Positions 1 through 64,000 of a stretch of 64,000 nt of DNA are shown piece by piece. A model generated the notes under the pieces. It did no database searches and had not been told where the DNA came from. It saw only the letters and a list, made by a program, of their open reading frames with translations. The position numbers and the translations under genes were made by a program. Within the stretch, counting starts at the first letter, position 1. The number at the start of each line of letters is the position of its first letter. The DNA lies in assembly GCA_965207585.1 (NCBI GenBank), contig CBDBMT010000002.1, positions 244,255 to 308,254 of the forward strand, in the 5' to 3' direction. The DNA comes from Dehalococcoidia bacterium (lineage in GTDB: Bacteria > Chloroflexota > Dehalococcoidia > Lucifugimonadales > UBA3495).

Positions 1-17
1 TGATTCGCCAAAGCGAG

Positions 18-320
18 TTGCTCACTAGTCACATCGCGGAGCATGATGATCTCCCACGACTGTTGGGCGGGGTGATTTCCGATGCCCTCGCTGAACAGGC
101 AGCGCATTATGAAGCTGCGCTTGGAAATGCTCGCATGGAGATGAAAACAGCCTACGATGACGCGCTGGCGAAAGCCAAAGAGCGGCTGGATCAAGACTAC
201 GAAAAGGCCGTCTGCAGAGTCTCGGACCAAGCCCGGCAGTTCCGCAGACGTCTCGTCGTCCTGGCGTCCAGTGCGGTTGTGGTAGCGGTGGCGGCGGTTG
301 TTGTCGCAATCTTGGTCTGA
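18..320 (+). CDS. hypothetical helical protein with C-terminal transmembrane anchor; the frame stays open to the window edge, so it is probably 5'-truncated here
   Basis: ORF track. Charged helical N-part and terminal hydrophobic run LVVLASSAVVVAVAAVVVAILV. Its stop lies 11 nt before the next ORF. Confidence 0.4.
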   Translation: MLTSHIAEHDDLPRLLGGVISDALAEQAAHYEAALGNARMEMKTAYDDALAKAKERLDQDYEKAVCRVSDQARQFRRRLVVLASSAVVVAVAAVVVAILV

Positions 321-331
321 GGTCCGCAGCC

Positions 332-1465
332 ATGAGTATGCACTCGCTCCAGTTGCTACCAGCTTTACAGGAACTACCTGTAACGGACGACAGTCGTCGC
401 TCCGTCCGGCAGGTAATAGAAGACTTCGCTTGGACAGACACGGCTTTGCAGGCGGCCGAGTTCACGGCGTCGGTATCGTTTGCGATGTGGGGCATTTGGG
501 ACCAGGTCAACGTAGACGACACGTTGGTGCGTGCTTACAACGCCCAGTACCCAAGCTTGGCTGCCGACCGCTCGCTGCACGAACATTGGTCGTTGATGAA
601 CGAGCAGGGACCCGCATCGGCGCAGGGCTTTGTCAATGGCGTGAAAGGGAAGGTAGCAGAGCTCAACTTCGCTCGGAGCCTCGAAGAGCAGGGTTACACC
701 AACGTCGCCTTCGCTGCCGACCCAACCCAAGAGATTTGGGACATTTCTTCGTTCAACCCGATGGGGGACCTCGAGCTGTGGCAGGTCAAAGCGGTCGGTG
801 CCGAAGCGGCTGCTGAGGTGATGAACTCAATGTTCGACGATCCCGACGTACTTTTTGCCGTCAGCTCGGAAGCGTTTGAAAAGATGGCCAACCTTACCCC
901 AGAACTCATTGACCAGATGGTGGACATCGGTTCCACCATCGAACTGGAAGAGGGCGTCACCGAGGGCTTGGATCTGCTGAGCGACAACCTAGGCATAGAC
1001 GTGCCCGACAGTCTCGGGGAAATCCTGCCATACGCTGGCGCGATCATCGCTGCGGCGCGGCTCATACGGGGAGCCATCAGTACGGAGCAGCAGTTCAAGG
1101 CTGTTGACCGGACCGACAGGAACAAGCTTCAAGTCGTACAGGCACTGACGTTGATGGCAAGAATGGGCATCAGCACAGTGCTGGCGACCGCAGGCGGAAT
1201 GGGTGGCGCAGCCATTGGTACCGTTTTGCCGGGCGTGGGGAACTTGGTGGGAGCGGTCACTGGCGGGCTGGCAGGAGCAGGCCTCGGGATGTACTTGAAC
1301 AGACACCTCCAGCCGCATATGCTCGGTCTCGCGTTGGACATCACGGGCCTGACCAAAGATGACCTGTTCTACTTCAAGAACAAACCCAGCATCGACCAGA
1401 CGGCGTGGTCGATCAAGAGGGCGGCAGACGAGTTGTCATCGAGACCTATGCTGGTGCCAGCATAG
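332..1465 (+). CDS. hypothetical protein: Mrr/PD-(D/E)xK-like nuclease-fold block fused to a glycine-zipper membrane segment
   Basis: GKVAELNFARSLEEQGYTNV...IWDISS...LELWQVKA resembles the E/D/QxK core of restriction-endonuclease-like folds. C-terminal GGMGGAAIGTVLPGVGNLVGAVTGGLAGAGLG is a glycine zipper. Confidence 0.5.
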   Translation: MSMHSLQLLPALQELPVTDDSRRSVRQVIEDFAWTDTALQAAEFTASVSFAMWGIWDQVNVDDTLVRAYNAQYPSLAADRSLHEHWSLMNEQGPASAQGFVNGVKGKVAELNFARSLEEQGYTNVAFAADPTQEIWDISSFNPMGDLELWQVKAVGAEAAAEVMNSMFDDPDVLFAVSSEAFEKMANLTPELIDQMVDIGSTIELEEGVTEGLDLLSDNLGIDVPDSLGEILPYAGAIIAAARLIRGAISTEQQFKAVDRTDRNKLQVVQALTLMARMGISTVLATAGGMGGAAIGTVLPGVGNLVGAVTGGLAGAGLGMYLNRHLQPHMLGLALDITGLTKDDLFYFKNKPSIDQTAWSIKRAADELSSRPMLVPA

Positions 1466-1614
1466 GTCCATGCTTGAACGGGTGATGTTGCGTCGGTGTG
1501 CTCATCTGTCTTTGATGTCTATCTTGCTGACGCGAAAACGCGCCACACGGTGCGTTTGGTGGCGAAGCGTGGCTGGAAACGGCGGTGCCGGGTGGTTGCG
1601 ATTCGCGAGGCGTG

Positions 1615-2076
1615 TCATCCAGGTTCTGGTTCTTCGTACCTTACATACATTCCCTGAGCCCTCACGTGGGCGGAAACCACTTCCGGGCTGGCTTTGTCGC
1701 CCTCGGTGGCGATGTTGCGCATCTCCACGTAGATGGATGCTTGGATGAAGGCGTCTACGGGCTCGTATGCCCGGTAGCTTTGGTAGCAGACCACTCCTTG
1801 TTCGGGCCAGTGGCCGGGAGCTACGCAGTGAGCGCGTTCAGGGTTGTCCAGCATGGCTTGTTGCACTTGTTCCCACGCTGGTGCGGGCAGGTCGGTTTGC
1901 CGGCGAGCGTGCCGGAAGGTGTCGTGAGCCAGGGCCGCGTGATTGGTTGTCAGGTAACGTTCTGCGATGTCTTCGGCTTGGGCTTGGTGCCGGGTTGGCG
2001 CGGGGAGTGTTCCGTCGCAGTGCGGAACGGCTGCGAGCAGTGAGATGGTGAGAAGCGCAATGACTGACAGGGCCAT
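1615..2076 (-). CDS. hypothetical secreted protein or lipoprotein
   Basis: N-terminal signal-like MALSVIALLTISLLAAVPHC. No recognisable catalytic motif. Confidence 0.4.
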   Translation of the reverse strand: MALSVIALLTISLLAAVPHCDGTLPAPTRHQAQAEDIAERYLTTNHAALAHDTFRHARRQTDLPAPAWEQVQQAMLDNPERAHCVAPGHWPEQGVVCYQSYRAYEPVDAFIQASIYVEMRNIATEGDKASPEVVSAHVRAQGMYVRYEEPEPG

Positions 2077-2239
2077 TTGGGTTGACTTGATTCTGCTGGC
2101 TGGCTGCGTGGGCTTTATTCGGTGGTTGCGTTCGGGGCTTCATCGTGCCTGTTCTCGGGCTGCTTGGCAGATGCTGACGGCGGCTTCCTTCCAGGCTGGG
2201 CTGGTTTTGCGGACAGGCTTGATTCGCGCGCCGTTGTTG

Positions 2240-2800
2240 TCAACAAGGCCGAGTTCGTCCATGTCGGTATTGCGGCGGCTGGTGCGGCTGTTCTTGGAAC
2301 TGTTCCGGGATGCGTGCCGTGTCTTTTAGTCGTGCGGCTTCAGCGACTTCGGCGGCGGCGTGGCCGGCGAGCAGTTGGTCGAGGATCATGCCGTCGAGTG
2401 GGGACATGCAGGTGTACCTGCCTTGGAGACCGGCGGTTTTCATGACGGACGATATTTCTTGGGTGATGACGTCTTCGTCGAAGTAGTTGTAGACGCGGCC
2501 TTCGCCCGTGAACTTGCGGGTCGTGGACTCGATGCGGCAGGCTTGCCAGAATAGCCGGACGGTTTCGGCCGACACTTGGGCTGGGGGCTTGCCTTCGTCT
2601 CTCCGGAAGTGGAGCTCGGCGGAGCCGTCGGGCCGGTACTCGAAGTCGTTCCAGCGCACGTCGTCGGTGTCTCGTGGAGTGAGGTAGGCGTCGCGCATCA
2701 GGGCGATCATGGCGACGTTCTGGGCGGTGTATAGCTGGCGCCTTTTTTCGGCGTGGCTGGCGCGTATGTCGGCGGTGTTGGCCAGCAGCTGGTCGAGCAC
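2240..2800 (-). CDS. hypothetical protein, weakly tyrosine-recombinase-like but lacking obvious catalytic residues
   Basis: GTG start. The layout ...LTPRDTDDVRWNDFEYRPDGSAELHF...KTAGLQGRYTCMSPLDGMILDQLLAGH... loosely follows an integrase catalytic-domain pattern. Confidence 0.3.
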   Translation of the reverse strand: MLDQLLANTADIRASHAEKRRQLYTAQNVAMIALMRDAYLTPRDTDDVRWNDFEYRPDGSAELHFRRDEGKPPAQVSAETVRLFWQACRIESTTRKFTGEGRVYNYFDEDVITQEISSVMKTAGLQGRYTCMSPLDGMILDQLLAGHAAAEVAEAARLKDTARIPEQFQEQPHQPPQYRHGRTRPC

Positions 2801-3105
2801 TGGCCGGGTGATGGGATCGGGCCTGAGCCTTCTTTAGACCATGGCGAATGGTGGCAGCGTCACTTGGTTGCTCCTTTGGGCCTTGTGTTTACTCGAGCAT
2901 CCATGATGGACATACGCATTGTCCGGGTGGCTGTCGGCACTCGGCGCAGGCGATGGGCGTCCATTGTGGTCAGCCGCAGTCGCAGAGTATGTACGGGTAG
3001 CGGCATGGTGAGCCGTGCTGGCCTGTGGGTGATCGCAGCTGGCGTAGCCGTCGGTGGCTGGGCTGCGGAGCTGCATAGTGGCTTCGGTGTAGAAGGGCAT
3101 GGGGA

Positions 3106-3567
3106 TTACCTCGGCGTTTTGTCCATGGAGCAGGCTGCGTCCTGGTCTGTGATGGTGACGGCTTCTGGGTCGAGGACGACGAGGCAGGTGTTTTTCCGGC
3201 CGCCGTAAAGGTCGGCCCAGTAGGCGCGGTATCCCATGTCGTGCGCCAGCTTGGTGGCGGCTTCGTGGTACTCGGCGCGAGCCTTCCGGCGGTAGCCGTT
3301 TGCTTCGTCGGCCTCTACTTGGGTCATGGGCCGGCGTTCGTCGACCATATCGAGATACTGGCCGAACATTGGGGCCAGCGGCATCAGCGGGGCGCCTTCC
3401 GGTAGGTGTATTTTTGCTCGGATGACTCGCGGCGGTCCGTCCTGTGTTGACGGCTGCTGATATGAGCCGGACTCGGCGAATTGGCTGGCGATGTGCGCCT
3501 CGCGGGTGAAGCAGGTGCTGGGCTGAGGCATGTCAAACGGTGCGGCTCGGGTTCCCTGCATCCACAC
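3106..3567 (-). CDS. hypothetical protein
   Basis: ORF track only. Same strand as its neighbours in an apparent operon. Confidence 0.3.
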   Translation of the reverse strand: MWMQGTRAAPFDMPQPSTCFTREAHIASQFAESGSYQQPSTQDGPPRVIRAKIHLPEGAPLMPLAPMFGQYLDMVDERRPMTQVEADEANGYRRKARAEYHEAATKLAHDMGYRAYWADLYGGRKNTCLVVLDPEAVTITDQDAACSMDKTPR

Positions 3568-3743
3568 AAGGTGGCGCGCTGGTGTGGTGGAAACGTGCGA
3601 TTACGCCGGCTTTCCGGTGGCAATATCGACAGGTGCCGGTTGCCGATTTCAGTAGGTTGGATAGTGGCATGATGGCGTGCCTATTCATCGATTGTCTCGT
3701 GTCTTGGGCACCATGCGTTCGAAGGACGATGATTTGTTTCCTG

Positions 3744-5050
3744 TCATGCGCTTGCTTGGCCGCGGGTGACGACTCGGGCCGTGGTTGGCGCGGTTCGCGG
3801 AGTATCGGCCATGATTTGGCCCACGGCGGTGGGCTCGGTGGCGTCTGAGCCGTAGATCTTGCTCAGTTTGGCCTCGACTTGGCCGGCTTGCCGGCGCTGC
3901 TGGGCTATTCCCGACCCGAAGGCCACCGTCGTGTTCGGGAAGGCGCTGCGGAACTCGTCTCGGCGCAGGAGGTCTTGCACCTGTTCGTCCAGTATTGCGG
4001 TGGTGGGTTCGTCGAAGGGCAGGCTGAGCAGGATGGCTTGTTCCTGCTCGGTGTTTGCAGTGTGTGCTATTTCGGCGGTGTAGGTCCGGGATTGCGGGCC
4101 TGGCTCGGCGAGTTTCCATACTGCTTCGGTCAATTCTGCTGCGGTCTCGTTGATGCTTGAGCGTTCCTCCATTCCGTCGTGCGGCTTGGCGCTGCGGTTG
4201 AAGAATGCGCGGCGTTGGCGTTGGCCGCGCTCTGCGTTTTCGCGGAACGGGATGCGGTTCTGGCTGATGGCCAGGAACCGGTTTCCGGCCTGTTCGTGGC
4301 CGGCGACCAGCTCAGTGGGGCGGCGTACGCTGACGTCGCGTACGGCGGCGAGTTCTGCGGCCGTCAGGGCTTCAATAGCCAAAGCGTCGATGGTGGGCGG
4401 GTCGCCAAAGGCGTTGTCGCTGAGCAGTACTGGGGTTGCTGGTCCGATGCTGGACAGCAGCTCTTCCCACAGGCCGTAGTCTCGGAGGTTGCGTTCGAGC
4501 GCCGGTTCGGCAGGTATTGCCACTACCGGCAGCATGGCGGCTGCAGGGAATGTCTCCTCCAGCATGCGGTAGACGACATGCCCCAGGCGCACGTGTCCGC
4601 CAAAGCCGAGAAAGACGATGACCAGCTGTGCGCGTGATCCTGAGCGGCTGACGATGGCGCGGGCTTCTTCGAGCATGTGCTCGAGGTCGGCGCCCACGGC
4701 GGCTTGGTGTTGCATCCAGGCGTCGGGGCGGCGCAGGAACCCGTCGCTGAAGGGAAGGAACTCCTGCGTGACCGTGATTTTGTCAGCGCCGGCGTGTTGC
4801 ATTGCGGGCAGCCAGTGGCGCAGGTTCGCGGAATTCAGGTCATAGGCGATTATGGCGCTGACGCGGTGGCTGATGCCGTATTCCTGGCTGGCTTTCCAGT
4901 AGCGGCAAGGCGGTTCAGTGCGGCAGAGCCGATGCCGGCGACGACGACGGGTGATGGGTCCTCGTCCTGGGTTTCGATGCTGCCGAGGCTGGCCACGCGG
5001 CCGCGTGCGTCGTAGGTGGTGTTTTGCTTCTTTCCGATGCCGAATGGCAT
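3744..5050 (-). pseudogene. FtsZ/tubulin-superfamily-like gene with a degenerate GTP loop and an apparent frameshift near 4900-4915
   Basis: AAGGAGG lies 5 nt before the ATG at 5050. Frame 1 gives ...VVVAGIGSAALNRLA; frame 2 continues RYWKASQ...VSAIIAYDLNSANL...LVIVFLGFGGHVRLGHVV...VVAIPAEP...VLLSDNAF. The blocks are collinear with FtsZ IKVIGVGGGGGNAV / AVNTDAQAL / AAGMGGGTGTGAAP / VVTKPF / IPND. Confidence 0.5.
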
Positions 5051-5124
5051 GCCGGCCTCCTTATGGTTGTTCCAACTGAAGTGGTTGCTGGGGTCGTGGA
5101 CGCCGTTGCAAACGGCGCAGTAGG

Positions 5125-5397
5125 TCATGTTGGGACCTTTCCTTGCTTTGGCTGCGTGGCGCGCTTTTCGGGGCGTCGGTGGCTTTCCATGAATTCGAGT
5201 GCTGCCGCGGTGACGGCTGGATGAGTTCGGCCGCAGTAGAGGCACGTGTCGTTGCCGTAACCGGAGGTGTACCGGTGCGGGCACTCGATGGAGGGTAGTG
5301 CCTTTTCTGGGGGCTGCCAGCGTATGCTGAAGCGGTTGCCGACGGCTGGCGTGCTGGTGTGTTCCACTGGCGTATGGATTTGGGCGTTTTGGCTCAT
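5125..5397 (-). CDS. hypothetical small Cys/His-containing protein
   Basis: Internal ATG of the long 5125..6255 read-through ORF. Contains ...ECPHRYTSGYGNDTCLYCGRTH... Confidence 0.25.
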   Translation of the reverse strand: MSQNAQIHTPVEHTSTPAVGNRFSIRWQPPEKALPSIECPHRYTSGYGNDTCLYCGRTHPAVTAAALEFMESHRRPEKRATQPKQGKVPT

Positions 5398-5426
5398 GGT
5401 GTGGGGTTTTCCTGGATTGCAGTTGA

Positions 5427-5648
5427 TCAGACCGTCGAGGCGTTGTTTGCTCGCGGGTAGGTTCTGATGAACAGCTCCGTCATCTCTTGATTGCGTTCTG
5501 CGATGTTGTCCTCGTCCCACTTTTCTCTGGGGATTGCGGTTAGGGCGGCGCTCATGCGGGTTGAACTGTTGCGGAGCTCCGCCATTTTCATTTGCCAATC
5601 CAGATTTTCGATGTTCCGGCTGTGTTGACTCTTGATGATGGTAGTCAT
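5427..5648 (-). CDS. hypothetical small helical protein
   Basis: ORF track. Locally lower GC and charged helical composition. Confidence 0.3.
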   Translation of the reverse strand: MTTIIKSQHSRNIENLDWQMKMAELRNSSTRMSAALTAIPREKWDEDNIAERNQEMTELFIRTYPRANNASTV

Positions 5649-5814
5649 GTTGCCGATTTTGCCGGCGGCTTCTCGTCGTGATTCCCGAGTGGGGCGGCGG
5701 CGTGCCGAGGGGTACGAGGACCATGATGCTTCGTCGTTGGGGAAGAGCAGCAGTGACTCGAGGCGATTTCCCTACTCCGACTGCACCGAGGTGCAACAAG
5801 ATCCAACAGGCAAT

Positions 5815-5995
5815 CCGCTTGCGGCCGAGTCGCTCGGCAGCGATGGCGACATAGGCGCAGCCAGCGAAACAGTCCAGTACGATGCCGTCCTCGGGGCAGG
5901 ACGCCTTGATGATGCGCTCGGCAAGGGCGACGGGCTCCTGGGTGGGGTAGCCAGTGCGTACACTGGACGAGTTAGGTATGTGAGGAACATCATCC
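5815..5995 (-). pseudogene. C-terminal fragment of a beta-class (DPPF-type) DNA methyltransferase, paralogous to 40246..42069
   Basis: DDVPHIPNSSSVRTGYPTQEPVALAERIIKASCPEDGIVLDCFAGCAYVAIAAERLGRK aligns with DLWLGIPATKGIERTGYPTQKPVALAERIIRASCPEDGVVLDCFAGCAYVAIAAERLGRN in the intact gene. Confidence 0.75.
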
Positions 5996-6087
5996 CATCT
6001 AAAACTTTGAAAAGGACTTGGAGGGCAGGACATACGCTTTGGCTTCTGCTCGTCCTTGGGTTTCCCATTTTTGGCCTGCGATGTTAC

Positions 6088-6129
6088 AAAAAACTCCCGC
6101 CGGTCAGTTTGGCGACGGCCCGACGGGAG
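6088..6129 (-). terminator. intrinsic-terminator-like hairpin followed by U6 (minus-strand reading)
   Basis: Stem CTCCCGCCGG...CCGACGGGAG has one mismatch. The adjacent A6 on the plus strand (6088-6093) reads as T6 after the stem on the minus strand. Confidence 0.45.
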
Positions 6130-6148
6130 TTGAAGGAGGAATGTGCTG

Positions 6149-6358
6149 ATGAATGACTTGTGCCGAATCTTGGTAGCGGTTTTTGGATCGCTCGCTGCGT
6201 TTTTCACTGCAGCAAGCATTGTGATCTTTTTGTATTGTCGCAACTCGGACTTCACTCAATTGACGACTGAGCAGTGCGTTGCGCTTCTAGTGCTGTGTCT
6301 TGCGGTGGCTGCGATATGCGCCGTAACCGTCGTACTTCTCGTACGAGCAGGTAAATAG
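6149..6358 (+). CDS. small two-TM membrane protein, hypothetical
   Basis: GGAGGA at 6135-6140 lies 8 nt before the ATG at 6149. Two hydrophobic helices. Sits in an AT-richer insert inside the decayed methyltransferase. Confidence 0.4.
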   Translation: MNDLCRILVAVFGSLAAFFTAASIVIFLYCRNSDFTQLTTEQCVALLVLCLAVAAICAVTVVLLVRAGK

Positions 6359-6437
6359 CCATCAGCATCAGGAGCATGACGAGCATCATCATCCCATGGA
6401 GCACCCAGTGGATAAGTTCGTTGATTCCGCAGTCCAT
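6252..6437 (-). CDS. small hydrophobic peptide with basic tail, antisense-overlapping 6149..6358
   Basis: GAGGA lies 6 nt before the ATG. TM run WVLHGMMMLVMLLMLMAIYLLV is followed by REVRRLRR. The terminator at 6088-6129 is downstream on the same strand. Confidence 0.3.
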   Translation of the reverse strand: MDCGINELIHWVLHGMMMLVMLLMLMAIYLLVREVRRLRRISQPPQDTALEAQRTAQSSIE

Positions 6438-6438
6438 T

Positions 6439-7080
6439 TTAATTCCTCAATGTTTGCACGTGGTTGATGTAGGCACCGCGGTTGGCGGCATTCAGGGGAT
6501 TGTCAGTCGTCCCTGAGATTTTTTTGACCGTGACGGTTGCCACCTGGGGACGCTTGCCCGGCGCGGTGGCTGTTGTGCGCTGGAGAGGAAGTAAGCGTAG
6601 CATTCGCTGATTGGGCTTTCGTCGCAGTTCACGGGTATGCCGGCTCATCAGGCGCTTGGCTGGCGCGCTGCGTTGCATCTCGTCCAGCGCGTCTTGGAGG
6701 CCGTCGAAGGCGACTATGTTGGCGGAGATGGGTTGAAGTCCGGCTTGCTCGCTCCAGTAGGAGAGGGATGGGTACCTCGCCGTTGCGGCGAGCAGCAGCA
6801 GGCTGTGTGTCTTGCCGCCGCCGTAGCGGCTGTACAGCTGGTAGACGGCCGGGGCGGTGCTGTCTGGTCCCTTGGCTACCTGGTCTGTGGCCATGTGCAG
6901 GAAGTCGGCGGTGGCCTTGGTGAGGTGGGTGGTGGCGAGGAAGTCGGTGGTGGAGTTGGGGCTTGCCAGTTCCTGGGCCAGGCCGTTGATGATGTCGGCG
7001 GCGTACTGATCGCCGGCTTGCCGGATGGGACGCGGCGGGCACGCGGTGAGCAGCGGCGTGAGGTTGGTCGTGTTGGTCAT
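6439..7080 (-). pseudogene. chimeric remnant: N-terminal fragment of a DUF499-like P-loop ATPase, read through into an N-terminal remnant of the methyltransferase
   Basis: Walker A context LYSRYGGGKTHSLLLLAATARY. The C-terminal DNPLNAANRGAYI matches MADNPLNAVNRGVYI at 40246. The sequence between is low-complexity read-through. Confidence 0.5.
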
Positions 7081-7172
7081 GGTATCCAGAACCTTGAAAA
7101 GTCTCTTCCTGGTGGAAGGCTTGCAACATTCTGGATTGTAATGACCGTTCCCCGTTTTGCCCCGGGAGCGCG
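7081..7172 (-). promoter_or_regulatory. conserved structured leader, copy A, ending 4 nt before the ATG at 7080
   Basis: About 90 nt nearly collinear with 40155..40245. Contains TACAAT, outer arms TCCAGAA/TTCTGGA separated by exactly 37 nt, and inner hairpin CTTCC-n4-GGAAG. Confidence 0.5.
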
Positions 7173-7196
7173 GTTGAACGCCGCTGTTCCTCGGTA

Positions 7197-7571
7197 GTGG
7201 CTACCGATTTTTCCAATGACGCGCTGTTCGATATTTGTTTGCCGGTACAGGCTACGCGGTTGGTCTTCCAAGTGCTCTTTGGGTGGTCCGGTTTCAACTG
7301 GAAACGCCTCCTGGGAGCGTTGTACTGCCCGGGAAGCGAAGTTTTCCTGGATGGTGGAGAGCGGTACTATGCGGCGAGATTCGAGACTACTGGAGAGCTG
7401 GGAGCTGTGAATACGAGACCGTCATTCTGTAGATGCAGCGTCTGTGGCTTACCGCTTGACCATCAGGGCAACTGCCCCGACATGTATGAGCATGTCAATG
7501 CGGCCTATGACGATGATGACCTGTACGACGACGATGTCCGGGATGACTTTGACCCGTTTGACGGCGATTGA
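7197..7571 (+). CDS. hypothetical protein with CxxC...C motif and acidic tail; true start uncertain
   Basis: ORF track. Contains CRCSVCGLPLDHQGNCPDMYEH and a D-rich C-terminus. The 5' part overlaps leader copy A. Confidence 0.25.
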   Translation: MATDFSNDALFDICLPVQATRLVFQVLFGWSGFNWKRLLGALYCPGSEVFLDGGERYYAARFETTGELGAVNTRPSFCRCSVCGLPLDHQGNCPDMYEHVNAAYDDDDLYDDDVRDDFDPFDGD

Positions 7572-7727
7572 TGCTGTTGCCGGCCGGCTCCTGTCATCAG
7601 AAGGCGTAATGGGGGCCGTTGAGGTAGACGCGGGTGCCGGCGCGCTGGTTCGGCCTTTTCGACGCCGATTTGCCTGGTGGCTTCGATGGCTCTGCGCTGG
7701 CTTCGGCCAACGCCGGTCGAGTGGCCG

Positions 7728-7748
7728 CCGTTTTGCCCCGGGAGCGCG
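7728..7748 (+). repeat. third, partial copy of the leader 5' box (CCGTTTTGCCCCGGGAGCGCG)
   Basis: Identical 21-mer at 7152-7172. Its reverse complement occurs at 40155-40175. Confidence 0.8.
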
Positions 7749-7803
7749 TTTCGTAGAGGTGATCACACCCGCCGATGATCGGTTGCATTCGGTTCAGTTA
7801 TCT

Positions 7804-9612
7804 TCAGCGGCGTCGGAACTCCTGCTCCAGTCGCAGTGTTGAGATCTGGACGATGGTGGGCCGACCGTGGGGACAGTGGTGGGGCTCGGGCGTTTCGGCC
7901 AACTGGTCGATGACGGCCTGCATCTCATCCACGCTCAGCGTGTCGCCGGCGCGGGTTGCCGAGTGGCATGCGATGGTGGCGGCGATGGCTTGTTGCGGTG
8001 AGCTGATTATTTGCTCTGCGGCGAATTCGTCCAGCAGTTGCTGTAGGACTCGTTCCGGTCCTGGGCAGTGCGGTGCTGTCAGCGGTAAGGGAATGGCGTT
8101 GATCTGCCATGTTAGTTCCCCGAGATGCTGTAGGCTGAACCCCTGTTGCTCGATGAGCGTGAGGTGTTCCACCAGTGCCTCGTGCTGAAACGCGTCGAGA
8201 GTGGCTTGCTCGGGAAGCATCAATTTCTGTGAGTTGTCTGGTTGGTTCGTGCGTTGTCGGAACACGCGGTCGAAGATGACCCGTTCGTGAGCGGCGTGCT
8301 GGTCGAGGATATGTAGTCCGCCTGGGCCTTCTGCAAGGATGAAGGTGCGCTGTGCTTGGCCGATTAGCCGCAGCTGGGGGATGGTGTCTCTGAGGTTGTG
8401 TCCGGCCTGTAGGTCAGTGGTGACGAGTGGGTCGTCTAGTTGCTGTTGACTGCGCCTTTCGCTGTCGTGTCGGGCTGCTGACGGACTGGTGTTGCCGTAG
8501 TCCAGGATGGGGCGGGTGATACCTGGTTCCGGCCTAAATCGGGCGTTGTCCGCTGGCTCCGGGCGGCGGTAGTTTCGTTGACTCGTGCTCGCGAAAGGCC
8601 GGTTGGTCGCTTGGTGGATGACGCCGTGAGCGGAGAGCGCTTCGCGAACGGCGCGCTGGATGGCGGCGAAAATCTTCGACTCGTGGCGGAAGCGAACTTC
8701 CTGCTTGGTTGGGTGCGCGTTCACGTCGACCATATCGGCGGACACCGTCAGGTGGAGCACGGCGACGGGGCGTCGGCCCATGGGCAGGGAGTTGCCGTAG
8801 CCCTGCTCGATGGCGTAGGCAAGGTTGCTGTCTTGCACCCAGCGGCCGTTGACGGTTACTGAGATGTCGTTGCGGTTGGAGCGGTGGATGTCGGTGTTGC
8901 CGACGTAGCCGGAGACATGTGCGTCGTCGGCGTCGAGCAGCACTGGCAGCATTCGAGTGGCCGTGTCGTGGCCCATGATGCTGAGTATGGTTTCCTGGAG
9001 CTTGCCGGTGCCGTTGGTGCGGAAGGTCTCGTTGCCGTCGTTGGAGTACGAGAAGCGCACATGGGGGTAGGCCATGGCGTAGCGAGCCACGACGCGCTGG
9101 GCGTGGGCGGCTTCGGTGGGTTTCGTGCGCAGGAACTTGAGTCTGGCGGGCTGGTTGCCGAACAGGTTCTCGACGGTGATGTTGGCGCCTGCGGCGCTGC
9201 CGGCAGGCCGTGGTGGTCCTTCGCGTATGCCGTACGTGATCCGGTACTGGGTGGCGGCTGCGTCGTTGGCGTTGTACGTCACGCACGTGAGCTTTGAAAC
9301 GGCGGCGATTGACGGCAGGGCTTCGCCCCGGAATCCCAGGGTGTCTATGCTGAGTAGGTCTTCGACGTTGCGCAGCTTTGAGGTGGCGTGTCTCGAGAAT
9401 GCGGTCTCGACCTGATGTGCCGGTATGCCGGTGCCGTTGTCCTGCACTCTGATGAGCTTGGTGCCGCCCTCTTCGATGGCGACTGATATTTTGGTGGCGC
9501 CGGCGTCGATGGCGTTTTCGACCAGTTCCTTTACGACGGAGGCGGGGCGTTCGACGACTTCGCCGGCGGCTATTTGGGCGGCAACGTTGGGAGGTAGAAT
9601 TTGTATGTCCAT
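7804..9612 (-). CDS. mutL: DNA mismatch repair protein MutL
   Basis: N-terminal GHKL ATPase signature MDIQILPPNVAAQIAAGEVVERPASVVKELVENAIDAG. C-terminal ...CPHGRPT... endonuclease-type block. Confidence 0.95.
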   Translation of the reverse strand: MDIQILPPNVAAQIAAGEVVERPASVVKELVENAIDAGATKISVAIEEGGTKLIRVQDNGTGIPAHQVETAFSRHATSKLRNVEDLLSIDTLGFRGEALPSIAAVSKLTCVTYNANDAAATQYRITYGIREGPPRPAGSAAGANITVENLFGNQPARLKFLRTKPTEAAHAQRVVARYAMAYPHVRFSYSNDGNETFRTNGTGKLQETILSIMGHDTATRMLPVLLDADDAHVSGYVGNTDIHRSNRNDISVTVNGRWVQDSNLAYAIEQGYGNSLPMGRRPVAVLHLTVSADMVDVNAHPTKQEVRFRHESKIFAAIQRAVREALSAHGVIHQATNRPFASTSQRNYRRPEPADNARFRPEPGITRPILDYGNTSPSAARHDSERRSQQQLDDPLVTTDLQAGHNLRDTIPQLRLIGQAQRTFILAEGPGGLHILDQHAAHERVIFDRVFRQRTNQPDNSQKLMLPEQATLDAFQHEALVEHLTLIEQQGFSLQHLGELTWQINAIPLPLTAPHCPGPERVLQQLLDEFAAEQIISSPQQAIAATIACHSATRAGDTLSVDEMQAVIDQLAETPEPHHCPHGRPTIVQISTLRLEQEFRRR

Positions 9613-9704
9613 ACTTACTCATTCCTTTCGGAAATCCGGGACTGGAAGAACATCCCGGAGTGTTGTTGCTGAATTAGGTCAATCGGCGTGTCCCGTGCAA
9701 TCGT

Positions 9705-10035
9705 GTTTCAATCCCCACCCGCCCTTCAGGGCGGGTGCTACCGGCGGATTGGAAGCCGTCGCGCTCGCGATTTTGAAGTTTCAATCCTCACCCGCCCGAA
9801 AGGGCGGGTGCTACTGGGTTCCAATCGGCACCGACCCCCTGACCCGCAGGATTGTTTCAATCCTCACCCGCCCGAAAGGGCGGGTGCTACGTCAGGTACC
9901 GGCGGCTTATGGCCGCACTGCAGGCAGTTTCAATCCTCACCCGCCCGAAAGGGCGGGTGCTACACCCGGTGCTGGAGATCGTAACCGTGCCTGTGCCAGT
10001 TTCAATCCTCACCCGCCCGAAAGGGCGGGTGCTAC
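9705..10035 (-). CRISPR. CRISPR array, 5 repeats of 37 nt with 4 spacers (36, 39, 36, 35 nt); type I-C-like repeat
   Basis: Repeats at 9705, 9778, 9854, 9927 and 9999: GTTTCAATCCTCACCCGCCCGAAAGGGCGGGTGCTAC. The minus-strand reading ends in ATTGAAAC. The 9705 repeat is degenerate (trailer end), and the leader is on the cas2 side. Confidence 0.95.
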
Positions 10036-10188
10036 TCCTATTCGGGGTTTTTCTACTTGAACATCGCGAACCTCCTGTTTTCTCGCCGGGCGAGCGTTAA
10101 AATTCACGGTTTTCGTCGCGTCGATTTAGTACGGCGTAAGCACGAACGCGAACCTCCTGCTTGAAAGGGCAATCGCAACGGGTTCGCG
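10036..10188 (-). promoter_or_regulatory. CRISPR leader
   Basis: Lies between the cas2 stop and the first repeat. Carries a direct repeat of CGCGAACCTCCTG at 10064 and 10146 (minus-strand reading CAGGAGGTTCGCG). Confidence 0.6.
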
Positions 10189-10488
10189 TCACACCAGCAG
10201 CGGACCGCTGAAGTCGATCACATTGCTGATTCCGTATTCCTCGACCCGGTGCTTGCGCCCGCCGGGAATCTTGTAGAACCGGATGCTGTCTTCGTTCTCG
10301 TCCATGATGTCGAGCAGATTGGCCTTCATTTCGATGAAAGTCGTGTCGCTGACCGTGCATTCAAAAACTGACTTCTGGACCCGCTGGCCGTAGTCTTCAC
10401 AAGTTTTCGCTACCCGCCGCAGGCGCGCACGGCCCTCGGTAGTTTCGGTACTGACGTCGTATGTAACCAGAACCCACATTGCGTTCAC
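10189..10488 (-). CDS. cas2: CRISPR-associated endoribonuclease Cas2
   Basis: MWVLVTYDVSTETTEGRARLRRVAKTCEDYGQRVQKSVFEC is a typical Cas2 N-terminus. Overlaps the cas1 stop by 4 nt. Confidence 0.9.
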   Translation of the reverse strand: MNAMWVLVTYDVSTETTEGRARLRRVAKTCEDYGQRVQKSVFECTVSDTTFIEMKANLLDIMDENEDSIRFYKIPGGRKHRVEEYGISNVIDFSGPLLV

Positions 10489-11519
10489 CGGGACACGAAG
10501 GCGGGATAATGTTGCAGGTCTCCACGCAGATGACGTGCCAGCAATCGGGCTTGCAGATGCGGCAAAAGCCCAATGGGCGTCTTGCGTTGCGCCACTGGAT
10601 GCGTGATCTCTTCCGCCTTCCGTTTCTGATAATTCGTTAGCAATGTCTTTCGACCTTCCTCGGTGAGAGAGACACCACCGCCCAGGCTGGTTTCGAAGTG
10701 CTCGGAGTTCAGTTGGCGCCGGTTGATCAGCGTCAACGCCAAGCGGTCGGCCAAGAATGACCGAAACTCCTCCATCAGGTCAAGCGCGAGTGATGGGCGA
10801 CCAGGGCGGACCGCATGGAGAAAACCGATTTGGGGGTCCAAGCCGACACCTTCGCAAGCGGCTTGGCATTCCGCCCGGACCAGCGCGTAAAGGAACGACA
10901 GCATGGCGTTGATGGGGTCCCGAGGTGGGCGCCTGTTTCTGCCGTCGAATTTGAAAGCCGGATCCGGCGCGCGTATCAGGTGGTCGAAAGCTGAGAAGTA
11001 CACCGCGCCGGCGCGACCCTCGTTGCCGCGGATCTCGTTCAGGGTGCCTGCCTTCTCCAAGTCACCGATGGTGTCCGCCATGTACTTTGCGGCTTGCCGC
11101 AGCTCGGCCTCTGATTCAGTTTCCCGGGTCTGACGCGCCTCTCTCATCAGGAGTGAGCGGCCGTTCTGCACCTTGGCAGCCACGATGTTTCGGGCGATGG
11201 CGGCGGAGCGTTCGTGGTCCTGATACGCTTCATGCTGCGCCAGCCGGAGCAGTACGTTTCCCGAAGTCGGACCTACTACTTTAGCCCGAAAGCGACCGCT
11301 GCGGCTGAGAAAGACCAGATCGCGCTGGTCTTCGGCGCATTGCGCCATGGCGGCCGGGGACACGCTTACTCTGCCGAAGCAGACCACGGCTCCCAGGTGG
11401 TGCACCGGGACCTGTAGGAGCGTCGCGCCGTCCGCTTCGACTTTGAGAGTGCGGTGGTCGACGTGTACGTAGGCCCCTTGGGTGGAGACGTACAGGGTGT
11501 TGAGTAGTTCGTGGGCCAC
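10485..11519 (-). CDS. cas1: CRISPR-associated endonuclease Cas1 (I-C type)
   Basis: LLNTLYVSTQGAYVHVDHRTLKVE... is Cas1-like. A GTG at 11519 is preceded by GAGGA, while the longer ORF to 11603 adds a non-Cas1-like basic extension. Confidence 0.88.
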   Translation of the reverse strand: MAHELLNTLYVSTQGAYVHVDHRTLKVEADGATLLQVPVHHLGAVVCFGRVSVSPAAMAQCAEDQRDLVFLSRSGRFRAKVVGPTSGNVLLRLAQHEAYQDHERSAAIARNIVAAKVQNGRSLLMREARQTRETESEAELRQAAKYMADTIGDLEKAGTLNEIRGNEGRAGAVYFSAFDHLIRAPDPAFKFDGRNRRPPRDPINAMLSFLYALVRAECQAACEGVGLDPQIGFLHAVRPGRPSLALDLMEEFRSFLADRLALTLINRRQLNSEHFETSLGGGVSLTEEGRKTLLTNYQKRKAEEITHPVAQRKTPIGLLPHLQARLLARHLRGDLQHYPAFVSR

Positions 11520-11571
11520 GGTGTTTTCCTCGGTGGGAGGCGGGCGTCTTTTGGCCCATTGCCGACACGGA

Positions 11572-12219
11572 TTACGAGATGGGCTCTTCCATTGTGATTG
11601 CAAACAACTGAGCTTGGTACCGCCGGTTTCTTTCCTGTTCTGACACCACGAACGGCAAGCAGGATTCTACCAGGGAGCAATTTCGGCACCGAGCATCGGC
11701 TACCGCTGGCGGTAGCGTGGAGGCATTCATCATCTGCCGGATTGCCGACACTGCCTTTTTTACTTGCTCACGCAGCGAGGATGTGAATTCGACCTCGCGT
11801 CGTTGCCGGGAGGAGAAGTGATACACGGCGCCCGTTGGAACCTCGACGGCGAGCATTTCTTCAAGGCAAACGGCTTGGCCGCAGAGCTGGAGGTCGGCGT
11901 GGTTGCCGTGGCGTGCCGGGCCGTGCTTGTATTCCACGGGGTACGGAGTGGTGCCGTGGAACTCCACGACGTCAGCTTTACCCAGCAATCGCAGTGAGTC
12001 GGACCACAGCGGCACGGCGTATTCGGTACGTACGCCGTCGATTGTTGCAACGCCGGATTGATCGACCCTCTCGTGTACTGCGTTGCCGCGGAGTGTGTAC
12101 ACGTTCTCGTCGTAGGTCTGCTCCCGGTGAATCAGTGCGCACTGTCGCGGGCAGTAACTGTAATGCTCCAGCATCGACAGCAGGATGTAGTCGTCAAAGT
12201 CCGACACCGGTGCCTCCAT
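11572..12219 (-). CDS. cas4: CRISPR-associated exonuclease Cas4
   Basis: YSYCPRQCALIH and CRNCSLVESC give the four-Cys cluster, together with a RecB-like core. GGAGGA lies 5 nt before the ATG at 12219. Confidence 0.9.
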   Translation of the reverse strand: MEAPVSDFDDYILLSMLEHYSYCPRQCALIHREQTYDENVYTLRGNAVHERVDQSGVATIDGVRTEYAVPLWSDSLRLLGKADVVEFHGTTPYPVEYKHGPARHGNHADLQLCGQAVCLEEMLAVEVPTGAVYHFSSRQRREVEFTSSLREQVKKAVSAIRQMMNASTLPPAVADARCRNCSLVESCLPFVVSEQERNRRYQAQLFAITMEEPIS

Positions 12220-12324
12220 CGTTGTCCTCCACATTGGCAGTATGTCGACGGGTCAGGCGTCAATCCTGGCGACGCTGACTCCCGTTGGCAGGTCGGTTTC
12301 ATCCAGCGTCACCGAGTAGTCGGC

Positions 12325-12361
12325 GTTTCAATCCTCGCCCGGTCAACGGACCGGGCGCAAG
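12325..12361 (-). repeat. solitary divergent CRISPR repeat in the cas7-cas4 intergenic region
   Basis: GTTTCAATCCTCGCCCGGTCAACGGACCGGGCGCAAG. The first 12 nt are identical to the array repeat. The stem is replaced by a different self-complementary pair, CGCCCGGTC/GACCGGGCG. Confidence 0.75.
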
Positions 12362-12447
12362 TGTTGTGAATCGGCGAGTTGATGGGCAACTCTCTTTTCG
12401 CTTCGCGGTTGCGTGTCTCCCTGTCTGTTTCAGGGAAATTGGGATGT

Positions 12448-13344
12448 TTAGCATTCCAGTTGGGTGAGTTTGACGCCGTTTGGCAGATCATCAGCGTCAA
12501 TGGAAATCGTGTAGTCAGTGAATCGGCGCGGCGCGGTCGTTTCATCTTTCCGTTGCACGGCCAGCCGCTCAAAAAGTCGGTGGACCGGGGCGTTGCCCAG
12601 CGGGCTCTCATGGGAAAAGATGTACAGCCCTCGACAGGCCATCAGGCCCCGGGACGAGGATCGGTCAATGTCCCACATATTGGTCAACGCGGTCCAGAGC
12701 AAGGCAAGGTCGTCGGAGTCCACACCCGTTTGTTTGGCGAAGTGTGGGTTGAAAAATCCGTAGCCTTGGTAAAGGCCATAGGGCACGGTGGACTTGCGGC
12801 CCAGTGTGCCGTGGGTGGGCGCTTCTTGGTCGTTTTCCTCATTTGCGGCCCCGCGCTCTCCGCGGTTTTCCAAAGCGACCCTGGCGATGGTCGAATCCAT
12901 GGCGAGAATGGGGTCTATCGAGCGGGAGAACGTTAGCTGCACTGGGCCGCGCACCTGACCGGCGTTGCGCTCGCGCATACTCATCACAGCGCCGAACATC
13001 CGAATGTCGTAGAATTGTTCGCACAACCACGGTTGGGCCTGCCGCGGCGTGGGGGCGTCGTTGTCGCCGCGCTTTTCATCGAAGACACGGCCCCGGGTCT
13101 CGGTGAGGTAGGTTTCCCGTTGGACGTAAATCTTGTACCGGGATTCATCCCCGCGGGCGACGTGCACGTAGTCCCTGACCTTGCGTTTGAGGGACACGTC
13201 CGTGACGATGCCCTGCATGGTTTCGGGATCCATCCGGGGTTGGTTGCCGGCGTCCGGGTCACCGTTGGGGTTGCCGTCCTGCACGTCGAACAGGATGATG
13301 AAATCGTGGCGTCGGCTGACGTCACAGTGGGGTTGTGTGCTCAT
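12448..13344 (-). CDS. cas7: type I-C Cascade subunit Cas7 (Csd2)
   Basis: FDVQDGNPNGDPDAGNQPRMDPETMQGIVTDVSLKRKVRDY is the Csd2 hallmark block. Confidence 0.9.
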   Translation of the reverse strand: MSTQPHCDVSRRHDFIILFDVQDGNPNGDPDAGNQPRMDPETMQGIVTDVSLKRKVRDYVHVARGDESRYKIYVQRETYLTETRGRVFDEKRGDNDAPTPRQAQPWLCEQFYDIRMFGAVMSMRERNAGQVRGPVQLTFSRSIDPILAMDSTIARVALENRGERGAANEENDQEAPTHGTLGRKSTVPYGLYQGYGFFNPHFAKQTGVDSDDLALLWTALTNMWDIDRSSSRGLMACRGLYIFSHESPLGNAPVHRLFERLAVQRKDETTAPRRFTDYTISIDADDLPNGVKLTQLEC

Positions 13345-13365
13345 GCGATTGCGCTCCTTGGACGC

Positions 13366-15069
13366 TTATTCCGCGTCGGGTTCGTTGCCATTATCATCCC
13401 GCTGCGCGTTCCGCCGCGCGGTGGCTTCTTGGGCCTGCCGGCTGTTATCGGCACGTTGGTGGTAGTAGCCGAGGGCGAAGAGTCCCTGCTGTTCCAGGTT
13501 CAGCGTCCTTGGGAACCCGTCCAGGCTGGACATGATTTCTTCCATGTCGGCCTCAATGGCTACGCGTGCGCTCCGCCGGTCCCGGTTCAGCGTGTGCAGA
13601 TGTGCCCGCACTCCTTTGAGCAGAAGTGGGAACACTGCTCCGGGCGCGGTGGACGCCGTACCGTAGTACCGGTCGGCAATGGTTGCGTTGACGTTGCGTA
13701 TCGCCGTGGTTTGGGCGCGCTCGAGCACGTTGAAGAGCCGCCCGCAGAGGTAGCCTGGATCCGAGTTCTCTCTGTCGACTTCCACCATGTGGTCCTCCCG
13801 ATGGTCGTATTGCTGCCTCTGGCTGAGCAGCGCCAGCTTGATCAGAGCGGCGCGTGGTCTGGTTACTCTGCGTTCCGCTTGGCAGCGGCGGATCGCCTGC
13901 TGGAGTATTTGGCTTGGCACGGGCTCTCCGCCGAACGCCGTTTTGATGAGGGCACGGGGCGTCGTAACCGGGAGGTCTTTGCGATCCCTGACAGTAGCGT
14001 TGGCCAGCGACGTGACCCCGTAGTATCGGTTCTCGTTGTCATAGCCGGGTGCGACCTGCTGGCGTTGGAACCACAGCGCTAGGTTTTCTTTGACATTCCT
14101 CACGGTGGTGTTGAGCCAGTCGCGGACCACCGCTCGTCCGCCGGCCGCGGACAGCGACAGCGCGTAGAAGTCGGCTTCGTCAAGGTCGGCCCAGCGTCCG
14201 CGCCGCGCTGATTCGAGCAAGGCTTGGACGTGCTGCGGGTCCGGTGTGGACATCATCGTGAGGAAGTCGAAGTCGTGAGTTTCTCGGGTCCAGAAGACGA
14301 AGGCGCCGTTGCCGGTTCTGAACCGGGTGGAGTCGCCGGACAGCAGGTCGTTGAGCCCCCGGGTGAAGCCTTCCGCACATTCCTGGCAGATCGGAGCTAC
14401 TTGCGAAGCTTGAAGGCCATAGGACTCGAAGGCGTCGCTGTTCGCCGAGATGATGCTGGTGCCGGAGGTTTGCCCGCCCGGGATGCCCTTGACCTTGGAT
14501 TGCAGACGCTCCAGTACAGGGCGATTTTCGCCGCAGACCAGGCATTGCATCGTCGCGCCGTCCGGTTCGTTGATGGCGGCCCAGAACCGTTGCACCGCCG
14601 GGTTGTCGATCACGTACCGGCCTTCAACCTGGAACGTGATGATACCGCCGTTGTCAAAATCGTCTTCGAGTTCGAGATTTTGCAAGGGCTCGTTCTTGAG
14701 GAAGTGCAGAACCGCCAAGACGTCCGGTTCTTCGGTTTCGGTGCCGCAGCGCTCCACCAAATCGACGTAGGCGGCGTGTGCTTTCTGGGCTCGGTCAAGC
14801 TGTTTTGCGCTCTTGGGAAGCCCCAGCGTGTAGTCGGACGGGCTGGCCAACAGCAATGGCCGGATGCCCGACGTGCGCTGCACCTGTGGCAGTAGCCTCC
14901 GCCTTCCTCGCCGGTTGCGGGGTGTCGAAGGGTCGCTCACAATCAGCCGCCGGCTGCGGCACTCGCCGTTGGGATCCAGCGGAATAACGTAGCGCAGAGC
15001 GCCCTCGGCGTAGAGTTTGGGCGCTGCCGTTTCGTTCCTTTGGGCGTATTCGACCAGTTTGTCCAGCAT
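13366..15069 (-). CDS. cas8c: type I-C large subunit Cas8c (Csd1)
   Basis: Position between cas5 and cas7, size of 567 aa, and Csd1-like N-terminus MLDKLVEYAQR. An internal GGAGG-ATG at 13788 could give a Cas11c-like product. Confidence 0.85.
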   Translation of the reverse strand: MLDKLVEYAQRNETAAPKLYAEGALRYVIPLDPNGECRSRRLIVSDPSTPRNRRGRRRLLPQVQRTSGIRPLLLASPSDYTLGLPKSAKQLDRAQKAHAAYVDLVERCGTETEEPDVLAVLHFLKNEPLQNLELEDDFDNGGIITFQVEGRYVIDNPAVQRFWAAINEPDGATMQCLVCGENRPVLERLQSKVKGIPGGQTSGTSIISANSDAFESYGLQASQVAPICQECAEGFTRGLNDLLSGDSTRFRTGNGAFVFWTRETHDFDFLTMMSTPDPQHVQALLESARRGRWADLDEADFYALSLSAAGGRAVVRDWLNTTVRNVKENLALWFQRQQVAPGYDNENRYYGVTSLANATVRDRKDLPVTTPRALIKTAFGGEPVPSQILQQAIRRCQAERRVTRPRAALIKLALLSQRQQYDHREDHMVEVDRENSDPGYLCGRLFNVLERAQTTAIRNVNATIADRYYGTASTAPGAVFPLLLKGVRAHLHTLNRDRRSARVAIEADMEEIMSSLDGFPRTLNLEQQGLFALGYYHQRADNSRQAQEATARRNAQRDDNGNEPDAE

Positions 15070-15070
15070 T

Positions 15071-15727
15071 TCACCCCTCCTGCTCCGACGAGTGGGGTAT
15101 ACGCAATACGCCCTGCTCCAGCCGCGCGTTGAAGAATCTCGGCGTGGCGGCGCCGTTGCTCTGGGGATCGTAGGTCAAGTCCAGCAGCATGCTGCCCAAT
15201 TCTTCGGTAACGTCGATGGGGGTTTCCGTTCCGTCCGGTACGGAAAACCTGGCCCAGAACTCGCGGCAGCCCAGGTAGGGAATGGCGAAGCATCGCCCGG
15301 AGTTCACCCTGCGCCGGAATTGGTCACGGTACTTGGCAGGGTCTTCGGATCCGTTCTTAACCACGATTTGCGCCTTGATGATGTAAGCGACGTCGCGGAG
15401 GGCAAGGGTGTGCCTTTGAGCTCGGTTCCTGCTGTCGGCAGCGTCAAAACCGCCGCCTTCTCGTTGCCACCGCCGCGCGGTTTGAACGGTCTGGCGCGAG
15501 CGGATTTCGTTGCGGACGACGGACGCGTACCGGATGGGCTCCAGCACTTGGATTTCCTCAATCTGCCAGGTGAACTCCGGCTTCCAGCAAATCGCTTCCA
15601 GCACTCCTTTTGCCGCCGTTGGCGTCATCATCGGGTACGAGACGCGCTCCACTTTCATCTCCGGTCTGGTGAAGCAGGCGAATTCGCCCTCAACTTTGAC
15701 CGTCAGCGGTGGGTAATCTGGTTTCAT
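15071..15727 (-). CDS. cas5: type I-C Cas5 (Cas5d, pre-crRNA processing subunit)
   Basis: KVEGEFACFTRPEMKVERVSYPMMTPTAAKGVLEAICWKPEFTWQIEEIQVL is a canonical Cas5d N-terminus. Confidence 0.9.
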   Translation of the reverse strand: MKPDYPPLTVKVEGEFACFTRPEMKVERVSYPMMTPTAAKGVLEAICWKPEFTWQIEEIQVLEPIRYASVVRNEIRSRQTVQTARRWQREGGGFDAADSRNRAQRHTLALRDVAYIIKAQIVVKNGSEDPAKYRDQFRRRVNSGRCFAIPYLGCREFWARFSVPDGTETPIDVTEELGSMLLDLTYDPQSNGAATPRFFNARLEQGVLRIPHSSEQEG

Positions 15728-16257
15728 GCTTGCTGGTTCCCTCGTGCCTTATCTGCCACGTAGTTGACGGCTCTCGTCCCGGCGAAATAGGCGAAGTAAG
15801 CGCTTTCGAGCCTTTTGCCTTGGAGGTATCGCCAATCCTCGAAGTCTCGATTGTGGTCCAGTACGAACTCCTTGAAGGTCATCATCGCTGTCTCCGGTGC
15901 TATGGTCCACTTTTTCCATGACTCTTCAATCTCTTGCTTGGTGTCGCGTGGTAGGTCTTCATATAGTCTTTCCAGGTCGTGGATATGGCGAAACTTTCTT
16001 CCAAGCGCTTGGTAGATCCCCTTGAGTGCGCATTCAAGCGCAAAAGCCTGCATGGTGCAGTTGATGATCCCTTTCCCGACTGTGACTTCGTCCTCTGTCG
16101 TGGCGGCGTTTCCTACTGTGCCGATCTCCGTGGTGCAGACTCGGTAGTACTCAAGCGTACCCGCTATCGACTTGGAGATGAAAGTCATGTCCGCCTCTCC
16201 GTCCGGCATGATGTCGAACCTGATTGTGGTCTCTCCTGCGGGTTGTTGGGTAGCCAT
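15724..16257 (-). CDS. HEPN-domain-like protein embedded in the cas operon (177 aa)
   Basis: The ATG at 16257 lies 23 nt after the cas3 stop, and its TGA overlaps the cas5 ATG (ATGA). ALECALKGIYQALGRKFRHIHDLERLYEDL fits the Rx4-6H spacing, and a distal DWRY is present. The block is shared with the HEPN part of 51863..52741. Confidence 0.6.
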   Translation of the reverse strand: MATQQPAGETTIRFDIMPDGEADMTFISKSIAGTLEYYRVCTTEIGTVGNAATTEDEVTVGKGIINCTMQAFALECALKGIYQALGRKFRHIHDLERLYEDLPRDTKQEIEESWKKWTIAPETAMMTFKEFVLDHNRDFEDWRYLQGKRLESAYFAYFAGTRAVNYVADKARGNQQA

Positions 16258-16280
16258 GTTTACCTCTCTGTTCTGGCCGC

Positions 16281-18449
16281 TCATACGATCAACTGGTCGG
16301 GGTCTATCGTTTTGACGCCTCCGATGCCGGTGACCGCGTTGTAGGTGCCTCTCCATTCGTAGAGTCCCGGCATGATTTCATCGAGCAAACCAGTTCGCTC
16401 CTTTTCGAGTGCTTCCCCTCTGTAAAGTGACACTGACCACGGTTGTACCTGCCGGAGCAGTTGACGGGCGTTTTTGTTGCCTTCGCGCAATACGGCTACG
16501 GCCTTGAGAACTTTCGGCCATTCTTCGGGTTTGTTGGCGGCCTTGAATGCCTCTTCTCTGGTGACGACCGCGGAGACGGTATCGTCGTCAATCATCTTGA
16601 ACCGCTTGGCAACTTCGGGGTAGTCGAATGCTTTGCGCCCTTCCTGCACCTGCTGGGCGTCCGTGTCGACGTCTTGGTAAAGTCGGCGGAAATACTCCGC
16701 TACCAAGTCGGGATCATCCAGGTCGCTGTGACCGTCGCTGCGCATCTCGACGGTTCTACCCGTGGCCGTCCGGTAGGTGCCGCGTGGCAAGGTTGCCTTC
16801 TCTGCTTGGAATACTATCACCTGTCCTTCGTCCAGCCTTCCGTTGCGGTTGCAGCGACCCGCGGCTTGGATGATGCTGTCCATCGGACCGACAGCGCGCA
16901 GTACCATGGGGAAGTCGATGTCGACGCCGGCTTCCACCACCTGCGTCGAAACTACGCGACAACTCTCCCCGTTGTCCAGACGCTGGCGTATCTCTGCGAT
17001 GACCGCCTCGCGGTGCCTTCCGCACAACAGCGTTGAGAGGTGCAGAGCGTTTTGTTCGTTCAACGCTTCCAGCAGCGCCAAGGCGTCCTTTTTCGTGTTC
17101 ACTACCGCCAATGCTTGCGGCGTTTCGCGCATGATGTCGGCAACTTGGTTCCACGCCAGTGTCGGGTCGGTTCGCCACTCGTAGTGGACTCTTTTCAAAC
17201 TCTGAAAGTGCCTTTCCGGCGACGGCACAATGTCATGGGCGTCCACGTCGGCAAAGGGCTTTATCGCCTGGAATGCCGGCTGGGTGGCGGTGGACAGCAC
17301 CACCGTGGTGCCGTAGTTTTCCGAAAGGTCGCGTAGCCCGTCCAAGATGGGCCCCAGCAACGTAGGCGGCAGCGCCTGGGCTTCGTCCAGGATGATGACG
17401 CTTCTGGCCAGGTTATGCAGCTTGCGGGTGGAACTGGTGCGGTTTGAGAACAGGCTGTTGAAAAGCTGGACGGTGGTGGTGACCACAACGGGCGCGTCCC
17501 AGTTTTCACTGGCCAGCCTGGCCCAGATCGCTTTCGTGTCGTACTCGTCGGACTCGTCGCCCTCCGCTGACGAGTGATGTTCCAGCACGGCCTCGTCCCC
17601 GAGGAATTCTCGGTACACGCTGGCCGTCTGCTGGGTGATTGAAATGAACGGGACCGCGACGATCACCCGGTCCAGGCCGTGGCTTACGGCGTGGCGTAGG
17701 GCGAAGCCCATCCCTGACAGGGTCTTGCCGCCGCCGGTAGGGACAGCCAGGCGAAAAATGCCGGGAGGATTTTGGGCGGCGGCCAAGCAGGCTTCGTACA
17801 CTTCAGAGCGTACCTCGTTGACCTTGCCTGCCGGCGCCCCGGTTTGGACGTTCTGGTGTCGCCTGCTGAATCTCTGCCACAGGTCCGCCAAACCGACGCT
17901 TGGCCCGCGTTGTGCCGCTTGCTGCGGGTTGAAGTGCGTCTCGGTGTCCAAGTAGTCGGCGTCCACCAGTGCCGAAAACACCATCCTCAGCCACAGCTCG
18001 GCACGGTGCTGGTTGTTGACCCACGGTGGTGGCTTTATTGGAGTCTGCGGTTCCAGTTGGGGCATGGTCTTGCGTGCGTAGTCGATGGCTTGTCCCGTCG
18101 CGGGGTTGCTGTCTTTCTCGTTGATCCACTCTCTGCAATGCCTCATTGCTTGCAGGCCGCCGTGATGTCCTTGGACCAGCAGTGCCAATGGTTCCAGATG
18201 ACGCTGAATCGCCAGTTTGGCGCCTGCGCCTTTGTGGTCCGGTCCGCGTCGGCGCTCTCCGGCAAGGTACCGTTGGAACTCGGGGTTGAACTTGCCCACG
18301 TCGTGCCACAGGCCGGCGTAGTATCCGGCGTCGTGGCTGTCGAAGGGTTCGCAGAACTCTCCGGCGATTTTCGCCACCGCAGTCAGGTGGTCGACCAATC
18401 CATGGCAGATGCCGTCCTCGTTGGCGGAGTGGGCGTGAAATTCAATCAT
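16281..18449 (-). CDS. cas3: CRISPR-associated helicase/nuclease Cas3 (HD + SF2 helicase)
   Basis: HD motifs HAHS...GLWHDVGKFNPEFQ. Walker A PTGGGKT and DEAQ box IILDEAQAL. Confidence 0.93.
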   Translation of the reverse strand: MIEFHAHSANEDGICHGLVDHLTAVAKIAGEFCEPFDSHDAGYYAGLWHDVGKFNPEFQRYLAGERRRGPDHKGAGAKLAIQRHLEPLALLVQGHHGGLQAMRHCREWINEKDSNPATGQAIDYARKTMPQLEPQTPIKPPPWVNNQHRAELWLRMVFSALVDADYLDTETHFNPQQAAQRGPSVGLADLWQRFSRRHQNVQTGAPAGKVNEVRSEVYEACLAAAQNPPGIFRLAVPTGGGKTLSGMGFALRHAVSHGLDRVIVAVPFISITQQTASVYREFLGDEAVLEHHSSAEGDESDEYDTKAIWARLASENWDAPVVVTTTVQLFNSLFSNRTSSTRKLHNLARSVIILDEAQALPPTLLGPILDGLRDLSENYGTTVVLSTATQPAFQAIKPFADVDAHDIVPSPERHFQSLKRVHYEWRTDPTLAWNQVADIMRETPQALAVVNTKKDALALLEALNEQNALHLSTLLCGRHREAVIAEIRQRLDNGESCRVVSTQVVEAGVDIDFPMVLRAVGPMDSIIQAAGRCNRNGRLDEGQVIVFQAEKATLPRGTYRTATGRTVEMRSDGHSDLDDPDLVAEYFRRLYQDVDTDAQQVQEGRKAFDYPEVAKRFKMIDDDTVSAVVTREEAFKAANKPEEWPKVLKAVAVLREGNKNARQLLRQVQPWSVSLYRGEALEKERTGLLDEIMPGLYEWRGTYNAVTGIGGVKTIDPDQLIV

Positions 18450-18858
18450 CGTTTCGCTCTGTCCGGGATAGGCTCGCAGCTGTGTCCGACGTTGCGGCGG
18501 CCGAGTTCCCCGCCGCTGGGCCCGTTGTTGAGGATCTGATTCTGCCTGCGAGGGTTCCTACCGTCGTGCCGACCATGGTTTCTGTCGCTGATACGCCCGT
18601 GATGACTTCCTGGAGCAGGTCGTCGGTGAGAACCGAGGCGGTCAGGTGGTCGACCACCAGTTCGTCCAGTCGCCCAGTTTCGATTTCCGGCAAGTCGCAG
18701 CGGTTGCCGTCCCTTTCCTCGGAATTGGGGCAAACGTAGTGTGGAGCGTGGTCAACGCCGCCGCCCAAGATTGTCATGGGAGAGCGGCGACTCTGGCATT
18801 TGGCCAGGCCGCCCAGTACGGGTTGGGCGTCTCGCGCAGTCACGGTGTCGGTGTTCAC
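18442..18858 (-). pseudogene. fragment resembling the zinc-ribbon/coiled-coil region of a large serine recombinase
   Basis: LGGLAKCQSRR...HYVCPNSEERDGNRCDLPEIETGRLDELVVDHL follows the GLLxC...YYxC...C...LE pattern with Cys losses. No resolvase domain is present. Confidence 0.45.
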
Positions 18859-19220
18859 TGCGAAGTGGCTCTGAGGCGCCTTGGCCGCCCGACGCTGTAC
18901 GTCGCCCAGGACATTGGAAGAGGTCCGCTGTCGCCGGAAGGGACGATGGCGTCGGGTGCCTGCGCGTGCGTTGAATCAATTGTAGCGGAGGCGGAGATGT
19001 CGGCCATGCTGCCTGACTTTCCTGTTTCCATACCGCTGTTGACAGTTGTCGAAATACCACTCCGTTGACCATCGGTCGCGCGGATTGTAGCAGTTGCGGT
19101 CTGAGTTCGGTACCACGCATGCAGCACCGAGGCGCTGAGAACGGGTGTGGTGAGGAGGGTCTCGGGGGAATTCGCGTCCTGCCAGGGGTGACCACCGTCA
19201 GGTTGGCTGTTGGCAGGCTT

Positions 19221-19931
19221 TTATCTTGTCGCCTTGTTCGGTTCTGGTGGCAGCGCGTGGTGAAAACCGCCGCCGTAGTGTCCGTGTATCCTGCATTCGG
19301 TCATGGTGAAGGCGGGCCTTTCGTAGTTGATGTGCCCGGAGACAACCACTTCCCGGTTCGCAGAGGTGGCTACTACCGCTGCGGCATTGGCCTCGGTAAT
19401 CTCCAGTTCGCACTTGGCTTGGTCTTTCCAGATGATCTGCGGGCGGCTTACGCCGGCGATGCCTTTGATCCAGTTCGAAACGACGATGCGGTCTTCACCG
19501 AATCGTGCGTGCAGTTGCAGCGTGTTTTCACGGTAGAGCTTGGCGATTTCTGTGAACTCGCCGGGGTCGACTACGTAGACTTCACTGCCGCTCTTCGTGA
19601 TGCCTGGCTCGATTCCATTGGGTAAGTAACCTGCAGCCATGATGTCTGTGGACCCTCGTTCGGTCTGTGGGGCTTCTTCCGACGACTTGGTGTCGGTGGT
19701 GTCCTGTCGCAGCTGTTCGAAGTCCTCGTTGGTGATGTGCCTGCCGTTGTCCTCGCCGGTGAGCAGGATCACGGTGTTGTCTTCTGGATCGTTGGTGGTC
19801 TTTTCGACTGCCGGAGTTCGCTGTCTGGTTTCGGCATCTGGCCTTTTGTCTACATCGAACAACGCGCAGGCGCTTGCCAGGGTAATGATCAGCGCGGCGG
19901 TTGCCGCATTGAGGGTCTTTTTCATGCTCAT
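19221..19931 (-). CDS. hypothetical lipoprotein
   Basis: Signal peptide and lipobox MSMKKTLNAATAALIITLASAC. Confidence 0.6.
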   Translation of the reverse strand: MSMKKTLNAATAALIITLASACALFDVDKRPDAETRQRTPAVEKTTNDPEDNTVILLTGEDNGRHITNEDFEQLRQDTTDTKSSEEAPQTERGSTDIMAAGYLPNGIEPGITKSGSEVYVVDPGEFTEIAKLYRENTLQLHARFGEDRIVVSNWIKGIAGVSRPQIIWKDQAKCELEITEANAAAVVATSANREVVVSGHINYERPAFTMTECRIHGHYGGGFHHALPPEPNKATR

Positions 19932-20063
19932 GGGACGGGTTTTCTCCTGGAATGTAAACGCAATAAGCAGTTGGTGGCTACGGCTCTGGTTTGGGAAGCC
20001 CGGGAATCGTGGTTCGGTTTCGCGCCGGCCCGCCGTCGCCGTCAGAAACTGCCGCCCGAATGC

Positions 20064-20094
20064 AAAACAGCCCGGGAGGGTTGCCCCCGGGCTG
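20064..20094 (-). terminator. intrinsic terminator downstream of 20129..20998
   Basis: Perfect 9-bp stem CAGCCCGGG/CCCGGGCTG. The plus-strand A4 at 20064-20067 reads as T4 after the stem on the minus strand. Confidence 0.6.
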
Positions 20095-20128
20095 CTGAAG
20101 CTGCAACGGTGGTGCGACGGGAGGTCGG

Positions 20129-20998
20129 TTACTCCGGGGTGAAATCCTCTGGTTCAAGTTGGTGCCAGTGCACGATGCCGGAATCCACCATGCCTTGGAT
20201 GCGCTGGTCGATGCGCAGCGCTGATATGGCGGCCCAAGCCGGCTGGCCGGTCATACGTCGCAGGTAGTGCGCGTTGCGGATGGCGCGGAAGGTGTCGCGT
20301 TCGTCGGCGGTGTAGGACGCCTCCACGGCCACGTAGCCGGCGCTGCCGTTGCTGGTCGTCACCTCGATGATGGCGTCGGCGAGGGCGAAGCTGCGCAGGT
20401 CGTTGCGGGGCATGTCCGGCAGGGATTGTTCCCGGGACATGGCGCGGACCTCGGCGCGGGCGAGATCGCGAATGATGCGGTGTCCCATGTCGCGGGCGAT
20501 GTCGTAGGTCACGATTCTGGTGGCTCGGAGAGCGGCGTCGCCCTTGAGGTCTCCGACGTCATCCCGGAGGCTCGACAGGTCGCGCTTGATGTCTGCTACG
20601 TCCCGTTCCAGCCGTTGCTGGCCGCCCTTGAGCTCGGCTACGTCGCCCTTGAGTTCGGCGACGTCGGTTTCCAGGTTGGTCAGCCGGCGGTTGGTCTCGA
20701 CGGCGTGTTCTTCCAGTACGGCGAGCCGACGGTTGGTTTCCTGGGCGAAGGCTTCAAACTTGGCGCTGAGTTCGGTGACGATGCGCACCAGATCGGCAAA
20801 CCGTTCCGGCAGTTGGAGAAGTTCCTCGGTGAGGATCTCCTTGCGCAGGTCCTCTCGCAATTCGTCGTTGCTGCGGACGAACTGGAGCATCCACTGGCGC
20901 AGTTCCTGCTGTAGGGCAGGGTCTTCGTCCACTAGGGCGAGCAGATTGCGCAGCATGGTTTCGCTGGGTTGTGTCATGGTGGCTTTCCGGTTCCTCAT
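20129..20998 (-). CDS. coiled-coil protein with C-terminal nuclease-like domain (DUF3782-like, tentative)
   Basis: Heptad region ...ETNRRLTNLETDVAELKGDVAELKG... followed by ADAIIEV...YVAVEASYTADERDTFRAIRNAHYL. A paralog lies at 47361..48088. Confidence 0.65.
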   Translation of the reverse strand: MRNRKATMTQPSETMLRNLLALVDEDPALQQELRQWMLQFVRSNDELREDLRKEILTEELLQLPERFADLVRIVTELSAKFEAFAQETNRRLAVLEEHAVETNRRLTNLETDVAELKGDVAELKGGQQRLERDVADIKRDLSSLRDDVGDLKGDAALRATRIVTYDIARDMGHRIIRDLARAEVRAMSREQSLPDMPRNDLRSFALADAIIEVTTSNGSAGYVAVEASYTADERDTFRAIRNAHYLRRMTGQPAWAAISALRIDQRIQGMVDSGIVHWHQLEPEDFTPE

Positions 20999-21035
20999 TC
21001 TATGGGTAGTGGCAGGTTTTGTACACTGGCAACCG

Positions 21036-21107
21036 GTGCGCGCAACCGTTGTCGATGTTGCGCGCCTGCCTGCTTTGTGGCGGTAATCTGCGCGGTGTTG
21101 CGCGCCT
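21036..21107. promoter_or_regulatory. operator-like repeats GTTGCGCGC (one inverted, two direct copies 41 nt apart) upstream of 20998
   Basis: GGTGCGCGCAACC at about 21036. TGTTGCGCGCCT at about 21055 and about 21096. Confidence 0.3.
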
Positions 21108-21516
21108 CACGGGCAATCGCGGGCGGTCGTCTTCGCAGCGGTCGGCGGCGGCGTCCTGCCTTGGGATGTGGGCTTGGCGCTCTCACGCGCCCGCGGCGGC
21201 TGTTTTCGCGTTCATTGGCAAGTTCTTCGGTGGATGGCGTTTGAAGCCGTCTCCGCGGCTCTGTGCGCTGAATTCGGGCGTCCTGCGTCGGGGGTGACAC
21301 CTGCCGGGCGCAGCTGGCGGGGTTCGGCGTTGCTCAGGCTCATGTGCACCGTGGATTGTTGGCAGCGGGCGCATTGTTAAGCTGCAATCCTGCTGTGCCC
21401 GGCGTCCGTCAGGTAGATGTCCCCCCGTTGCGCTTTCGGTTCGCTTTCCGCATTTTGGTTATCTGTGGCGGGCGGGCCAGGGATCGCAGCGGCGCCCGAT
21501 GGGGAGGCATTTACTC

Positions 21517-21548
21517 AAAACACCGCAGCCCCCTTGAGGGGGCTGCGG
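21517..21548 (-). terminator. intrinsic terminator of the giant gene
   Basis: 11-bp stem CCGCAGCCCCC/GGGGGCTGCGG with a 4-nt loop, followed on the minus strand by TGTTTTG. Lies about 30 nt after the stop at 21581. Confidence 0.65.
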
Positions 21549-21580
21549 CTGGATTTCAGTCGGGGATGGAATGGGCGCGA

Positions 21581-24500
21581 TCAGCGGGCGTTGAGCCGGC
21601 CCTCCGCCCAGCTTCCCTGCAAGGGAAGGGTAGCGTCCCCGACCAGGTTGCTGAGTTCGACGTAGATCCGGTCGTTGTGCTCGAAGTAGGCGTCCGGGCT
21701 GATGTGCACGTCGAGCTCCTTCGAGACTTCCCCGGCGGCGAAGGTGATGGTGCCGCTGGTCCCGCCGTCATCGTCCTGGAAGTCCTCGCCGGGCCAGAGG
21801 TGCGGGCTGAAGGTTCCCAGCTCGTAGTCCACGGTGACCGTTCCCGCCGCGGCCTGGCTCAGGACGACCGGGAATACCAGCTTCTCTCCCGCCCGAGCCT
21901 TGTCCGGGGCGTCGCTGATGGTGAGGCGCGGCCCGGACGGCTCGTCGTCGTCCTTGACGACCACGGTGACCGAAGGCGGACCGACGATCTCGTAACCGCT
22001 GCTCGGGACTATGCGGGCCGTGATCGACCCGTCGGGCTCGTCGTCGTGGTCCGGCGCCGGCGAGATGCGGAACGAAGCGTGGGCCGGGCTGACCGGAACG
22101 GTCAATTGCCTGGTGCCGGTCGGGACCCCGAAGTCGCCCGCCGCCGTTACCTGCACGGAGACCGTCTCATCCTTGTACCCGTGGGGATTGATGCTGACGG
22201 TGAAAATCACCGAGCTATCTTCTTCGACCGAAGTCTTGCTGGCCCGAATCTTGACCTTGGGCAGGTCGTCGTCAATGATGGTGACGCTGGCCTTGCTGGG
22301 GGAGCCTACCCGGTAGCCGTTGCTCGCCTTGATGGAGAACGACATGGAATAGTCAGCTTCGTCGTAGTTGTTGTCGTCGCTGGGCTGGGTGAACGTGGCG
22401 CTCCCCCCGGTGACGGTTTCCTTCCGGTCGACGTTGATAAGTCCGGGGACTTCGCTCTTCAACGTGACCACCAGCGACTGGCCGTCCGCCAGCGGCGGCG
22501 TAGCGGTGAGCGTGAAGGTCGCGTCTTCGCCTTCGTTGGTGTCCGGGCCGCCGGTGATGGTGATCACCGGGTTGTTGACGGGCGTCGCCTCGTCGTCGTT
22601 CACCGCGACGCTGGCCTCGGCCGGATCCCCCACCCGGTAGCCGTAGCCGGCCTTGACCGTGGCGGTGACCGCGCCGTCCGGCTCGTCCACGTTGTCGTCG
22701 GTCGTGGCGACGGTGAAGTCGTGGGAGCTGACCAGCGGGACGCTGACGGTTCGAGCGCCGGTGCTCACGCCGAACTCCCCGCTGGCTCCAATGGTCACGG
22801 ACACCGACAGCCAGTTGTTGGACGGCGCCGGGTTTGCCGTGAGCGTGAAGGTCGCGTCTCCGCCTTCCGTAACGGCGGCGCCGCCCGTGATGGTGATGAC
22901 GGGACCGTCGTTGTCGGCCACGTCGACGCTGTCCGAGGACGGATTGCCCACGCCGTAGCCGCTGCCCGGCTGGACCGTCGCGGTGATGGTCCCGCCCTGG
23001 GATTGGACGTTGTCGTCGGTGGTGCCGACACTGAGGGTCGCGGAGCCGCCGGTGGGGTCGGACACGGCCACTGCGGTCGCGCCCTGCGTCGTGGACACCA
23101 GGTAGCCCTCGCCGGTGTCGATGGTGACCGTCACCGAGCCGTCTTCCTCGTCCAATTCGTCGTTGGTGGTGGCCACCGTCAGCGTGGCGTAGCCCGCGGT
23201 CGGGATGGTCACCGTCTGCTGTCCCGTGGCGGCCCCGTAGTCGCCGCTCTGCGACACCGTGACGCTCACGTCCAGGTCCGCATCCGGCGCCGGGTTTGCC
23301 GTCACCGTGAAGCTGGCGTCCCCGCCCTCGGTCACGTCGCCGTCGGAGGTGACGCTCACCACCGGGAGCGACGTGTTGGGCGTCGGCGTCTCGAAGTCCA
23401 CCGGGAAGGTCTGCGCCGTCGCGCCCGCGGCCAGGGTCCTCACGATGAGCTGGCCCAGATTGGTGCTCCCGGCCAGCACGAAGACCGCGTAGTGCGACTT
23501 GGGGTCGAGGCCCGTGATCTGGTGCTCCGTCTCCGTGGTGGTGGCCCACTGGACCACCGGGATGCCCGCGAAGGACTCGTGCCAGCCCACCGTGTACTGC
23601 GTGCCATCCCCCTGGGGCTTCCAGGCGACGGTCATCGTGGTGTCGGAGACCTCCTTCAGCTGGAGCCTGGGCGGCGGCGGCAGGTCGTTGTTGGCGATGT
23701 AGACGCTGGCGTGGCTGCGGAACTTGTTCAGCCGGTAGCCCTCGCCGAAGGTCACGCTCGCGCCGAGCATCCCGTTGGAGGCCCAGCTGACGTCGTCGAC
23801 GGTGGGGATCGTGAACGAGGCGCTGCCGCCGGTGGGCACGTTGACCGTGCGCGCGCCCAGGTGCGTGCCGTCCACCACGGAGCCGGCGGACGGGCCGGCC
23901 ACGCGCACCCTCACGTCCAGCGGCGCGTCGGGCGCGGGCTCCACGCTGACCGTGAAGACCGCGTCCTCGCCCTCGGTGATCGTGCCGCTGGCCGCGCTGA
24001 TCGACACCTCCGGCACCCGCTCCACGATGACCGAGGTGGGCTCGGCCTGCACCGGCGAGCCCGCCGACAGCGTGGTGAAGCGGATCACGGGGCTGGCGGT
24101 CGACAACTGCGTCGCGCCGTGGTCGGCGTAGTACACCACCGCCCGGTACTCGGTGTCCGGCTCCAGGTGGCGGATGTTCCAGGCCGGGTCGTTGGGCTCC
24201 GCCCCGAACCAGGCCTCCTCGGCCGGGACGCCCGGGAAGGGCGAGGTGGTCGACCAGTAGCGCACCTCGTAGCCCTCGGCCCCGACCACCCGCGGCCAGC
24301 TCAGGTCGATGCCCGTGTCCGAGAGGTTGGCGTAGGACACGTCGCCCACGCGCTCCACCACCGGGTCCGGCAGGTCGCCCAGCAGCCGCTGGCAGCCCAC
24401 GCAGGCGCCCAGCGTGCGGTAGAAGCTGAAATTCTTGGTGCGCACCACTTTAGGCGGCGTCTCCGTCGAGATCTGGTTGTCGCTGCGTTCGTACAGCGCG

Positions 24501-27500
24501 AAGCCCTCGAAGTCGAAGGTCACGTTGCCGGCGAAGTTGTCGCCGACGTTGATCTCGATCTGGATCGGCGTGCGGCTGACGGTGGCCGAGCCGGCGGCGC
24601 CGGTTTCCGGGTAGGCGCGGAAGGTGTGGAGGGGATCGGCGGCGGGGCTGGTCAGCCAGACCCGGTAGGACCGGAAGTACTCCGTCGTGCCGGTATTCAA
24701 CGGCGCCTGGTTGGCGAAGTTGGCGGTGATATGGATGCGCTTGTTCTGGTCCGCCGGCGGGTCGTTGGTGAGGCGCACCCAGAAGTAGTGCGCCTTGCGC
24801 CCCGTGTTCAGCGACCGCGGGAAGGCCAGCGACAGGCCGCCGTCCTGGATGGACGTCCAGGTGGCCCCGTCGTCGATGGAGAACTCCAGGCCCTGCTCCC
24901 ACTCGTCGTCGTCCCGGATCACCACCGGCACCTCCACCACCGGGAAGGCGACGTACCCGTTGTCCGGCCCCGTGTTGGCGCCGTGGTCCTGCTGTTCGGC
25001 CGTGTGGATCAGCTGCGTGAGGTGGTCGAAGGCGTCGCTGTCCTGGCCGGCGGCGACGCTCACCGGACGCCACTTGTTGGGGTCGTGCTCGTAGATGGAC
25101 TGGACCGCGAAGGGGCAGCCGTCGTGGCGGTCCAGCAGCGGGCCGGCGGTGCTCCCGTAACCGATGTTCATCCCGCTCTGGCGCGGCACGTACACGATGG
25201 GGTCGCCGAGGTTGAAACGGTCTCGACTCCCGGTGTGGCACATCAGCCGGTCCCGGTCCGGGCCGCCCGGCCCCATGTAGCCGCCGAAGTTGCTGAGCGG
25301 CTCCGTCACCTGGTCGGTGACGTAGAAGTGCCGGCGCTGCTTGGGGTCCACCGCCCGCCACTGGTAGGTGACCACCGGGCCGCCCTCCGTCAGCGTGATC
25401 GTGGGCGGCGGGTCGTGCCTGGTGTAGTTGGCGACCACCCAGCCGGTGTCGCAGCTGTTGCCCGACACCGTGCCCGCGCAGGTGCGGAACTGCACGAAGG
25501 GCTCCGCTGCGCCCAGGTTGAGGCCGATCTTGAGCGCCTCGGAATGGGTGCTCCAGCTGGTGGCGGGCGGGTTGTTCCGCCAGTAACGGTGGCCGTCGCC
25601 GATGCTCCAGCCCTCCGCCAAGGGCAGGCCTTGAATTCGTTCGGAGTTCGACGCGGTGGCGCGCAGCGTGTTCGTGCCGCTGAGGATTGACGACGCGTCC
25701 ATAATCACCACCCAGTAGGTGGTGTTCGGCTCCAGCTCCAGGCCCGCGCCGTCCCCCGCATAGGTGAAGGTGTAGGTCTGCTCCGTGCTCGACACCTGTA
25801 TGGAGGGGGTCGCCAGCGTGGCCAGTTCCGTGTTCCAGTCCGGCGCTCCATTGCGGTCGGCCATGACTTTGACGCGCAGAGCATTGCCGATGTTGGAAGC
25901 GCTGACCTGGACAAACGACAGATCGACGCTGGTCAGGCGGTAGTGGCCGCCGTTGTTGCCCGTCGTGAACGACTGGGCGCGGTCAGGCCTCTGACTGCCC
26001 GTGAGGTCGTGCGCGCCGCCGTCCGGCATGTCGAGGTTGCTGAGCACCGCCGGCTCCTGGGACGGCGCGTTCAGCGTGGTTGCCACCCGGAACACCGGCG
26101 AGATGCCGTAGAACGCGTGCTGCTGGGCGCTGGACACGCGGTTCCAGTCGATGGGGCCCGTGTCCCCGGACTGGGCCCAGAAGCGTCCCCGCCCGACGTT
26201 GCCGCTGTTGCCCAGATGGTCCGTGCCGTGCTTCGTCCCGGCGGTCATGGTGCCGGTCCACGGCCAGTCCGCATCCGTGTCCCGCTCGCCGGTCTCGAAC
26301 CGGCGGTCCGACAGCTCCCAGTTCTCCCAGGTGTTGGACCAGAAGCCCGCGTTGTTGGCCGCGACGCGCTGCCCGTTCAGCCACCAGATGGGCGCGTCCG
26401 GGTGCCCGGCGTTGTTGGGATTGGTGCGGGTGTGGTCCCGGGCGTCCACCGCCGCGGTGGAGCCCACCACCAGGAACTGGTCGGCGTAGGGCCGGATGGC
26501 GGCGTGCCCCTCCCGGGCCGCGTCCCGCACGTGGGCGTCGTAGTCGTCGATGCTGGCGGAAGTGGCGTCGCGCCAGTCGTCGGTGATGAACAGCAGCCGG
26601 AACGTGCCGCCGCTGGCCACCCCGGGCGGCTTCAGCGGCCAGTCGAAGGGCACGGTGTAGGAACCGTCCTGGTTGCGCCTCAGCGCGTTAACCTCGCCGA
26701 CGATATGTATCTTCCGGGACTGGCTTAAGCTGGTCCATGAGCCGCCGCCGCGGTTCCGGTACAGGGCGGTGTCGGAGATGCTCCAGCCCTCCGCGCTCCC
26801 GGCGTCCTCGGCGTCCGACGCGGTGTTCTGGATGTTGTTCGTGCCGGCAGGAGCGTTTCCGATCCCGGCCAGCACCACCCAGTAGGTGGTGTCCGGCTCG
26901 AGCTGGAGACCCGCCTGCGTGAAGCTGTTCACGCCGGAGGCAATCGTGCCGGGAACCGTCAGGTCGGCGACCTTCGCGCCCGGTTCTCCGCTGCTGTCGC
27001 TGTGGACGGCCGCACTCAGCTTCGAAGCCAGATCCCCGGCGGTGATCGACGGGAACGAGAAGTCGACGGCGGTCAGGGTGTACCCGTCGGCGTTGCTGCC
27101 CGTCGTGAACGCCTGGGCGTGGTCATGCGACTGGAATGAGCCGGTGGCGGTGTTCGCCTGCCTGAAGTTGCTCACCAGGAGAGTAGGTTCATCGTCCTCC
27201 ACCCTGACGGTCGCCGTCGTCAACGTGCTGAGGTCGTATGCCGCCCCATCCACCAGGGTCACCGTGACCGAGCCGTCCGGCTCGCTCACGTCGTCGTCGG
27301 TCGTGGTGATCGTCAGCGTCGCCGACCCGCTGGTCGGGATCGTGACGCTGGTGGGCAGCGTGCCGAAGCCGAAGTCGCCGGAGGTGGTCACGGTGACGCT
27401 GACCGGCAGGTCGGCCGACGGGGCGGGGGTCGCCGTCAGCGTGAAGGTGGCGCTGCCGCCCTCGGTGACGGCCCTGCCGCCCGTGATGCTCACCACCGGC

Positions 27501-28123
27501 GGCGGCGTCTTGCTGATGCCGCCGAGGCTGATTCTCAGTGAATCCAACGAGGTGCCCCATGAGGCTGTCCCGGAAAATGCTCGATCCAAATAGCCGTCGC
27601 TGATGCTCCAGCCGGCCAGGTGTCCACTGTCCTCGCTGTCCGATCCCGTGTGGGACACAGAGTCGCTACCCCTATCAACGCTCATATCGATCACGAGGAA
27701 GTACGTGGTACTCGCCGCGAGGTCGATGCCCGCGCTGGTGAAGGTCAGCGTCTGGGTCGAGCTGGAGACGGGAAAGCTGGCGGGGTTGGTCAGGGTCCCG
27801 AGGGAGGTGCCCGGAGACCCGCTGGAGTCGGTGTGGATGCTGGCGGTGAGGTGCGAAGAGCTGAAGCCGCTGGAAATAACGCTAAAATTGACACCGACGC
27901 TGCGCAGGCTGTAGCCCGCGCTGTTGCTGCCGGTGGTGAAGGCCTGGGCGAGGTCATGGCTCAGAAATTCAGTACCACTGTCCGCCTGGCCGAGGTTGCT
28001 GACGAAGGTCTGCGCCGTCTGCGCGTCGGCCGGCTGTGCCGGCGTCAGCGCGAACAGCGCCGCCGCCACCAGCGCCAGAAGCAGCAGGGGCAGCGCCCAG
28101 AGGGCGCGCCGCCGGGTCAGCAT
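21581..28123 (-). CDS. giant secreted repeat protein (2180 aa): Calx-beta-like repeats, FN3 domains and novel N-terminal repeat modules
   Basis: Signal peptide MLTRRRALWALPLLLLALVAAALFAL. More than 10 repeats of TEGG(D/S)ATFTLTA.PAPS..L.V.VTV..SG(D/E)FG...TVT(I/V)P..GSAT...TTDD..DE.DGSVT. FN3-like segments are present (for example YEVRYW). Confidence 0.9.
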   Translation of the reverse strand: MLTRRRALWALPLLLLALVAAALFALTPAQPADAQTAQTFVSNLGQADSGTEFLSHDLAQAFTTGSNSAGYSLRSVGVNFSVISSGFSSSHLTASIHTDSSGSPGTSLGTLTNPASFPVSSSTQTLTFTSAGIDLAASTTYFLVIDMSVDRGSDSVSHTGSDSEDSGHLAGWSISDGYLDRAFSGTASWGTSLDSLRISLGGISKTPPPVVSITGGRAVTEGGSATFTLTATPAPSADLPVSVTVTTSGDFGFGTLPTSVTIPTSGSATLTITTTDDDVSEPDGSVTVTLVDGAAYDLSTLTTATVRVEDDEPTLLVSNFRQANTATGSFQSHDHAQAFTTGSNADGYTLTAVDFSFPSITAGDLASKLSAAVHSDSSGEPGAKVADLTVPGTIASGVNSFTQAGLQLEPDTTYWVVLAGIGNAPAGTNNIQNTASDAEDAGSAEGWSISDTALYRNRGGGSWTSLSQSRKIHIVGEVNALRRNQDGSYTVPFDWPLKPPGVASGGTFRLLFITDDWRDATSASIDDYDAHVRDAAREGHAAIRPYADQFLVVGSTAAVDARDHTRTNPNNAGHPDAPIWWLNGQRVAANNAGFWSNTWENWELSDRRFETGERDTDADWPWTGTMTAGTKHGTDHLGNSGNVGRGRFWAQSGDTGPIDWNRVSSAQQHAFYGISPVFRVATTLNAPSQEPAVLSNLDMPDGGAHDLTGSQRPDRAQSFTTGNNGGHYRLTSVDLSFVQVSASNIGNALRVKVMADRNGAPDWNTELATLATPSIQVSSTEQTYTFTYAGDGAGLELEPNTTYWVVIMDASSILSGTNTLRATASNSERIQGLPLAEGWSIGDGHRYWRNNPPATSWSTHSEALKIGLNLGAAEPFVQFRTCAGTVSGNSCDTGWVVANYTRHDPPPTITLTEGGPVVTYQWRAVDPKQRRHFYVTDQVTEPLSNFGGYMGPGGPDRDRLMCHTGSRDRFNLGDPIVYVPRQSGMNIGYGSTAGPLLDRHDGCPFAVQSIYEHDPNKWRPVSVAAGQDSDAFDHLTQLIHTAEQQDHGANTGPDNGYVAFPVVEVPVVIRDDDEWEQGLEFSIDDGATWTSIQDGGLSLAFPRSLNTGRKAHYFWVRLTNDPPADQNKRIHITANFANQAPLNTGTTEYFRSYRVWLTSPAADPLHTFRAYPETGAAGSATVSRTPIQIEINVGDNFAGNVTFDFEGFALYERSDNQISTETPPKVVRTKNFSFYRTLGACVGCQRLLGDLPDPVVERVGDVSYANLSDTGIDLSWPRVVGAEGYEVRYWSTTSPFPGVPAEEAWFGAEPNDPAWNIRHLEPDTEYRAVVYYADHGATQLSTASPVIRFTTLSAGSPVQAEPTSVIVERVPEVSISAASGTITEGEDAVFTVSVEPAPDAPLDVRVRVAGPSAGSVVDGTHLGARTVNVPTGGSASFTIPTVDDVSWASNGMLGASVTFGEGYRLNKFRSHASVYIANNDLPPPPRLQLKEVSDTTMTVAWKPQGDGTQYTVGWHESFAGIPVVQWATTTETEHQITGLDPKSHYAVFVLAGSTNLGQLIVRTLAAGATAQTFPVDFETPTPNTSLPVVSVTSDGDVTEGGDASFTVTANPAPDADLDVSVTVSQSGDYGAATGQQTVTIPTAGYATLTVATTNDELDEEDGSVTVTIDTGEGYLVSTTQGATAVAVSDPTGGSATLSVGTTDDNVQSQGGTITATVQPGSGYGVGNPSSDSVDVADNDGPVITITGGAAVTEGGDATFTLTANPAPSNNWLSVSVTIGASGEFGVSTGARTVSVPLVSSHDFTVATTDDNVDEPDGAVTATVKAGYGYRVGDPAEASVAVNDDEATPVNNPVITITGGPDTNEGEDATFTLTATPPLADGQSLVVTLKSEVPGLINVDRKETVTGGSATFTQPSDDNNYDEADYSMSFSIKASNGYRVGSPSKASVTIIDDDLPKVKIRASKTSVEEDSSVIFTVSINPHGYKDETVSVQVTAAGDFGVPTGTRQLTVPVSPAHASFRISPAPDHDDEPDGSITARIVPSSGYEIVGPPSVTVVVKDDDEPSGPRLTISDAPDKARAGEKLVFPVVLSQAAAGTVTVDYELGTFSPHLWPGEDFQDDDGGTSGTITFAAGEVSKELDVHISPDAYFEHNDRIYVELSNLVGDATLPLQGSWAEGRLNAR

Positions 28124-28139
28124 GACGCCCCCAGAGGTC

Positions 28140-28152
28140 GGGGGGGGGGGGG
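28140..28152. repeat. G13 homopolymer (C13 on the coding strand), 16 nt upstream of the giant gene ATG
   Basis: Direct count in the sequence: 28140-28152 are all G. Confidence 0.9.
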
Positions 28153-28670
28153 CTTAGAGGGGTAGGTATGGCTGCAATGGGACGCAGCAACGCTTTCGAC
28201 CACCGACCGACGCTCATGGTGTTTCCTTTCCTTTGTTGATTTTGTTCCAATCCGGTTCAATTTCGACTGGATAGCGTTCTGTTCTTCGTGCGCTTTACCT
28301 CCGCCGGCGGTGCGCCGTCGGTTGGGTTGCTTCGATCTTTGCGGCCGCTTCGGCTGCCTCTTGGCGGTTGGCGTGCTGGAAACCGGGGGCTTTCAGCTGG
28401 GCGGCGAGCGCCGGCGGGCCGAGTATTCTCCTTGTTTTCGTGGGTAAGGTTACCACAGCGCTGGTGCGCATGTCCCTGACATCGTAGGCAGGTCTGCATC
28501 CGTCTGCAGCCCGATGACTGTGGGCATGCTGGCCGTGGTCCGTTCACGGGACTTGGGCGTTGCCAAGTGGCTGTGCCCGGTTGTCGGGTGCGCTGTAGGG
28601 TCCGTGCGCTGAGTTGGGCCGGCGTACCCTGGCGCTTCGGCGTCGTCGTGTGGTGGATGGCGGCTTGGGG

Positions 28671-28703
28671 CCGTGGCGGAACGCGATGAGCGTTCCGCCA
28701 CGG
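28671..28703 (-). terminator. perfect 14-bp hairpin immediately after the stop of 28709..31876
   Basis: CCGTGGCGGAACGC-gatga-GCGTTCCGCCACGG. There is no U-tract. Confidence 0.45.
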
Positions 28704-28708
28704 TTTGG

Positions 28709-31700
28709 CTAGTCGTCGTCGTTCACCGTTGTCGCAGCCGAGGATGAGCTTGGGATGATGGTGTACTCCGTGCTGGTGAGGAGCGCGACCGTTACGGAGC
28801 CGTCCGCCTCGTCGGCGTCGTCGTCGACCGTGGGTATGGAGATGGCGGCGTGGGGGCCGTTCAGGGTCAGCGTCTTGTCGCCCCGGTCGTCGTCGGCGAC
28901 GAAACTGCCGGACTGGCTGACGCGGTACTTGACCGTCAATTCACCGACGGGCGGCGGTTCGGCAAAGATATGGAACTTGGCCGAGTCGCCTTCGTCGATG
29001 CTGCCCTGAGCGCGGACTATTCTCATTTCCGGCAGGGTCGCGTCGTCGTCCTCCACCGTGGTGGTGGCGTGGTAGTCCGTGGGGTCGAGCCGGTATCCCT
29101 GCCCGCTGGCCAGGGTTATGGAGACGCTGCCGTCGGCCTCGTCCACGTCGTCGCCGAGGGTTGGGATGCTGACGGTGGTCGTGGCAGAGGTGACGGTCAC
29201 GGATTGCAGGCCCAGTTCGCTGCCGTCCACGTAGCCGCCTTCCTGGCTGACCCGGTAGCTGACGGTCAGGCTCCCCTTCGGGGCCGGACTGGACGTGATG
29301 GTGAAGGCGGCGGCGCTGCCCTCGGTCACCTGCGTCGGGCCGGTCACGCTGATGGTGGGATTGCCCCGCTGGTCGTTGTCGTCAACGTAGTACACGGCGT
29401 ATCCGTCGGGGTAGATTTGGTACGTGTAGCCGCGCCCGTGAGTAATGTAGACCTCGACTCTTCCGCTCCGTTCCTCCACGTCGTCATCGAGCGTCGGGAC
29501 GCTGACGGTGGCGCTGGGCGCGGAGTTGGTGAGGACCACGGTATGGAATCCCAGTTGGCTGCCGTCCACGAAGCCGCCCTCTTCATAGACCCGGTAGTTG
29601 ATCGTCATGTTTCCGGCAGGCGCTGGGTTGGCGGTGATGGTGAACGGGGCCGGGTTGCCCTCGGTGACCGCGGGGCGACTGGAGTCGGGAATCGTCGCGA
29701 CGGTGATCGTCGGATTGGGATCGTCGTCAATCACCTTGGTGGTGACGAGCCGGTTCAAGACGCGATGTTTGCCGTCACCGATGAGTTCGACGCTGAACGA
29801 CGCCGGTCCGTCGTAGATGTCGTCGCCGGTGGTGGGGATGGTGATGGTGGCCGTGGTTCCGGTGAGCGTCACGGCCTTGAGACCCAATTGACTGGAGTCC
29901 ACGCGGTGGGCGTAATCGTAGTTCTGACTGGCCCGGTACTGCAACGACGCGCTCCCGCCCTGAGGGGTCCTGCTGGCGGTGACGGTGTACACCATCGGGT
30001 CGCCCTCGGTTACGGACGCGGGCCCGGACAGGCTGATGGTGGGCGTTCCAGTATCGGTTTCCTTCACGTTCACGGTCACCGAGTTGGGCGTGCCCACTTG
30101 GTAGTCCTGACCGTTGAGGCCAGTGCCGGAGATGATGGTGACTGTCAAGGGCCCGTCGGGATTGACCACGTTGTCATCCCGGGGGCTGATGGATTTGGTG
30201 ACGATGGTTCCGCGCTTCGGGAAATTCACCGTCCGTTCGGTGACGTGGCCGCGGTCGTTTACCTGATACCGGACCTGTAGTGGGTAGTAGAGTGTCATGC
30301 GGGGTTCGCTGGCGAGGAAGGTCAGGCTGAACGAGTTGCCCTCGTTGACGCTATGCGGCGCCCCCGACAGGGTGACGGTCGGATACCCCTCGTCGTCACG
30401 CACGGGGACCGACGCCGACGCCGGCGCGCCGACGCGGTAGCCGCTGCCGTCGTTGAGGGTGGTTGCGACGTTGTCGTTGGGTTCGGCGGTCTGGTCGTCC
30501 ACCGTGGGTACGGTGACGGCGGCGCTGGAGCCGGTGAGTGTGACGCTCCTGGGGCCGGCGTGTCCGGTCTCGACCACGTCGCCGTTCTGGGACACGGTGT
30601 AGCGGACGGTCAGGCTGCCCGCTGGGGCGGGACTCGCCGAGATGACGTAGTTGGCGGTTCCGCCTTCGTCAATTCCCGCGCCGCCGGAGACGGTGATGGC
30701 CGGAAGCAGCGGGTCATTGTTTGTGATGGTGGCCCGCGCCGTGTTCTGCTTCGACAGGGTGTAGCCGTTGCCGGGGAGCAGCGTGACCAGCACGGAGCCG
30801 GCGCCTTCGTGCTCGCCGTCGTCCACCGTGGGCGCGCTGATGTCGGCGCTGGCGCCGGTGAGGACCAGGAACCTGCTGCCGGTGTGGCTGGCGGAGACGT
30901 AATCTCCGTTCTGCGTCACCCGGTAGTTGACCTCCAGGTTCCGACTGGGCGCGGGGTCGGCGGATACGGTGAATTGGGCGGTGTTGCCCTCCGTGTACCG
31001 TTGGGCTGCGGCGGAGACGCTCAGCTGCGGCGTGACGCTGGTGTTGCGCATGATGGTGTACGCGACGTTGGGATTGCCCAGCCGGTAGTCGTCGCTGGGC
31101 AGCAGCATCACGATCACCGCGCCGTCGGGTTCGGGAGCGCCGTCTTCGCTGATGGTGGTTACCGTGACGGCGCCGCCGGATCCGGCGATTGTCGCCTGCT
31201 TTTCTCCCAGGTTGCCGCTGTAGACGTAATCGCCGTTCTGCATCACCCGGTAGTTGACGGTTACGTCCACGCCCACTTTTGGCTTGGTCGAAAGGGTGAA
31301 GCGCGCGGTATCGCCTTCGTTGATCTCTTGGGTCTCTCCCGAGATGGACAGGGTTGGAATGGCCTCGTTCTCCAGGCGCGTGATGGTAGCTGAGCTGGAC
31401 GCGCTCAGCGTGTAGGCGGAGCTGGCGCCCAGGGTTACGGTCACGCTGCCGTCGCGCTCGAACCGGTTGTCGTCCACGGTGGGCACGGCGATGGTGGCGC
31501 TGGAGCCGGTGAGGGTCAGGGTCTTGTTACCCAGATTCTTGTCGATCCAGAGTTGCTTGGCATAGTGCTCGAATTCGCCGGTCTGCGACACGGTGTAGTG
31601 GACCGTCAGGCTGCCGGTGGGCGCGGGGTTGGCCGAGATGGTGAACTGTGCCCAGCCGCCCTCGACGACAGTGTCGAATTCGGCGGCGACGCTCAGCTCG

Positions 31701-31876
31701 GGGTTTTGCGTGATCTGCGGCGGCGGCGCCGCCTCGTCGGTGGGCGCGTTTGATCGTCCCTCCGTCGGGATCGCCGGCAGGGCCAGGGCCGTGACGGCGG
31801 CCAAGGCGAAGATGACGATGCCCGCCGTCAGGATTTTTCTGTTGAGCCGGGATAGTATGTGAGTGTTCGATGACAT
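28709..31876 (-). CDS. secreted or anchored Calx-beta repeat protein (about 1055 aa)
   Basis: AAGGAGG upstream of the ATG at 31876. N-terminal TM/signal segment LTAGIVIFALAAVTALALPAIP. About 11 tandem Calx-beta-like modules, each ending ...TVDD..E.DGSVTV.L. Confidence 0.88.
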   Translation of the reverse strand: MSSNTHILSRLNRKILTAGIVIFALAAVTALALPAIPTEGRSNAPTDEAAPPPQITQNPELSVAAEFDTVVEGGWAQFTISANPAPTGSLTVHYTVSQTGEFEHYAKQLWIDKNLGNKTLTLTGSSATIAVPTVDDNRFERDGSVTVTLGASSAYTLSASSSATITRLENEAIPTLSISGETQEINEGDTARFTLSTKPKVGVDVTVNYRVMQNGDYVYSGNLGEKQATIAGSGGAVTVTTISEDGAPEPDGAVIVMLLPSDDYRLGNPNVAYTIMRNTSVTPQLSVSAAAQRYTEGNTAQFTVSADPAPSRNLEVNYRVTQNGDYVSASHTGSRFLVLTGASADISAPTVDDGEHEGAGSVLVTLLPGNGYTLSKQNTARATITNNDPLLPAITVSGGAGIDEGGTANYVISASPAPAGSLTVRYTVSQNGDVVETGHAGPRSVTLTGSSAAVTVPTVDDQTAEPNDNVATTLNDGSGYRVGAPASASVPVRDDEGYPTVTLSGAPHSVNEGNSFSLTFLASEPRMTLYYPLQVRYQVNDRGHVTERTVNFPKRGTIVTKSISPRDDNVVNPDGPLTVTIISGTGLNGQDYQVGTPNSVTVNVKETDTGTPTISLSGPASVTEGDPMVYTVTASRTPQGGSASLQYRASQNYDYAHRVDSSQLGLKAVTLTGTTATITIPTTGDDIYDGPASFSVELIGDGKHRVLNRLVTTKVIDDDPNPTITVATIPDSSRPAVTEGNPAPFTITANPAPAGNMTINYRVYEEGGFVDGSQLGFHTVVLTNSAPSATVSVPTLDDDVEERSGRVEVYITHGRGYTYQIYPDGYAVYYVDDNDQRGNPTISVTGPTQVTEGSAAAFTITSSPAPKGSLTVSYRVSQEGGYVDGSELGLQSVTVTSATTTVSIPTLGDDVDEADGSVSITLASGQGYRLDPTDYHATTTVEDDDATLPEMRIVRAQGSIDEGDSAKFHIFAEPPPVGELTVKYRVSQSGSFVADDDRGDKTLTLNGPHAAISIPTVDDDADEADGSVTVALLTSTEYTIIPSSSSAATTVNDDD

Positions 31877-32294
31877 ATTTTTGGCGACCTCCTTTGTGTG
31901 ATTTCGCGCTGTTCGGTTCTGCAAGGCCGGCTTTCCGATACACCCTTGGGTCGTGCCATTGGCGGGTCGGAATCCTGTGTTTTGATTTCCGATACGGTGG
32001 ATGGTAGCTATTGTATTCGTCCCTGTTTATTTCACGCAACGTAAGCTGATGATTTCACAGCGCTAGAGATCATCAGCTCAGCGTAGTTGGCCGACGGGTT
32101 CAATGCGAGTTTGGTGGTGTTCCGGGATCGTCATCAATCGGGCTGCCGAACTCCTGGCGGATTTTGCCCCTTGTCGTGCGGCAGCCAGATGGCAGTGGGC
32201 GGCGTCCCGAGCGCCGCCCACTGGATTTGGGCAGTAAGCGTTGAGTTCCGGCGGCGCTGTCTGTGGTCGTGCCTTCAAGCTTCTGCCGTCTTTG

Positions 32295-34796
32295 CTAATT
32301 CTCCTGGCTGAGCAGGTATATGGATGCCGCCTTGAAGGGGCTGTCTGGCCACCGCTGTGCGTTGAGGTGAATTTCCAATTTCGACATCGCCGGTTCGCCG
32401 CTGTCGTAGCCGATGGCGGCCAGCACCCGGTTCCACTTCCTGATGTGCGCGGGGTTGCCCTTCATGGCCGCGTTCTCGGGGTTGTCCCGCACCTCGATGA
32501 GGTAATTGACCACCGTCTGGTAGTCGGTGTAGTCCGGCCCGGTGTCGTTGTCCGACACGTCCGCCACGGCCACCCACTGCGTGGCTGAAACCGTGTATCC
32601 GCTGCCCGAGTGCACCGTGGCTGTTACCAAACCGTCGGTCTCGTTCGCGTCGTCGTCGGTGGTGCTCACGGTGAAGGCGACGCTGCCCGTGGTGGGAACC
32701 GTCACCGTGCGCTGGCCGACGGGGACGCCAAAGTCCCCGCTCTGCGCTATCGCGACGGTTACTTCTAGGTTTGCCGCCGGCGTCGGGCTGGCGTTGACGG
32801 TAAAGCTGACGTTATCGCCCTCGGTGATGGCTTGACTTCCCGTGATGCTGATCTCAGGCACGTCGTTGTCGGCTATGTTGACGGTGGCTTGTCCATGGGT
32901 GGTTGATACCTTGTAGGAGCTGGTCGCTTGCACCGTGGCGGTCACCGAGCCGTCGGCCTCGTCGGCGCTGTCGTCGGTGGTGGCGATGGTGAGGCTGATG
33001 CTGCCGCTGGTGGGAACGGTCACCGTGTGCCCGCCCCATCCGACGCCGTAGCTGCCGCTGGAGGTCAACCTGACTGTCACGTCCAGGTCTGCCGAAGGCG
33101 GTGGGGTTGCCGTGATGGTGAAGGTGGCGCCCTGGCCCTCGGTGACGTCGCTGCCGGCGGTTATGCTCACCACCGGCTTGACTGCTGGTGGTTCGGGGGC
33201 TTCCGGCCTGACAATGTCCACTTCGATGACCTTGTTGCCGAAACTGCCGTTGCCGCGCAGGCTCGTCATGATGGTGGTGCGGTCCTTCGCGCCGATCTCG
33301 ATGCGGATCCTCCGGTCCTGGTCGTCGTCAGGGTCCTGGTCGCGCCCGATGAGCGTGAAGGTGGCGAACTGTCCGCCTTTCCTGAATATCATCCCGGAGT
33401 GTTTGCCCGAGGTGGTGCGCTTGACGCCAGGGCCGTTTTCTCCCTGGCGAAATTCCACGTTCCAGTGCCGGTGGGGTTCCCCTCCCGAGATCGAGATTGG
33501 CAGTTCGATCTCTTCGGTTCCCTGCAGTGGGCGGCTGAGCGAGATGACGAACTTTACCTCTCCGTCGCGCTGCCACACGGATGACCATTCGGACTCGATG
33601 CTGATCGTGACCGGTGTTCCGGCGGGCAGGTCCGGGCAGGTCCGGCAGGGCCGGTGGTTTTGCGAGTGGGTGAGCAGCTCGACGGCCGGGGCGCTCCGCT
33701 CCGCGCCGTGCTCCGTGGACTGGTAGACTGCCGTGGCCTCGACGCGGTACCTCTGTCCTTCCCGGATTCCGGTCATTGGGACGAACATCAGGCTGGGCGC
33801 AGCGTTGAACGTCTGTCGGTAGGTTTCGTTCCCGTCCAGCGAACGAACGCTGATCACGTTCTGCGTGTGGGTCCGGTTGTCCTTCAGGTTGTCTCCCTGC
33901 AGGCAGATAGCCAGGAGGCCGGCCTGGTTCAGGCTGCCCTGGATGCCGGGTACGTTGACGTCAAAACGGGAGACGCACTGTGGCGCCGGGGTGTCGTCCG
34001 GGTCTTTTGCCGTGCGCACCGGCTCGGTCCACAGTCTTCTGGTCGTTCCGCCTGAAGTGACCTCGAGTTCGAAGCGATACCAGTGGTCCGGATTCAATCC
34101 GGAGAAGGTGTATTCCCTTTTTGCGGGGTCGGCGACCGTCGTTGTCGAATGGGTGTGTTCGTATATGTCGATGCTTGTGCCCTCGATGTCGGAGCGGTTG
34201 CGGCTCTCAAGGGCCACTATGTTGAACCTCTGGTCGGAGCGTGGTCCGATGTGCCATGACAGACGGATCTGTTCTTGGGGGTTTCCCCGCGTTACGGAGG
34301 CTTTTGCTCCAATGAGTTTCGGCAGCAGCGTGGTGTTGAATTTGAGATATGGTCCCTTGCCCTCCAGGTCGTTGCCGTTCCGTCCCTCGACCGTGACCAG
34401 GTACCAGGCTCCGGGTTCGAGTCCCGTGATGGCGTACTGGTGATGGTTTATCCGGTCAACGGGGATTTCCCGGATCCGTTTTCCGCTCCAGGCGTTGGGG
34501 TGGGAGAACGGGTTTCCGGGGATTCCGGCTTCCGTCACGGCGTATACCCGGACCATGGTCCGTAGCCATCTCTTGTTGCTGGTCCAGGATATGCAGACGC
34601 CTCTGGTGGGGTCGGTCTGACATGGCACCTGCTTCAGGTTGGCCTTGGACGGGGCATGGTTTGTGCCGCTCTGTTGCGCTGGGGCCGCAGACGCGGATTC
34701 CGGTCCGAGCGTGATCGCCATGGCGGCGATGGCGATGGCTGCCAGCGCGAGGAGCAGGAGGCGGTAGTGCGTTCTTGATCGGGTTGTCGTATTCAT
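32295..34796 (-). CDS. secreted FN3 + Calx-beta repeat protein (833 aa)
   Basis: Signal peptide ...LLLLALAAIAIAAMAITLGPESASA. FN3-like N-terminal half, three Calx-beta-like modules and a unique C-terminal tail. Confidence 0.85.
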   Translation of the reverse strand: MNTTTRSRTHYRLLLLALAAIAIAAMAITLGPESASAAPAQQSGTNHAPSKANLKQVPCQTDPTRGVCISWTSNKRWLRTMVRVYAVTEAGIPGNPFSHPNAWSGKRIREIPVDRINHHQYAITGLEPGAWYLVTVEGRNGNDLEGKGPYLKFNTTLLPKLIGAKASVTRGNPQEQIRLSWHIGPRSDQRFNIVALESRNRSDIEGTSIDIYEHTHSTTTVADPAKREYTFSGLNPDHWYRFELEVTSGGTTRRLWTEPVRTAKDPDDTPAPQCVSRFDVNVPGIQGSLNQAGLLAICLQGDNLKDNRTHTQNVISVRSLDGNETYRQTFNAAPSLMFVPMTGIREGQRYRVEATAVYQSTEHGAERSAPAVELLTHSQNHRPCRTCPDLPAGTPVTISIESEWSSVWQRDGEVKFVISLSRPLQGTEEIELPISISGGEPHRHWNVEFRQGENGPGVKRTTSGKHSGMIFRKGGQFATFTLIGRDQDPDDDQDRRIRIEIGAKDRTTIMTSLRGNGSFGNKVIEVDIVRPEAPEPPAVKPVVSITAGSDVTEGQGATFTITATPPPSADLDVTVRLTSSGSYGVGWGGHTVTVPTSGSISLTIATTDDSADEADGSVTATVQATSSYKVSTTHGQATVNIADNDVPEISITGSQAITEGDNVSFTVNASPTPAANLEVTVAIAQSGDFGVPVGQRTVTVPTTGSVAFTVSTTDDDANETDGLVTATVHSGSGYTVSATQWVAVADVSDNDTGPDYTDYQTVVNYLIEVRDNPENAAMKGNPAHIRKWNRVLAAIGYDSGEPAMSKLEIHLNAQRWPDSPFKAASIYLLSQEN

Positions 34797-34897
34797 GCGT
34801 TTCCCTCGCTGGCTGCTGTAGCCGTTGTCGGGTTTTCGTCATCGTTGGTTTGGCGCGCTGCTCCCGATTATGGTGGGAGCAGCGCGCCTTACCGAGA

Positions 34898-37158
34898 TTA
34901 CTTGGAGCTGAGCGTGATGTAGCCCAGGCAGGTCTTCCTGGGTGGCGCGGCCACGGCGGTTTGCGCGTTCTTGACGCTCTTGTCGTCGGAGACGCCCCAC
35001 TGGAAGTGCATGTCCTGCAGCTTGCCCTGCACGACTCGCTCGAAGTCGATGCACACCGGCACGAACACGGCGGTTCCGTCCTGGCTTGCTTCCGGCTTAC
35101 CCAGCGACATCTGGACCGCGTCAGCAAGGTTGCCGAGGTCAATGATGGTTCCCTGGGCGGTGGCCTTCTGCACCGGGGTCTCGCTGGAAATCCGCAGTCC
35201 CACGGTCTCCGCGGCCTCGGTGAAGAGGTCCCGGAAGGTTTCCACTTCGATCACGGCATTGCTTTCGTTGGCGGCGATGGTCAGGGAGCCGGTGCTTGCC
35301 ACGTAGTCAATGCCTTCGGTTGCGGTGCCGACCACGGTTTCGTAGTTCAGGGTGACCGCTTGGCTGGTGTCGCCGTTTCGCTGCACGGTGAATTTCAGGG
35401 GCAGACCCTCCACTTGGGGATCGGCTCCCTGCAAGGACAACGAACTTTCGTGATCATCTTCCCGGATGGTTATACTGGTGTATTCCAGTATTGGGACGTT
35501 TGCTCCGAAGGGGCGGTCGTTGTTTCCCTTGGGCAATAATTCGTAGTCATAACTTGGGTTGTCTGCTGAAAGTTTTTCAGGGTCCATCACAAAGACGTCG
35601 CCGTCTATCTTGTTCAAGCCGAAGATGAGGATTCGATCCAGCATGGTCCAACCGTGGTTGACCCGGGTGTTGCCCAGCATGGGCCAACTGAAGGTCGCCT
35701 GGGTTGCCCCAGCCGGCAATGAGATGGGTATCGGGGTGTAATTCTTCGTCTTGTGGCTGTCACCATCACCGTCCCTGTTCACTTTGTTAGCGCAAATCTT
35801 GCACCGTACTATGGCGTGAACCGTCGCCGGGGCTGGCAGGGGTGAGTCAAAGGTGACGGTGCCTGTCATCGTCCACTTGTCGTCCCTTTCCAAGACTTCG
35901 TACCCGAACCCCCCGTGGCTGGGGAATATGTTTGGGTGGGGTAGGAAGTCAATTCTTGGAACCACCCCGGGGACGGTATCTTGGTCCTTGATGGTTACTT
36001 TTACGCTCTTCTTGCCTCGCCAATACACCTGACCAGCGCGCTTGTCAGTATTCTCAACGTGGGTAACGGTGAGCCACATGACTTCGTCGCTTTCCACCTT
36101 GCCATCTTGTGGCGCATAGAGTTTTATCTTCATCCCGTGCTCTTGACCCCTTTCAAAGGGTAAGCGGACAACATGGGTGGGGCGGTCGGGCGGATGATAG
36201 GTGGAACCCGTGGACATAAGTCGCAGATCCCGGATCGTGGATGTTGGAATATTCCCATCCTCAGTATGAGAGAGTCCGATCTCTAGCCAGCCATGCCGTG
36301 CCAAAGCCTGAGGAATATTAAACGGAACATCCACGTGCGTGTGATCGCCATCTAATGCGCCCTCAGTTACCACAACTTCGCTCACTCCCCATTCGATATG
36401 CTCGCCGCCAGGTTCCGGTTTGGGGGTGTTTTCTGTTGTGGGCACAATTGGTGTGGGTGTGGGTACAACCGGTGTCGGAGTGGGCTGGCTCGGCGTGGGA
36501 TCGTATTGCTGCGGGGCTTGGGTCACGCTCTTGGGACCGGTGTGATGCTGGTCGTAGATCAGGCCGGTCACCCTGCTGCTGGACACTTTGCCAGGCCCCC
36601 GGCGCACGTTGACTTTCAACTGCACGCTCTGAATGAGCTGTGGTTGCGAGATTCCCCGATGCGTGGTTGGTACCTTGACAACGCGGTACAGGCTCTCATC
36701 GCGGGCGGGGAACGTTACCTTGCCGGAGCGATGATGGTAATTCCGATTTTTCTTAGCTTCCCACTTCCGGTCTCTGTTGTACTGCTCAACAGTCTCGTAG
36801 CCGACGACGACTGCTTCGTCGACCTGGTGAGAGAGCTCAATGCGGAACTCCAGGTTATGTCCGTCGGTGGTGTAGGTGCCGTAGGGGGTGATGACGCCGT
36901 CCTGCAGGGCCTGTTCCAGGGGCGCGTCGGCCGGCGAAGCGTCTTGGATGTGCGCCAGGGTAACGTGGCTTCCAGGTGACTTGAATCTGGCTCCGCATCC
37001 TCCGTGGAGGTTGGAAAGTTCAACTTCGAACTTCTCGGTGTCTTCGCGCACGTGGTCGTGGAGGGTTTTTACCTTGATGACTTCGATGGTGTTGGTCTCG
37101 AAAGGTGTCTCACTTGGTTTGAGCGTGACGGTTCCGCTGCTGGGAACGTAGTCCTTGT
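34898..37158 (-). pseudogene. C-terminal part (about 753 codons) of a Calx-beta repeat protein gene split by the IS at 37159..38618
   Basis: The ORF-track start at 37240 lies inside the IS. The native frame resumes at ...DKDYVPSSGTVTLKPSE and is in frame with the upstream part at 38619..39611. Confidence 0.7.
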
Positions 37159-38618
37159 CTAGGCTTTCCGCATTTTCAAGCGGCGTAGGCGAGGGAATCC
37201 ACCATTCGGTGGTACAGAGTGGCAGGGAGTTCCCGTACATCGGGGTCGCCAGTCGACAGTTCGAAACCCTCTGACGCCAGCCACAGGTGGCGTCGCACCA
37301 GGGCGATGGCGTCCACGAAGGTCGGCGACGGTTTGTCGTACCAGGCGGCCCTGCGCTGGGTCATGGGGTGCTGTTTCTGCAGGGCGTGGGCGGCCAGGGT
37401 GGTCCAGGAGAAGAGACCCAGCAGGACGGGGGTAGTGCGGGCGATGGCCAGGTCGGACCATTGGCGCTGGGTCTCCACTCCCAGGTGGGTGCGCACCTCC
37501 TGAAAGGTCACTTCCAGTTGCCAGCGCAGGACAAACCACTGGAGGATCTGGGTCGGGTTCGCCGACGGGTCGGTGCAGAGCAGGGCCTGGGGGTCGAAGG
37601 CGCCCTGGGGATCGCGGATCAGCACCCAGCGGATGGTGACGGCCGGTTTGCCCGAGCGGTACCAGACAGCGGTCTGGGAGGTGAGTTCCACGGTGCGGGT
37701 GGTGCCGTCGTACCAGGACACCGCGGCGACGGTCCACGCCACGTCGGCTCGCTCAAGGAGCGTTTTGAGCGAGGGTCGCCGCTCGCCTTTCAGCGGCGGC
37801 CGGCCGTTCTGACCCGGCTGACGAGGCGGCGCTGGCGCGTACAGAGCGGCGTCCAGGCGCAGTCTGGCGATGAGGGTTACGGGTTCACGGAGCGACTGGC
37901 AGCAGCGCAGCAGGTCCAGTACGGCGTAGCCGTTGTCGCCCACCAGGACCAGCTTACGCTGGGGCAGCCAGCGGCGCAGTTGCATGACCATCTGGCGGGC
38001 CCAGTCGGTCACCTTCTTGTGCCGGCGTCCCTGCTGCTGGTGGTAGCGAGACGAGGGCGCCAGCACCGTGAGCACCGGCAACGCCCAATGGCGTCCCGCC
38101 CACGGCACGTGGCCCAGCCACATCAGGGAGATCCAGCGCAGCCCGCTGGCCTTGACCAGCTGATGGCGGCTGGAACGCACTGGGTCGCGGTAGATGGCCC
38201 GCGCCTTGATCTTGGCTCCACGACGTCGTTCCAAGGTTTCGTCGATGCCGAAGATCAACGGGCCGTCGCCGCGATCCAGATGCTGGAGTAGGAGCACCAG
38301 CAGGACGTGGGCTACCCCACGGGACGACCACACCGCTCGGTTGAGCACCGCGTGGTAGCGGGCGTAATTCCGGTCGTCGCTCAGTCCCATGACGCGGAGC
38401 GCCGCGGCCACGGTGCGTTGGCCCGGGGTCAGGATCGCGCCGACCAGCAGTAGTTGGGCTTTCCGCCAGGTTGGGGTGGTGAACAAAGTTGCGAAGGGGA
38501 AGAGAAGGGCTACAATGGCGTCGGGCAGGGTGAGCATGGTCGGGCCTTTCCGTCGAAAGTGGGGTCAGGCCAGCTTACCCTGTCTTTTTACTTTTTCTAA
38601 ATTTTGCAGAAAGTCCAG
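37159..38618 (-). mobile_element. insertion sequence, about 1.46 kb, IS4/IS701-type (family call tentative)
   Basis: Imperfect terminal inverted repeats CTAGGCTTTCCGCATTTTCAAG (37159-37180) and CTAAATTTTGCAGAAAGTCCAG (38597-38618), about 14 of 22 positions matching. A single transposase ORF fills the element. Confidence 0.7.
37176..38537 (-). CDS. DDE transposase (IS4/IS701-like)
   Basis: Candidate DDE triad contexts LIFGIDETL, LVLVGDNGYAV and LRWQLEVTFQEVRTHLG. 453 aa. Confidence 0.85.
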   Translation of the reverse strand: MLTLPDAIVALLFPFATLFTTPTWRKAQLLLVGAILTPGQRTVAAALRVMGLSDDRNYARYHAVLNRAVWSSRGVAHVLLVLLLQHLDRGDGPLIFGIDETLERRRGAKIKARAIYRDPVRSSRHQLVKASGLRWISLMWLGHVPWAGRHWALPVLTVLAPSSRYHQQQGRRHKKVTDWARQMVMQLRRWLPQRKLVLVGDNGYAVLDLLRCCQSLREPVTLIARLRLDAALYAPAPPRQPGQNGRPPLKGERRPSLKTLLERADVAWTVAAVSWYDGTTRTVELTSQTAVWYRSGKPAVTIRWVLIRDPQGAFDPQALLCTDPSANPTQILQWFVLRWQLEVTFQEVRTHLGVETQRQWSDLAIARTTPVLLGLFSWTTLAAHALQKQHPMTQRRAAWYDKPSPTFVDAIALVRRHLWLASEGFELSTGDPDVRELPATLYHRMVDSLAYAA

Positions 38619-39611
38619 CTTGTAGTAAGCGCTGGCTTCGTGCGGTGTTTCCTTGGTAGTCCAATCAACGGTGACGTTCTCTTGGCACGCGGCGTCGTTG
38701 GGCCAGCGCTGGAATATGCCGGTGATGTAGAACTTAGCAGATTGGCCCTCATAGATGCGGGTTTGTGCCCGGTCGCCACTGCCGAAGATGAACACTTCGG
38801 AGGGAAGCGGCCGTTTTTCGCCTTGTTCGGTCCATCCGTCGCCGCTGCCGTGCAGGCTGTTGATCGTGACGCGCGCGATCTGGAGGTCGGGGTACACGCT
38901 GATTTTGCGACTGGGCGACCCGGCGCTTCTCCGTGCATTTTTCTTTGCCTGTTCTGTGGTCACGATCTGGTAGGGTGGCTTGGTTCGTTCTGGAGTGATA
39001 TTGACGTCCTTGTATCCGGTGTCGTCCCAGGTCATGCCGGTGATGACCAGGTCGAAGGACTCCTTATCCTCGATGACCTTGTCGCCCTTGATCCAGACTT
39101 CGGCCAAACCAACGTTTTGTCCTTGTTCGAAGACCACCCGACCGTTGGTGACGGGCTCGTAGTCCTTGCCATGTTCGGCGCGTTCCTGCGTTTCGTTGTC
39201 AACGGTGGAGAAGTACACTGTGTGTTGACCACATGATCGGTTGTCGCCAATACGGATGGGCACCTGGAGGAGTCGCTTGCCCGGCGGTCCGTCAACTCTG
39301 ATCTCGGCCTCGGCGATGGTGCGGTAAGTTCCCAGGAAACCCACTTTGGTTGGGCAGTGCGAGGCAGCTTGCCAATTCCCGGCATGCCATGCAAACTTCC
39401 CAGATTGGGTTTTGACGTCGTTTGCGGAGATTTCCGGCGGCTTGTGAAAGCGATACCTGATGTCGGGGATGCCCCAATGACCGCCGGGTTGTCCGCCGCC
39501 TGTGGCCTGAGTCGCCTGTGGCGTCAGGGTCAGGTATGCGCCGACGCTGACGGCTGCCGCCAGAGCGGCGACGATGACGAGCGCGCTGAGTTTCTTGATC
39601 CGTGTCTTCAT
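38619..39611 (-). pseudogene. N-terminal part (about 331 codons) of the IS-split Calx-beta protein gene
   Basis: GAGGAGA lies before the ATG at 39611. Signal peptide MKTRIKKLSALVIVAALAAAVSVGA. The ORF tail FLQNLEKVKRQGKLA (38565-38612) is IS-derived read-through. Confidence 0.7.
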
Positions 39612-40154
39612 GATTTCTCCTCTGCGCCGGTGGTGGCCGGCATTGGTTGGCGGCGTCCGGCTTCGTCTCCTTGTTGAAACTGTGTGGAGCGGAGTTGCCA
39701 ATGGCATGTTGTATTTTGCGCACCTCCTGTTGGTCTTGGGAGTAAATGTAGCGAAACGCGACGTTTGCGGTTTTGCGGTTATGTCCGGTATCGGATGGCG
39801 GCGGAATCTGCCGTCAGCTCGTGTCTCCGGTTGTGACGGCCTTTGATTTCATTCATGTTCGTCGTCGCGCCAGTGGCGTCAATGTGGTCGGCCCCGGCTG
39901 GTATTTCACTGGCTGCCTCCGTCGGTGGTGACGGGAGGCGCTGACATAACGTTACGGCATCGGCAGGGCGCGACGCCGTTTTTGGGCGCTCTCCCGGGCA
40001 TGGGGACGCGGTTTGCGGGGACCGGCGGGGTGTAGGCGGGGAGCGGGCGACGCTCGGGTGACGGGGCGTCTGAAGCGGTTCACGGCTCCGGTGAGGTGAG
40101 GGAACGGCGGTTGGGACGACGTGGTGTTGACTGTGATCAGCGGGTGGCGCGGTT

Positions 40155-40245
40155 GCGCTCCCGGGGCAAAACGGGGGCTGGTCACTACAATCCAGAATGT
40201 TGGGAGCCTTCCGCAAGGAAGGGCTGCGCGAGCGTTCTGGAAACC
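40155..40245 (+). promoter_or_regulatory. conserved structured leader, copy B, ending 4 nt before the methyltransferase ATG
   Basis: Same boxes as copy A: GCGCTCCCGGGGCAAAACGGGG, TACAAT, and TCCAGAA-37 nt-TTCTGGA enclosing CCTTCC-GCAA-GGAAGG. Confidence 0.5.
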
Positions 40246-42069
40246 ATGGCCGACAATCCGCTGAATGCCGTCAATCGCGGCGTCTACATCGCCGACAACC
40301 TTGATTTCCTCAAGTCGTTGAGTGACGGGTGCGTCGACCTGGTGTGCATTGACCCGCCGTTCGCCAAGAACGAAACCTTCGGGCGAAAGAACGACAGGTC
40401 GCCGGATCCGCTGAAGCCGCCGCTGACGAACGAAGAGCGCATGACGGAGTTGGCGCTGCTGGGGCGTTGGGGCATTCGCAACGAGGCGGATGCCGAGAAG
40501 GCCGGCATTGACTGGCCGGATACTCGCTACAAGGACTTCTGGTCTTGGGAGGGGGATGTCCACGAGTCTTGGCTGCGGGACATCGAGGACGACCATCCGT
40601 CCATTGCCAAGCTGATTGACGTGACCAGAGACATTCACGGCGACGGCACCGCGGCCTACCTGTGCTACATGGCCGTCAGGCTTTTTGAGATCAAGCGCGT
40701 ACTGAAGGACACCGGCAGCCTGTACCTGCACTGCGACCACACGGCTGGTGCCTACTTGCGACAATTGCTGGACGGCGTTTTCGGCCGACGGAATTTCCGC
40801 AGTGCGATTTCGTGGGAACGCAATGACGGACGTGGCAAAGGTAGTCAGCACGCTCCCAAAACATGGGGGGTTCAGACTGACACCATTCTCTACTACGCCA
40901 AATCTGACCGAGCCGCGCTGAATCCAAACATCGCAATCAATGCGGACGACGCTGAAAGAGATTTCCCACGCGTCGACGCAGCGGGTCGCCGGTACAAGAC
41001 AGGGATTCCCGTCTTCTGCTCGAAGTCCATGGGCGCCAGACCAAATCTATGCTTTGAGTGGCGGGGTTACGCTAATCCGCATCCAAGCGGCTGTCGACTT
41101 TCCAAAGAACGATTGGAAGAAGAGTATCAACGCGGCAACGTAGTCATTCGGGCAAACGGAAAACTTGAGCGGCGCAAGTACCTCGACGAATACGCAGGCA
41201 GACCCGTTGGCGACTTGTGGTTGGGCATTCCAGCCACCAAGGGCATTGAACGCACTGGCTACCCTACGCAGAAGCCCGTCGCCCTAGCAGAGCGCATCAT
41301 CAGGGCATCCTGTCCCGAGGACGGCGTCGTACTCGACTGCTTCGCCGGCTGCGCTTACGTGGCCATCGCTGCTGAGCGCTTGGGCCGCAACTGGGTCGAC
41401 TGCGACATCAATCCCCGCGCTTGGACGGTCTTCAAGCGGCAGTTCAGCAAGCCCAAACTTGCCCTGCTGACGTGTGCCGAGCCCATGCCGGCTCTTGGTC
41501 AGCAGCGACCGCTACAGGCGAACTCTGTCACCGTGCACGGGCCGTGCGAGTTGCCGAAGGATACGATTCGTACTGAGAACGTGCCGCGGCCATTGCCGCC
41601 GCCCAAACCTGTTACCTACAAGCGGCGAACTAGCATCATTTCGCCGCAGCGGATGCTGGAGTTCCTCTTGGATTTGTCGGACTACACCGCTTGGTGTTGT
41701 GGCTTCGCCAACCGTAAGCCCAGTGGTGAAGTCGTGCGTACGGCGAACAATTTTCACCTTGACCACCTGGACCCCAAGTCCAAAGACGGTTCCGACGAGA
41801 TCTTTAACCGGGCCCCGTTGTGCCCGCATCACAACGTTCACAAGAACGTGCGTCGCGTTCACCTTGATGACTACCGTCGGGAGATTGCCGCTGCTGGCGA
41901 ACTGCTGGTGGACGGTGTTGACGACTTGGTCCACCTGGCCTGGGCCAGGGATCAGGTGATGGACTTCTGGGCCCAGGAACGCATGAAGTTCCCGCCCCAA
42001 GTTGACTTGCAAGGGCGATCGCACTTGGTGCGGCCCGGTGGGCGGCGGCGTTCCGGCGGCGGAACGTAG
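40246..42069 (+). CDS. beta-class N4/N6 DNA methyltransferase fused to a C-terminal HNH-like nuclease domain
   Basis: DPPF motif (VCIDPPFAKNE), the catalytic/AdoMet region and TGYPTQKPVALAERII...VLDCFAGCAY. C-terminal FHLDHLDPKSKDGSDEIFNRAPLCPHHNVHKN. Confidence 0.88.
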   Translation: MADNPLNAVNRGVYIADNLDFLKSLSDGCVDLVCIDPPFAKNETFGRKNDRSPDPLKPPLTNEERMTELALLGRWGIRNEADAEKAGIDWPDTRYKDFWSWEGDVHESWLRDIEDDHPSIAKLIDVTRDIHGDGTAAYLCYMAVRLFEIKRVLKDTGSLYLHCDHTAGAYLRQLLDGVFGRRNFRSAISWERNDGRGKGSQHAPKTWGVQTDTILYYAKSDRAALNPNIAINADDAERDFPRVDAAGRRYKTGIPVFCSKSMGARPNLCFEWRGYANPHPSGCRLSKERLEEEYQRGNVVIRANGKLERRKYLDEYAGRPVGDLWLGIPATKGIERTGYPTQKPVALAERIIRASCPEDGVVLDCFAGCAYVAIAAERLGRNWVDCDINPRAWTVFKRQFSKPKLALLTCAEPMPALGQQRPLQANSVTVHGPCELPKDTIRTENVPRPLPPPKPVTYKRRTSIISPQRMLEFLLDLSDYTAWCCGFANRKPSGEVVRTANNFHLDHLDPKSKDGSDEIFNRAPLCPHHNVHKNVRRVHLDDYRREIAAAGELLVDGVDDLVHLAWARDQVMDFWAQERMKFPPQVDLQGRSHLVRPGGRRRSGGGT

Positions 42070-42070
42070 G

Positions 42071-42490
42071 ATGCGTTCTATGACGAAAGGGAAGTCTGTG
42101 CTCACGCCCTGCGAAATCCGTAAGGTGCGGATTGCCATGCTCGAGATGGTATTCGACACTTCCAGTTCAGGCGTTGACCTGACGGTTGATTTGTGCAAGG
42201 CAGAGTGGCGTGGGACTTTTCCAGCGGATGATGGCTACTGGCTTACTTCCCTTATGTCTGAGATGATGGTCAAGGGCTACGTTACGCCCAAGGCGTGGCT
42301 GGATGGCGGTGTTCCTGACGGCGGCGGCGGTTGGGACGGCATCACGTGGGCGGGAGTGGAGCATCTTCACGAGTTGAAACACCCTGTCCGTGTTTGGATG
42401 TTTCGTAACTGGTTCCCGTTGTCGGTAGCCATTGTAACCTTTCTGGTTAGTTTGGTCGGTTTCGTGGTTCCGTTGGTTGTCGCATCGTAG
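42071..42490 (+). CDS. small wHTH-like protein with C-terminal TM helix, hypothetical
   Basis: The ATG lies 2 nt after the methyltransferase stop. ...LMSEMMVKGYVTP...ITWAGVEHLHEL has a DUF2513-like pattern. Tail is WFPLSVAIVTFLVSLVGFVVPLVV. Confidence 0.5.
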   Translation: MRSMTKGKSVLTPCEIRKVRIAMLEMVFDTSSSGVDLTVDLCKAEWRGTFPADDGYWLTSLMSEMMVKGYVTPKAWLDGGVPDGGGGWDGITWAGVEHLHELKHPVRVWMFRNWFPLSVAIVTFLVSLVGFVVPLVVAS

Positions 42491-42535
42491 TGGAGAACGG
42501 TTCTGGGGGCCTGAGCATGTGGAGGAACGGACATC

Positions 42536-43642
42536 ATGCCGCTTGACGACTTGGTTGGCGTCATCGGGACGCTGCAGAGCCGTATCTGCGCCCACGGGCC
42601 CGCGCTGCGGGAGAATGAGACCCGCACACGCATGGCGCTGTGCGACCCGCTGTTGCGCGTGCTGGGCTGGGATGTCTCTGATCCTGGCCTCGTGATGCCT
42701 GAGTACAACGTCTCCGGTCGTCGCGCGGACTACGCTCTGTTGTGGCCCGACGGCCAGCCGGTCGCCACCGTAGAGGCGAAGAAACTGGGCGCGTCCTTGG
42801 AGGCGCACCGGATGCAGATGCTCAACTACTCGAACGCTTCGGGCGTGGAGTACGCTGGTCTGACGGACGGCGACCGTTGGGAGCTGTACGAGGTCTTCAA
42901 GCGGGGCCAGCTCGAGGAGCGCCGCATCCTCGATGTGTCACTGTCCGAAATGGCGGCCCACGAGTGCGCGTTGCGGCTGTTGCTGCTGTGGCGGCCTAAC
43001 CTCGAATCCGGCAAGCCGGTGGTTGCGAATGAGCCGGCGTTCGGCGGTGGTGTGTGGGCTGAGTTCAGGTCTGAAACTCCGGAGGAACTGCCTGCTGATC
43101 TTGACGCCAAGATCCGCTCTCTGCGGGTTGCTGGTCGCACTCACCGGCAGATCTGCGGAGCCCTCGGCGTGAGCAAGGGGCGGGTGGCGCGCGCTCTGGG
43201 TTCCACGCCAGTTGCGGGCGGAGCGAAATCCGACGTGCCGCCCGTGTCGGGAAGTTGGGTTTCTCTGGCGGAGTATGACCCGCCTAGCGGCAGCGTTCCA
43301 CCGTCGCTGATCCGTTTTCCCAATGAGGAGACGCAAGGTCTCAATCGCTGGTGCGACGTCTTGGTTTCAGTTGCTGAGTGGCTCAGTGCCACCGGCCAGC
43401 TCACGGTTTCCAACACGCCAGTCGTGGCTAGTCGTCCTGGGACTTACATCGTCCACAATCAACCGGTGCATCCCACTGGGAAAGCGTTTTTCCAGCACCG
43501 TACGGTTGATGGCGGCCGCTTGGTTGTCAACATCCACGGCACTTCCGTCCATTTGCGAAGTAGAGCTCGCCAGTTGCTCGCGCACTGCGGCGTCGGTGCT
43601 GACGCCGTGTACTTGCAAGTTGGGTCGTCAGCCGGTGGCTGA
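42536..43642 (+). CDS. restriction-endonuclease-like (HsdR N-terminal type PD-(D/E)xK) protein with an internal HTH
   Basis: ENETRTRMALCDPLLRVLGW...RRADYALLWPDGQPVATVEAKKLG...LTDGDRWELY matches the HSDR_N pattern. HTH is RTHRQICGALGVSKGRVARAL. Confidence 0.65.
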   Translation: MPLDDLVGVIGTLQSRICAHGPALRENETRTRMALCDPLLRVLGWDVSDPGLVMPEYNVSGRRADYALLWPDGQPVATVEAKKLGASLEAHRMQMLNYSNASGVEYAGLTDGDRWELYEVFKRGQLEERRILDVSLSEMAAHECALRLLLLWRPNLESGKPVVANEPAFGGGVWAEFRSETPEELPADLDAKIRSLRVAGRTHRQICGALGVSKGRVARALGSTPVAGGAKSDVPPVSGSWVSLAEYDPPSGSVPPSLIRFPNEETQGLNRWCDVLVSVAEWLSATGQLTVSNTPVVASRPGTYIVHNQPVHPTGKAFFQHRTVDGGRLVVNIHGTSVHLRSRARQLLAHCGVGADAVYLQVGSSAGG

Positions 43643-43718
43643 CGTGGGACCCGCAACTGCGGTAGCTGCGGATCTGACCCCGCAGAGGCGGCGAAGGCAG
43701 TCAACATGACGTGGAGGC

Positions 43719-44087
43719 ATGATGATTTTCGACATCGATACCGCGGTTCGTATTGGCGAGGTGCTGCGTGGGCAGGAGCGGGTGGTTGGAGTCGTCAACT
43801 ACTCGGTCATTGACTCTTTGGACGATGTCCGCACCAAGCGCCAGCTTTTGCTGGGTCACCTCAGGATGATGGAAGACGCAGGTTGGGTAACGGATGTAGG
43901 TACGTACAATATCGCGGGTGATTTTCAGGCTCGACTGACGTATGGCGGTCAGCTGTGGCTGGACGTGGTTCAGGATGAAAGCCTGTTGCAGCGGGTGCGC
44001 GATGTCGTGACGGAGTTTGGCCTTGTTGCCGCGAACAGCGTTGTGGTCGAGGTCATTAAGTCAATCGCGTCTAGGGTCGGTCAGTAA
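43719..44087 (+). CDS. small wHTH-like protein, hypothetical; distant paralog of 42071..42490
   Basis: ...LLGHLRMMEDAGWVTDVGTYNIAGDFQARLTYGGQLWL... has the same DUF2513-like pattern. Confidence 0.5.
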   Translation: MMIFDIDTAVRIGEVLRGQERVVGVVNYSVIDSLDDVRTKRQLLLGHLRMMEDAGWVTDVGTYNIAGDFQARLTYGGQLWLDVVQDESLLQRVRDVVTEFGLVAANSVVVEVIKSIASRVGQ

Positions 44088-44131
44088 TGGCTGACCAGAT
44101 CGCGGAGAAGTGCATCAGGTGTTCTGGCGGC

Positions 44132-44518
44132 TTAGGCGGCTTCTACTCTTTGCAGGTAGAGAACCCTTTGGTTCCGCCAAAGCGGGTCTTGCTCAGTAAC
44201 TTCCGCACAGTGGAAGCGGTAACGCTTGCCGACCTGTAGGCCGTCCAAACTGGGACCACTTGGGGCAGTCTTGCCGGTTTTCATACCGCTGTCGGTGAGA
44301 AGGCTCCATTTACCTTTGCCGTGGTCAGCAAGCTCAACTTGTCCGGTGAGCGTGCTGATCACATTGCTCGGCAGCATCATCTTTGTCGTGGCCTTTGGTG
44401 CTATGCTCATCACCGGTGCCGCATTGGCAGGTATCGCGACACTATCTTGACGGCGTAGAAACGTTGCTGAACTGCCCTTCCGGCTGCCTTGCTTTTTAGA
44501 ACACTGCCCCGCCCACAC
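44132..44518 (-). CDS. hypothetical protein; start uncertain
   Basis: ORF track only. Confidence 0.3.
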   Translation of the reverse strand: MWAGQCSKKQGSRKGSSATFLRRQDSVAIPANAAPVMSIAPKATTKMMLPSNVISTLTGQVELADHGKGKWSLLTDSGMKTGKTAPSGPSLDGLQVGKRYRFHCAEVTEQDPLWRNQRVLYLQRVEAA

Positions 44519-44801
44519 CGCGTCGGTGGGGTGGTAGATCCATTGGTGACGTCGATTGCCTTGTTGGATGCCGAGAGTGGGTTGTGCTCTGTAGGCGATG
44601 TGGCCTTGTGGGGCTGAGGATGGCCTTGTTGCATAGGTCAGTCTGCTGGCTGTTGTGCATCCCCTGTCACCGTGAGGGTAGTTTGCTTTATGCTATGATG
44701 CTCGACAGCCGATTGTCAGTTTCTCCGCATTCACAGAGGTCTAACTGGTAAGGCTGGATCAAATAATGTCCCCGCACCAATCGATCAGGAGAGAATCGAC
44801 C

Positions 44802-45191
44802 ATGACCACGTCACAGTATCCAACGCAGCGGATGCGGGAAGCCGATAAAGCAATTGCAGCCATCGAGATGGCAACGATTAACCAGAACAGCGAAAGAGCT
44901 GGCCTCGTCGCCAACACACCGGGCAGCTGCCCGGCATACATCTCGGCCAATGCCCGCCAAGTCGCGCGTGATGCCCGCGAACTGGCGGAGCAGATCCACA
45001 ATAACGCTGAAGAATACGTGCTAACGCCACTACTGGCCGCCCTGACCGCCGCTGTACTGCGACATCAAGCAAACGTGCTCGATGAAGAAGTCAGCGACTT
45101 CGAGATTGAACTCGACCGCAGTACGGAAGCACTCAACGACATGAAAGAAGAGTCCGACTACTACATGAGAAACATTCACTTCAACTCGTAG
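44802..45191 (+). CDS. hypothetical helical protein
   Basis: AGGAGAG lies 7 nt before the ATG at 44802. Helical composition. Confidence 0.45.
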   Translation: MTTSQYPTQRMREADKAIAAIEMATINQNSERAGLVANTPGSCPAYISANARQVARDARELAEQIHNNAEEYVLTPLLAALTAAVLRHQANVLDEEVSDFEIELDRSTEALNDMKEESDYYMRNIHFNS

Positions 45192-45286
45192 CTCTAACAG
45201 GTCCTTTCCCATGTTGGGGTGCCTGAAAACGCGAGAACGGTGGCGCAGGGTACCGTTCTGGTGGTGGTTTGGAAACGTAGCCTCTG

Positions 45287-45565
45287 CTACCGGCGGAGGT
45301 TGGGCCGTCTGTTGAGGATGTTCGTTTGGATCACGACGTCGTTTGGCGAAGGTGTGCGTGGTCTGCTTGGGTTCCCTGGTGGGTTGATGTGCATTCCTTC
45401 TCGTAGGGCCTTCTTTACGCCGTACGGGTCGTTGTCGATGACACGCCCGTGGTGACCTCCGACGGTAGTCTCTTGGCCTCTTGTGGGGTCGGCCCCGTCG
45501 TCTGGCGGTCCAGTCACGATTTGGAAACCACCGATGTAGTTGCTGTGGTCGTGGGGATGCTTCAT
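45287..45565 (-). CDS. hypothetical small protein
   Basis: ORF track. AGGAGC lies upstream of the ATG. Confidence 0.3.
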   Translation of the reverse strand: MKHPHDHSNYIGGFQIVTGPPDDGADPTRGQETTVGGHHGRVIDNDPYGVKKALREGMHINPPGNPSRPRTPSPNDVVIQTNILNRRPNLRR

Positions 45566-45661
45566 GTCGTTGCTCCTGGAACGGGTTTGAAAATCTCCCT
45601 GCTCGGAATTTAACCCATCTGCGGCAGATTCTGCTTGGTCAAGTTGCCTCAGATTGAATGA

Positions 45662-45979
45662 TCAGGGACTGGCTTGATCGTATATTGCCTGGCGCAGTTG
45701 TCCGATGCGGTTGATGCGGCCGGCGTGCTGTTCCAGTGTCATCGGGTTCCACGTGATGTCGTAATTGACGACGGCGGAGCAGAATTGCAGGTTCAGCGAT
45801 TCCGACGCCGTCTTGGTGCAGAGCAGGATGCCGGCCGGCTGTTTGCGGAATTTCTCCAGACGTAGGGTGCGGTCGTATCGGATGGCTTGTTCCAGCAAGG
45901 GCTCGTAGAGTCCTTTGACCAAGTCCGGGCAGTTGCTGTGGTCGTAGACTGGCTGGAGGTTGAGTTCGGTTAGGGGCAT
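45662..45979 (-). pseudogene. deletion remnant of an SNF2-type helicase (N-terminal about 40 aa joined to helicase motifs V-VI)
   Basis: ...SLNLQFCSAVVNYDITWNPMTLEQHAGRINRIGQ is the SF2 motif V/VI context. At only 105 aa it is far too short for a helicase. Confidence 0.7.
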
Positions 45980-45997
45980 GGGTCTCTTGGGAATTTC

Positions 45998-46435
45998 CTA
46001 CGTTTGCTCGGTGTCGGACATTGGTGGAGGTTCCTCAGGGTTCTGACGAGTGATATCTACTAGCTCGCTCCAATCGCTATCGGTAGTCGGTTCTGTGGGA
46101 CTTGGAACATCCGGGTGGTCATCATCCAGCGTGCGGAATTCGGCATGTTGGGAGTCTTTGGTTTGTTCTACGGACATCTGGACTTGTTCGTGCCCCTGCG
46201 GTGGGTTGTATTGAGTCAACGCCATGTGCAAAGCCAGCATCAGTGTGGGGATCAGGCTGGCTGCACCCATCGCCAATTTTAGGCACTGTGCGATGTAGTA
46301 GAACCACCATTTCCGGTTGGACGTTGGTGCTGGGCAGTGTTGTGGATTTTTGGCGGACAATAATCGTGTTCCGTGGATGTTTCTGCGCCGCCAACGTTCG
46401 CGGGAGTGTGACCTTGAGAGGTTGAGGATGTCCAT
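45998..46435 (-). CDS. hypothetical membrane protein
   Basis: ORF track. One or two hydrophobic segments (WWFYYIAQCLKLAMGAASLIPTLMLALHMAL). Confidence 0.3.
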   Translation of the reverse strand: MDILNLSRSHSRERWRRRNIHGTRLLSAKNPQHCPAPTSNRKWWFYYIAQCLKLAMGAASLIPTLMLALHMALTQYNPPQGHEQVQMSVEQTKDSQHAEFRTLDDDHPDVPSPTEPTTDSDWSELVDITRQNPEEPPPMSDTEQT

Positions 46436-46525
46436 TGCGTTGAATTCTTCGGTCCTTCTCCAGAAGGAGAAGTTGCCCCGTGTGTCGCGTTGAGGTCTGG
46501 ATTAATTTCGTTTGGCGGCGGTGCA

Positions 46526-47356
46526 TTAGAGGAACGCCATTTGTACCGCTGTAACCGGCGGTTCCGCGCTGTACAGTGCCTGCCAAAGGTTGCGTTGGGC
46601 CTGATGGTGGTCGTGACCGGGCTTGGTGGTTCTCACCAGTGCTTCCAGCGTAGCACGGAACTGACTGTCCTCGGGGTTGTACAGATGTCGCGTCAGCCAG
46701 TCCTTGGCGTCGATGGTGTTGCGGCGGTCGGCGATAGCGACGGCGGTTTGGACGGCGTCCAGCGTCGTTGACGCGGCGATGTCGTCGCGGATGCTGCGGG
46801 CGGCCATGCGGTCGTGGGCGCTGAGCATCGTCACTTTGTCGGCGTTGAAGTTGAGGACGCGGCGGGTGTCTGGATCGTTCTTCACGAGGCTGACTCCGAT
46901 GGCGCGAGCCAGCAGGTTGGCCTCGTCGAACAGCAGCATGTCGCCTTCGGTGGCGTCCTTGGCCAGCACGTAGAACTTCGTGGCTGGGTCCGTGGGGTTG
47001 TCGGTCCATTCCCGATTGATTGCTTGGGCGCGGTGTCGGCTAACCTCGCGGTGAGCCACTTGGGGCGCGTCGGTGGGCTTAACGATGAATGGAGCCTCCG
47101 GGCGGTCTGGGTTGGCGCTCTTGTGCTGGGTGCCCCAGTTTTCGCTGATGACACGCAGGGCGGGGCCGAAGGCACTGAGGTACAGGTCGATTGGCTTCAG
47201 GTCGTCCTGGCTCAGGTTTTCCCTGATGTCGTGCCGCACGGCTTGGGCGATGAGCTGCTCGACCTCGTGCCAAGAGGTACTGAAATGCGAAAACGGCGCC
47301 CTGTGGCGCCGCTGTGCTGAGGTCTGGGTCGGTGGTGGCCGACGGGTTTGTTGCAA
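46526..47356 (-). pseudogene. C-terminal fragment resembling COG1743/DUF1156-type DNA methylases (tentative)
   Basis: No methylase core is present. The tail ...DPATKFYVLAKDATEGDMLLFDEANLLARAIGVSL...KVTMLSAHDR fits my recollection of that family's C-terminus. Confidence 0.35.
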
Positions 47357-47360
47357 GTGC

Positions 47361-48088
47361 TCAGCTTGGTTGGCCGTCGCGCTCGGAGCGCAGCATTGCT
47401 GGCGTCAGGACGCGTACGTTCATCTCCCTTGCCTGTCGTTGCTGGGTGGGATGGACGTTCACGCCGATGACGGCGGCGATGGCATTCTCGCCGGTGGCGG
47501 CGGCCACGGTGGCGGCGCGTTCGTGTGCACGCTGGAGATGTCGCTTAGGTTGACGGTCTGGGAAACCTCAAACACACCGTGCACGTACTTTCGGTCACCG
47601 GTCCGGCGGGTTCGGATGATGATGTCGGCGACCAGCACGTTGTCGGCCTGTTCCTCGGTGATGAGTCCCTGTTCCTCGGCGGTCTCGATGTACTCCGTGA
47701 ATTGCGGCGCGGTGTCGCGGCCGCGGGCCAGCAGTATCCGCCCCCTGGTGAGGTCGAGTTCGTCCTTGGCGATGTTCAGGATGCTGTCTCTGGCCCGTCG
47801 TTCCAGGTCGCTGCCTTTCAGTGCCGCTACGTCGGTCTCGAGGTTGTTCAACCGGCGGTTGGTCTCGATGGCTTGTTCTTCCAGTACGGTCAGCCGGCGG
47901 TGGGTCTCCTTGGCGAATGCCTCGAAGTTCGCGCTGAGTTCGGCGACTACCTGCACGAGCTCGGCGAAGCGTTCCGGTAGTTGCGCCAGTTCGGGGGACA
48001 GCAGCCGGTTCCTGACTTCCGCCAGGAACTGCGGGTCGGTGTCGAGCGCTTGGAGAAAGCGTTCCTTTTCCTGTTGGTTCAGCGTCAT
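47361..48088 (-). pseudogene. paralog of 20129..20998 (DUF3782-like) with a frameshift near 47540
   Basis: The N-terminal 180 aa are collinear with the paralog. After ...EVSQTVNLSDIS, the family-like continuation RAHERAATVAAATGENAIAAVIGVNV... is in another frame, ending at 47361. Confidence 0.6.
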
Positions 48089-48744
48089 GGGGCCTCACGT
48101 GTGATTGCATGATAGCACGGCGGAGCGATTCCCGTGGATGTTGTGCCGGTAGGGCAGCGCCTGTGGTGTCTTACGGCGTCAGGGCACTCGTAACTTCGGT
48201 ATGCTTCGGCGGTGGGGTTGTCGTATGCGTCGCGGCAGGGACCGTGCAGTTGCAGGTAATTCTCGTCCAGAGCTTCCAGCGCATGGGCGCATCTTGCCTG
48301 CACTTCCTGCCAGGTCCAGCAGGTGAAGATTTCAGATTCGCGCATTCCGTGGGCGTTGATGCTGACGCGGAAGTAGCTGGGCGTGGCCTCCACGCTCTCT
48401 ACGTCGTTTTGCAGTTCGGTTTCGTCGAACTCGTCGATTTCGATGGTGATCTTGGCGTCTGTGACGCTGCTACGGCAAATTAGCCTTGGGCCGTTGGCAA
48501 CCCATTGGGGTGGCACTTCGCCGCGCAGGACTGGTTCGTCAGGCAGTTCCACGCGTTCGAAGTCGAACCAGCGCGGCGAGCCGTTGGGAAGGGGCGTGTG
48601 CCAGACGTCGTTCTGCACGAGTTGATACCTGTGGTTGTCTGGTAAGGGGGTGGTCCGGACTTGCATTGGCAGGGTTCCTAGGCTGGTGAGGGTTGTGGTT
48701 TTGGTGGGCTGTGCAGCAAAAGAGACGTGGTTCAATTGAACCAC
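48085..48744 (-). CDS. hypothetical protein, translationally coupled (ATGA) to 47361..48088
   Basis: ORF track. Its stop overlaps the downstream ATG at 48085-48088. Confidence 0.45.
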   Translation of the reverse strand: MVQLNHVSFAAQPTKTTTLTSLGTLPMQVRTTPLPDNHRYQLVQNDVWHTPLPNGSPRWFDFERVELPDEPVLRGEVPPQWVANGPRLICRSSVTDAKITIEIDEFDETELQNDVESVEATPSYFRVSINAHGMRESEIFTCWTWQEVQARCAHALEALDENYLQLHGPCRDAYDNPTAEAYRSYECPDAVRHHRRCPTGTTSTGIAPPCYHAITREAP

Positions 48745-48813
48745 GTCTCCCGTGTTGTTTCCGTTGCGCCGTTTCGTGGGGCGTGCGTGCGTTGGGGTTC
48801 TGTGTAGTGGCGT

Positions 48814-49365
48814 TCAGCGTCGTTCGGCAGTGGAGTCTTCATCGGTGCTGCCCACCGCATTTGGTGGTTCATCTTCGACGAAGATGACGCCTCTGCGGAC
48901 TTGGTCTTGCTTCCATTGCATGAATTGTTCTTCAAGCTCTGCGGTGGCTTCGTCGCGGCCGCGGGCTTCTCCGCGGGCTTCGCTGGCTCTGATCAGTGGC
49001 TGCATGATGCGTTCCAGTATCGGCATGGTGATCATTACTCCTGCGTGGATCAAAGTGGCTGCGCTGGTGCTGGTTCCGGGGCTGATTTTAGCAAACTCCG
49101 CACCGGCGGTCACCGCGTTGGCAATGGCCGCTGGTGCCGGCAGGTCGCCGCTGGTGGTCAGGGTCGTTCGCGGCGTGAAAACCACGATAATTCGCTTGGC
49201 AAAGGACTTCTCCGGCTCGGCGGCGATGAATCTGCTGACGGCGTCGGCGAGGTTCAGTATGTGGTCTCTCTCATGTCGGGTGCTGACTTGTGGGCTGGGC
49301 GGCGGTGTCGTCCGCTGGGGCTGGATCCGGTGGTTCAGGGTTTTCAATAAGTTGGCGTCTGACAT
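48814..49365 (-). CDS. hypothetical protein; start uncertain
   Basis: Internal ATG of ORF 48814..49572, chosen to avoid overlap with 49433..50155. No clear RBS. Confidence 0.25.
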   Translation of the reverse strand: MSDANLLKTLNHRIQPQRTTPPPSPQVSTRHERDHILNLADAVSRFIAAEPEKSFAKRIIVVFTPRTTLTTSGDLPAPAAIANAVTAGAEFAKISPGTSTSAATLIHAGVMITMPILERIMQPLIRASEARGEARGRDEATAELEEQFMQWKQDQVRRGVIFVEDEPPNAVGSTDEDSTAERR

Positions 49366-49432
49366 GGGCGATTTTCGCGGTAATCGGCCATCTGTTGTAT
49401 TGCTTGGTGGTCCATGGGGCCGACTCGGTGGT

Positions 49433-50155
49433 TCATTGGCAAGCGGCGTTGCGCTGCGTGAGTGCATCGTTGATGCGTTGTTCTGCCAGCGGATATTCTG
49501 CAACGCGGGTACGCGTCGCGTGGGGATTGCCGTCGTAGCCGTCGGGGTATAACCATAGTGCATCTGGACCAAGTACTAGATCGGCGTGGCAGTCGTTGGC
49601 GGTGAGAGCGTCAGCGACCGACTTGAGAATGTCGGCGGCGGACGCCACGGGAGTTTGAGTATCGGCGGTTTCGGAGGCGCTGGAAGATGGTCCAGGTAGA
49701 CCTTCTTCCGTGAGGACACCGACCATACAGCTGTCTTCAGAGGAGGAGCCGGATTTGCCGAGGACAACGGTGTCGCCAGGGCGCCCTTTGGCGTAGTTGT
49801 CGAAGCCGTAGACGCGCATGGCGTCGGAATCCCCTTGGATGTTCATCGGTTCGCCGTAGTGGCCGGTGGGGCGGCCGGAGTTGGAATACTGGGCAGCGAT
49901 GCCGCTTCGCCAGTCTGGGCCGGGGATGATTGAGTGTGTGTACTCAATGCGGATGACGCCAATGGCGAGACCGGCGGGATGTTCGCAGGAACCGAACAAG
50001 TGCGGCAGTCCGGCGGCTCGGTAATAGCCGGGCGATGATGGCGGCTTTTCGGGAACATCCGCTGTCGGAACCGGCGGGTCGGCATAGCAGGCAATAGCCA
50101 TGACGCCGAGAGCGGCGCTGAGCAGGATGCGCGTGAGCAGAGGTAAACTGGCCAT
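49433..50155 (-). CDS. hypothetical lipoprotein
   Basis: Signal peptide and lipobox MASLPLLTRILLSAALGVMAIAC. Confidence 0.55.
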   Translation of the reverse strand: MASLPLLTRILLSAALGVMAIACYADPPVPTADVPEKPPSSPGYYRAAGLPHLFGSCEHPAGLAIGVIRIEYTHSIIPGPDWRSGIAAQYSNSGRPTGHYGEPMNIQGDSDAMRVYGFDNYAKGRPGDTVVLGKSGSSSEDSCMVGVLTEEGLPGPSSSASETADTQTPVASAADILKSVADALTANDCHADLVLGPDALWLYPDGYDGNPHATRTRVAEYPLAEQRINDALTQRNAACQ

Positions 50156-50245
50156 CTTGCTTTCCTTGGGTGGTGAAAATGGAAGCCCCGGCGGATTTGG
50201 CCGGGGTGGTCATGGTAGTCGATGGCGCCGTGAGGCGGTTGCCGT

Positions 50246-50464
50246 TTATGGGGCGTGGTCCGAACGGTGGCGTTTCGCCCATCTGATGGTTGCCCAGGTG
50301 AGACAGCAGATGGCTGTGGCAGCTCCGCCTGTTGCGGTTATCGTCCACAGCAGGTCGGACGCGGCTTGGTGATTGCCTTGGACAATCAGCGTGACTACCG
50401 CACCGATGCCCATGTAGACGGCGGCAGTCGCTATCGGCAGTGTGGCGTGTGCAATCCGTCTCAT
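50246..50464 (-). CDS. small two-TM membrane protein
   Basis: ORF track. Two hydrophobic helices and a basic tail. Confidence 0.4.
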   Translation of the reverse strand: MRRIAHATLPIATAAVYMGIGAVVTLIVQGNHQAASDLLWTITATGGAATAICCLTWATIRWAKRHRSDHAP

Positions 50465-50573
50465 GTCGATTTCTTCCTTGCTGGGCGGGTTTCTTGGCGT
50501 GCCGTTGCGGATGCCACGTTCCGCTGTCGGGTATGGACCCTACCTCGGTGGGAACTGGTTGCCCTGCTTTTAT

Positions 50574-51425
50574 CTATGTTTGTGCTCTCCAACGCGGTTG
50601 GACATGGTCTGATGTACCTTCCGGTGGGATGTCCCATGGGTCTGTTCCTGTGAGTTCGCTGATGCGCTCGTAGATGCGATCCAGGTCCTCGGTAACATTG
50701 TTCGCCATTTCGCGGTAGTCCGTTATCGGGGTTATCGTCGGTCCGTATCGTGTTCCGCCTGCAAAGTTGTCGAGCTGCCCGAGGTTGCTATCGAAATGCC
50801 ATTCGTCTCCTCTTGGGTCCAACCGCCTGATGTCCCGAGCGAACGCTCTGGTCGAGTGGTGGGTGTTGTACTCCTCTCCGAATGCCGAGATCAGCGCCTT
50901 CATTGCATTTTCGATTGCCTGCTGGGCCAAGAATGCGGTGTCCTTGTCTTCGAAGCCAAGGTCCAGCAGGCCGTGCATATTGCGGTAGTGCACGTTGGCA
51001 TCGGCGATGCGTCTTTCTCGCTCTAGGTACTCCAGTTGTTCGTTGTCTTCGTAGTCATCGTACGTCGAGCCGTAATCTTCGGTGTTACGCGGCATGAGTA
51101 TTCCCTGCCTTCGTGCGCGTGCCGCCACGTGGTTGATCGTCTGCTTGCTTAGGAGTCTGAAATCCTGGTGTGTCATGAACAGGACATCTACCGTCATGTG
51201 CTGGCCAAACGTATCGGTTGCAATGCGGGCCGCTTGGTCTTGGGTGTCTAAAATTGTCTCCTGGTCTGGCATTGCATCACTGAGCACGACTAGGTCGAGA
51301 TCAGATTTATCGGTCCAGTCGGCTCTTGCCCGGGACCCGAAAAGTAGTACACAGTTTGCATCAATTGCTTGCCGCAGGCGCTCCGCGGCTTCTATCGCTT
51401 TGTGGTCCGGTGTCGGGTTCGACAT
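50574..51425 (-). CDS. nucleotidyltransferase-HEPN fusion protein
   Basis: NTase motif LLFGSRARADWTDKSDLDLVVL. C-terminal HEPN-like AFLAQQAIENAMKALISAF...GGTRYGP. Confidence 0.8.
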   Translation of the reverse strand: MSNPTPDHKAIEAAERLRQAIDANCVLLFGSRARADWTDKSDLDLVVLSDAMPDQETILDTQDQAARIATDTFGQHMTVDVLFMTHQDFRLLSKQTINHVAARARRQGILMPRNTEDYGSTYDDYEDNEQLEYLERERRIADANVHYRNMHGLLDLGFEDKDTAFLAQQAIENAMKALISAFGEEYNTHHSTRAFARDIRRLDPRGDEWHFDSNLGQLDNFAGGTRYGPTITPITDYREMANNVTEDLDRIYERISELTGTDPWDIPPEGTSDHVQPRWRAQT

Positions 51426-51577
51426 GGGAGATGCCCTCGTTTGGTAGTATTTGCGTGTTCTGTGGTGGCTTTCTTGAGCGGGTGCTCATGTTCTGTTGGG
51501 AGGTGCGGCGCCTTGTGCGTCATCGCCCTTAGGTCAACTCAAACTGTGTGCCGTGACGGCGGGCGGCATTCGTTGCT

Positions 51578-51802
51578 TCAGTCGTCGGTCGCATCGGGCT
51601 GGCTTTCCGCTCCGACTGGTCCCATCTGGCGGTACAGTAGTTCGAAGATGCGATTGATGTCGGCTTTGATTTCCTTCACGTCCTGTTTCAGGCGGTCCAT
51701 TCGGCTGCTGAGTTTGCCGGCCCAGAAAACTCCGGCCACTATGGCGAGTACCAAGGTGCCGAGGGTTGCCAGCGTGCCCCAATCTACGTTTACCGTGGCC
51801 AC
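51578..51802 (-). CDS. small membrane-anchored coiled-coil protein
   Basis: TM helix LATLGTLVLAIVAGVFWAG followed by a charged helix. Sits between the two NTase-HEPN genes. Confidence 0.5.
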   Translation of the reverse strand: MATVNVDWGTLATLGTLVLAIVAGVFWAGKLSSRMDRLKQDVKEIKADINRIFELLYRQMGPVGAESQPDATDD

Positions 51803-51862
51803 GGTAATCCTCCTGACTTGGTCAGCGTGATGCTGACCACTGCCGTGATTGGTTGTTGCAGG

Positions 51863-52741
51863 TTACCGTAGGTCGGAGTCATCCGTTCCGCAGAGCTCAT
51901 GGGCTCGGTTCGCGAATGTGAGTGCGGCAGCCATGATTTCCTGCCTGAACTTGGTCGTTTCAAGGTCGTCCATGTGGAAACCGGTCCCTTCGTAGCGGTA
52001 GGTTACCGCGTATTTGGTGAGCCAGTTTTCGTACTCGCCGGGATGGTTCGGAACCTCAACCGTGGTGTAGTCCATCAGGAGGCGCAGTTGTTCGGCGGCA
52101 AGTGTGTTGGTTTCTCCAAGATGGTTGAGGATGCTTTCAGCGGCGTCCTCGAGATCATGAATGCGGCGGTAGTTGATGCCAGCGGCTGACATCCAGGCTT
52201 TCATTGCGTTTTCCACGGCCTGTTGTGCGTGAAACCCGTAGTCTTCTTGTGGAAAGTCGCCTGTTTCCATCATCCGGTCGAAGGTGTTGAGCTGTCGGTG
52301 CGCGGCTTGCAATTTCTCTTTTACGTCAGGCCAGCTTTCTGGATAATCGTCTTGGAAGTTGTTTGCGAAATCGAGCCTTTCGCCGCTCATAATGATGCCG
52401 TCCCGCAGTGCCTGCGCTGCAACGTGGTTTTTGGCCCGTCGTGCGTAATTGAACCTTTCCTCGTCCATAGGAATGATGTCGACGCCGAGTTGGGGCGGGT
52501 GTTCGGCGAAGTATTCCCTGATTGCCTGCTTGATGCGGGACGCGGGGGTTGCGGTTTCCTTGTGAAAGATCACGAGCAGGTCTACGTCTGAAGATGGTCG
52601 GTGGTCGCCTCTGGCGCGGGAGCCGAATAGTATGACGGTGTTGGGTTCGGCTGCTTGCTGAGCAACGCGAGCTACGGCAAGGCCGGTTGGGTCAGGCGCC
52701 TGTTTGCGGTGGGGTTGCGGGTTCATTTGGTGCCTCTGCAT
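51863..52741 (-). CDS. nucleotidyltransferase-HEPN fusion protein (paralog of 50574..51425)
   Basis: ILFGSRARGDHRPSSDVDLLVIF. HEPN-like FHAQQAVENAMKAWMSAAGINYRRIHDLEDA...YRYEG. Confidence 0.8.
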   Translation of the reverse strand: MQRHQMNPQPHRKQAPDPTGLAVARVAQQAAEPNTVILFGSRARGDHRPSSDVDLLVIFHKETATPASRIKQAIREYFAEHPPQLGVDIIPMDEERFNYARRAKNHVAAQALRDGIIMSGERLDFANNFQDDYPESWPDVKEKLQAAHRQLNTFDRMMETGDFPQEDYGFHAQQAVENAMKAWMSAAGINYRRIHDLEDAAESILNHLGETNTLAAEQLRLLMDYTTVEVPNHPGEYENWLTKYAVTYRYEGTGFHMDDLETTKFRQEIMAAALTFANRAHELCGTDDSDLR

Positions 52742-52793
52742 GGCTTTGGCATGGTTGGGTTGGTCAGGTCGCAGCGGGCATTGCTACGAGGCG

Positions 52794-52991
52794 CTACACC
52801 GCCTCCCGGCTCGTGGTCCAGTTGTTGCGCAATGGGTCCACATCGGGGCGCAGCGGACGCTGGCGCTGGGTATTCCAGTAAGGTGACTTGCACTTGGGGC
52901 AGACCTTGGGTTCGGGAAGTTGCGGCTGCTTGCGAATCCAACGGTGCGCGCACCGCTCGCACAGGAATCCCGGAATCATCACGTAGGCCAT
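52794..52991 (-). CDS. small zinc-ribbon protein
   Basis: AAGGAGG lies 8 nt before the ATG at 52991. CERC...CPKC motif. Confidence 0.55.
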   Translation of the reverse strand: MAYVMIPGFLCERCAHRWIRKQPQLPEPKVCPKCKSPYWNTQRQRPLRPDVDPLRNNWTTSREAV

Positions 52992-53053
52992 GCTGATGTT
53001 CCTCCTTGGGTTGAGCTCTGCTCTGTCAACGCGCTCCGGATATTTACCAATTT

Positions 53054-54506
53054 GGTAGGTGAAAATTATCACAGTGAACTTGACGTGTCAACGAAAACAT
53101 GACGGCCGTGCGGTTGCCCATGCGCTACCGTTTTAGTATAGTTTCAGCAGCCGTCTGGTGCCTTGCGTCAGGCGCAAAACATACGAGGCCGGAGGAGGGA
53201 CCAAGCTCCAACGGCCTCAAACGACGCACCCCGGACCAGACCCGAAGATGCTCGTTACCGATATTAGACCCTTGGTGGGTCATTTGCAACCGTCGCAGGC
53301 TTCCGCGCTCACGTGCGGGGGGCCGGTGGCGGTGCATTGCTTCGGTTTTCAGTTGTCCGGTGGTGGCGTCGACTCTTGAGGGGGCGGCGTTGGTCAACCG
53401 GCTGGACGCCGAACGCCTGGGGCTGCTGTTGCACTGCCTGGTGGAGGGTAACTCGTGCCGAGGAGCGGCCCGGCTCTCCGAGGTCTCGGTGAACACGGTG
53501 TACGATTGGTTGGACCGAGCCGCTGCGGCCTGCGCCGATTTCCACGACCGGCGCGTTCGGAATTTGAGCCCGGTGTCTCTACAGGCTGACGAACTGTGGG
53601 GATTCGTGTACGTCAAGGCCAAGCGGGCTGATGCCGCCAAGTCGCCGCCGGCATTCGCCGGGGACGTTTGGACTTGGTTGGCTCTGGACCCGGTGACGAA
53701 GTTGATCGTCGCCTGCCACGTGGGCTCCCGCGGCGCGGAGGACGCGGCGTGTTTCATTGCGGACATCGCTTGGCGTCTGGACGCTCGCGTCCAGTTGAGC
53801 ACCGACGGTCATGCTCCGTACGTGAACGCTGTGGAGTCGGCCTTCAGCGCCGAGATTGATTTCGTCCAGCTGGTCAAGTCGCACCGGACTGACGACGATG
53901 GCAACGAGCTGGTGGAAGTCTTCAAGAATGTGATCAGCGGTTCCCCGAAGGAATTGTTGATTTCAACCAGTCTTGTTGAGCGTCTGAACCTCACGATGCG
54001 GATGAGCAACCGACGACTGATCAGACGAACCAACGGTTTTTCCAAACGGGTCAGGCGACACGACGCGATGATGCGGGTGTTGGTGACCTACTACAACTTC
54101 TGCAGGGTGCACGGCGCTTTGAAAACGACGCCCGCGGTGGCTGCCGGCTTGGCGGATCACGTCTGGGACCGACGTGAGTTGGCTCGGATGATTATCGAGA
54201 ACAGTTGCCCTGGCAGTACGAGAGGGCCGTACCAGTGTGATAATTCGTCGGGCGGTTTGGAATTTTCGCTGGTCCGGCATTGGGGGCGTAGCCGTGCGAT
54301 GCGCGAGGACGTAGTGTGTGCGAATTGCGGTTCCCACTGGATGCCCAAGGATGGCAGGGACACTTCGGGACGACAGCGTTACCGTTGTCGGGACTGCGGT
54401 TATCGTTCGGTGGGTAAGCTGGCTGAGACGTGACTTGGCTGGGCGGCTTGACCAGGCTACTATTCGATTCTCTGATACCCCATTTCAAACTGAGTCACTA
54501 CCCACC
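53054..54506 (+). mobile_element. IS1-family-like insertion sequence (ends tentative)
   Basis: Weak terminal inverted repeats: GGTAGGTG... at 53054, and reverse-complement GGTGGGTA... ending at 54506. Encloses the transposase ORF. Confidence 0.4.
53390..54433 (+). CDS. IS1-like DDE transposase with HTH; InsA-type zinc finger located at the C-terminus
   Basis: HTH CRGAARLSEVSVNTVYDWL. QADELWGFV..., WTWLALDPVTKLIVA, QLSTDGHAPY and ERLNLTMRMSNRRLIRRTNGFSK are IS1-like. C-terminal CANCGS...RYRCRDCG. A TTG at 53390 is preceded by GAGGGGG; the ORF is open from 53099. Confidence 0.7.
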   Translation: MVNRLDAERLGLLLHCLVEGNSCRGAARLSEVSVNTVYDWLDRAAAACADFHDRRVRNLSPVSLQADELWGFVYVKAKRADAAKSPPAFAGDVWTWLALDPVTKLIVACHVGSRGAEDAACFIADIAWRLDARVQLSTDGHAPYVNAVESAFSAEIDFVQLVKSHRTDDDGNELVEVFKNVISGSPKELLISTSLVERLNLTMRMSNRRLIRRTNGFSKRVRRHDAMMRVLVTYYNFCRVHGALKTTPAVAAGLADHVWDRRELARMIIENSCPGSTRGPYQCDNSSGGLEFSLVRHWGRSRAMREDVVCANCGSHWMPKDGRDTSGRQRYRCRDCGYRSVGKLAET

Positions 54507-54577
54507 GGTGCCGGTTGACCTTCCGGCCCAGGCGCCAATAAGATCTCACTACATAATCCGGCGCGGAGGTCCAAGCA

Positions 54578-54865
54578 TTGAACGCATCTCAAGCAACCCT
54601 GGCCCACATTTCCGACTTGGTTCGCATGGAGCTGGCCGCCTACCTGCCCGCTGATTTCGTCATCGCCGAGGTAACCTCGGAATCCCTGCCCGGTCCTGAC
54701 GGCGACGATTACATCAGGACCACCGTAATCTTCGAGGACGACCATCCCGAACTTGACGCGCGGGCGCTCAACAAATTCTCCCTGCGCATTGACCCGCTGT
54801 GCGCGGAACGGGGCCTCGACCGACCGACCATCGCCTACGCGGACCGGAGCGAAATTCCGGCATGA
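54578..54865 (+). CDS. hypothetical small acidic protein, putative antitoxin-like partner
   Basis: ATGA overlap with the next ORF. Confidence 0.5.
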   Translation: MNASQATLAHISDLVRMELAAYLPADFVIAEVTSESLPGPDGDDYIRTTVIFEDDHPELDARALNKFSLRIDPLCAERGLDRPTIAYADRSEIPA

Positions 54866-55374
54866 CCACCGGGGCGACCCAGCCGGCCTTTCAACCCCCA
54901 GCTCCAATCAACTGGGCGGAACTCATCGCCGTTGGACGGGGAACCCTCATCCCCCAACCTCCGGCCGCTCAACCCACGACCGGAGCCATCCGGCGGGCCA
55001 TCAGCACCGCCTACTACGCGGCGTTCCACGCCCTGGCCGCCAGCAACGCCGACGCGCTCATCGGTCCCGCCCATGACCAACTGACCGCCGAGGCCTGGTT
55101 TCGCATCTACCGGGGTCTAGACCACAACCATGCCAAATCTCAACTGCAACAGAACCGCGCCTACCTGCCAGCCGACGCCCAGGTCTTCGCCGACCTGTTC
55201 CGGGACCTCCAGAACGAACGCCACAACGCGGACTACAATCCTCGGGCAAGTCCGACCGCTCGGACGGCGGCCACCTGGCTGAACAAAGCAGAAGCCGCCA
55301 TCGTGGACTTCCTTCAGGTCAGCCGAAGCGAACGTGCCGCAATCGCCATACTCACCCTGACCAGGACGCGGTGA
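54862..55374 (+). CDS. HEPN-like helical protein, putative toxin-like partner
   Basis: IRRAISTAYYAAFHALA ... LQNERHNADYN resembles HEPN-type helix and R/H/Y blocks. Confidence 0.45.
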   Translation: MTTGATQPAFQPPAPINWAELIAVGRGTLIPQPPAAQPTTGAIRRAISTAYYAAFHALAASNADALIGPAHDQLTAEAWFRIYRGLDHNHAKSQLQQNRAYLPADAQVFADLFRDLQNERHNADYNPRASPTARTAATWLNKAEAAIVDFLQVSRSERAAIAILTLTRTR

Positions 55375-55787
55375 ACACCCGGAATGCCCGGAGTTGCGCG
55401 GGGCCGATTTGACTGGCGCGTGACGCCGGACAATCGGCTACTGAGGTATTCCCAGACTGGATGGCGAGGACTTTTCAACGTCCGGTAAAGGCCGCTACCC
55501 TCCATGTCGCCCCCCATGAAACCCCTCATGTTACCCCCCAGGTGCGGCGGCCCATCCCCGTCTTGCAGACTGTTCTTTCCAGTGATATTGGTGGCGGTGG
55601 TCGTTCCTGGGGAGCTGGAACTGAGCCAGGTGTGGTCGGCGGTGTCTCTCACCGCCATGGGAGTCCTGTTGAGCGCGGTAATCGCGGGACCCATTGAGAC
55701 GGTTCCTGCTGGAATGGGGAAACCTGTCCCAGAACCCATGCAACCACTCAGAAGGCCAGCGAGGAAAGGATGGGTTATGCTGAGCGA

Positions 55788-55817
55788 AAGGCCGGACTGT
55801 TTCCTCAGTCCGGCCTT
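55788..55817 (-). terminator. perfect 12-bp hairpin downstream of the HTH-paralog operon
   Basis: AAGGCCGGACTG-tttcct-CAGTCCGGCCTT. Lies 30 nt after the stop at 55847. Confidence 0.5.
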
Positions 55818-55846
55818 GCAATTGCGGTGGGTCCCGAAGACTCGCG

Positions 55847-56134
55847 TCAATCACCCAGCAGGTCGCTACCACCCTCCGGCTCCCGCGCCTCCGGCAACAG
55901 CAGGTGGAGCAGCCCCATAGCGGCGGCCAGGCCGAACAGGGACACCAGGTGACCGGAGCCTGGGGCGGCCCCGGCCTTCCAGCGGAACACCAGGCGTGCG
56001 CTTACTTTCAGCCGCCGGGCCAGGCCCCGCCAACTGAAACCGGCGGCCTGCCGGAAGGCGTCCAGCCGCTCCGGGAAGTCCGGCGGGAACTCCTCCGGCT
56101 CGATGTGATAGACCCACTGCTGGCGGCGGCTCAT
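55847..56134 (-). CDS. small HTH protein, paralog family P (copy 1)
   Basis: FPPDFPERLDAFRQAAGFSWRGLARRLKVSARLVFRWKAGAAP pattern shared by five ORFs. Confidence 0.6.
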   Translation of the reverse strand: MSRRQQWVYHIEPEEFPPDFPERLDAFRQAAGFSWRGLARRLKVSARLVFRWKAGAAPGSGHLVSLFGLAAAMGLLHLLLPEAREPEGGSDLLGD

Positions 56135-56142
56135 GGGACTAT

Positions 56143-56460
56143 CTACTCCCGCACCGGCCAGGGCTGGGATGCGTCCAGCAGCAGCACGGCGATACCGCCG
56201 GGAACGGCGCAGGCGAACTCCACGATGGCCCGCAGCTCGTCGTCATTGGGAGGCCGCCCGATGCGCCACAGCCGCCCCCGGCGGGCGGGCAGGCCGGCGG
56301 CCAGGGCCATCTCTTCGAGGGAGGTCCCTGACCGGTCTTCCAGCCGGCCCAACCGTACCGGGAAATCCTGGGGCAGGGACGGAGCGGGAAACCGCAGGGA
56401 ACGATCCCGCTCCGCGCCGTTCAGGGCGCTACTCACCACCATCAACCCCGGCGTCGCCAA
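56143..56460 (-). CDS. small HTH protein, paralog family P (copy 2, most divergent)
   Basis: LPQDFPVRLGRLEDRSGTSLEEMALAAGL...LWRIGRPP...FACAVPGGIAVLL. Confidence 0.55.
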   Translation of the reverse strand: MATPGLMVVSSALNGAERDRSLRFPAPSLPQDFPVRLGRLEDRSGTSLEEMALAAGLPARRGRLWRIGRPPNDDELRAIVEFACAVPGGIAVLLLDASQPWPVRE

Positions 56461-56746
56461 CCCCGGCCCATAGAGTCAAGGCGCCAGCGTCGCCCTGGCA
56501 CAAGAGCTCGATGCCGCCGGGGATGCTGCGGGCGAACTCGGTGATGGCCAGGATGTTGGCCCCGGAGGGCTTGCGCTCGCCCTTCCGCCACAGCAGGATG
56601 GCCCGCCCGCTCACCCCCAGCAACTGCGCTATCTCCTGCCATTTCAGTCCGGACAGCGCCTTCAGGCCCTCCAGCCGCCGCCCGAAGTCCTCGGGCCAGG
56701 GAGGAATGCGGAAGTCCTCCAACAGGTTTCGCTCTGCCAATGTCAT
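56429..56746 (-). CDS. small HTH protein, paralog family P (copy 3)
   Basis: WPEDFGRRLEGLKALSGLKWQEIAQLLGVSGRAILLWRKGERKP...FARSIPGGIELL. Confidence 0.6.
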   Translation of the reverse strand: MTLAERNLLEDFRIPPWPEDFGRRLEGLKALSGLKWQEIAQLLGVSGRAILLWRKGERKPSGANILAITEFARSIPGGIELLCQGDAGALTLWAGVGDAGVDGGE

Positions 56747-56750
56747 CCAG

Positions 56751-57047
56751 TTACCTCCTCGGTCGGTAGATTACGGTCACGTCTTCGTCTATCAGCAGGG
56801 CCAGGCCGCCCGGGACCCGGACCGCGAGGCGCACCAGGGACAGCATGGCCCCGGCATTGGGTTCACCGTCCTCCTTGCGCCAGCGGAACAGCTGGCGGGG
56901 GTCCACCCCCAGGGCGTCGGCCATTCCCTCCCAGTTGAGGCCGGTCAGTTCCTTGAGGGCCACCAGCTTCCGGGGGAAGTCCTCGGGCATCATGGCGAAG
57001 CCCGGCGGGAACAGCCGACAGCCGGAGCAATCCTGATCTCTACTCAT
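56751..57047 (-). CDS. small HTH protein, paralog family P (copy 4)
   Basis: MPEDFPRKLVALKELTGLNWEGMADALGVDPRQLFRWRKEDGEP...LAVRVPGGLALL. Confidence 0.6.
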   Translation of the reverse strand: MSRDQDCSGCRLFPPGFAMMPEDFPRKLVALKELTGLNWEGMADALGVDPRQLFRWRKEDGEPNAGAMLSLVRLAVRVPGGLALLIDEDVTVIYRPRR

Positions 57048-57282
57048 CGGTTTCCTCCAGAATGAACAAGTCCTCGAATTGGTTGACGCCCAGCACTTCC
57101 ATCAGGCGGCGGCGGGTCTCGCCGGAGGCGTAGCGCCGGCCGTTGAACAGGTCGGAGACGAAGCCGGGGGACCGCCCGATGAGCCGGGCCAGGTCGTTCT
57201 GGCTCATGTTGAGCACGTTGAGCCGCTCCCAGGCCTTGTCCGGGTCCAGGCGGGCGCGAAAGGCGAATTTCCTGCTCTTCAC
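57040..57282 (-). CDS. XRE-type HTH protein
   Basis: LNMSQNDLARLIGRSPGFVSDLFNGRR. Paralogous to the C-terminus of 63271..64000. Confidence 0.7.
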   Translation of the reverse strand: MKSRKFAFRARLDPDKAWERLNVLNMSQNDLARLIGRSPGFVSDLFNGRRYASGETRRRLMEVLGVNQFEDLFILEETDE

Positions 57283-57461
57283 GCCGCGTCCTCCGGTCCC
57301 CTGGCGTTTCCAACCCCTTCGCCGCCGCCGGCGGCGTCAACGGGCTGGGGGTAGAGTTCGGGGTGGGCCTGGTAGTGGCGGGCGATGATGCGGGCCAGGA
57401 TGCGCAGACCTTCGATGCGCTGGCGCTCCTGGTCCTCGGTGAGTCTTCGCTTTCTGGTCAA
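57279..57461 (-). CDS. hypothetical small protein, first gene of the minus-strand operon
   Basis: ORF track. 4-nt overlap with the next gene. Confidence 0.35.
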   Translation of the reverse strand: MTRKRRLTEDQERQRIEGLRILARIIARHYQAHPELYPQPVDAAGGGEGVGNARGPEDAA

Positions 57462-57703
57462 GGTTCATTCTCTCTATGGGCACCGGCGTGACTTCCGGGG
57501 GTAGCCCGGAAGGGGCCGGTGGGTTATACTCGGCCTGGATATTAGAAAATTCGTTCTGTACTGGTGAGTGTAGCAACCGCATATCGGCGTGGGCAATGGA
57601 TGAAACGTCTTTCCACTGCCTTTTTGACAAAGTGTTCACTATGATGTAACAATCAACCCGCAGAAAGACAACTACTGTTCGGGTCGGGAAGCCGGCAAGC
57701 GGG
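57462..57703. promoter_or_regulatory. AT-richer divergent control region between the HTH operon and the XRE/ImmA pair
   Basis: Locally low GC. Contains TTGACA and TATGAT/TATACT-like hexamers. Promoters are not resolved. Confidence 0.4.
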
Positions 57704-58156
57704 GTGGCGAGCATGAACCAATACGACGACAGCATGGAACCGGAAGACCTGCGGGAAGACGCTCAGGGCTATGAAGGCTACGAGGACATCGGCGCCCTGC
57801 TCAAGCGGCTGCGGGGCCGGGTCAGCCTGCGGGAGGTGACCCGGCGCACGGGCGTGTCCGCTTCCTACCTGTCCCAGATCGAGAGGGGAGTGAGCCAGCC
57901 CGGCGCCAACGTGGTCCGCAAGCTGGCCGAGCTTTACAACGTGGACGCCCAGGAGTTGCTGAAGCGAGCCGGCCACGGGCCGCAACCCGGTCCCTACACC
58001 GACGAGGCGATGGACGTGGAGCGGGCCTACCGCTTCGTGCTGGACGACCCGGCCTTCCGGGTGGGCACCCGGCCCGACGGCCCTATGACGGTCAACGCCA
58101 AGCGGTTCATCGTGGAGATGTACGAGAAGTTCACCGGCAAGAGGTTGCTGGAATGA
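57704..58156 (+). CDS. XRE-family transcriptional regulator (ImmR-like)
   Basis: LKRLRGRVSLREVTRRTGVSASYLSQIERGVSQPGANVVRKLAELY. Confidence 0.8.
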   Translation: MASMNQYDDSMEPEDLREDAQGYEGYEDIGALLKRLRGRVSLREVTRRTGVSASYLSQIERGVSQPGANVVRKLAELYNVDAQELLKRAGHGPQPGPYTDEAMDVERAYRFVLDDPAFRVGTRPDGPMTVNAKRFIVEMYEKFTGKRLLE

Positions 58157-59097
58157 TGGAGAACACCCTGGGCGGCTTCTGCCGCATCCTGCTGGACGAC
58201 GACCCATGCCCCCAAGCCCTGGACCTGGAGCAATTGGCCGCCCGTTTCGTGGAGTACTTCCAGTTGTCGGCCCGCCCCACCCTGGAGGAATTGACCGCCC
58301 TGGCGGAGCGGGCCGGGTTCGGCACGGTACAGGACGGGAAGATGGACGGGCTGAAGGGCGCTCACATCGGCCAACCCGGGGGCGAGTACCACATCTATCA
58401 CCGGGATGACCTGTGGGAGGGTTCCAAGGCCCACACGGTGCTCCATGAAATGTACGAGATCACCCTGGAGCGGATGGACGAAATCCACTCGCCGGGAATG
58501 CCGGTCCCCTCCTGGCCCAACCCCGTGATCTGCCAGCAGGCGGAACGCTTCGCGGCGGCGGCGCTGATGCAGCCGGACATCTTCCTGCCCTACGCTCAGG
58601 CCAGCGGGCTGGACGTGACGACCCTCCACGATGTCTTCGGCTGCGCCTACGCGTCGGCGGCCCTGCGGCTGGCCGAGGTGGTGCGGGACCCGCCCCTACT
58701 GGTGGTCCTGTACGAGCGAGAGGAGCGGGGCGACCCGGCGGGCTGGACCGGGCCCGCCGTACTGCGGGCCAGGGTGGTGAAGCGGACAGCGGGTTTCGCG
58801 GCGCGCCGGTCCTGGCTGTTGAACGGACGGCGGGGAGGGATGCCCCACAAGGACAAGGCCCTGCCCGCCGGTTCCCTGGCGGAGCGAGCGGCCCACAGCG
58901 GCGAGATGGAGTTTGCCGAGGCGGACGGGCTGGCAGTGGCTGCCAGGCCCGTCTTCTGGAAGAGGCGCCTGGCGAAGGTGATAGTTGTCGCCGTTCCCTG
59001 GGAACACTACGGCGTACTGGAACCGCAGTTGGGCCGTCAATGTCAAAGACGGCCCTATCCCGGGTTCAGCCAGAGGGCGGTGGCCGCCGCGCCTTGA
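58153..59097 (+). CDS. ImmA/IrrE-family metallopeptidase-like protein with a variant HEMYE site
   Basis: ATGA coupling to the XRE gene. KAHTVLHEMYEITLERM sits where HExxH is expected. Confidence 0.65.
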   Translation: MMENTLGGFCRILLDDDPCPQALDLEQLAARFVEYFQLSARPTLEELTALAERAGFGTVQDGKMDGLKGAHIGQPGGEYHIYHRDDLWEGSKAHTVLHEMYEITLERMDEIHSPGMPVPSWPNPVICQQAERFAAAALMQPDIFLPYAQASGLDVTTLHDVFGCAYASAALRLAEVVRDPPLLVVLYEREERGDPAGWTGPAVLRARVVKRTAGFAARRSWLLNGRRGGMPHKDKALPAGSLAERAAHSGEMEFAEADGLAVAARPVFWKRRLAKVIVVAVPWEHYGVLEPQLGRQCQRRPYPGFSQRAVAAAP

Positions 59098-59169
59098 CGG
59101 GGCGGGCCGGATGTCCGATAATCAAGTGTAAGACAAGTCATTACAGCAACCGACAAAAAAAGAGACACC

Positions 59170-59397
59170 ATGCCGCCACGCAGAAAGACCATCACCTTCT
59201 CCCTGCCCCCGGAGATGTTCGAGCAGGTGGATGCCGTGAGGCGGGAGGAGGGCCGCGACATGAGCGAACTGGTGCGCGAAGCCCTGCGGTTGTACATGGA
59301 AGAACGGGAGTTGCGACGACAGGCGCGCCTGGAACGGCTGCGCTCCCGTCAGGCTGACCAGTCAGACGATAATGATGGAGGACAGAGCAATGAGTAA
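59170..59397 (+). CDS. ribbon-helix-helix (CopG-like) protein
   Basis: KTITFSLPPEMFEQVDAVRREEGRDMSELVREALRLYM. Confidence 0.75.
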   Translation: MPPRRKTITFSLPPEMFEQVDAVRREEGRDMSELVREALRLYMEERELRRQARLERLRSRQADQSDDNDGGQSNE

Positions 59398-60169
59398 GAA
59401 TACCGACCTGACCCCGGCAGCACTCTACGCCCGCGTTTCCAGCGACCGCCAGGACGTTGACCTGTCCGTGGCCGCCCAGCTTCGGGCGCTCCACGACTAC
59501 GCCGACAAGAACGGCTACCTGGTGGTCCGCGAGTACATCGACGAGGCCGAGAGCGGACGGATCGCCGACCGCCCCCAGTTCCGCAGGATGCTGGACGAGG
59601 CAGCCAAGCCCGAAGCCCCTTTTCACGAGATTCTGGTCTGGAAATTTTCGAGGTTCACCCGCAAGCGCGAGCACGCCGTGGCCTTCAAGTCCATGCTCCG
59701 CAGGAAAGGCGTCCGCGTCGTCTCCATCACCGAGCACGCCGACGACACCCCCACCGGCAAGCTCATGGAGGCCATCATCGAGTCCGTGGATGAGTTCTAC
59801 TCGGAGAATTTAGCGCAGGAAGTGACGCGGGGAATGCGCGAGGCCGCCTCTAGGGGCTTTTGGATGACCACCTACGCCCCCTACGGCTACCGGCGGCTCT
59901 ACGTCCAGGACGGCGCCAAGAAGCGCCCCCGCCTGGAACTCAACCCGCCCCACGACGCCGTGGTACGCCGTATCTTCGACCTCACCCTCCAGGGCAAGAC
60001 CACCCTGGACATCCTCAAGACCCTCAACGCCGAGGGCATTCCCTCCTCTCACGGAAACCGGTGGACCAAGACCGTCATCCACAAGATCCTCGTCAACGAA
60101 GCCTACACCGGCACCCTGATACCGGAGGCGCAATCGACTCCAAATCGTCCGTTGGTATCGCCAGCGTGA
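59390..60169 (+). pseudogene. large serine recombinase truncated after about 243 codons
   Basis: ALYARVSSDRQ catalytic Ser context and resolvase domain. Homology stops at ...NEAYTGTLI (about 60118), where the convergent recombinase gene ends. Confidence 0.75.
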
Positions 60170-61697
60170 ACGTGAGGTTGTTTTCGCGGTTGATGGTCAC
60201 CTCGTCCAGCAGCAGCCGCAGCACCTCCCGCCGCTTCTCTTGAGGCAAATCGTCCAACTCATTGCCCATCAACTCCGCCCACTGCAACACCCGCTCCGCC
60301 AGTTCCACCTGCCCCGCCTGAGCCGACTCCCTGGCCCGGCAGTCGTCCAGCTTCCGGCGGGCGCTCTCCAACCTCTCCGTGATGAACCTCCTCTGGTGGT
60401 CCAACTGGGCCTCGGTGATCTTCCCTGACACGTAGAGCCGGATGGCCCGGTCCTCCTCCAGCTGAACCTTCTCCAGCTCTTTCTCCGCATTGCGGATTTC
60501 TTCACTCAGTCCATCCTCCTCCTTCTCTCCCAACGACTCTAGGCCGGCCACGATCAGGGCGGGGTTGGCCAGCACGTTCTTGACCTCCGTCCACACCAAC
60601 TCCTCCAGCCGCTCCGCCCGGATCATGGTGTGCTCCCGGCAGCCGGTCTGGAAGTGCTGCACGCCGTAGCACTTGTAGTATCGGCGGGGAACTTCCAGGT
60701 CGTACTTGTACACCTTGTCCCCGTGCTTCACCGTCCGTTTCCTGGTGGCCATGCAGCCCATCAGCATCCCGCACTCGGTGCAGCGCACCAGGTGTTGCAA
60801 CAGGTAGAATATCTTGGTGTTGCGTCCCGAGTAGGTCTTGCGCTTGGTCCGCATCTCCTGGCACCTATCCCAGGTCTCCGCGTCGATGATGGGCGGGAAG
60901 GGAACGGCGATCCAGTTCTCGGGGTCCTGGTCGTAGACCTTGACGCCGTCCTCGGTGGAGACGTAGCGGGCTCTGCCGTACCACCAGGTGCCCTTGTAGG
61001 TCTCGTTGGTCAGGATGCGGTGAATCTGGCCGTCCCACCACCGCTTGCCCGCCCGGCCCAGGGGCGCGTCCTCGGCGGTCAGCCGGTGGCGAATGACCGT
61101 GGCTCCTAATCCCTCTTCAACGCACCATTGGTAAATGCGGCGTACCACCTCGGCCTCCTCCTCCACGATCTCCGGCCGGCCGTCCTCGCCGACGCGGTAG
61201 CCGTAGGGGACGTTGCTGACCGGAATGCGCCCCGCCTTGGCGGCGCCCCGCTTGCCCATGGATGCCCGTTCGCGGAAGCTGTCCAGTTCCAGCTTGCCGA
61301 TGGCGGCCATCAGGCCGAAGGTCTTCATGTCGATGGAGTCCATCACCGCCTCCAGCTTGATATGGCTGGCTTCGATGACCTCCATCAGGGCGGCGGCGGG
61401 GTACATCCCCCGGCTGAGCCGGTCGGACTTCCAGCAGACGATGACGTCGAAGCGGCCCCGTTTGGCGTCGTTGAGCATCTTCTGGAACTGGCTGCGCTTT
61501 TTGGACCAGCCCTGGCCCACCTCCTGGTAGCGGGCGACGATGGTCAGGCCCCGCTGTTCGCAGTAGGCTTCCATCTCGCTGATCTGTTCGGCTATGGAGG
61601 TCTTGTCCTCTCCGTCCTGGCTCTTGTCGGAGACCCGGGCGTAGATGGCGGCCCGGTTGCCCTCGGACTTCTGCTTCTTCACTTTGGTTCCCGGCAT
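60093..61697 (-). CDS. large serine recombinase (integrase), intact
   Basis: AGGAGG lies 6 nt before the ATG at 61697. AIYARVSDKSQ, the recombinase domain, zinc ribbon LVRCTECG...YYKC and a coiled coil. Confidence 0.9.
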   Translation of the reverse strand: MPGTKVKKQKSEGNRAAIYARVSDKSQDGEDKTSIAEQISEMEAYCEQRGLTIVARYQEVGQGWSKKRSQFQKMLNDAKRGRFDVIVCWKSDRLSRGMYPAAALMEVIEASHIKLEAVMDSIDMKTFGLMAAIGKLELDSFRERASMGKRGAAKAGRIPVSNVPYGYRVGEDGRPEIVEEEAEVVRRIYQWCVEEGLGATVIRHRLTAEDAPLGRAGKRWWDGQIHRILTNETYKGTWWYGRARYVSTEDGVKVYDQDPENWIAVPFPPIIDAETWDRCQEMRTKRKTYSGRNTKIFYLLQHLVRCTECGMLMGCMATRKRTVKHGDKVYKYDLEVPRRYYKCYGVQHFQTGCREHTMIRAERLEELVWTEVKNVLANPALIVAGLESLGEKEEDGLSEEIRNAEKELEKVQLEEDRAIRLYVSGKITEAQLDHQRRFITERLESARRKLDDCRARESAQAGQVELAERVLQWAELMGNELDDLPQEKRREVLRLLLDEVTINRENNLTFTLAIPTDDLESIAPPVSGCRCRLR

Positions 61698-62003
61698 GGT
61701 CGCCTCCTGTTGGTTCGCATCGGCTGAAAATGGAACAGACCCGCCCCTGCCGGGAGCGGGTCCGCAAGTAGTACAATGCCGCCGCGTCACCTGTTCCCGC
61801 AGGTGGGGCCACGGCCCGGGGTGTTCCACCACCGCCGGGCCAACCTCTAGGGCTGATGATACTCCTGCGGCGGACCGGCGTCAAAGGCCAGCGGGATTGG
61901 GAAATTGGAAACTCGCTCTTGATGCTCGCGTTCCTTAAGCGTTCCCGGTTTGCGAGCAGGCGGGCCGTGCGGCGGCCGCTGGGGCTCAGGGTGTTCAGCG
62001 GGT

Positions 62004-62213
62004 CTATGCCTGGTCGAAATCCCGCCTGGAGATTCCCAGGTCCCTGCGGATCTCGTGCAGGGTGCCGGTTGCCAGGTCCCGGTTGCCGTGCCTGGGGATG
62101 ATGGTCTGACGGCCGTTTGCCGGGTTGCGCCATACTTCATGGGAACCTTGCCCTTGCCGCATAAAGACGCACTCCAGCCGCTCCAGTTTCCGGCGCAGTT
62201 CACGGTAGGTCAT
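62004..62213 (-). CDS. hicA: HicA mRNA interferase toxin
   Basis: MTYRELRRKLERLECVFMRQGQGSHEVWRNPANGRQTIIPRHGNRDLATGTLHEIRRDLGI. Confidence 0.8.
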   Translation of the reverse strand: MTYRELRRKLERLECVFMRQGQGSHEVWRNPANGRQTIIPRHGNRDLATGTLHEIRRDLGISRRDFDQA

Positions 62214-62455
62214 GCGGTTACCGTGAAGATCCCCTTGGTCCTCTTGCTCCGAGTCGTAGCGGGCGGTAAGGGTTCCGCTCTTTCCTTCTGGAGTTGGAGG
62301 AGGATTCTGGCGTTTCCCCACAGTGCCTCAAGGGTTTCCTCGGGGGTGTCACCCCAGGCCCGGCAGCCTTGCAGGGCCGGAATTTCGGCCCGATACATCC
62401 AACCGTGGCTCTCCTCGGGTTCGTGAAGAATGAATTCAAACTGATAGAGTTCCAT
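62210..62455 (-). CDS. hicB: HicB-like antitoxin
   Basis: HGWMYRAEIPALQGCRAWGDTPEETLEAL. ATGA overlap with hicA. Confidence 0.75.
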   Translation of the reverse strand: MELYQFEFILHEPEESHGWMYRAEIPALQGCRAWGDTPEETLEALWGNARILLQLQKERAEPLPPATTRSKRTKGIFTVTA

Positions 62456-62595
62456 CTCTTCCCTCCAACTCTCCGTAGGACGCCGCTGGGTTCATGTGTC
62501 TCTCGTTTCTCCCACATTGTCCTCTCCCTGACGATGATAAATCAACCCAATGGTCCGGTCTCCGCAGCGTTGACGGGCAGGGTCTGTTAGACCGG

Positions 62596-62832
62596 TCACT
62601 CCGCTCCCCGGTCCTCGTCATCGGCTGACTGACCGCCGGCAAGACGGTCCTGTTTCTCCTCAACCTGGTCCCGTTGGGCGAAGTGGGCGGCCAGGATGGT
62701 GAACAGGCGGCGCAGGCGGTCCTGGGCGTCGGGGGCGGGCTTGAACTCCACGCCCACGAAGCGCAGTTCCGATTCTCCACCGGCTGTCTTGCTCTTTCCG
62801 CTGTATTTCTTGGCGTCGCTCATAGCTTGCAA
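62596..62832 (-). CDS. hypothetical small protein
   Basis: ORF track only. Confidence 0.3.
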   Translation of the reverse strand: MQAMSDAKKYSGKSKTAGGESELRFVGVEFKPAPDAQDRLRRLFTILAAHFAQRDQVEEKQDRLAGGQSADDEDRGAE

Positions 62833-62900
62833 TAGGGTCTGGCGCTTGGGTTGCCGGCGCGGTCGAGGGAGGCGGGCGCCGGCCTGGGTTGGGTCAGGAT

Positions 62901-63284
62901 TTAGGCTTCGCCTTCCTCCTGCTCCTGGTCATCCCGCTCCTCGTCCTCCGTGTCCTGGTCCTCGTCGCCGGTTACGTCCGGTTCAGGGAACAGGCCCAGG
63001 AGGATGTCGATGCCGCCGGGAATCCCGCTGGCGAAGTGGAACAGGGAGAGGATGGAACCCCCTCGGGGCTCCGCGCCCTTGCCCCAGAGGCGGACCCGCT
63101 TGCGGTCCACCCCCAGGGCCACGGCCAGGCCGCTCCAGCTGAGGCCGCTGGCCTCCTTGACGCGGTTCAGCCGTCCCGGGAAGTACCGGAGCAGCCGGTC
63201 GACGTCCTGGGGCAGGTCGGGGTCGTCGTCCCGGTCCTCGGGCCGGAGCCCGTCGAACTCCGGGTCGTCGTTAGGGTTGGTCAT
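62901..63284 (-). CDS. small HTH protein, paralog family P (copy 5) with acidic tails
   Basis: YFPGRLNRVKEASGLSWSGLAVALGVDRKRVRLWGKGAEP...FASGIPGGIDILL. Confidence 0.6.
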   Translation of the reverse strand: MTNPNDDPEFDGLRPEDRDDDPDLPQDVDRLLRYFPGRLNRVKEASGLSWSGLAVALGVDRKRVRLWGKGAEPRGGSILSLFHFASGIPGGIDILLGLFPEPDVTGDEDQDTEDEERDDQEQEEGEA

Positions 63285-64000
63285 CGGTCACCTCCAGTGT
63301 GAAAAGCTGGTTGAAGTCGCTGACGCCGAGGGCCTTCAGCATCCGTTTCTGGATGCGTCCCGAAGGCGCCCGACCTCCGTTGACCAGCAGGGAGACGTGG
63401 GCGGAACTGACTCCCATTTCCCTGGCGAGCCAGTTCTGGGAGCGGTCCAGCTGGGACAGCCGCTCCCAGAGGGCCGCCGCGTCGAGCCGGACCACGGTCC
63501 GCCCCCCACGCCCCCGGGCGCCTCTCGGCCGGCTCCTATGTTGCAAGGGCGTGGCGGTTCCCCTCCTATCGGGAAAAGAACGGGGTCCTTCCAGTTGCCC
63601 TGCCCCGCGTTCCTTTACGTGGCCCTCCGCCGGCGCGGACAACAGGCTGACCGGCTCCCACCGGCCCGGCGTCCGCCAGGCCGGGCCCAGCGGTCCCCGG
63701 GACTGTACGGCGGCCCTATCCGAGACCCACAGGGGCAGGCTGACGCCGGCGCGGTCCATCAGTTCCTCCGCCAGCCGCAGGAAGTGGCCGGCAGCCAGGT
63801 CGTCGTCGAAGACCACCAGGACGGCGGGCGGGACGCCGTGGTCATCGGCAGGCCTCTGGGTGGAGTAGTAGCGCAGGTAGGGAGCCAGGCGGTCTGCCAT
63901 GGTCCCGGGCCGCACGGCGCGGCGCTCCCACTCCAGGAAGAAGGCCCATGGTTCGGAGTAGTCCGGGCCCCGCCGCAGCAGGCCGAAGGCGTCGGGATGC
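63271..64000 (-). CDS. replication-relaxation-like protein fused to a C-terminal XRE HTH; 5' end lies beyond the window
   Basis: The frame is open to 64000. ...FFLEWERRAVRPGTMADRLAPYLRYY... resembles the Replic_Relax pattern. C-terminal LDRSQNWLAREMGVSSAHVSLLVNGGR. Confidence 0.5.
   Translation of the reverse strand, partial: HPDAFGLLRRGPDYSEPWAFFLEWERRAVRPGTMADRLAPYLRYYSTQRPADDHGVPPAVLVVFDDDLAAGHFLRLAEELMDRAGVSLPLWVSDRAAVQSRGPLGPAWRTPGRWEPVSLLSAPAEGHVKERGAGQLEGPRSFPDRRGTATPLQHRSRPRGARGRGGRTVVRLDAAALWERLSQLDRSQNWLAREMGVSSAHVSLLVNGGRAPSGRIQKRMLKALGVSDFNQLFTLEVTDDQP

Follow-up and report, generated by a model that had tools for sequence, protein, structure and literature searches.

A solitary CRISPR repeat followed by a cas7 relic as the probable scar of a recent exchange in a mosaic type I-C operon

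[quoted passage not shown] 2023, PMC10120712); the survey stressed the regions by cas3, cas8 and cas6, not the cas7-cas4 gap. Further described systems are the CreR and CreA RNAs (Liu et al., bioRxiv 10.1101/2023.03.10.532045; bioRxiv 10.1101/2024.10.29.618823), phage crRNA-like arrays aimed at I-C loci (bioRxiv 10.1101/2024.10.29.618823) and the RNA anti-CRISPRs (Racrs), among which RacrIC1 is a solitary I-C repeat (Camara-Wilpert et al. 2023, PMC10651486). We analysed a 64,000-nucleotide (64-kb) stretch of a Dehalococcoidia bacterium genome, hereafter the window, in which a single repeat, termed psiR1, lies between cas7 and cas4 of a type I-C operon. Like the standalone repeats of the survey, psiR1 is single and intergenic, lies in a type I cas locus and has no recognisable partner repeat, but it belongs to a sister repeat family rather than to that of its own array, and the gene relic fused to it both dates its arrival and accounts for it. 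With CreR and CreA it shares a repeat-derived handle and hairpin within a cas operon, which could load Cascade with a non-array guide, yet it has no partial PAM-flanked promoter match in the 64 kb, no second repeat, terminator or toxin, and its occurrence at this position among close relatives is patchy. As in RacrIC1, a solitary I-C repeat with an intact hairpin is present, and one viral contig (L106) shares the psiR1 stem; Racrs, however, are encoded by phages or plasmids, usually from their own promoter and near acr genes, whereas psiR1 is located inside a host cas operon that looks chromosomal, with no promoter-like site and no phage or plasmid match, and was not assigned to the Racrs on these grounds. 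Given the defining features of CreR/CreA and of mini-arrays that it lacks, psiR1 is best classed among the solitary repeat units of cas loci.

Effector and adaptation modules of CRISPR-Cas systems are known to shuffle modularly, and the present locus resembles such shuffling in that its breakpoint coincides with the cas7/cas4 border between the modules and the flanks have different histories. It differs in that the exchanged tract is tiny (~210 bp) and has left behind a duplicated gene tail and a repeat with a PAM-adjacent junction.

The type I-C system is encoded on the minus strand of the window. NCBIfam matches back cas3 (16281-18449), cas5c (15071-15727), cas8c (13366-15069), the working copy of cas7 (csd2, 12448-13344; TIGR02589, E 1e-88), cas4 (11572-12219; TIGR00372, E 3.5e-38) and cas1 (10485-11603), and a short open reading frame at ~10097-10360, also on the minus strand and with no NCBIfam match, was assigned as cas2 on the basis of position and of homology to Cas2 genes in relatives. 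The CRISPR array (9705-10035, minus strand) consists of five 37-nt repeats of the family that we call type A, GTAGCACCCGCCCTTTCGGGCGGGTGAGGATTGAAAC, which match Rfam CRISPR-DR9; at gathering thresholds, Rfam returned these five repeats only. The terminal, leader-distal repeat (9705-9741) is degenerate, with the loop TGAA and the handle GGGGATTGAAAC. Tandem Repeats Finder aligned two neighbouring repeat-spacer units (9891-9926, 9964-9998) at 83%, by which their spacers would be roughly half identical and the protospacers possibly related; direct alignment of the two spacers gave a score of 2, which 93.5% of shuffles reached, under free-end-gap scoring that is poorly suited to this comparison. 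The first in-frame ATG of cas4 (12234) opens the longest reading frame but is probably not the start, as homology to relatives and the ribosome binding site GGAGGA (12230-12225) favour ATG 12219, located seven nt downstream of that site and matching the start called in locus L082. With cas4 starting at 12219, the cas7-cas4 gap spans 12220-12447 and thus probably measures 228 nt, instead of the 213 nt (12235-12447) of the initial annotation.

The solitary repeat is real and non-random. It occupies 12325-12361 on the minus strand, reads CTTGCGCCCGGTCCGTTGACCGGGCGAGGATTGAAAC from 12361 to 12325, and is identical to the array repeat of the window at 26/37 positions. The initial annotation had described a 37-nt element here, outside the array, with the 12-nt handle of the array repeat and a self-complementary hairpin, and both features hold: the handle of 11-12 nt is the same as that of the array, and the hairpin folds with a perfect 9-bp stem at -20.3 kcal/mol, as compared with -20.4 kcal/mol for the array repeat. 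The sequence GTTTCAATCCTC, allowing for at most one mismatch, occurs six times in 64 kb, namely in the five array repeats and at 12325-12336, the number expected by chance being 0.16. Using a covariance model built on 23 diverse I-C repeats, we searched the window with filters off and E<=10. psiR1 scored 40.3 bits (E 6e-10), closely resembling bona fide CRISPR repeats, and was the sole match outside the array; scores above 10 bits were confined to the array, psiR1 and the reverse strands of these hairpins, and the model found no second solitary repeat in the window. The gap consequently holds one model match only and no mini-array, i.e. no set of two or more repeat-like units at spacer-length distance.

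Directly downstream of psiR1 on the transcribed strand lies the 3' end of a second, older cas7 allele. Positions 12324-12253 (minus strand) comprise the last 24 codons of cas7 including the stop, ADYSVTLDETDLPTGVSVARIDA plus stop codon, and are identical at 71/72 positions to the cas7 3' end of L082; they are followed at 12252-12220 by the native cas7-cas4 leader with the cas4 ribosome binding site, identical at 32/33 positions to the L082 gap ccggtcgacatactgccaatgtggaggacaacg. Altogether, window positions 12324-12220 match positions 6514-6618 of L082, where the sequence is the working cas7 tail plus the leader up to the cas4 ATG, at 103/105 positions. L082 (with L083) is a Tara metagenome contig, the Cas7 of which is 88% identical overall to that of the window. 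The translation of the relic fits the C-terminal family consensus of Cas7, ...FxDYxVxLDxxxLPxGVxLTRLxx, and in a protein scan for a second Cas7 tail downstream of cas7 in ~90 I-C loci, the window alone scored, at 113 against a background of at most 38. The relic is untranslated and lies outside any larger open reading frame owing to an in-frame TGA in the repeat handle (GAT TGA AAC) just upstream.

The relic accounts for what had been taken as further repeat-like units. Two handle-like motifs, GGATGAAAC at 12304-12296 and AGGATTGAC at 12267-12259, are present as written, but since the relic is a cas7 3' end, they are not CRISPR handles but codons of the remnant, CTG-GAT-GAA-ACC (L-D-E-T) and AGG-ATT-GAC (R-I-D), respectively. 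The proposed 31-nt pseudo-spacer and second repeat together proved to be cas7 relic plus native cas4 leader. The degenerate repeat placed at about 12257-12293 found no match in the model search (filters off, E<=10), and apart from psiR1 no 37-mer of the gap rose above 17/37 identity to the repeat.

The relic-plus-leader patch differs from L082 at 2 positions in 105 nt, whereas identity in the flanking genes is 87-91%, with differences at 23-31% of four-fold sites; we estimate the Poisson probability of such low divergence at ~0.002. The patch is therefore young or recently exchanged, and for an element of that age the intact hairpin is weak evidence of selection. Purifying selection rather than youth could also explain the very low divergence of the relic.

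The working cas7 in turn ends in a foreign tail. Over residues 1-274, Cas7 shares 92.7% identity with P0001/P0002 (L081/L082), but in the final 24 residues agreement drops to 9/24, while the tails of other clade members are 70-88% identical at comparable divergence of the body. The same break is seen in the DNA: positions 12600-12544 are 86% identical to L082 and 67% to L092, whereas the 72-nt tail at 12519-12448 is 54% identical to L082 and 68% to L092, which places the left breakpoint at about 12520-12544. The foreign 3' end of cas7 (12448-12535, minus strand; tail FTDYTISIDADDLPNGVKLTQLEC plus stop codon) forms the left part of the imported block. Thus the gene is a mosaic, into which a block at ~12535-12325, composed of a cas7 3' end, 86 nt and psiR1, was patched. 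The 86-nt segment between the cas7 stop and psiR1 (12362-12447, minus strand) forms two small hairpins and contains no start codon and no mini-ORF led by a Shine-Dalgarno sequence on that strand. As a candidate CRISPR leader it was rejected, its alignment to nine leaders of related loci being no better than that of shuffles. Neither the imported block nor the 86-nt segment was matched in plasmid or phage collections, and Cas7 relatives were not found in IMG/VR.

The stem of psiR1 is explained by its origin. The clade of close relatives (Cas7 81-88% identical) possesses two repeat families. Type A, GTAGCACCCGCCC....GGGCGGGTGAGGATTGAAAC, is found in the window and in L081, L082, L084, L088, L092 and L093; type B, [GA]TTGCGCCCGG[CT]CTAACCGCCGGGCGAGGATTGAAAC, forms full arrays in L086, L087 and L094. 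psiR1 is identical to the type B array repeat of L087, GTTGCGCCCGGTCTAACCGCCGGGCGAGGATTGAAAC, at 31/37 positions, with differences that fall essentially within the loop. A solitary repeat with exactly the psiR1 stem is present in the IMG/VR contig L106. The three compensated stem pairs between psiR1 and the window's array hence reflect a different origin, in the type B family, and not covariation in place; the initial reading of a stem that had fully co-varied gives way to that of a repeat from a second family, present as full arrays in sister loci.

In our view, the sequence between cas7 and cas4 is probably the young scar of a recombination in a mosaic type I-C operon, a by-product that would be neutral or nearly so. 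A fossil of recombination between two I-C loci had been offered as the alternative in the initial annotation, and the relic, the foreign tail and the sister-family repeat speak for it. A block of ~210 bp from a more divergent I-C locus would have been patched into an L082-like operon, bringing in the last ~88 nt of the donor cas7, an 86-nt non-coding stretch and a single type B repeat. The imported tail would then complete cas7, and the displaced resident tail would persist, without being translated, immediately behind the repeat, with the original 33-nt leader and then cas4 downstream of it. Should the operon transcript cross psiR1, Cas5c would probably cut there; the cut would split the cas3-cas7 mRNA from the cas4-cas1-cas2 mRNA and would free a crRNA-like RNA with the cas7 relic as its guide. 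We infer the recombination mechanism, the transcription, the Cas5c cleavage and the neutrality from sequence comparison.

The point at which repeat and relic meet deserves attention, TTC being the PAM of type I-C systems. In intact cas7 alleles, the first base of the relic comes after AGG TTC, where TTC is the Phe codon of PRRF, and the junction in the window (...ATTGAAAC followed by GCCGACTAC) has the form expected of a repeat plus a cas7-derived spacer. Downstream of TTC, the L082-type allele reads GCCGACTACTCAGTGACGCTGGATGAAACCGACCTG; the relic guide of the window, which follows the repeat, reads GCCGACTACTCGG. This arrangement hints that the right-hand junction was made by a cas7-derived spacer or by the adaptation machinery, and it is compatible with recombination between a donor spacer and a recipient protospacer or with aberrant integration. 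The arrangement was observed only once, the chance of coincidence being ~1-in-64, and none of the 904 spacers in the related arrays that were fetched targets a cas gene. The guide matches L082 cas7 at 35/36 positions next to a TTC PAM, with its only mismatch at position 12, a sixth position of the kind that reportedly plays no part in the pairing of type I effectors. Against its own cas7 tail, the guide matches at 20/36 positions, with mismatches at seed positions 1 and 3. Both patterns follow automatically from the recombination history and are thus not evidence of selection.

Close relatives were collected by exact-protein look-ups; among the genome-scan matches listed, the best named relatives were Chloroflexota MAGs at no more than 64% identity, and a metagenome scan with the Cas7 protein yielded distant loci only. 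A comparison of the cas7-cas4 gap across relatives, which had been proposed as a check, gave a divided picture. A repeat in some form is present in the gaps of L081, L085, L084 and L088-91, differing in exact position and in repeat type and followed by unrelated guides; it is absent from several of the closest relatives, namely L082/L083, L086, L087, L094 and L099 (gaps of 29-34 nt) and L093 (105 nt). In L081 the gap repeat is intact, type-B-like and located 3 nt after the cas7 stop. The stem is kept at 7/9 pairs in L085, and only the handle remains in L084 and L088-91, so that the hairpin is lost in three of these four cases. Despite their decayed stems, L085 and L084 retain the 12-nt handle in full, and L088 retains it at 12/13 positions; since the gap handle of L084 differs from the handle of its own array, GAGGGTTGAAAC, it is not simply a copy from the array. 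Both the window and L081 keep perfect 9-bp stems in spite of seven apical differences, one compensated pair among them, which could mean selection for structure. Among 80 diverse I-C loci, one clear handle-like gap element was detected, in the distant Thermomicrobiales locus L020, ending in GGGGATTGAAAC; L059 showed two weak TTGAAAT matches that are not repeat-like.

L084 was tried as a parallel case, having a foreign-type tail, a gap repeat and a sequence ending in GACGCCTAA 34 nt before cas4. The alignment of its putative relic looked convincing when the native leader was included, but that of the 72-nt tail is not significant (2-30% of shuffles reach it), and the 30 nt after the L084 repeat do not match cas7. 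The shared architecture, with a decayed relic after the gap repeat, is suggestive only.

Several further rearrangements were observed at these loci. The gap of L093 (L093:6898-7002) duplicates the region of the cas4 ribosome binding site and start (..ggtcaggctggaggcaatgATGGAACC.. twice) around an insert of ~45 nt, another sign of a rearrangement-prone cas7-cas4 boundary. In the P0009 group (L088:6898-9800, L091:2312-4055), the I-C locus is full of IS elements with DDE transposases and has lost cas4-cas1-cas2, and a decayed repeat (..GCTGAGGATTGAAAA) remains ~134 nt after cas7. Solitary repeats also occur elsewhere in the operons: L087, with its type B array, has a solitary type-A-like repeat (29 bits) between cas5 and cas8c (L087:4230-4266), and L081 has a type-A-like repeat (35 bits) with no detectable target in its 407-nt cas3-cas5 gap (L081:3078-3114).

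The main rival to the recombination scar is a functional processing site, in which Cas5c cleavage at psiR1 would split the operon transcript and decouple the expression or stability of cas4-cas1-cas2 from that of the effector genes, depending on Cas5c/Cascade levels. What Cas5c is reported to recognise is the cut site together with the handle downstream of it, and neither the loop nor the 5' part of the repeat (PMC8524198). Because psiR1 retains the stem, the stem base and the downstream handle, it should be a competent Cas5c substrate, and its stability equals that of the array repeat. Its location exactly at the boundary of the effector and adaptation modules, in a gap with no promoter-like site and no terminator-like site on the minus strand, would suit such a role, as would the recurrence of repeats or handles in the gaps of L081, L085, L084, L088 and the distant L020, and the stronger conservation of handles than of stems. 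However, many of the closest relatives manage with gaps of 29-34 nt that have no such element, the hairpin needed by Cas5c is degraded in three of the five loci, and the element looks young. We know of no described precedent in type I-C systems, and on balance consider this role unlikely.

Less probable still is a CreR/CreA-like regulator, which is what the initial annotation had proposed in the form of a repeat, a pseudo-spacer and a degenerate repeat: the psiR1 RNA, pairing in part with a cas or toxin promoter, would bring Cascade to that promoter and repress it. creA-like elements have been reported for type I-C (bioRxiv 10.1101/2023.03.10.532045), psiR1 lies inside the cas operon with the correct handle followed by ~70 nt of non-coding RNA, and the window does not contain the CreR-like unit that relatives have between cas3 and cas5, which would leave room for a substitute. 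The sequence after the handle, however, is a cas7 relic, 71/72 identical to a gene that works elsewhere, and was not shaped to a promoter. We searched the entire window on both strands for targets of the guide, ignoring sixth positions, and detected no seed of 8 nt or more flanked by TTC or TTT, at promoters or elsewhere; the best match in the 64 kb, a 10-nt seed within the coding sequence of cas3 where the PAM position reads GAC, was treated as chance. Furthermore, the RNA would not be bounded by a degenerate repeat or terminator downstream, where the cas7 relic lies, and no toxin-like unit, in particular no small toxin as expected for CreA, was found near psiR1. The guides that follow the gap repeats of L081, L085, L084, L088 and L020 likewise have no PAM-flanked target in their own loci, although the same scan recovers the target of the cas3-cas5 unit in L086. 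With no partial PAM-flanked target in the window and with its own cas7 unbindable, psiR1 is most likely a young, near-neutral by-product and not a CreA/CreR regulator.

A guide against sister alleles appears very improbable. Placed after the repeat at a PAM, the resident cas7 tail would become a spacer against unmodified L082-type operons, to which the imported tail would be immune, resulting in exclusion of, or homing into, rival I-C loci. The near-perfect pairing with L082 cas7 at a TTC PAM, its one mismatch at a sixth position, the seed mismatches to the own tail and the exactly PAM-adjacent junction are what such a guide would require, but the same properties result from the recombination history automatically, the instance is single with no second locus bearing the same cassette, none of the 904 spacers from related arrays targets cas genes, and the L084 parallel has no statistical support. 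We give equally little credence to a cassette (cas7 tail, 86 nt and repeat) that acts as a self-propagating or excluding element, a CRISPR-repeat-based allele drive on a cas gene in which unmodified I-C operons on incoming DNA or sister chromosomes would be attacked by Cascade-Cas3, to the advantage of operons that copy or keep the cassette, or, in a milder variant, as a Cas5c-operated switch of adaptation versus effector expression.

The young scar, which we continue to favour, makes this locus a cautionary case: when a cas operon contains a repeat-like element with handle-like neighbours, these can be a gene relic instead of a regulatory mini-array, and the revealing check is translation of the flank together with comparison to close relatives. 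At single-nucleotide resolution, the locus also preserves a small mosaic exchange at the I-C effector/adaptation boundary, and the PAM-adjacent junction raises the idea that recombination within cas operons can be seeded by spacers or by the adaptation machinery. If psiR1 is processed, this would be a natural cas operon whose guide is directed at sister alleles of its own cas7.

The IMG/VR contigs L100 (6184-6220), L104 (5530-5566) and L106 (3136-3172) also contain solitary I-C repeats that are type-B-like and have kept their hairpins intact. These viral repeats are candidate RNA anti-CRISPRs against I-C systems of the repeat family of psiR1.

In addition, the ~180-nt cas3-cas5 gap of seven relatives (L082:3123-3302, L085:3430-3609, L086:3436-3617, L087:3398-3578, L091:1439-1622, L093:3427-3610, L094:3450-3622) contains a degenerate repeat ending in G[AT]GGATTGAAA[AC]. 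The repeat is followed by ~16 nt complementary to an AT-rich, -10-like stretch just past the cas3 stop, with the PAM TTC or TTT, and guide and target co-vary between loci (e.g. 16/17 in L086, TTC PAM). This conserved element is the CreR-like unit of the clade and probably serves Cascade autorepression of the cas5-cas8-cas7 promoter. The unit is missing from the window (15724-16280) and from L084, which have instead homologous open reading frames (15724-16257, minus strand, in the window; 3088-3618 in L084). That of the window encodes 177 aa between cas3 and cas5, its stop overlaps the cas5 start (ATGA), and it weakly resembles HEPN proteins, matching PF05168 below the cut-off (E 7e-4) and PADLOC PDC-M28A at E 6e-4. 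Finally, an open reading frame overlapping the cas3 start (18442-18858, minus strand) weakly matches the recombinase zinc beta-ribbon (PF13408, E 7.5e-5, 23.5 bits against a cut-off of 25.3), which suggests that a large serine recombinase has left a remnant immediately upstream of the cas operon.

Follow-up and report, generated by a model that had tools for sequence, protein, structure and literature searches.

A HEPN-T-like gene at the cas3-cas5 junction of type I-C CRISPR-Cas operons from uncultured Chloroflexota

HEPN RNases are known to serve type III and type VI CRISPR systems as ancillary effectors, and Csm6/Csx1 and Cas13 are examples of HEPN superfamily proteins encoded in the CRISPR-cas loci of these types. 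In the literature searched, most reports of accessory genes concern type III systems, and no HEPN gene is described as part of a type I-C interference operon. A comparable arrangement is found in the EcoprrI type Ic restriction-modification (R-M) operon, a DNA-targeting defence operon that contains the HEPN gene prrC as a potential back-up defence. PrrC carries an ABC-ATPase domain at its N-terminus together with a canonical Rx4-6H motif, and its restraint by the R-M system was shown experimentally. AbiV and AbiF are solo HEPN abortive infection (Abi) proteins of type III toxin-antitoxin (TA) systems with an RNA antitoxin, in which a small dimeric HEPN protein alone serves as the anti-phage RNase.

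The HEPN-T family at the periphery of Pfam PF05168 (AF0298, 2hsb; TT1696, 1ufb; ST0689, 1wol; TM0613, 1o3u) consists of single all-alpha domains with an Ex3K motif, and some members are encoded as stand-alone genes among defence and R-M genes. In HEPN-T proteins of the AF0298 type, the basic residue of the motif is kept, the canonical histidine is gone, and a second conserved histidine is located N-terminal of the motif (PMC3710099 section 6). Anantharaman et al. (2013) read such a residue set as an alternative metal-independent RNase site, and AbiV, like AF0298, is listed with a shifted histidine (PMC3710099). Where HEPN-T domains are fused to or paired with nucleotidyltransferases (NTases), they have often lost the motif and are regarded as binding domains (PMC3710099).

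The window analysed here, a stretch of 64,000 nucleotides from a Dehalococcoidia bacterium (contig CBDBMT010000002.1), contains a type I-C system that is complete according to Pfam and NCBIfam, with the gene order cas3-X-cas5c-cas8c-cas7-cas4-cas1-cas2 and a 5-repeat array, where X is a HEPN gene (Table 1); no names or accessions are on record for the window proteins. The 177-aa ORF at 16257..15724 on the minus strand has the sequence quoted in the original prediction, which had placed it 23 nt past the cas3 stop with its TGA overlapping the cas5c ATG. These coordinates were confirmed: the cas3 stop codon occupies 16283-16281, and the spacer leads to the HEPN ATG at 16257. An alternative call, 15724..16356 (210 aa), uses an in-frame ATG further upstream, within cas3; we placed the start at 16257 because M1 is invariant in the homologue alignment. 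Neither a promoter-like nor a terminator-like site was found in the 23-nt spacer, nor were minus-strand terminator-like sites found between cas3 and cas5, and the spacer is too short to hold a promoter or to encode an antitoxin RNA. Two other loci, L001 (GTGA) and L007 (ATGA), have the same 4-nt overlap with cas5, in agreement with the proposal that the extra gene is part of the interference operon and coupled to cas5. Since the HEPN gene would be read from the cas transcript and its stop overlaps the cas5c start, the HEPN protein is expected to be made alongside the interference genes.

Table 1. Positions of the type I-C locus features and of the conserved HEPN codons in the window
Feature	Position	Strand	Description and evidence
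cas3 (HD nuclease and helicase)	16281..18449	-	722 aa; Pfam Cas3_HD, DEAD, Cas3-like_C_2; NCBIfam cas3_core, cas3_HD
cas3-HEPN spacer	16258..16280	-	23 nt with a GAGAGG ribosome-binding-like run; sequence
HEPN gene	15724..16257	-	177 aa, predicted single-domain HEPN-T-like; translation, Pfam, AF2, Foldseek, conservation, dN/dS
Conserved residue codons	E75 16035-16033; K79 16023-16021; H93 15981-15979; H135 15855-15853; R143 15831-15829	-	
ATGA overlap of HEPN stop codon and cas5c start codon	15724..15727	-	sequence; translational coupling
cas5c	15071..15727	-	218 aa; TIGR01876 Cas5c at 7.5e-44
cas8c/csd1	13366..15069	-	567 aa; PF09709 at 3e-132
cas7 (csd2)	12448..13344	-	298 aa; PF05107 at 8e-91
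Solitary degenerate CRISPR repeat (psi-repeat), cas7-cas4 gap	12325..12361	-	Rfam CRISPR-DR9, 38.3 bits, E=3.6e-6, full length
cas4	11572..12234	-	PF01930
cas1	10485..11603	-	PF01867
cas2	10189..10488	-	PF09827
CRISPR array	9705..10035	-	5 repeats x 37 nt (GTAGCACCCGCCCTTTCGGGCGGGTGAGGATTGAAAC), 4 spacers of 35-39 nt; Rfam CRISPR-DR9, 50-54 bits

Sequence profiles and the predicted structure assign the 177-aa protein to the single-domain HEPN proteins of the AF0298/TT1696-like HEPN-T class. Its own match to the Pfam HEPN family PF05168 covers residues 72-112 only and scores 20.1 bits (E=7e-4), below the gathering cut-off of 22. A family profile search gathered 459 relatives, and PF05168 matches 54 of 70 sampled profile-linked relatives (E<=0.01; best 2.4e-8). 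The family profile also matches TT1696 (1ufb) across the ExxxK...H segment with E=0.02, the only direct sequence match in the PDB; a CoREST match from a single-sequence PDB search was spurious. The AF2 model (pLDDT 88.9, pTM 0.86) is all-alpha, with helices at 24-41, 55-84, 95-134 (several short) and 154-176, and the model together with its fold matches is consistent with the HEPN superfamily domain, a four-helix core with an insert between helices 2 and 3. The top PDB matches found by Foldseek were 1wol, 2hsb (AF0298; second-best), 1o3u and 4nqf, with E-values of 0.4-2 that are not significant, and the best viral fold match is a HEPN protein at probability 1.0. The superfamily membership put forward in the original prediction is thus upheld by the weak Pfam match, by the PF05168 matches of the relatives and by top Foldseek matches that are HEPN proteins. 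The likeness of FRHIHDLE to YRRIHDLE in an NTase-HEPN fusion at 51863-52741 is also real; this fusion is encoded 36 kb from the HEPN gene and has a HEPN half of its own.

Compared with the described HEPN-T proteins, the window protein is longer (177 aa versus about 120-130), contains inserted helices between core helices 2 and 3/4 and an extra conserved H135-x2-D-F-x2-W-R-Y block, lacks an MNT partner and is embedded in a cas operon. It differs from Csm6/Csx1 and Cas13 by having neither a CARF/SAVED sensor nor a second HEPN domain nor a canonical Rx4-6H motif, and its host system is of type I, which makes no cyclic-oligoadenylate signal. Csm6/Csx1 proteins pair an N-terminal CARF or SAVED sensor with a C-terminal HEPN domain in a type III context, whereas Pfam, NCBIfam and the AF2 model of the window protein indicated a single domain, with no match to a CARF domain. 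No regulatory domain as in PrrC accompanies it, and its homologues live alone. The AbiV and AbiF models gave no sequence match, and the I-C loci have no space for an adjacent antitoxin RNA, with 23-42 nt upstream and an overlap downstream. PADLOC returned one weak match, to the candidate family PDC-M28A (E=6e-4), on which we found no literature. A Cas11-like small subunit was ruled out by the HEPN homology and by the absence of the gene from other I-C loci, and a phage origin was rejected after finding no IMG/VR relative (pattern search and tblastn) and no PHROG match.

The conserved residues form the set E75-x3-K79, H93-D-L and H135-x2-D-F-x2-W-R143-Y, with E75, H93 and R143 present in all 70 relatives, K79 and Y144 in 69/70 and H135 in 57/70. 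The catalytic motif had originally been sought in an R-x5-H element. R87...H93 is literally present, but R87 and R90 are replaced by G or P in most relatives, so that R87-x5-H93 was discarded as a catalytic motif. What remains of the proposed layout is H93, which is conserved and corresponds to the second, N-terminal histidine of the AF0298 type, whereas the true HEPN arginine is R143 within the WRY block that had been regarded as distal. A histidine at R143+5..7 occurs in only 4 of the 70 relatives; in the window protein, these positions are occupied by K/R/L. The canonical Rx4-6H motif, which opens the last core helix in the superfamily, is therefore incomplete, with an invariant R143 and a missing histidine, and the upstream acidic Ex3[KR] motif is represented by E75 and K79. 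The residue pattern is that of AF0298-type HEPN-T proteins: R143 is kept, the canonical histidine is absent, H93 is invariant, and H135 is common as a further histidine N-terminal to the arginine. From this pattern, we infer that the protein may be capable of alternative-site RNase catalysis.

Only 14 close homologues were found, three of which occupy the cas3-cas5 position of I-C operons. Among the nine family members with readable contexts, six stand alone outside CRISPR loci, and the remoter relatives are likewise solo. The neighbours of the stand-alone members vary (Uma2 plus HTH, a TPR protein, a DNA methylase, a nearby RES toxin), and several of these members adjoin defence or mobile-element genes. 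The absence of a nucleotidyltransferase partner, as originally noted, was borne out, with an NTase gene adjoining the HEPN gene in none of the 12 contexts read; the single NTase pair seen (L011) is located about 1.8 kb from the HEPN gene, beyond an unrelated dehydrogenase gene. A TA system of the MNT-HEPN (HepT/MntA) type was rejected on account of the missing adjacent NTase in all contexts and the absence of the Rx4HxY motif. The I-C copies do not form one clade. The I-C copy P0002 is 75% identical to the solo protein P0004 and only 61% and 49% identical to the other I-C copies, and the solo proteins P0004, P0005 and P0008 are all nearer to it than the other I-C alleles are. Closest homologues encoded without cas genes nearby share 58% identity with the window protein and 75-76% with P0002. 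All examples of the HEPN-in-I-C arrangement, three loci only, come from metagenome assemblies of uncultured Chloroflexota.

The HEPN gene is real and under purifying selection, with dN/dS of 0.12-0.35. A spurious ORF had been expected to show dN/dS near 1 and to be absent from related I-C loci; dN/dS stays within the range given, and the ORF is present at the same place in two related loci. The nucleotide identity to the sister locus L001 is 85-92% over cas3 to cas2; exactly at the borders of the HEPN gene, it drops from about 88-90% to 50-65%. At the amino-acid level, the HEPN protein is 61% identical, compared with 85-92% for Cas3, Cas5, Cas8 and Cas7, and dS is saturated in the HEPN gene as opposed to about 0.4-0.5 (0.40-0.52) for cas3, cas5 and cas8. 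The GC content of the HEPN gene, 53.4%, is about 7 points lower than the 60-62% around it. The local divergence is not explained by positive selection, since dS is also saturated and dN/dS is low; these values argue instead for allele replacement or recombination. The protein itself is a mosaic, whose N-terminal half is 78% identical to P0002 and whose C-terminal half is 63% identical to P0003, which makes it a recombinant of two alleles. As judged from these comparisons, the history of the HEPN gene differs from that of the flanking cas genes.

The cas3-cas5 junction is empty in the close I-C relative L097 (Cas5 86% identical), and none of the 61 more distant I-C loci carries the HEPN gene. 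About 22 Cas5 clusters reach at least 80% identity, but no more than three loci bear the HEPN gene. Elsewhere, the same junction holds MazE plus PIN (L077), Phd/YefM plus PIN (L085), IS1595 (L053) or a Y1-transposase-like gene (L060). The two VapBC-like PIN TA pairs share the insertion point, the orientation and an RNase-type toxin fold with the HEPN gene, together with a tight cas5 junction of 3-6 nt; they carry a recognisable protein antitoxin (MazE/AbrB or Phd/YefM), whereas the HEPN gene has none. Being absent from surveyed loci and decoupled from cas in its divergence, the HEPN gene does not behave as a type I-C core gene, and by this comparison it is dispensable for I-C. Judging from the relatives, the gene looks like a mobile, swappable add-on to the operon and not like an integral component of the CRISPR machinery. 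On the other side, three loci have kept the position and the 4-nt cas5 overlap although their alleles are deeply diverged and recombined, which looks like selection to retain some HEPN allele at this very place in the operon and hints at a functional tie to the cas genes.

The cas7-cas4 gap contains a solitary psi-repeat, whose hairpin is retained through altered stem bases and whose 3' handle GAGGATTGAAAC is identical. The psi-repeat is present in all three HEPN-bearing loci (L001, L002, L007) and in none of 32 loci without the HEPN gene (L097 and 31 other I-C loci), a co-occurrence that is confounded by the relatedness of the loci. Its link to the HEPN gene is a putative one. In L007, the psi-repeat lies directly upstream of the array leader. 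A search of the whole operons for psi-spacer matches with a TTC PAM found none; a 10-nt match within cas3 (17960) has GAC as its "PAM" and is near chance expectation. A CreTA-type Cascade-dependent addiction module has a psi-repeat/psi-spacer RNA and a PAM-flanked partial target at the toxin promoter; here, the psi-repeat is present, a PAM-flanked target was not found, and the HEPN gene lacks its own promoter.

We favour, by a modest degree of confidence, an autonomous, horizontally exchanged HEPN conflict module that is co-expressed with the cas genes. A horizontally exchanged cassette would have landed at the cas3-cas5 junction in a narrow clade of Chloroflexota type I-C loci, followed by recombination among different HEPN alleles at that junction. 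Lacking its own promoter, the gene would be expressed from the cas operon transcript, so that the protein would appear whenever the interference genes are made, and ribosomes ending HEPN could re-initiate on cas5c. As an autonomous conflict or defence module, the product may be a HEPN dimer that cleaves or binds RNA in the style of abortive infection, and its highly variable C-terminal half might provide the contact surface for a phage trigger or inhibitor. The gene would hitch-hike and profit from cas expression, as the PIN pairs do at the same junction elsewhere. We think it unlikely that the HEPN protein is a subunit or a dedicated effector of Cascade or Cas3. One point against the module reading is that no factor is visible that would restrain the HEPN protein, if it is an active RNase. 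The Cascade- or Cas3-linked role in the original prediction did not find comparative support, given six of nine members standing alone, I-C copies that are not one clade, the empty junction in L097 and 0/61 further loci, and a Cascade-linked guard role is possible but unsupported. Such a guard or back-up effector would resemble PrrC: Cas3 or Cascade would restrain the HEPN RNase, and an anti-CRISPR or loss of the complex would free it and trigger abortive infection. The place between cas3 and cas5, the translational coupling kept in three loci, the PrrC precedent in a type Ic R-M operon (PMC3710099) and a variable C-terminal half that suits an arms race speak for it, and a Cas protein could be the restrainer as no antitoxin or partner is encoded. 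However, the closest homologues live without nearby cas genes, so that the HEPN protein is tolerated even without Cas partners; near-identical I-C loci differ in whether they carry the gene, its divergence does not follow that of the cas genes, and the modelled protein appears to be one HEPN domain without an extra docking domain. We consider the guard unlikely.

The missing canonical histidine could also point to a non-catalytic HEPN protein, which would bind RNA or nucleotides and modulate the cas transcript or crRNA, maybe via the solitary repeat, or would serve as a translational "ramp" for cas5. The frequent motif loss in NTase-linked HEPN-T domains (PMC3710099), the tolerance of solo copies without antitoxin and the co-occurrence with the psi-repeat fit this proposal, but seven polar or aromatic positions are (nearly) invariant at 22% mean family identity, which argues for a chemical site and not a binding surface alone. 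Moreover, the Ex3K motif and the arginine are residues assigned to catalysis in HEPN (PMC3710099), and most I-C operons do without such a factor, so that we regard this proposal as doubtful. Very improbable is an addiction module, in which a HEPN toxin would be held by a Cascade-dependent antidote, such as a CreA-like psi-crRNA from the solitary repeat, and loss of cas would be barred. Its attractions are the structurally intact repeat at 12325-12361, limited to HEPN-bearing loci (3/3 versus 0/32), TA modules at the same junction in other loci and CreTA as a precedent (PMC12737573, PMC12980059). Against it, psi-spacer matches with a TTC PAM were not found in the operons, a dedicated HEPN promoter that could be repressed is missing, solo family members do without cas genes and repeats, and the L007 psi-repeat could be a mere remnant of array or adaptation-module rearrangement. 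The addiction role of the original prediction would also need an antitoxin, and none is visible. A combination of both elements into one two-tier add-on, in which an alternative-site RNase gated by Cascade/Cas3 or a repeat-derived RNA fires on Acr block or cas loss, strikes us as quite unlikely. If true, it would parallel CreTA with a protein as the toxin, or would match in type I the AbiF-to-Cas13 logic of "HEPN plus guide-like RNA", and it would be adaptive, not accidental, that RNase toxins (HEPN, PIN) were captured repeatedly at the cas3-cas5 junction.

Under the favoured reading of a co-expressed conflict module, I-C operons have repeatedly taken up RNase-type toxin genes (HEPN, PIN TA) as well as IS elements at their cas3-cas5 junction, and the captured gene appears swappable by recombination while the surrounding operon stays nearly constant. 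A coupling of adaptive immunity to dormancy or suicide modules has been proposed, and the locus is a concrete case in which it can be tested. The relatives make up a small HEPN-T subfamily that had no name before and shares an invariant E/K/H/H/R/Y constellation (H135 in 57/70); this subfamily could be used for testing whether "alternative-site" HEPN domains are real RNases.

The extra gene of the type I-C operon lies where the original prediction had placed it, and its coordinates, sequence and coupling to the flanking cas genes were correct, from the cas3 stop across the short spacer to the overlap with cas5c. No terminator-like site was found on the coding strand between cas3, the ORF and cas5. 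We set the start of the ORF at 16257 rather than at a longer in-frame ATG within cas3 because all aligned homologues begin at the same methionine. The remaining genes of the operon were identified by Pfam and NCBIfam as cas5c, cas8c/csd1, cas7, cas4, cas1 and cas2.

Coordinates of features at the cas operon of the window and in cas3-cas5 gaps of other I-C loci (L053 to L085)
Feature	Position or extent	Strand	Evidence and remarks
cas3 (HD and helicase)	16281-18449	-	Pfam, NCBIfam; TGA at 16283-16281
cas3-HEPN spacer	23 nt	-	sequence; contains GAGAGG
HEPN ORF	ATG at 16257, stop at 15724-15726	-	translation; 177 codons
HEPN stop/cas5c ATG overlap	ATGA	-	sequence
Solitary degenerate CRISPR repeat	12325-12361	-	Rfam CRISPR-DR9, full length, 38.3 bits, E=3.6e-6 (gathering score 45)
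CRISPR array	9705-10035		five repeats; typical I-C repeat with end ATTGAAAC
IS1595 transposase	L053:3827-4747		cas3-cas5 gap
Weak IS200/Y1-like match	L060:4256-4879		cas3-cas5 gap
MazE/AbrB antitoxin and PIN toxin	L077:2402-3144		cas3-cas5 gap
Phd/YefM antitoxin and PIN toxin	L085:3881-4560		cas3-cas5 gap

The homology of the window to L001 and L007, two I-C loci carrying a homologue of the gene, ends at the cas3 start. Directly upstream of cas3 lies a 138-aa ORF (18442-18858, minus strand), whose sole domain is a recombinase zinc-ribbon (PF13408, below cut-off). It resembles a piece of a large serine recombinase, which suggests that a mobile element once had its boundary at the cas locus or close by. 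Genes for two giant fn3/Calx-beta repeat proteins of 2180 and 1071 aa (21581-28123 and 28709-31924, both minus strand) are found a few kb upstream of cas3. Two solo homologues, P0009 and P0010 (L005, L010), likewise have giant fn3/cadherin/PKD proteins encoded a few kb upstream of them; this common proximity may reflect a shared chromosomal neighbourhood or coincidence. At the other end of the locus, mutL (7804-9612, minus strand) immediately follows the CRISPR array, and an N6/N4 DNA methyltransferase gene (5125-6255, minus strand) is slightly beyond it.

The protein very probably belongs to the HEPN superfamily. Direct support for this identity is thin: Pfam HEPN (PF05168) matched only residues 72-112, with 20.1 bits (E=7e-4), under the 22-bit cut-off, no NCBIfam model matched, and PADLOC gave a weak match to the candidate family PDC-M28A. 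The indirect support is stronger. A collection of 5.8 billion proteins held only 14 close homologues (44-61% identical), and their profile retrieved 459 representatives at E<=1e-3 from an exhaustive library, nearly all of them single-domain proteins of 150-200 aa. PF05168 matched 54 of 70 sampled relatives (best E 2.4e-8), and the HEPN protein TT1696 (1ufb) aligned with the family profile along the ExxxK...H segment (E=0.02). The AlphaFold model based on the 70-sequence alignment was confident and all-helical (pLDDT 88.9, pTM 0.86), and its best PDB matches, ST0689 (1wol), AF0298 (2hsb), TM0613 (1o3u) and 4nqf, were all HEPN proteins, at non-significant E values of 0.4-2 and target-normalised TM-scores of 0.45-0.55. 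Among viral proteins, the closest fold match was annotated 'HEPN domain-containing protein' (probability 1.0, E=1.2e-3).

The R-x5-H arrangement (R87...H93) proposed as the HEPN motif did not hold, since the alignment of 70 sequences mostly has G in place of R87 and P in place of R90. The conserved positions were E75 (70/70), K79 (69/70), H93 (70/70), D/N94 (64/70), L95 (67/70), L98 (69/70), H135 (57/70), D138 (51/70), F139 (67/70), W142 (67/70), R143 (70/70) and Y144 (69/70), and a histidine 5-7 residues past R143 was present in only four of the 70 relatives. In the alternative-site HEPN-T proteins, as described in section 6 and Table 1 of PMC3710099, the motif arginine is kept and the canonical histidine is absent. 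The same source reports a second, strongly conserved histidine N-terminal to the motif, together with Ex3[KR] (PMC3710099), and in that section and table these residues are jointly proposed as an alternative RNase site; RNase activity of this class is a prediction. The window protein represents a small subfamily, new within this known class. As originally pointed out, it has an xHDL block in common with the 292-aa NTase-HEPN fusion at 51863-52741 (minus strand; NTP_transf_2 and HEPN PF05168), where it reads YRRIHDLE. The fusion has a canonical R-x6-H (RYEGTGFH) where our ORF has the WRY block. It forms a module of its own, of MNT-HEPN type, at a distance of 36 kb from the cas operon.

The pattern of substitutions marks the ORF as a real, selected gene. 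Relatives are present, and dN/dS by Nei-Gojobori was 0.12-0.35 rather than near 1: 0.28 for L005/L010 (dS 0.32), 0.35 for L008/L009 (dS 0.26), 0.13 for L001/L008 and 0.12-0.23 for gene halves between the window and L001 or L007 where dS was measurable. Its history differs from that of its flanks. Between the window and L001, the HEPN proteins are 61% identical, compared with 85% for Cas3, 89% for Cas5, 92% for Cas8 and 86% for Cas7. Nucleotide identity in 150-nt windows drops from the cas3 stop to the cas5 start, to 50-65% over most of the gene against 85-92% from cas3 to cas2, with an island of 77-80% at codons of about 13-87. The gene has a GC content of 53.4% (GC3 64.6%), the flanking cas genes 60-62% (GC3 about 70-76%). 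Because its dS is saturated (>1.3, versus 0.40-0.52 for cas3, cas5 and cas8), the gene is older than or foreign to its flanks and not merely fast-evolving. The window protein is a mosaic: its N-terminal half is 78% identical to P0002, the L001 homologue, and has a 5-residue insertion in common with it, and its C-terminal half is 45% identical to P0002 and 63% to P0003 of L007. P0002 itself is 75-76% identical to the solo homologues P0004, P0005 and P0008, whereas its identity to the two remaining alleles from I-C loci is just 61% and 49%. Taken together, the divergence, the mosaic and the affinities of P0002 indicate that the gene behaves as a cassette, recombining between loci and moving between I-C and non-I-C contexts.

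P0002 (L001 and L002) and P0003 occupy the same cas3-cas5c slot, with a 42-nt upstream gap and, as in the window, a 4-nt stop/start overlap with cas5c. The other homologues lie away from CRISPR loci. HTH and Uma2-family genes precede P0004 and the truncated P0008, and dynamin-like GTPases follow P0004. P0009 and P0010 are preceded by an HTH gene and the gene of a 474-aa TPR protein, with a HEPN_RES_NTD1-RES toxin and T4SS genes in the vicinity. A DNA methylase lies upstream of P0007, which has an AAA_15/DUF4276 pair nearby, and P0006 is located amid metabolic genes. P0008 (L009:8001-8447), truncated or frameshifted at its C-terminus just past the WRY block and adjoining IS66 transposase genes, appears to be a decaying copy. 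Remoter relatives stand solo amid transposases or beside a sensor kinase. No nucleotidyltransferase adjoined the HEPN gene in any context examined, and the sole NTase pair seen, in L011, was about 1.8 kb away, past an unrelated gene. Of two source genomes of the family, both Chloroflexota MAGs, one is from Dehalococcoidia.

A metagenome scan with Cas5c as the query yielded 80 loci (41-69% identity), 61 of which had a recognisable cas3 upstream of cas5, separated by less than 300 nt in 53. The HEPN profile matched none of the ORFs in the cas3-cas5 gaps of these 61 loci. Four larger gaps contained recognisable insertions (L053, L060, L077 and L085 in the table), and the PIN genes of L077 and L085 end 3-6 nt short of cas5. 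Selfish or toxin modules thus seem to land repeatedly at this junction. Among closer relatives, some 22 Cas5 clusters share 80% identity or more with that of the window, and no more than three members of the entire HEPN family occur in I-C loci. In L097, the one close locus examined (Cas5 86%, Cas3 79%, Cas7 84%), the junction measures 52 nt and is empty. The survey and L097 show that I-C function does not require the gene, which is present in some members of a tight clade and missing from others.

Apart from the HEPN gene, only the cas7-cas4 gap (12235-12447) varied strongly between the window and L001, and it contains the solitary degenerate repeat. The hairpin is kept with altered stem bases (-20.3 kcal/mol, z=-3.2), the 3' handle GAGGATTGAAAC is identical to that of the true repeat, and a further 'CAGGATTGAC' follows about 57 nt downstream. 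Comparable repeats come after cas7 in L001, L002 and L007, just upstream of the leader and array in L007; L097 and 31 further I-C loci having both cas7 and cas4 lack one. In L007 (11848-12700), degenerate repeats and a CRISPR array directly follow cas7 without cas4-cas1-cas2 in between, so within this I-C clade the adaptation module and the array have changed position relative to each other. The degenerate repeat may be cut by Cas5c to separate the interference message from the adaptation message, act as a regulator resembling CreA/CreR, or be left over from a rearrangement. A Cascade-dependent addiction circuit involving this repeat seems very improbable. The co-occurrence of the repeat with the HEPN gene is suggestive but confounded by the relatedness of the loci, and a search for a target of the adjoining pseudo-spacer with a TTC PAM found none.

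It is established that the gene encodes a conserved single-domain HEPN-T protein, is internal to the operon without its own promoter or terminator, overlaps cas5c stop to start, and has an independent, recombining history with no fixed partner gene. We lean towards a module of conflict or abortive-infection type that acts on its own and would be expressed by way of the cas transcript. The protein would dimerise like other HEPN proteins, E75, K79, H93, H135 and R143 would form a metal-independent RNase or RNA-binding site, and the hypervariable C-terminal half could be a surface exposed to phage triggers or inhibitors. A PrrC-like guard of Cascade or Cas3 would fit the position between cas3 and cas5, but the stand-alone homologues and the presence/absence polymorphism among I-C loci make it unlikely; a non-catalytic RNA or nucleotide binder is also unlikely. 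RNA antitoxins have recently come to light beside HEPN Abi proteins taken to be 'solo', such as AbiV (bioRxiv 10.1101/2024.05.05.592566) and AbiF (reviewed in PMC12737573). The I-C gene has no adjacent non-coding space for an RNA antitoxin.

Insertion of toxin-like genes into defence operons is a known theme, and the accessory genes in the literature we searched belong overwhelmingly to type III. That literature contained no HEPN gene translationally coupled in a type I-C interference operon and exchanged as an allelic cassette. A link to CRISPR function is testable but currently unsupported, and the HEPN-in-I-C arrangement itself is a solid, verifiable curiosity.

What the first reader, a model, noticed from the sequence alone, without database searches (positions are those of the whole stretch)
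40155..40245. Conserved structured roughly 90-nt leader ending at the start codon of two different defence-type genes
The sequence before the methyltransferase ATG (40155-40245, plus strand) is nearly collinear with the sequence before the ATG of the DUF499-like ATPase remnant (7081-7172, minus strand).

Shared elements:
- GCGCTCCCGGGGCAAAACGGGG.
- GGTCA(Y)TACAATCCAGAATGTTG, which contains a TACAAT -10-like hexamer.
- Outer arms TCCAGAA...TTCTGGA, separated by exactly 37 nt in both copies.
- An inner hairpin: CCTTCC-GCAA-GGAAGG in one copy and CTTCC-TGGT-GGAAG in the other.

The loop and the linker between the stems differ (ctgcgcgagcg versus gacttttcaagg), while the stems and spacing are kept. 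The translated frames across the shared box differ between the copies, which argues against coding conservation. The 3' arm ends 4 nt before the ATG, so the structure would occlude the ribosome-binding region.

The 21-mer CCGTTTTGCCCCGGGAGCGCG recurs a third time at 7728-7748. This could be a shared translational control element or protein-binding operator for a family of restriction/defence genes. With only two full copies there is no true compensatory covariation yet.
Basis: seen in the sequence. Interest (0 to 1): 0.6.

Follow-up and report, generated by a model that had tools for sequence, protein, structure and literature searches.

The report
Structured promoter-leader module before defence methylase genes
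A roughly 95-base sequence that sits in front of several restriction-type methylase genes in a few marine SAR202-like (Chloroflexota) genomes looks like a portable promoter joined to an RNA hairpin that hides the start codon; this is a plausible but untested expression-control device, interesting mainly to specialists.

Summary
Copies A (40156-40251, +) and B (7170-7075, -) are collinear with no indels, and a 20-nt stub (C) lies at 7747-7728.

It is not a two-copy duplication. I found 11 full copies (nine distinct sequences) and two partial ones (C and f). They occur in four of 54 genomes of the genus and in two TARA metagenome scaffolds, and nowhere else that I searched.

Conservation is patchy:
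- The box CGCTCCCGGGGCAAAACGG is 100% conserved among the four A-type lineages compared.
- TACAAT is 100% conserved in all copies.
- Paired positions are 88-92% conserved.
- Other unpaired positions are only 33-58% conserved.

Diverged copies (e, g, h) keep the helices through compensatory changes: CCAGAA/UUCUGG becomes CCGAAA/UUUCGG, and CCUUCC/GGAAGG becomes UCUCUU/AAGAGG. A further helix pairs GGUCAY, just upstream of TACAAT, with the start codon (AUGRCC).

Best reading (confidence about 0.4): a portable weak promoter plus a fold-back 5' leader. Transcripts arriving from upstream would fold and hide the start codon. Transcripts from the module's own -10 would lack the 5' arms. This resembles how IS10, IS50 and IS200 protect their transposase genes.

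Several copies sit on truncated gene stubs. The element is a new, lineage-restricted variant of a known kind.

The parts
40156..40174 (+). Copy A: 5' box CGCTCCCGGGGCAAAACGG. It is the 5' boundary of the module and lies in the -35 region if TACAAT is the -10. It can also form a small hairpin, CUCCCG/CGGGGG.
   Evidence: Identical in 19 of 19 positions in lineages A, b, c and B. The core GCTCCCGGGG is kept in e, f, g and h. The distance from CCCGGGG to TACAAT is 19 nt in all copies (read).
40180..40185 (+). Copy A: GGTCAC, the 5' arm of helix P2, which pairs with the start codon region.
   Evidence: Pair column 27/95 is U-G in six copies, U-A in two and C-G in one.
40186..40191 (+). Copy A: TACAAT, the presumed -10 box.
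   Evidence: Invariant in all 11 full copies and in the partial copy f, while neighbouring unpaired positions are near saturation. The genome's rRNA promoter is TTGACA-17 nt-TAAAGT.
40191..40241 (+). Copy A: helix P3, a 51-nt rod-like hairpin (UCCAGAAUGUUG...CGUUCUGGA) enclosing the inner hairpin.
   Evidence: Predicted energy -28.5 kcal/mol. Compensatory changes occur in e, g and h.
40207..40222 (+). Copy A: inner hairpin CCTTCC-GCAA-GGAAGG. The 3' arm is purine-rich and Shine-Dalgarno-like.
   Evidence: The loop differs in every lineage. In e the stem is UCUCUU/AAGAGG in the same alignment columns.
40246..40251 (+). Copy A: ATGGCC, the start codon plus codon 2, forming the 3' arm of P2.
40246..42069 (+). 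Gene served by copy A: a 607-aa beta-class N6/N4 DNA methyltransferase with a C-terminal HNH-like motif. It is intact.
   Evidence: Pfam PF01555 at E 2.8e-30; HNH at E 3.8e-4, just below the curated cut-off. PADLOC assigns MTase_II / MTase_III.
7152..7170 (-). Copy B: 5' box.
7135..7146 (-). Copy B: GGTCAT (5' arm of P2) followed by TACAAT.
   Evidence: In B, P2 is a perfect 6-bp helix, GGUCAU/AUGACC.
7085..7135 (-). Copy B: P3 hairpin.
   Evidence: Predicted energy -21.5 kcal/mol.
7075..7080 (-). Copy B: ATGACC, the start codon plus codon 2, forming the 3' arm of P2.
6439..7080 (-). ORF served by copy B: a 213-aa chimera. It consists of a DUF499/HmaC-like N-terminal stub of about 130 aa, then filler, then a stub of about 15 aa from a methylase N-terminus (DNPLNAANRGAYI).
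   Evidence: PADLOC HmaC E 1.7e-4 and DUF499 E 1.6e-3. Translation; junction.
7728..7747 (-). Copy C: a stub holding only the 5' box, 57 nt downstream of the mutL stop. It occupies the position of the full copy c in genome G013.

Best explanation
The element is a discrete, portable expression module of about 95 nt that travels with a family of beta-class N6/N4 DNA methylase (restriction-modification-type) cassettes in one SAR202-like Dehalococcoidia genus. In one lineage it also heads a DUF499-type ATPase gene.

Inferred layout:
- 5' third, a weak or factor-dependent promoter: the invariant box GCTCCCGGGG, a 19-nt variable spacer, then the invariant TACAAT.
- Remainder, a 5' leader whose RNA folds into a rod. 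P2 pairs GGUCAY (just upstream of TACAAT) with AUGRCC. P3 is a 51-nt hairpin that starts at the last T of TACAAT and ends 4 nt before the AUG.

Inferred mechanism: the -10 box lies between the 5' arm of P2 and the 5' arm of P3. A transcript made from the module's own promoter would start about 6-8 nt downstream of TACAAT. It would lack the P2 5' arm and half of the P3 5' arm, leaving ...UUCUGGAAACCAUG single-stranded. This gene has no Shine-Dalgarno sequence, so it depends on an open start region.

Transcripts entering from upstream (for example from mutL, or from a preceding cassette in a tandem array) contain both arms. They fold back and hide the start codon. Expression would therefore depend only on the module's own promoter. 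This is the fold-back protection described for IS10/IS50 and is close to the layout of the IS200 left end.

Shown: the element, its copies, patchy purifying selection, compensatory base-pair changes, and fixed spacings.
Inferred: the promoter function, the position of the transcription start, and the insulation role.

A broader claim, that this is a cis-acting promoter plus structured 5' leader controlling initiation, I hold at about 0.65.
For: 1. Discrete module. Similarity starts at (G)CGCTCCC in four unrelated upstream contexts (A/a/b, c, B/d, e/f-type) and ends a few nt past the ATG.

2. Patchy conservation.
- Among lineages A, b, c and B: box 19/19 and paired positions 42-44 of 48.
- TACAAT 6/6 in every pair compared, including those with e.
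- Across all pairs of A, b, c, B and e: other unpaired positions only 8-14 of 24.
- Third codon positions of the adjoining CDS in A, b, c and e (B's CDS was not compared): 64-77%.
This rules out a uniform recent duplication.

3. Structure under selection. On nine distinct sequences, 91% of cells are paired. Seven pairs (16 cells) changed on both sides. The covariation score is 0.324 against 0.207 +/- 0.021 in shuffles (0 of 500 reach it), and slid controls give 0.134 or less. Copy e alone supplies five compensated pairs on an unfitted MAFFT alignment.

4. RNA on the sense strand. G-U pairs are frequent. The sense fold is 10-14 kcal/mol more stable than the antisense fold in A, a and b, and more stable also in e and B, but not in c.

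5. P2 pairs with the start codon in every live copy, at 5-6 bp, and is perfect in B and e.

6. Promoter-like geometry. There are two invariant blocks with a fixed 19-nt variable spacer, and the module begins about 40 nt upstream of the predicted +1. The genome's own rRNA promoter uses TTGACA-17 nt-TAnnnT. Copy A lies in a divergent intergenic region and so needs its own promoter.

7. No Shine-Dalgarno before the methylase ATG, although the genome uses GGAGG at -14 to -10. Start-site structure should therefore be decisive.

8. The decayed copy d has four substitutions, two of which break P3 pairs. Its predicted stability falls from -21.5 to -10.1 kcal/mol.

9. Analogous, non-homologous leaders occur before orthologous methylase genes elsewhere.
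- L119 has a long, almost perfect hairpin (about 19 bp) over the Shine-Dalgarno sequence.
- L126 has a terminator followed by a hairpin whose arms flank a TATCAT. Its 3' arm ends 4 nt before AACC-ATG.

10. The mechanism is established for IS10 (Davis, Simons and Kleckner 1985, as cited in PMC13181058). [quoted passage not shown]
Against: - No transcription start data.
- The consensus scan calls no sigma-70 promoter here. At a 17-nt spacing the -35 would be GGGGCA, 3 of 6 matches to TTGACA.
- Predicted accessibility of positions -12 to +3 rises only from 0.21-0.35 in long RNA to 0.36-0.57 in short RNA. In b and c the AUG stays paired with the CDS in the short form.
- Copy A has a divergent upstream gene, so there is little read-through to guard against at that site.
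- There are only about six independent lineages. All compensatory changes come from the e/g/h branch, and the nine-sequence alignment was fitted to the model.
- Several copies (a, c, d, e and window B) head truncated gene stubs, so present-day function is uncertain for them.
Confidence: 0.4

Rival explanations
1. The whole element is a pure 5' UTR riboregulator. It would be transcribed from a promoter upstream of the box. The P2/P3 rod would keep translation off until a trans factor (protein, small RNA, helicase or temperature) opens it. UACAAU would be a conserved single-stranded recognition or ribosome standby site in the internal loop, not a -10 box.
For: - P2 and the compensated pairs at the base of P3 lie upstream of any start that TACAAT could direct, so an RNA containing them must exist for selection to act on them.
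- The internal loop (CACUACAAU / AAACC) is A/C-rich, like known standby or enhancer sites (discussed for IS200 in PMC4513863).
- The -35 is poor.
Against: - Nothing upstream of the box is conserved between the four contexts, so a portable module would have no promoter of its own.
- The arrangement of box, fixed 19-nt variable spacer and TAnnnT is promoter-like.
- No candidate trans factor is shared by the cassettes.
- No Rfam family matches.
Confidence: 0.2
2. The nested inverted repeats, and/or the box containing the CCCGGG palindrome, are double-stranded DNA operators for a transcription factor that co-regulates these defence genes. This would resemble controller-protein or BrxR-type control.
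For: - The stems are almost invariant in sequence within the A/b/c/B group, as expected for sequence-specific recognition.
- The box contains a palindrome and lies over the -35 region.
- Half-site co-variation can mimic RNA covariation.
Against: - G-T 'pairs' are mismatches in a DNA palindrome.
- Both nested palindromes changed in e/g/h, which would need two specificity changes.
- In g the inner helix keeps pairing in a shifted register.
- P2 pairs promoter-proximal bases with coding bases 60 nt away.
- No regulator gene is common to the cassettes.
- The motif occurs nowhere else in the genome.
- The box alone could still be a protein site; that is compatible with the best explanation.
Confidence: 0.1
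3. The element has no function of its own. The copies would be leftovers of serial duplication and recombination of methylase cassettes, kept alike by gene conversion.
For: - The loci are mosaics with many truncated stubs.
- a/b and e/f also share 90-140 nt upstream of the box.
- A and a are 99.6% identical up to codon 142 and unrelated beyond it, which is a recombination junction.
Against: - Conservation is sharply patchy at single-block resolution.
- Helices are kept by compensatory changes.
- The length from -10 to ATG is 54 nt in all copies (53 in e), despite saturated internal sequence.
- The copy in the deadest locus (d) is the one losing base pairs.
Confidence: 0.07
4. The element is a recombination site, attC-like or otherwise a cassette junction, at which defence cassettes are exchanged by a site-specific recombinase acting on a folded single strand.
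For: - The element is an imperfect palindrome with a variable loop.
- It lies immediately upstream of successive genes in tandem (a then b; c then d).
- The cassettes behind it differ between near-identical genomes.
Against: - The outer boxes do not read RYYYAAC...GTTRRRY. Here GTTG comes first and CAAC second, as read from the sequence (attC consensus from my own knowledge).
- There is no tyrosine recombinase anywhere on the window's 350-kb contig.
- The observed junction between A and a lies inside the CDS at codon 142, not in the element.
- P2 covaries with the start codon of the downstream gene.
Confidence: 0.04

Closest known systems
Fold-back inhibition of IS10/Tn10 and IS50/Tn5 transposase mRNA (protection from external promoters; Davis, Simons and Kleckner 1985, cited in PMC13181058)
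   Same: An inverted repeat has its 3' arm over the translation start and its 5' arm upstream of, or across, the element's own transcription start. Only read-through RNA can therefore fold and be silenced. The module is portable and lands in varied contexts.
   Different: Here it sits on defence methylase cassettes, with no transposase or terminal inverted repeats. The structure is a two-helix rod of about 70 nt rather than a short repeat. The start site is only predicted. Most of what I know of the IS10/IS50 mechanism comes from my own knowledge; the cited paper says only that IS10 translation signals are sequestered in secondary structure.
IS200 left end (PMC4513863)
   Same: The order of parts is similar: a small GC-rich hairpin, then a weak promoter, then a long 5' UTR stem-loop that hides the initiation region. 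All of it is packed into about 100-140 nt before the ATG.
   Different: The IS200 first hairpin is a proven bidirectional terminator. Here P1 has no U-tract and is not conserved in register in e, g and h. The IS200 stem-loop lies inside the native transcript and hides a strong Shine-Dalgarno sequence. Here there is no Shine-Dalgarno and the start codon itself is paired. No antisense RNA is evident.
Regulation of restriction-modification genes by controller (C) proteins, by methylase autorepression, or by antisense RNAs (from my own knowledge)
   Same: These are also dedicated cis elements in front of restriction-modification genes, and they limit or time methylase and nuclease expression.
   Different: No C gene or C-box-like repeat was found. 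The symmetric elements here behave as RNA helices. One identical module is reused on paralogous cassettes and on a non-methylase gene.
Integron attC sites and Vibrio-type chromosomal repeats
   Same: They are similar-sized imperfect palindromes with variable loops, repeated before successive cassette genes and very alike within a genome.
   Different: The consensus boxes are absent. There is no integrase on the contig. The element includes the start codon and a -10 box, and the recombination junction seen lies elsewhere.

Membership tests
IS10/IS50-type fold-back protection | An inverted repeat whose 3' arm covers the ribosome-binding site or start codon | tested here: met
   P2's 3' arm is AUGRCC itself. 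P3's 3' arm ends 4 nt before the AUG in all copies.
IS10/IS50-type fold-back protection | The element's own transcription start lies downstream of, or inside, the 5' arm, so native mRNA cannot fold back | not testable with these tools
   This is only predicted from the position of the invariant TACAAT between the two 5' arms. Predicted accessibility changes only modestly.
IS10/IS50-type fold-back protection | Belongs to a transposable element that encodes a transposase | tested here: not met
   The downstream genes are a methylase and a DUF499 stub. The module has no terminal inverted repeats (read).
Sigma-70-type promoter | A -10 hexamer TAnnnT at conserved spacing from a -35 element | tested here: inconclusive
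   TACAAT is invariant and CCCGGGG lies a fixed 19 nt upstream. The -35 matches TTGACA at only 3 of 6 positions, and the scan tool reports 0 promoters. The genome's rRNA promoter is canonical.
Any Rfam family (riboswitch, thermometer, leader) | Scores above the family's gathering threshold | tested here: not met
   The Rfam scan of the whole window found only five CRISPR-DR9 repeats at 9705-10035.
Conserved structured RNA (generic) | Base pairs maintained by compensatory substitutions beyond what shuffled and slid controls give | tested here: met
   Seven pairs (16 cells) changed on both sides. Covariation is 0.324 against 0.207 in shuffles (0 of 500 reach it) and 0.134 or less when slid. Caveats: few lineages, and one of the two alignments was fitted to the model.
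Integron attC | R''/R' boxes (RYYYAAC ... GTTRRRY) and an associated integrase | tested here: not met
   The boxes are absent on reading the sequence. There is no PF00589 match on contig C2.
Restriction-modification controller (C-protein) operator | A small helix-turn-helix C gene in the cassette and C-box repeats before it | not tested
   No protein is shared between the cassettes apart from a nuclease fragment. The small ORFs at 43719-44087 and 44766-45191 have no PADLOC hit and were not searched against Pfam.

The most novel reading that the evidence does not exclude
The element is a self-insulating 'plug-and-play' expression module for horizontally exchanged defence cassettes. It would combine a factor-dependent promoter with a fold-back leader that silences any read-through. 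Together with the conserved first ~140 codons of the methylase, it would also serve as the homology anchor through which new cassettes replace old ones, leaving the trail of leader-plus-stub remnants seen beside mutL. Orthologous methylases elsewhere have independently evolved analogous terminator / promoter / start-hiding hairpin leaders. This suggests that strict insulation from outside transcription is a general requirement of this methylase family.
Probability: 0.25. Interest if true: 0.55.

Novelty: new variant of a known kind. Interest (0 to 1): 0.4.

Why it matters
Defence islands are mosaics in which cassettes land behind arbitrary neighbours. How such genes avoid harmful mis-expression from outside transcription is rarely considered, and an unbalanced methylase or nuclease can be harmful. 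If the model holds, restriction-type cassettes use the same trick as insertion sequences: a promoter buried inside a fold-back that silences read-through RNA.

It would also give a new, easily testable RNA motif in an uncultured marine lineage (SAR202-like Dehalococcoidia), and a compact insulating part for synthetic biology.

If the model fails, the element is still a clear case of a lineage-restricted structured leader with real covariation. The scope is narrow, though: four genomes and two metagenome scaffolds.

Tried and rejected
- **Genome-wide regulon.** The box, the box-spacer-TACAAT pattern and TACAATCCRRAA occur only at the known copies in the 4.45-Mb genome. One 14-nt match, GGTCATTACAATCC at C3:1565595, is about what chance allows.
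- **Wider distribution.** I found no copies in any of these searches:
  - BLAST of 60 relatives.
  - Covariance models against 54 genomes of the genus, 400 of the order and 40 of the family.
  - A JGI metagenome pattern scan, which gave nine hits, all chance.
  - Viral contigs, with 23 chance hits for one pattern and none for the other.
  - Upstream regions of 17 other methylase orthologues.
- **Leaderless upstream ORF starting at the ATG in CCAGAATG.** Rejected for four reasons:
  - The peptide is not conserved.
  - The frame differs in e, where it is in frame with the methylase.
  - Copies g, h and f lack this ATG.
  - The genome shows no leaderless signature.
- **Coding N-terminal extension.** Rejected. 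The variable blocks show no codon pattern, and orthologues start at the same Met.
- **Methylase target-site autoregulation through CCCGGG.** CCCGGG occurs 2731 times, well within the range of 515-9163 seen for the other 6-bp palindromes counted (raw counts only). The paralogues also differ in their central regions. Left as unsupported.
- **P1 as a conserved helix.** In copies e and f a GC-rich hairpin is possible only in a different register, and c breaks a pair. Covariation without e was not significant. Left open.
- **Inversion between A and B.** G013 shares the window's arrangement, so there is no evidence for it.
- **Accessibility modelling of long versus short transcripts.** It gave only a modest, inconsistent difference.

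Full report
**What is there**

- Copy A runs from 40156 to the ATG at 40246 on the + strand.
- Copy B runs from 7170 to the ATG at 7080 on the - strand.
- A third site (C, 7747-7728, - strand) holds only the first 20 nt.

The 20-mer and the 23-mer around TACAAT are far beyond chance, with 0.01 and 0.00 matches expected. The whole 4.45-Mb genome has only these copies. Rfam knows nothing at these positions.

**Context**

Record titles of relatives place the genome in a SAR202-like Dehalococcoidia (Chloroflexota) assembly.

- Copy A heads an intact 607-aa beta-class N6/N4 methyltransferase with an HNH-like tail. It lies in a divergent intergenic region.
- Copy B heads a 213-aa chimera, made of:
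  - a weak DUF499/HmaC-like N-terminal stub;
  - filler sequence;
  - a 15-aa stub of another methylase N-terminus.
- Copy C lies 57 nt after mutL. This is exactly where the related genome G013 has a full copy (c).

Both loci are mosaics relative to close relatives. A and its counterpart in G013/G005 are 99.6% identical up to codon 142 of the methylase and unrelated beyond it. Most other copies head stubs of 15-142 codons.

**More copies**

BLAST and two covariance models were run against 54 genomes of the genus, 400 of the order and 40 of the family. Copies turned up only in G005, G013 and G004.

Fetching the DNA that encodes the closest methylase homologues added two TARA metagenome copies, g and h.

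In total there are 11 full copies, giving nine distinct sequences, plus two partial ones. The partial copy f keeps only the 5' half. All full copies except B and d precede the same methylase family, whose products start MADNPLNAVNRGVYI. Metagenome and viral pattern scans gave only chance hits.

**Selection**

Conservation is sharply patchy.

| Region | Lineages compared | Conserved |
|---|---|---|
| Box CGCTCCCGGGGCAAAACGG | A, b, c, B | 19 of 19 |
| TACAAT | A, b, c, B, e | 6 of 6 |
| Paired positions | A, b, c, B | 42-44 of 48 |
| Other unpaired positions | A, b, c, B, e | 8-14 of 24 |
| Third codon positions, adjacent CDS | A, b, c, e | 64-77% |

A recent duplication cannot give this pattern. 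Two spacings are fixed:
- CCCGGGG to TACAAT is 19 nt.
- TACAAT to ATG is 54 nt (53 in e).

**Structure**

Single-sequence folds have z-scores of -4.0 to -6.7. They show three helices.
- **P1:** a small hairpin in the box.
- **P2:** GGUCAY, just 5' of TACAAT, pairs with AUGRCC (start codon plus codon 2).
- **P3:** a 51-nt rod from the last T of TACAAT to 4 nt before the AUG.

The 'variable linker' is part of P3: its last 5 nt pair with the invariant UGUUG.

Among the six close copies there was no significant covariation. The diverged copies changed that:
- The outer arm CCAGAA/UUCUGG became CCGAAA/UUUCGG, swapping two pairs.
- The inner stem CCUUCC/GGAAGG became UCUCUU/AAGAGG in the same columns.
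- P2 became the perfect GGCCAU/AUGGCC in e.

Counts on two alignments:
- On the unfitted MAFFT alignment with e, five pairs changed on both sides (0 of 500 shuffles reach this).
- On nine sequences, 91% of cells are paired and seven pairs (16 cells) changed on both sides.
- The nine-sequence covariation score is 0.324 against 0.207 +/- 0.021 in shuffles (0 of 500), and 0.134 or less when slid. This alignment was fitted to the model.

Further observations:
- In g the inner helix is kept in a shifted register.
- G-U pairs are common.
- The sense strand folds better than the antisense in most copies. This favours sense RNA over a DNA operator.
- The decayed copy d has lost half its stability.
- P1 is not consistently conserved.

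**Mechanism**

The module begins about 40 nt upstream of where a TACAAT promoter would start transcription. It has the two-block, fixed-spacer layout of a promoter, although the -35 is poor.

The genome's rRNA promoter is canonical, TTGACA-17 nt-TAAAGT. The genome uses GGAGG Shine-Dalgarno sites, which this methylase start lacks.

TACAAT sits between the 5' arm of P2 and the 5' arm of P3. An own-promoter transcript would therefore lack those arms and leave the start region open. Read-through RNA would carry both arms and hide the AUG.

This is the fold-back protection known for IS10 (cited in PMC13181058). It is close to the IS200 left-end layout (PMC4513863).

Some orthologous methylases elsewhere carry non-homologous leaders built on a similar plan:
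- L119 has a long, almost perfect hairpin (about 19 bp) over the Shine-Dalgarno sequence.
- L126 has a terminator followed by a hairpin whose arms flank a TATCAT and whose 3' arm ends 4 nt before AACC-ATG.
- L120 has a box-like GTCCCGGGGCC, then 19 nt, then TAGAAT.

**Weaknesses**

- Predicted accessibility differs only modestly between long and short RNA.
- Independent lineages are few.
- Many copies sit on dead stubs.

**Rivals**

- A pure 5' UTR riboregulator made from an upstream promoter is the main rival (0.2).
- DNA operators (0.1), neutral leftovers (0.07) and an attC-like recombination site (0.04) fit less well. No integrase lies on the contig, and the observed junction lies inside the CDS.
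- A leaderless upstream ORF was rejected.

**Verdict**

The element is a new, lineage-restricted structured promoter-leader module, best read as an IS-like fold-back insulator on defence methylase cassettes. It is of moderate interest.

Noticed in passing
window 9705-10035 (-): A CRISPR array of five 37-nt repeats (Rfam CRISPR-DR9, 50-54 bits) lies immediately upstream of mutL.
   Followed up: no
window 3568-7800 and L035 (G013:C33) 5500-11300: Beside mutL there is a 'graveyard' of nested cassette remnants. Each keeps the leader and a short N-terminal stub: c with 43 aa, d with about 15 aa, and window B with a DUF499 stub of about 130 aa. This suggests repeated cassette replacement anchored on the conserved 5' end.
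   Followed up: partly
window 40671 / L034 10375: There is a sharp recombination junction. The window and G013/G005 are 99.6% identical from 39772 to codon 142 of the methylase and unrelated beyond it. G013/G005 then carry a second full cassette (b) in tandem.
   Followed up: partly
L034 7957-9366 (-) (G013:C1): G013 has a TnpB / IS605 OrfB-type gene (Cas12f1-like TNB domain, E 2e-18) inserted between the Calx-beta gene and leader a. It is absent at that place in the window.
   Followed up: no
L119 2920-3000; L126 about 960-1056; L118 and L127 upstream of the methylase ATG: Orthologous methylase genes in other metagenomes have unrelated leaders with strong hairpins over the start region:
- L119 has a long, almost perfect stem (about 19 bp) that contains the Shine-Dalgarno sequence.
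- L126 has a terminator plus a hairpin whose arms flank a TATCAT.
- L118 and L127 have GGAGGGY/GCCCUCC.
   Followed up: partly
window 39986-40005 (+): GCGCTCTCCCGGGCATGGGG, about 150 nt upstream of copy A, resembles the box GCGCTCCCGGGGCAAAACGGGG. It may be a decayed older copy or a chance match in GC-rich DNA.
   Followed up: no
genome contig C3:1565595 (+), outside the window: GGTCATTACAATCC, identical over 14 nt to the -10 region of copy B, lies inside a cluster of tyrosine-recombinase genes (C3:1564963-1574349). It could be chance or a shared promoter core.
   Followed up: partly
window 7191-7207 (+): A terminator-like hairpin, TCGGTAGTGGCTACCGA followed by TTTTTCC, lies on the + strand just upstream of copy B's box (which is on the opposite strand). 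It falls in the segment shared at 98% with G013.
   Followed up: no
window 7197-7571 (+): A 124-aa ORF with a CxxC...C motif and a very acidic tail (DDDDLYDDDVRDDFDPFDGD) lies between copies C and B. It has no Pfam or PADLOC hit.
   Followed up: no
L082 1130-1250 (G004:C9, - strand): A tandem duplication of about 60 nt (…gtaggcccaactggcgcgtgggccctgc…) lies upstream of the partial copy f. The motif cccaactggcgcgt also occurs upstream of copy e.
   Followed up: no
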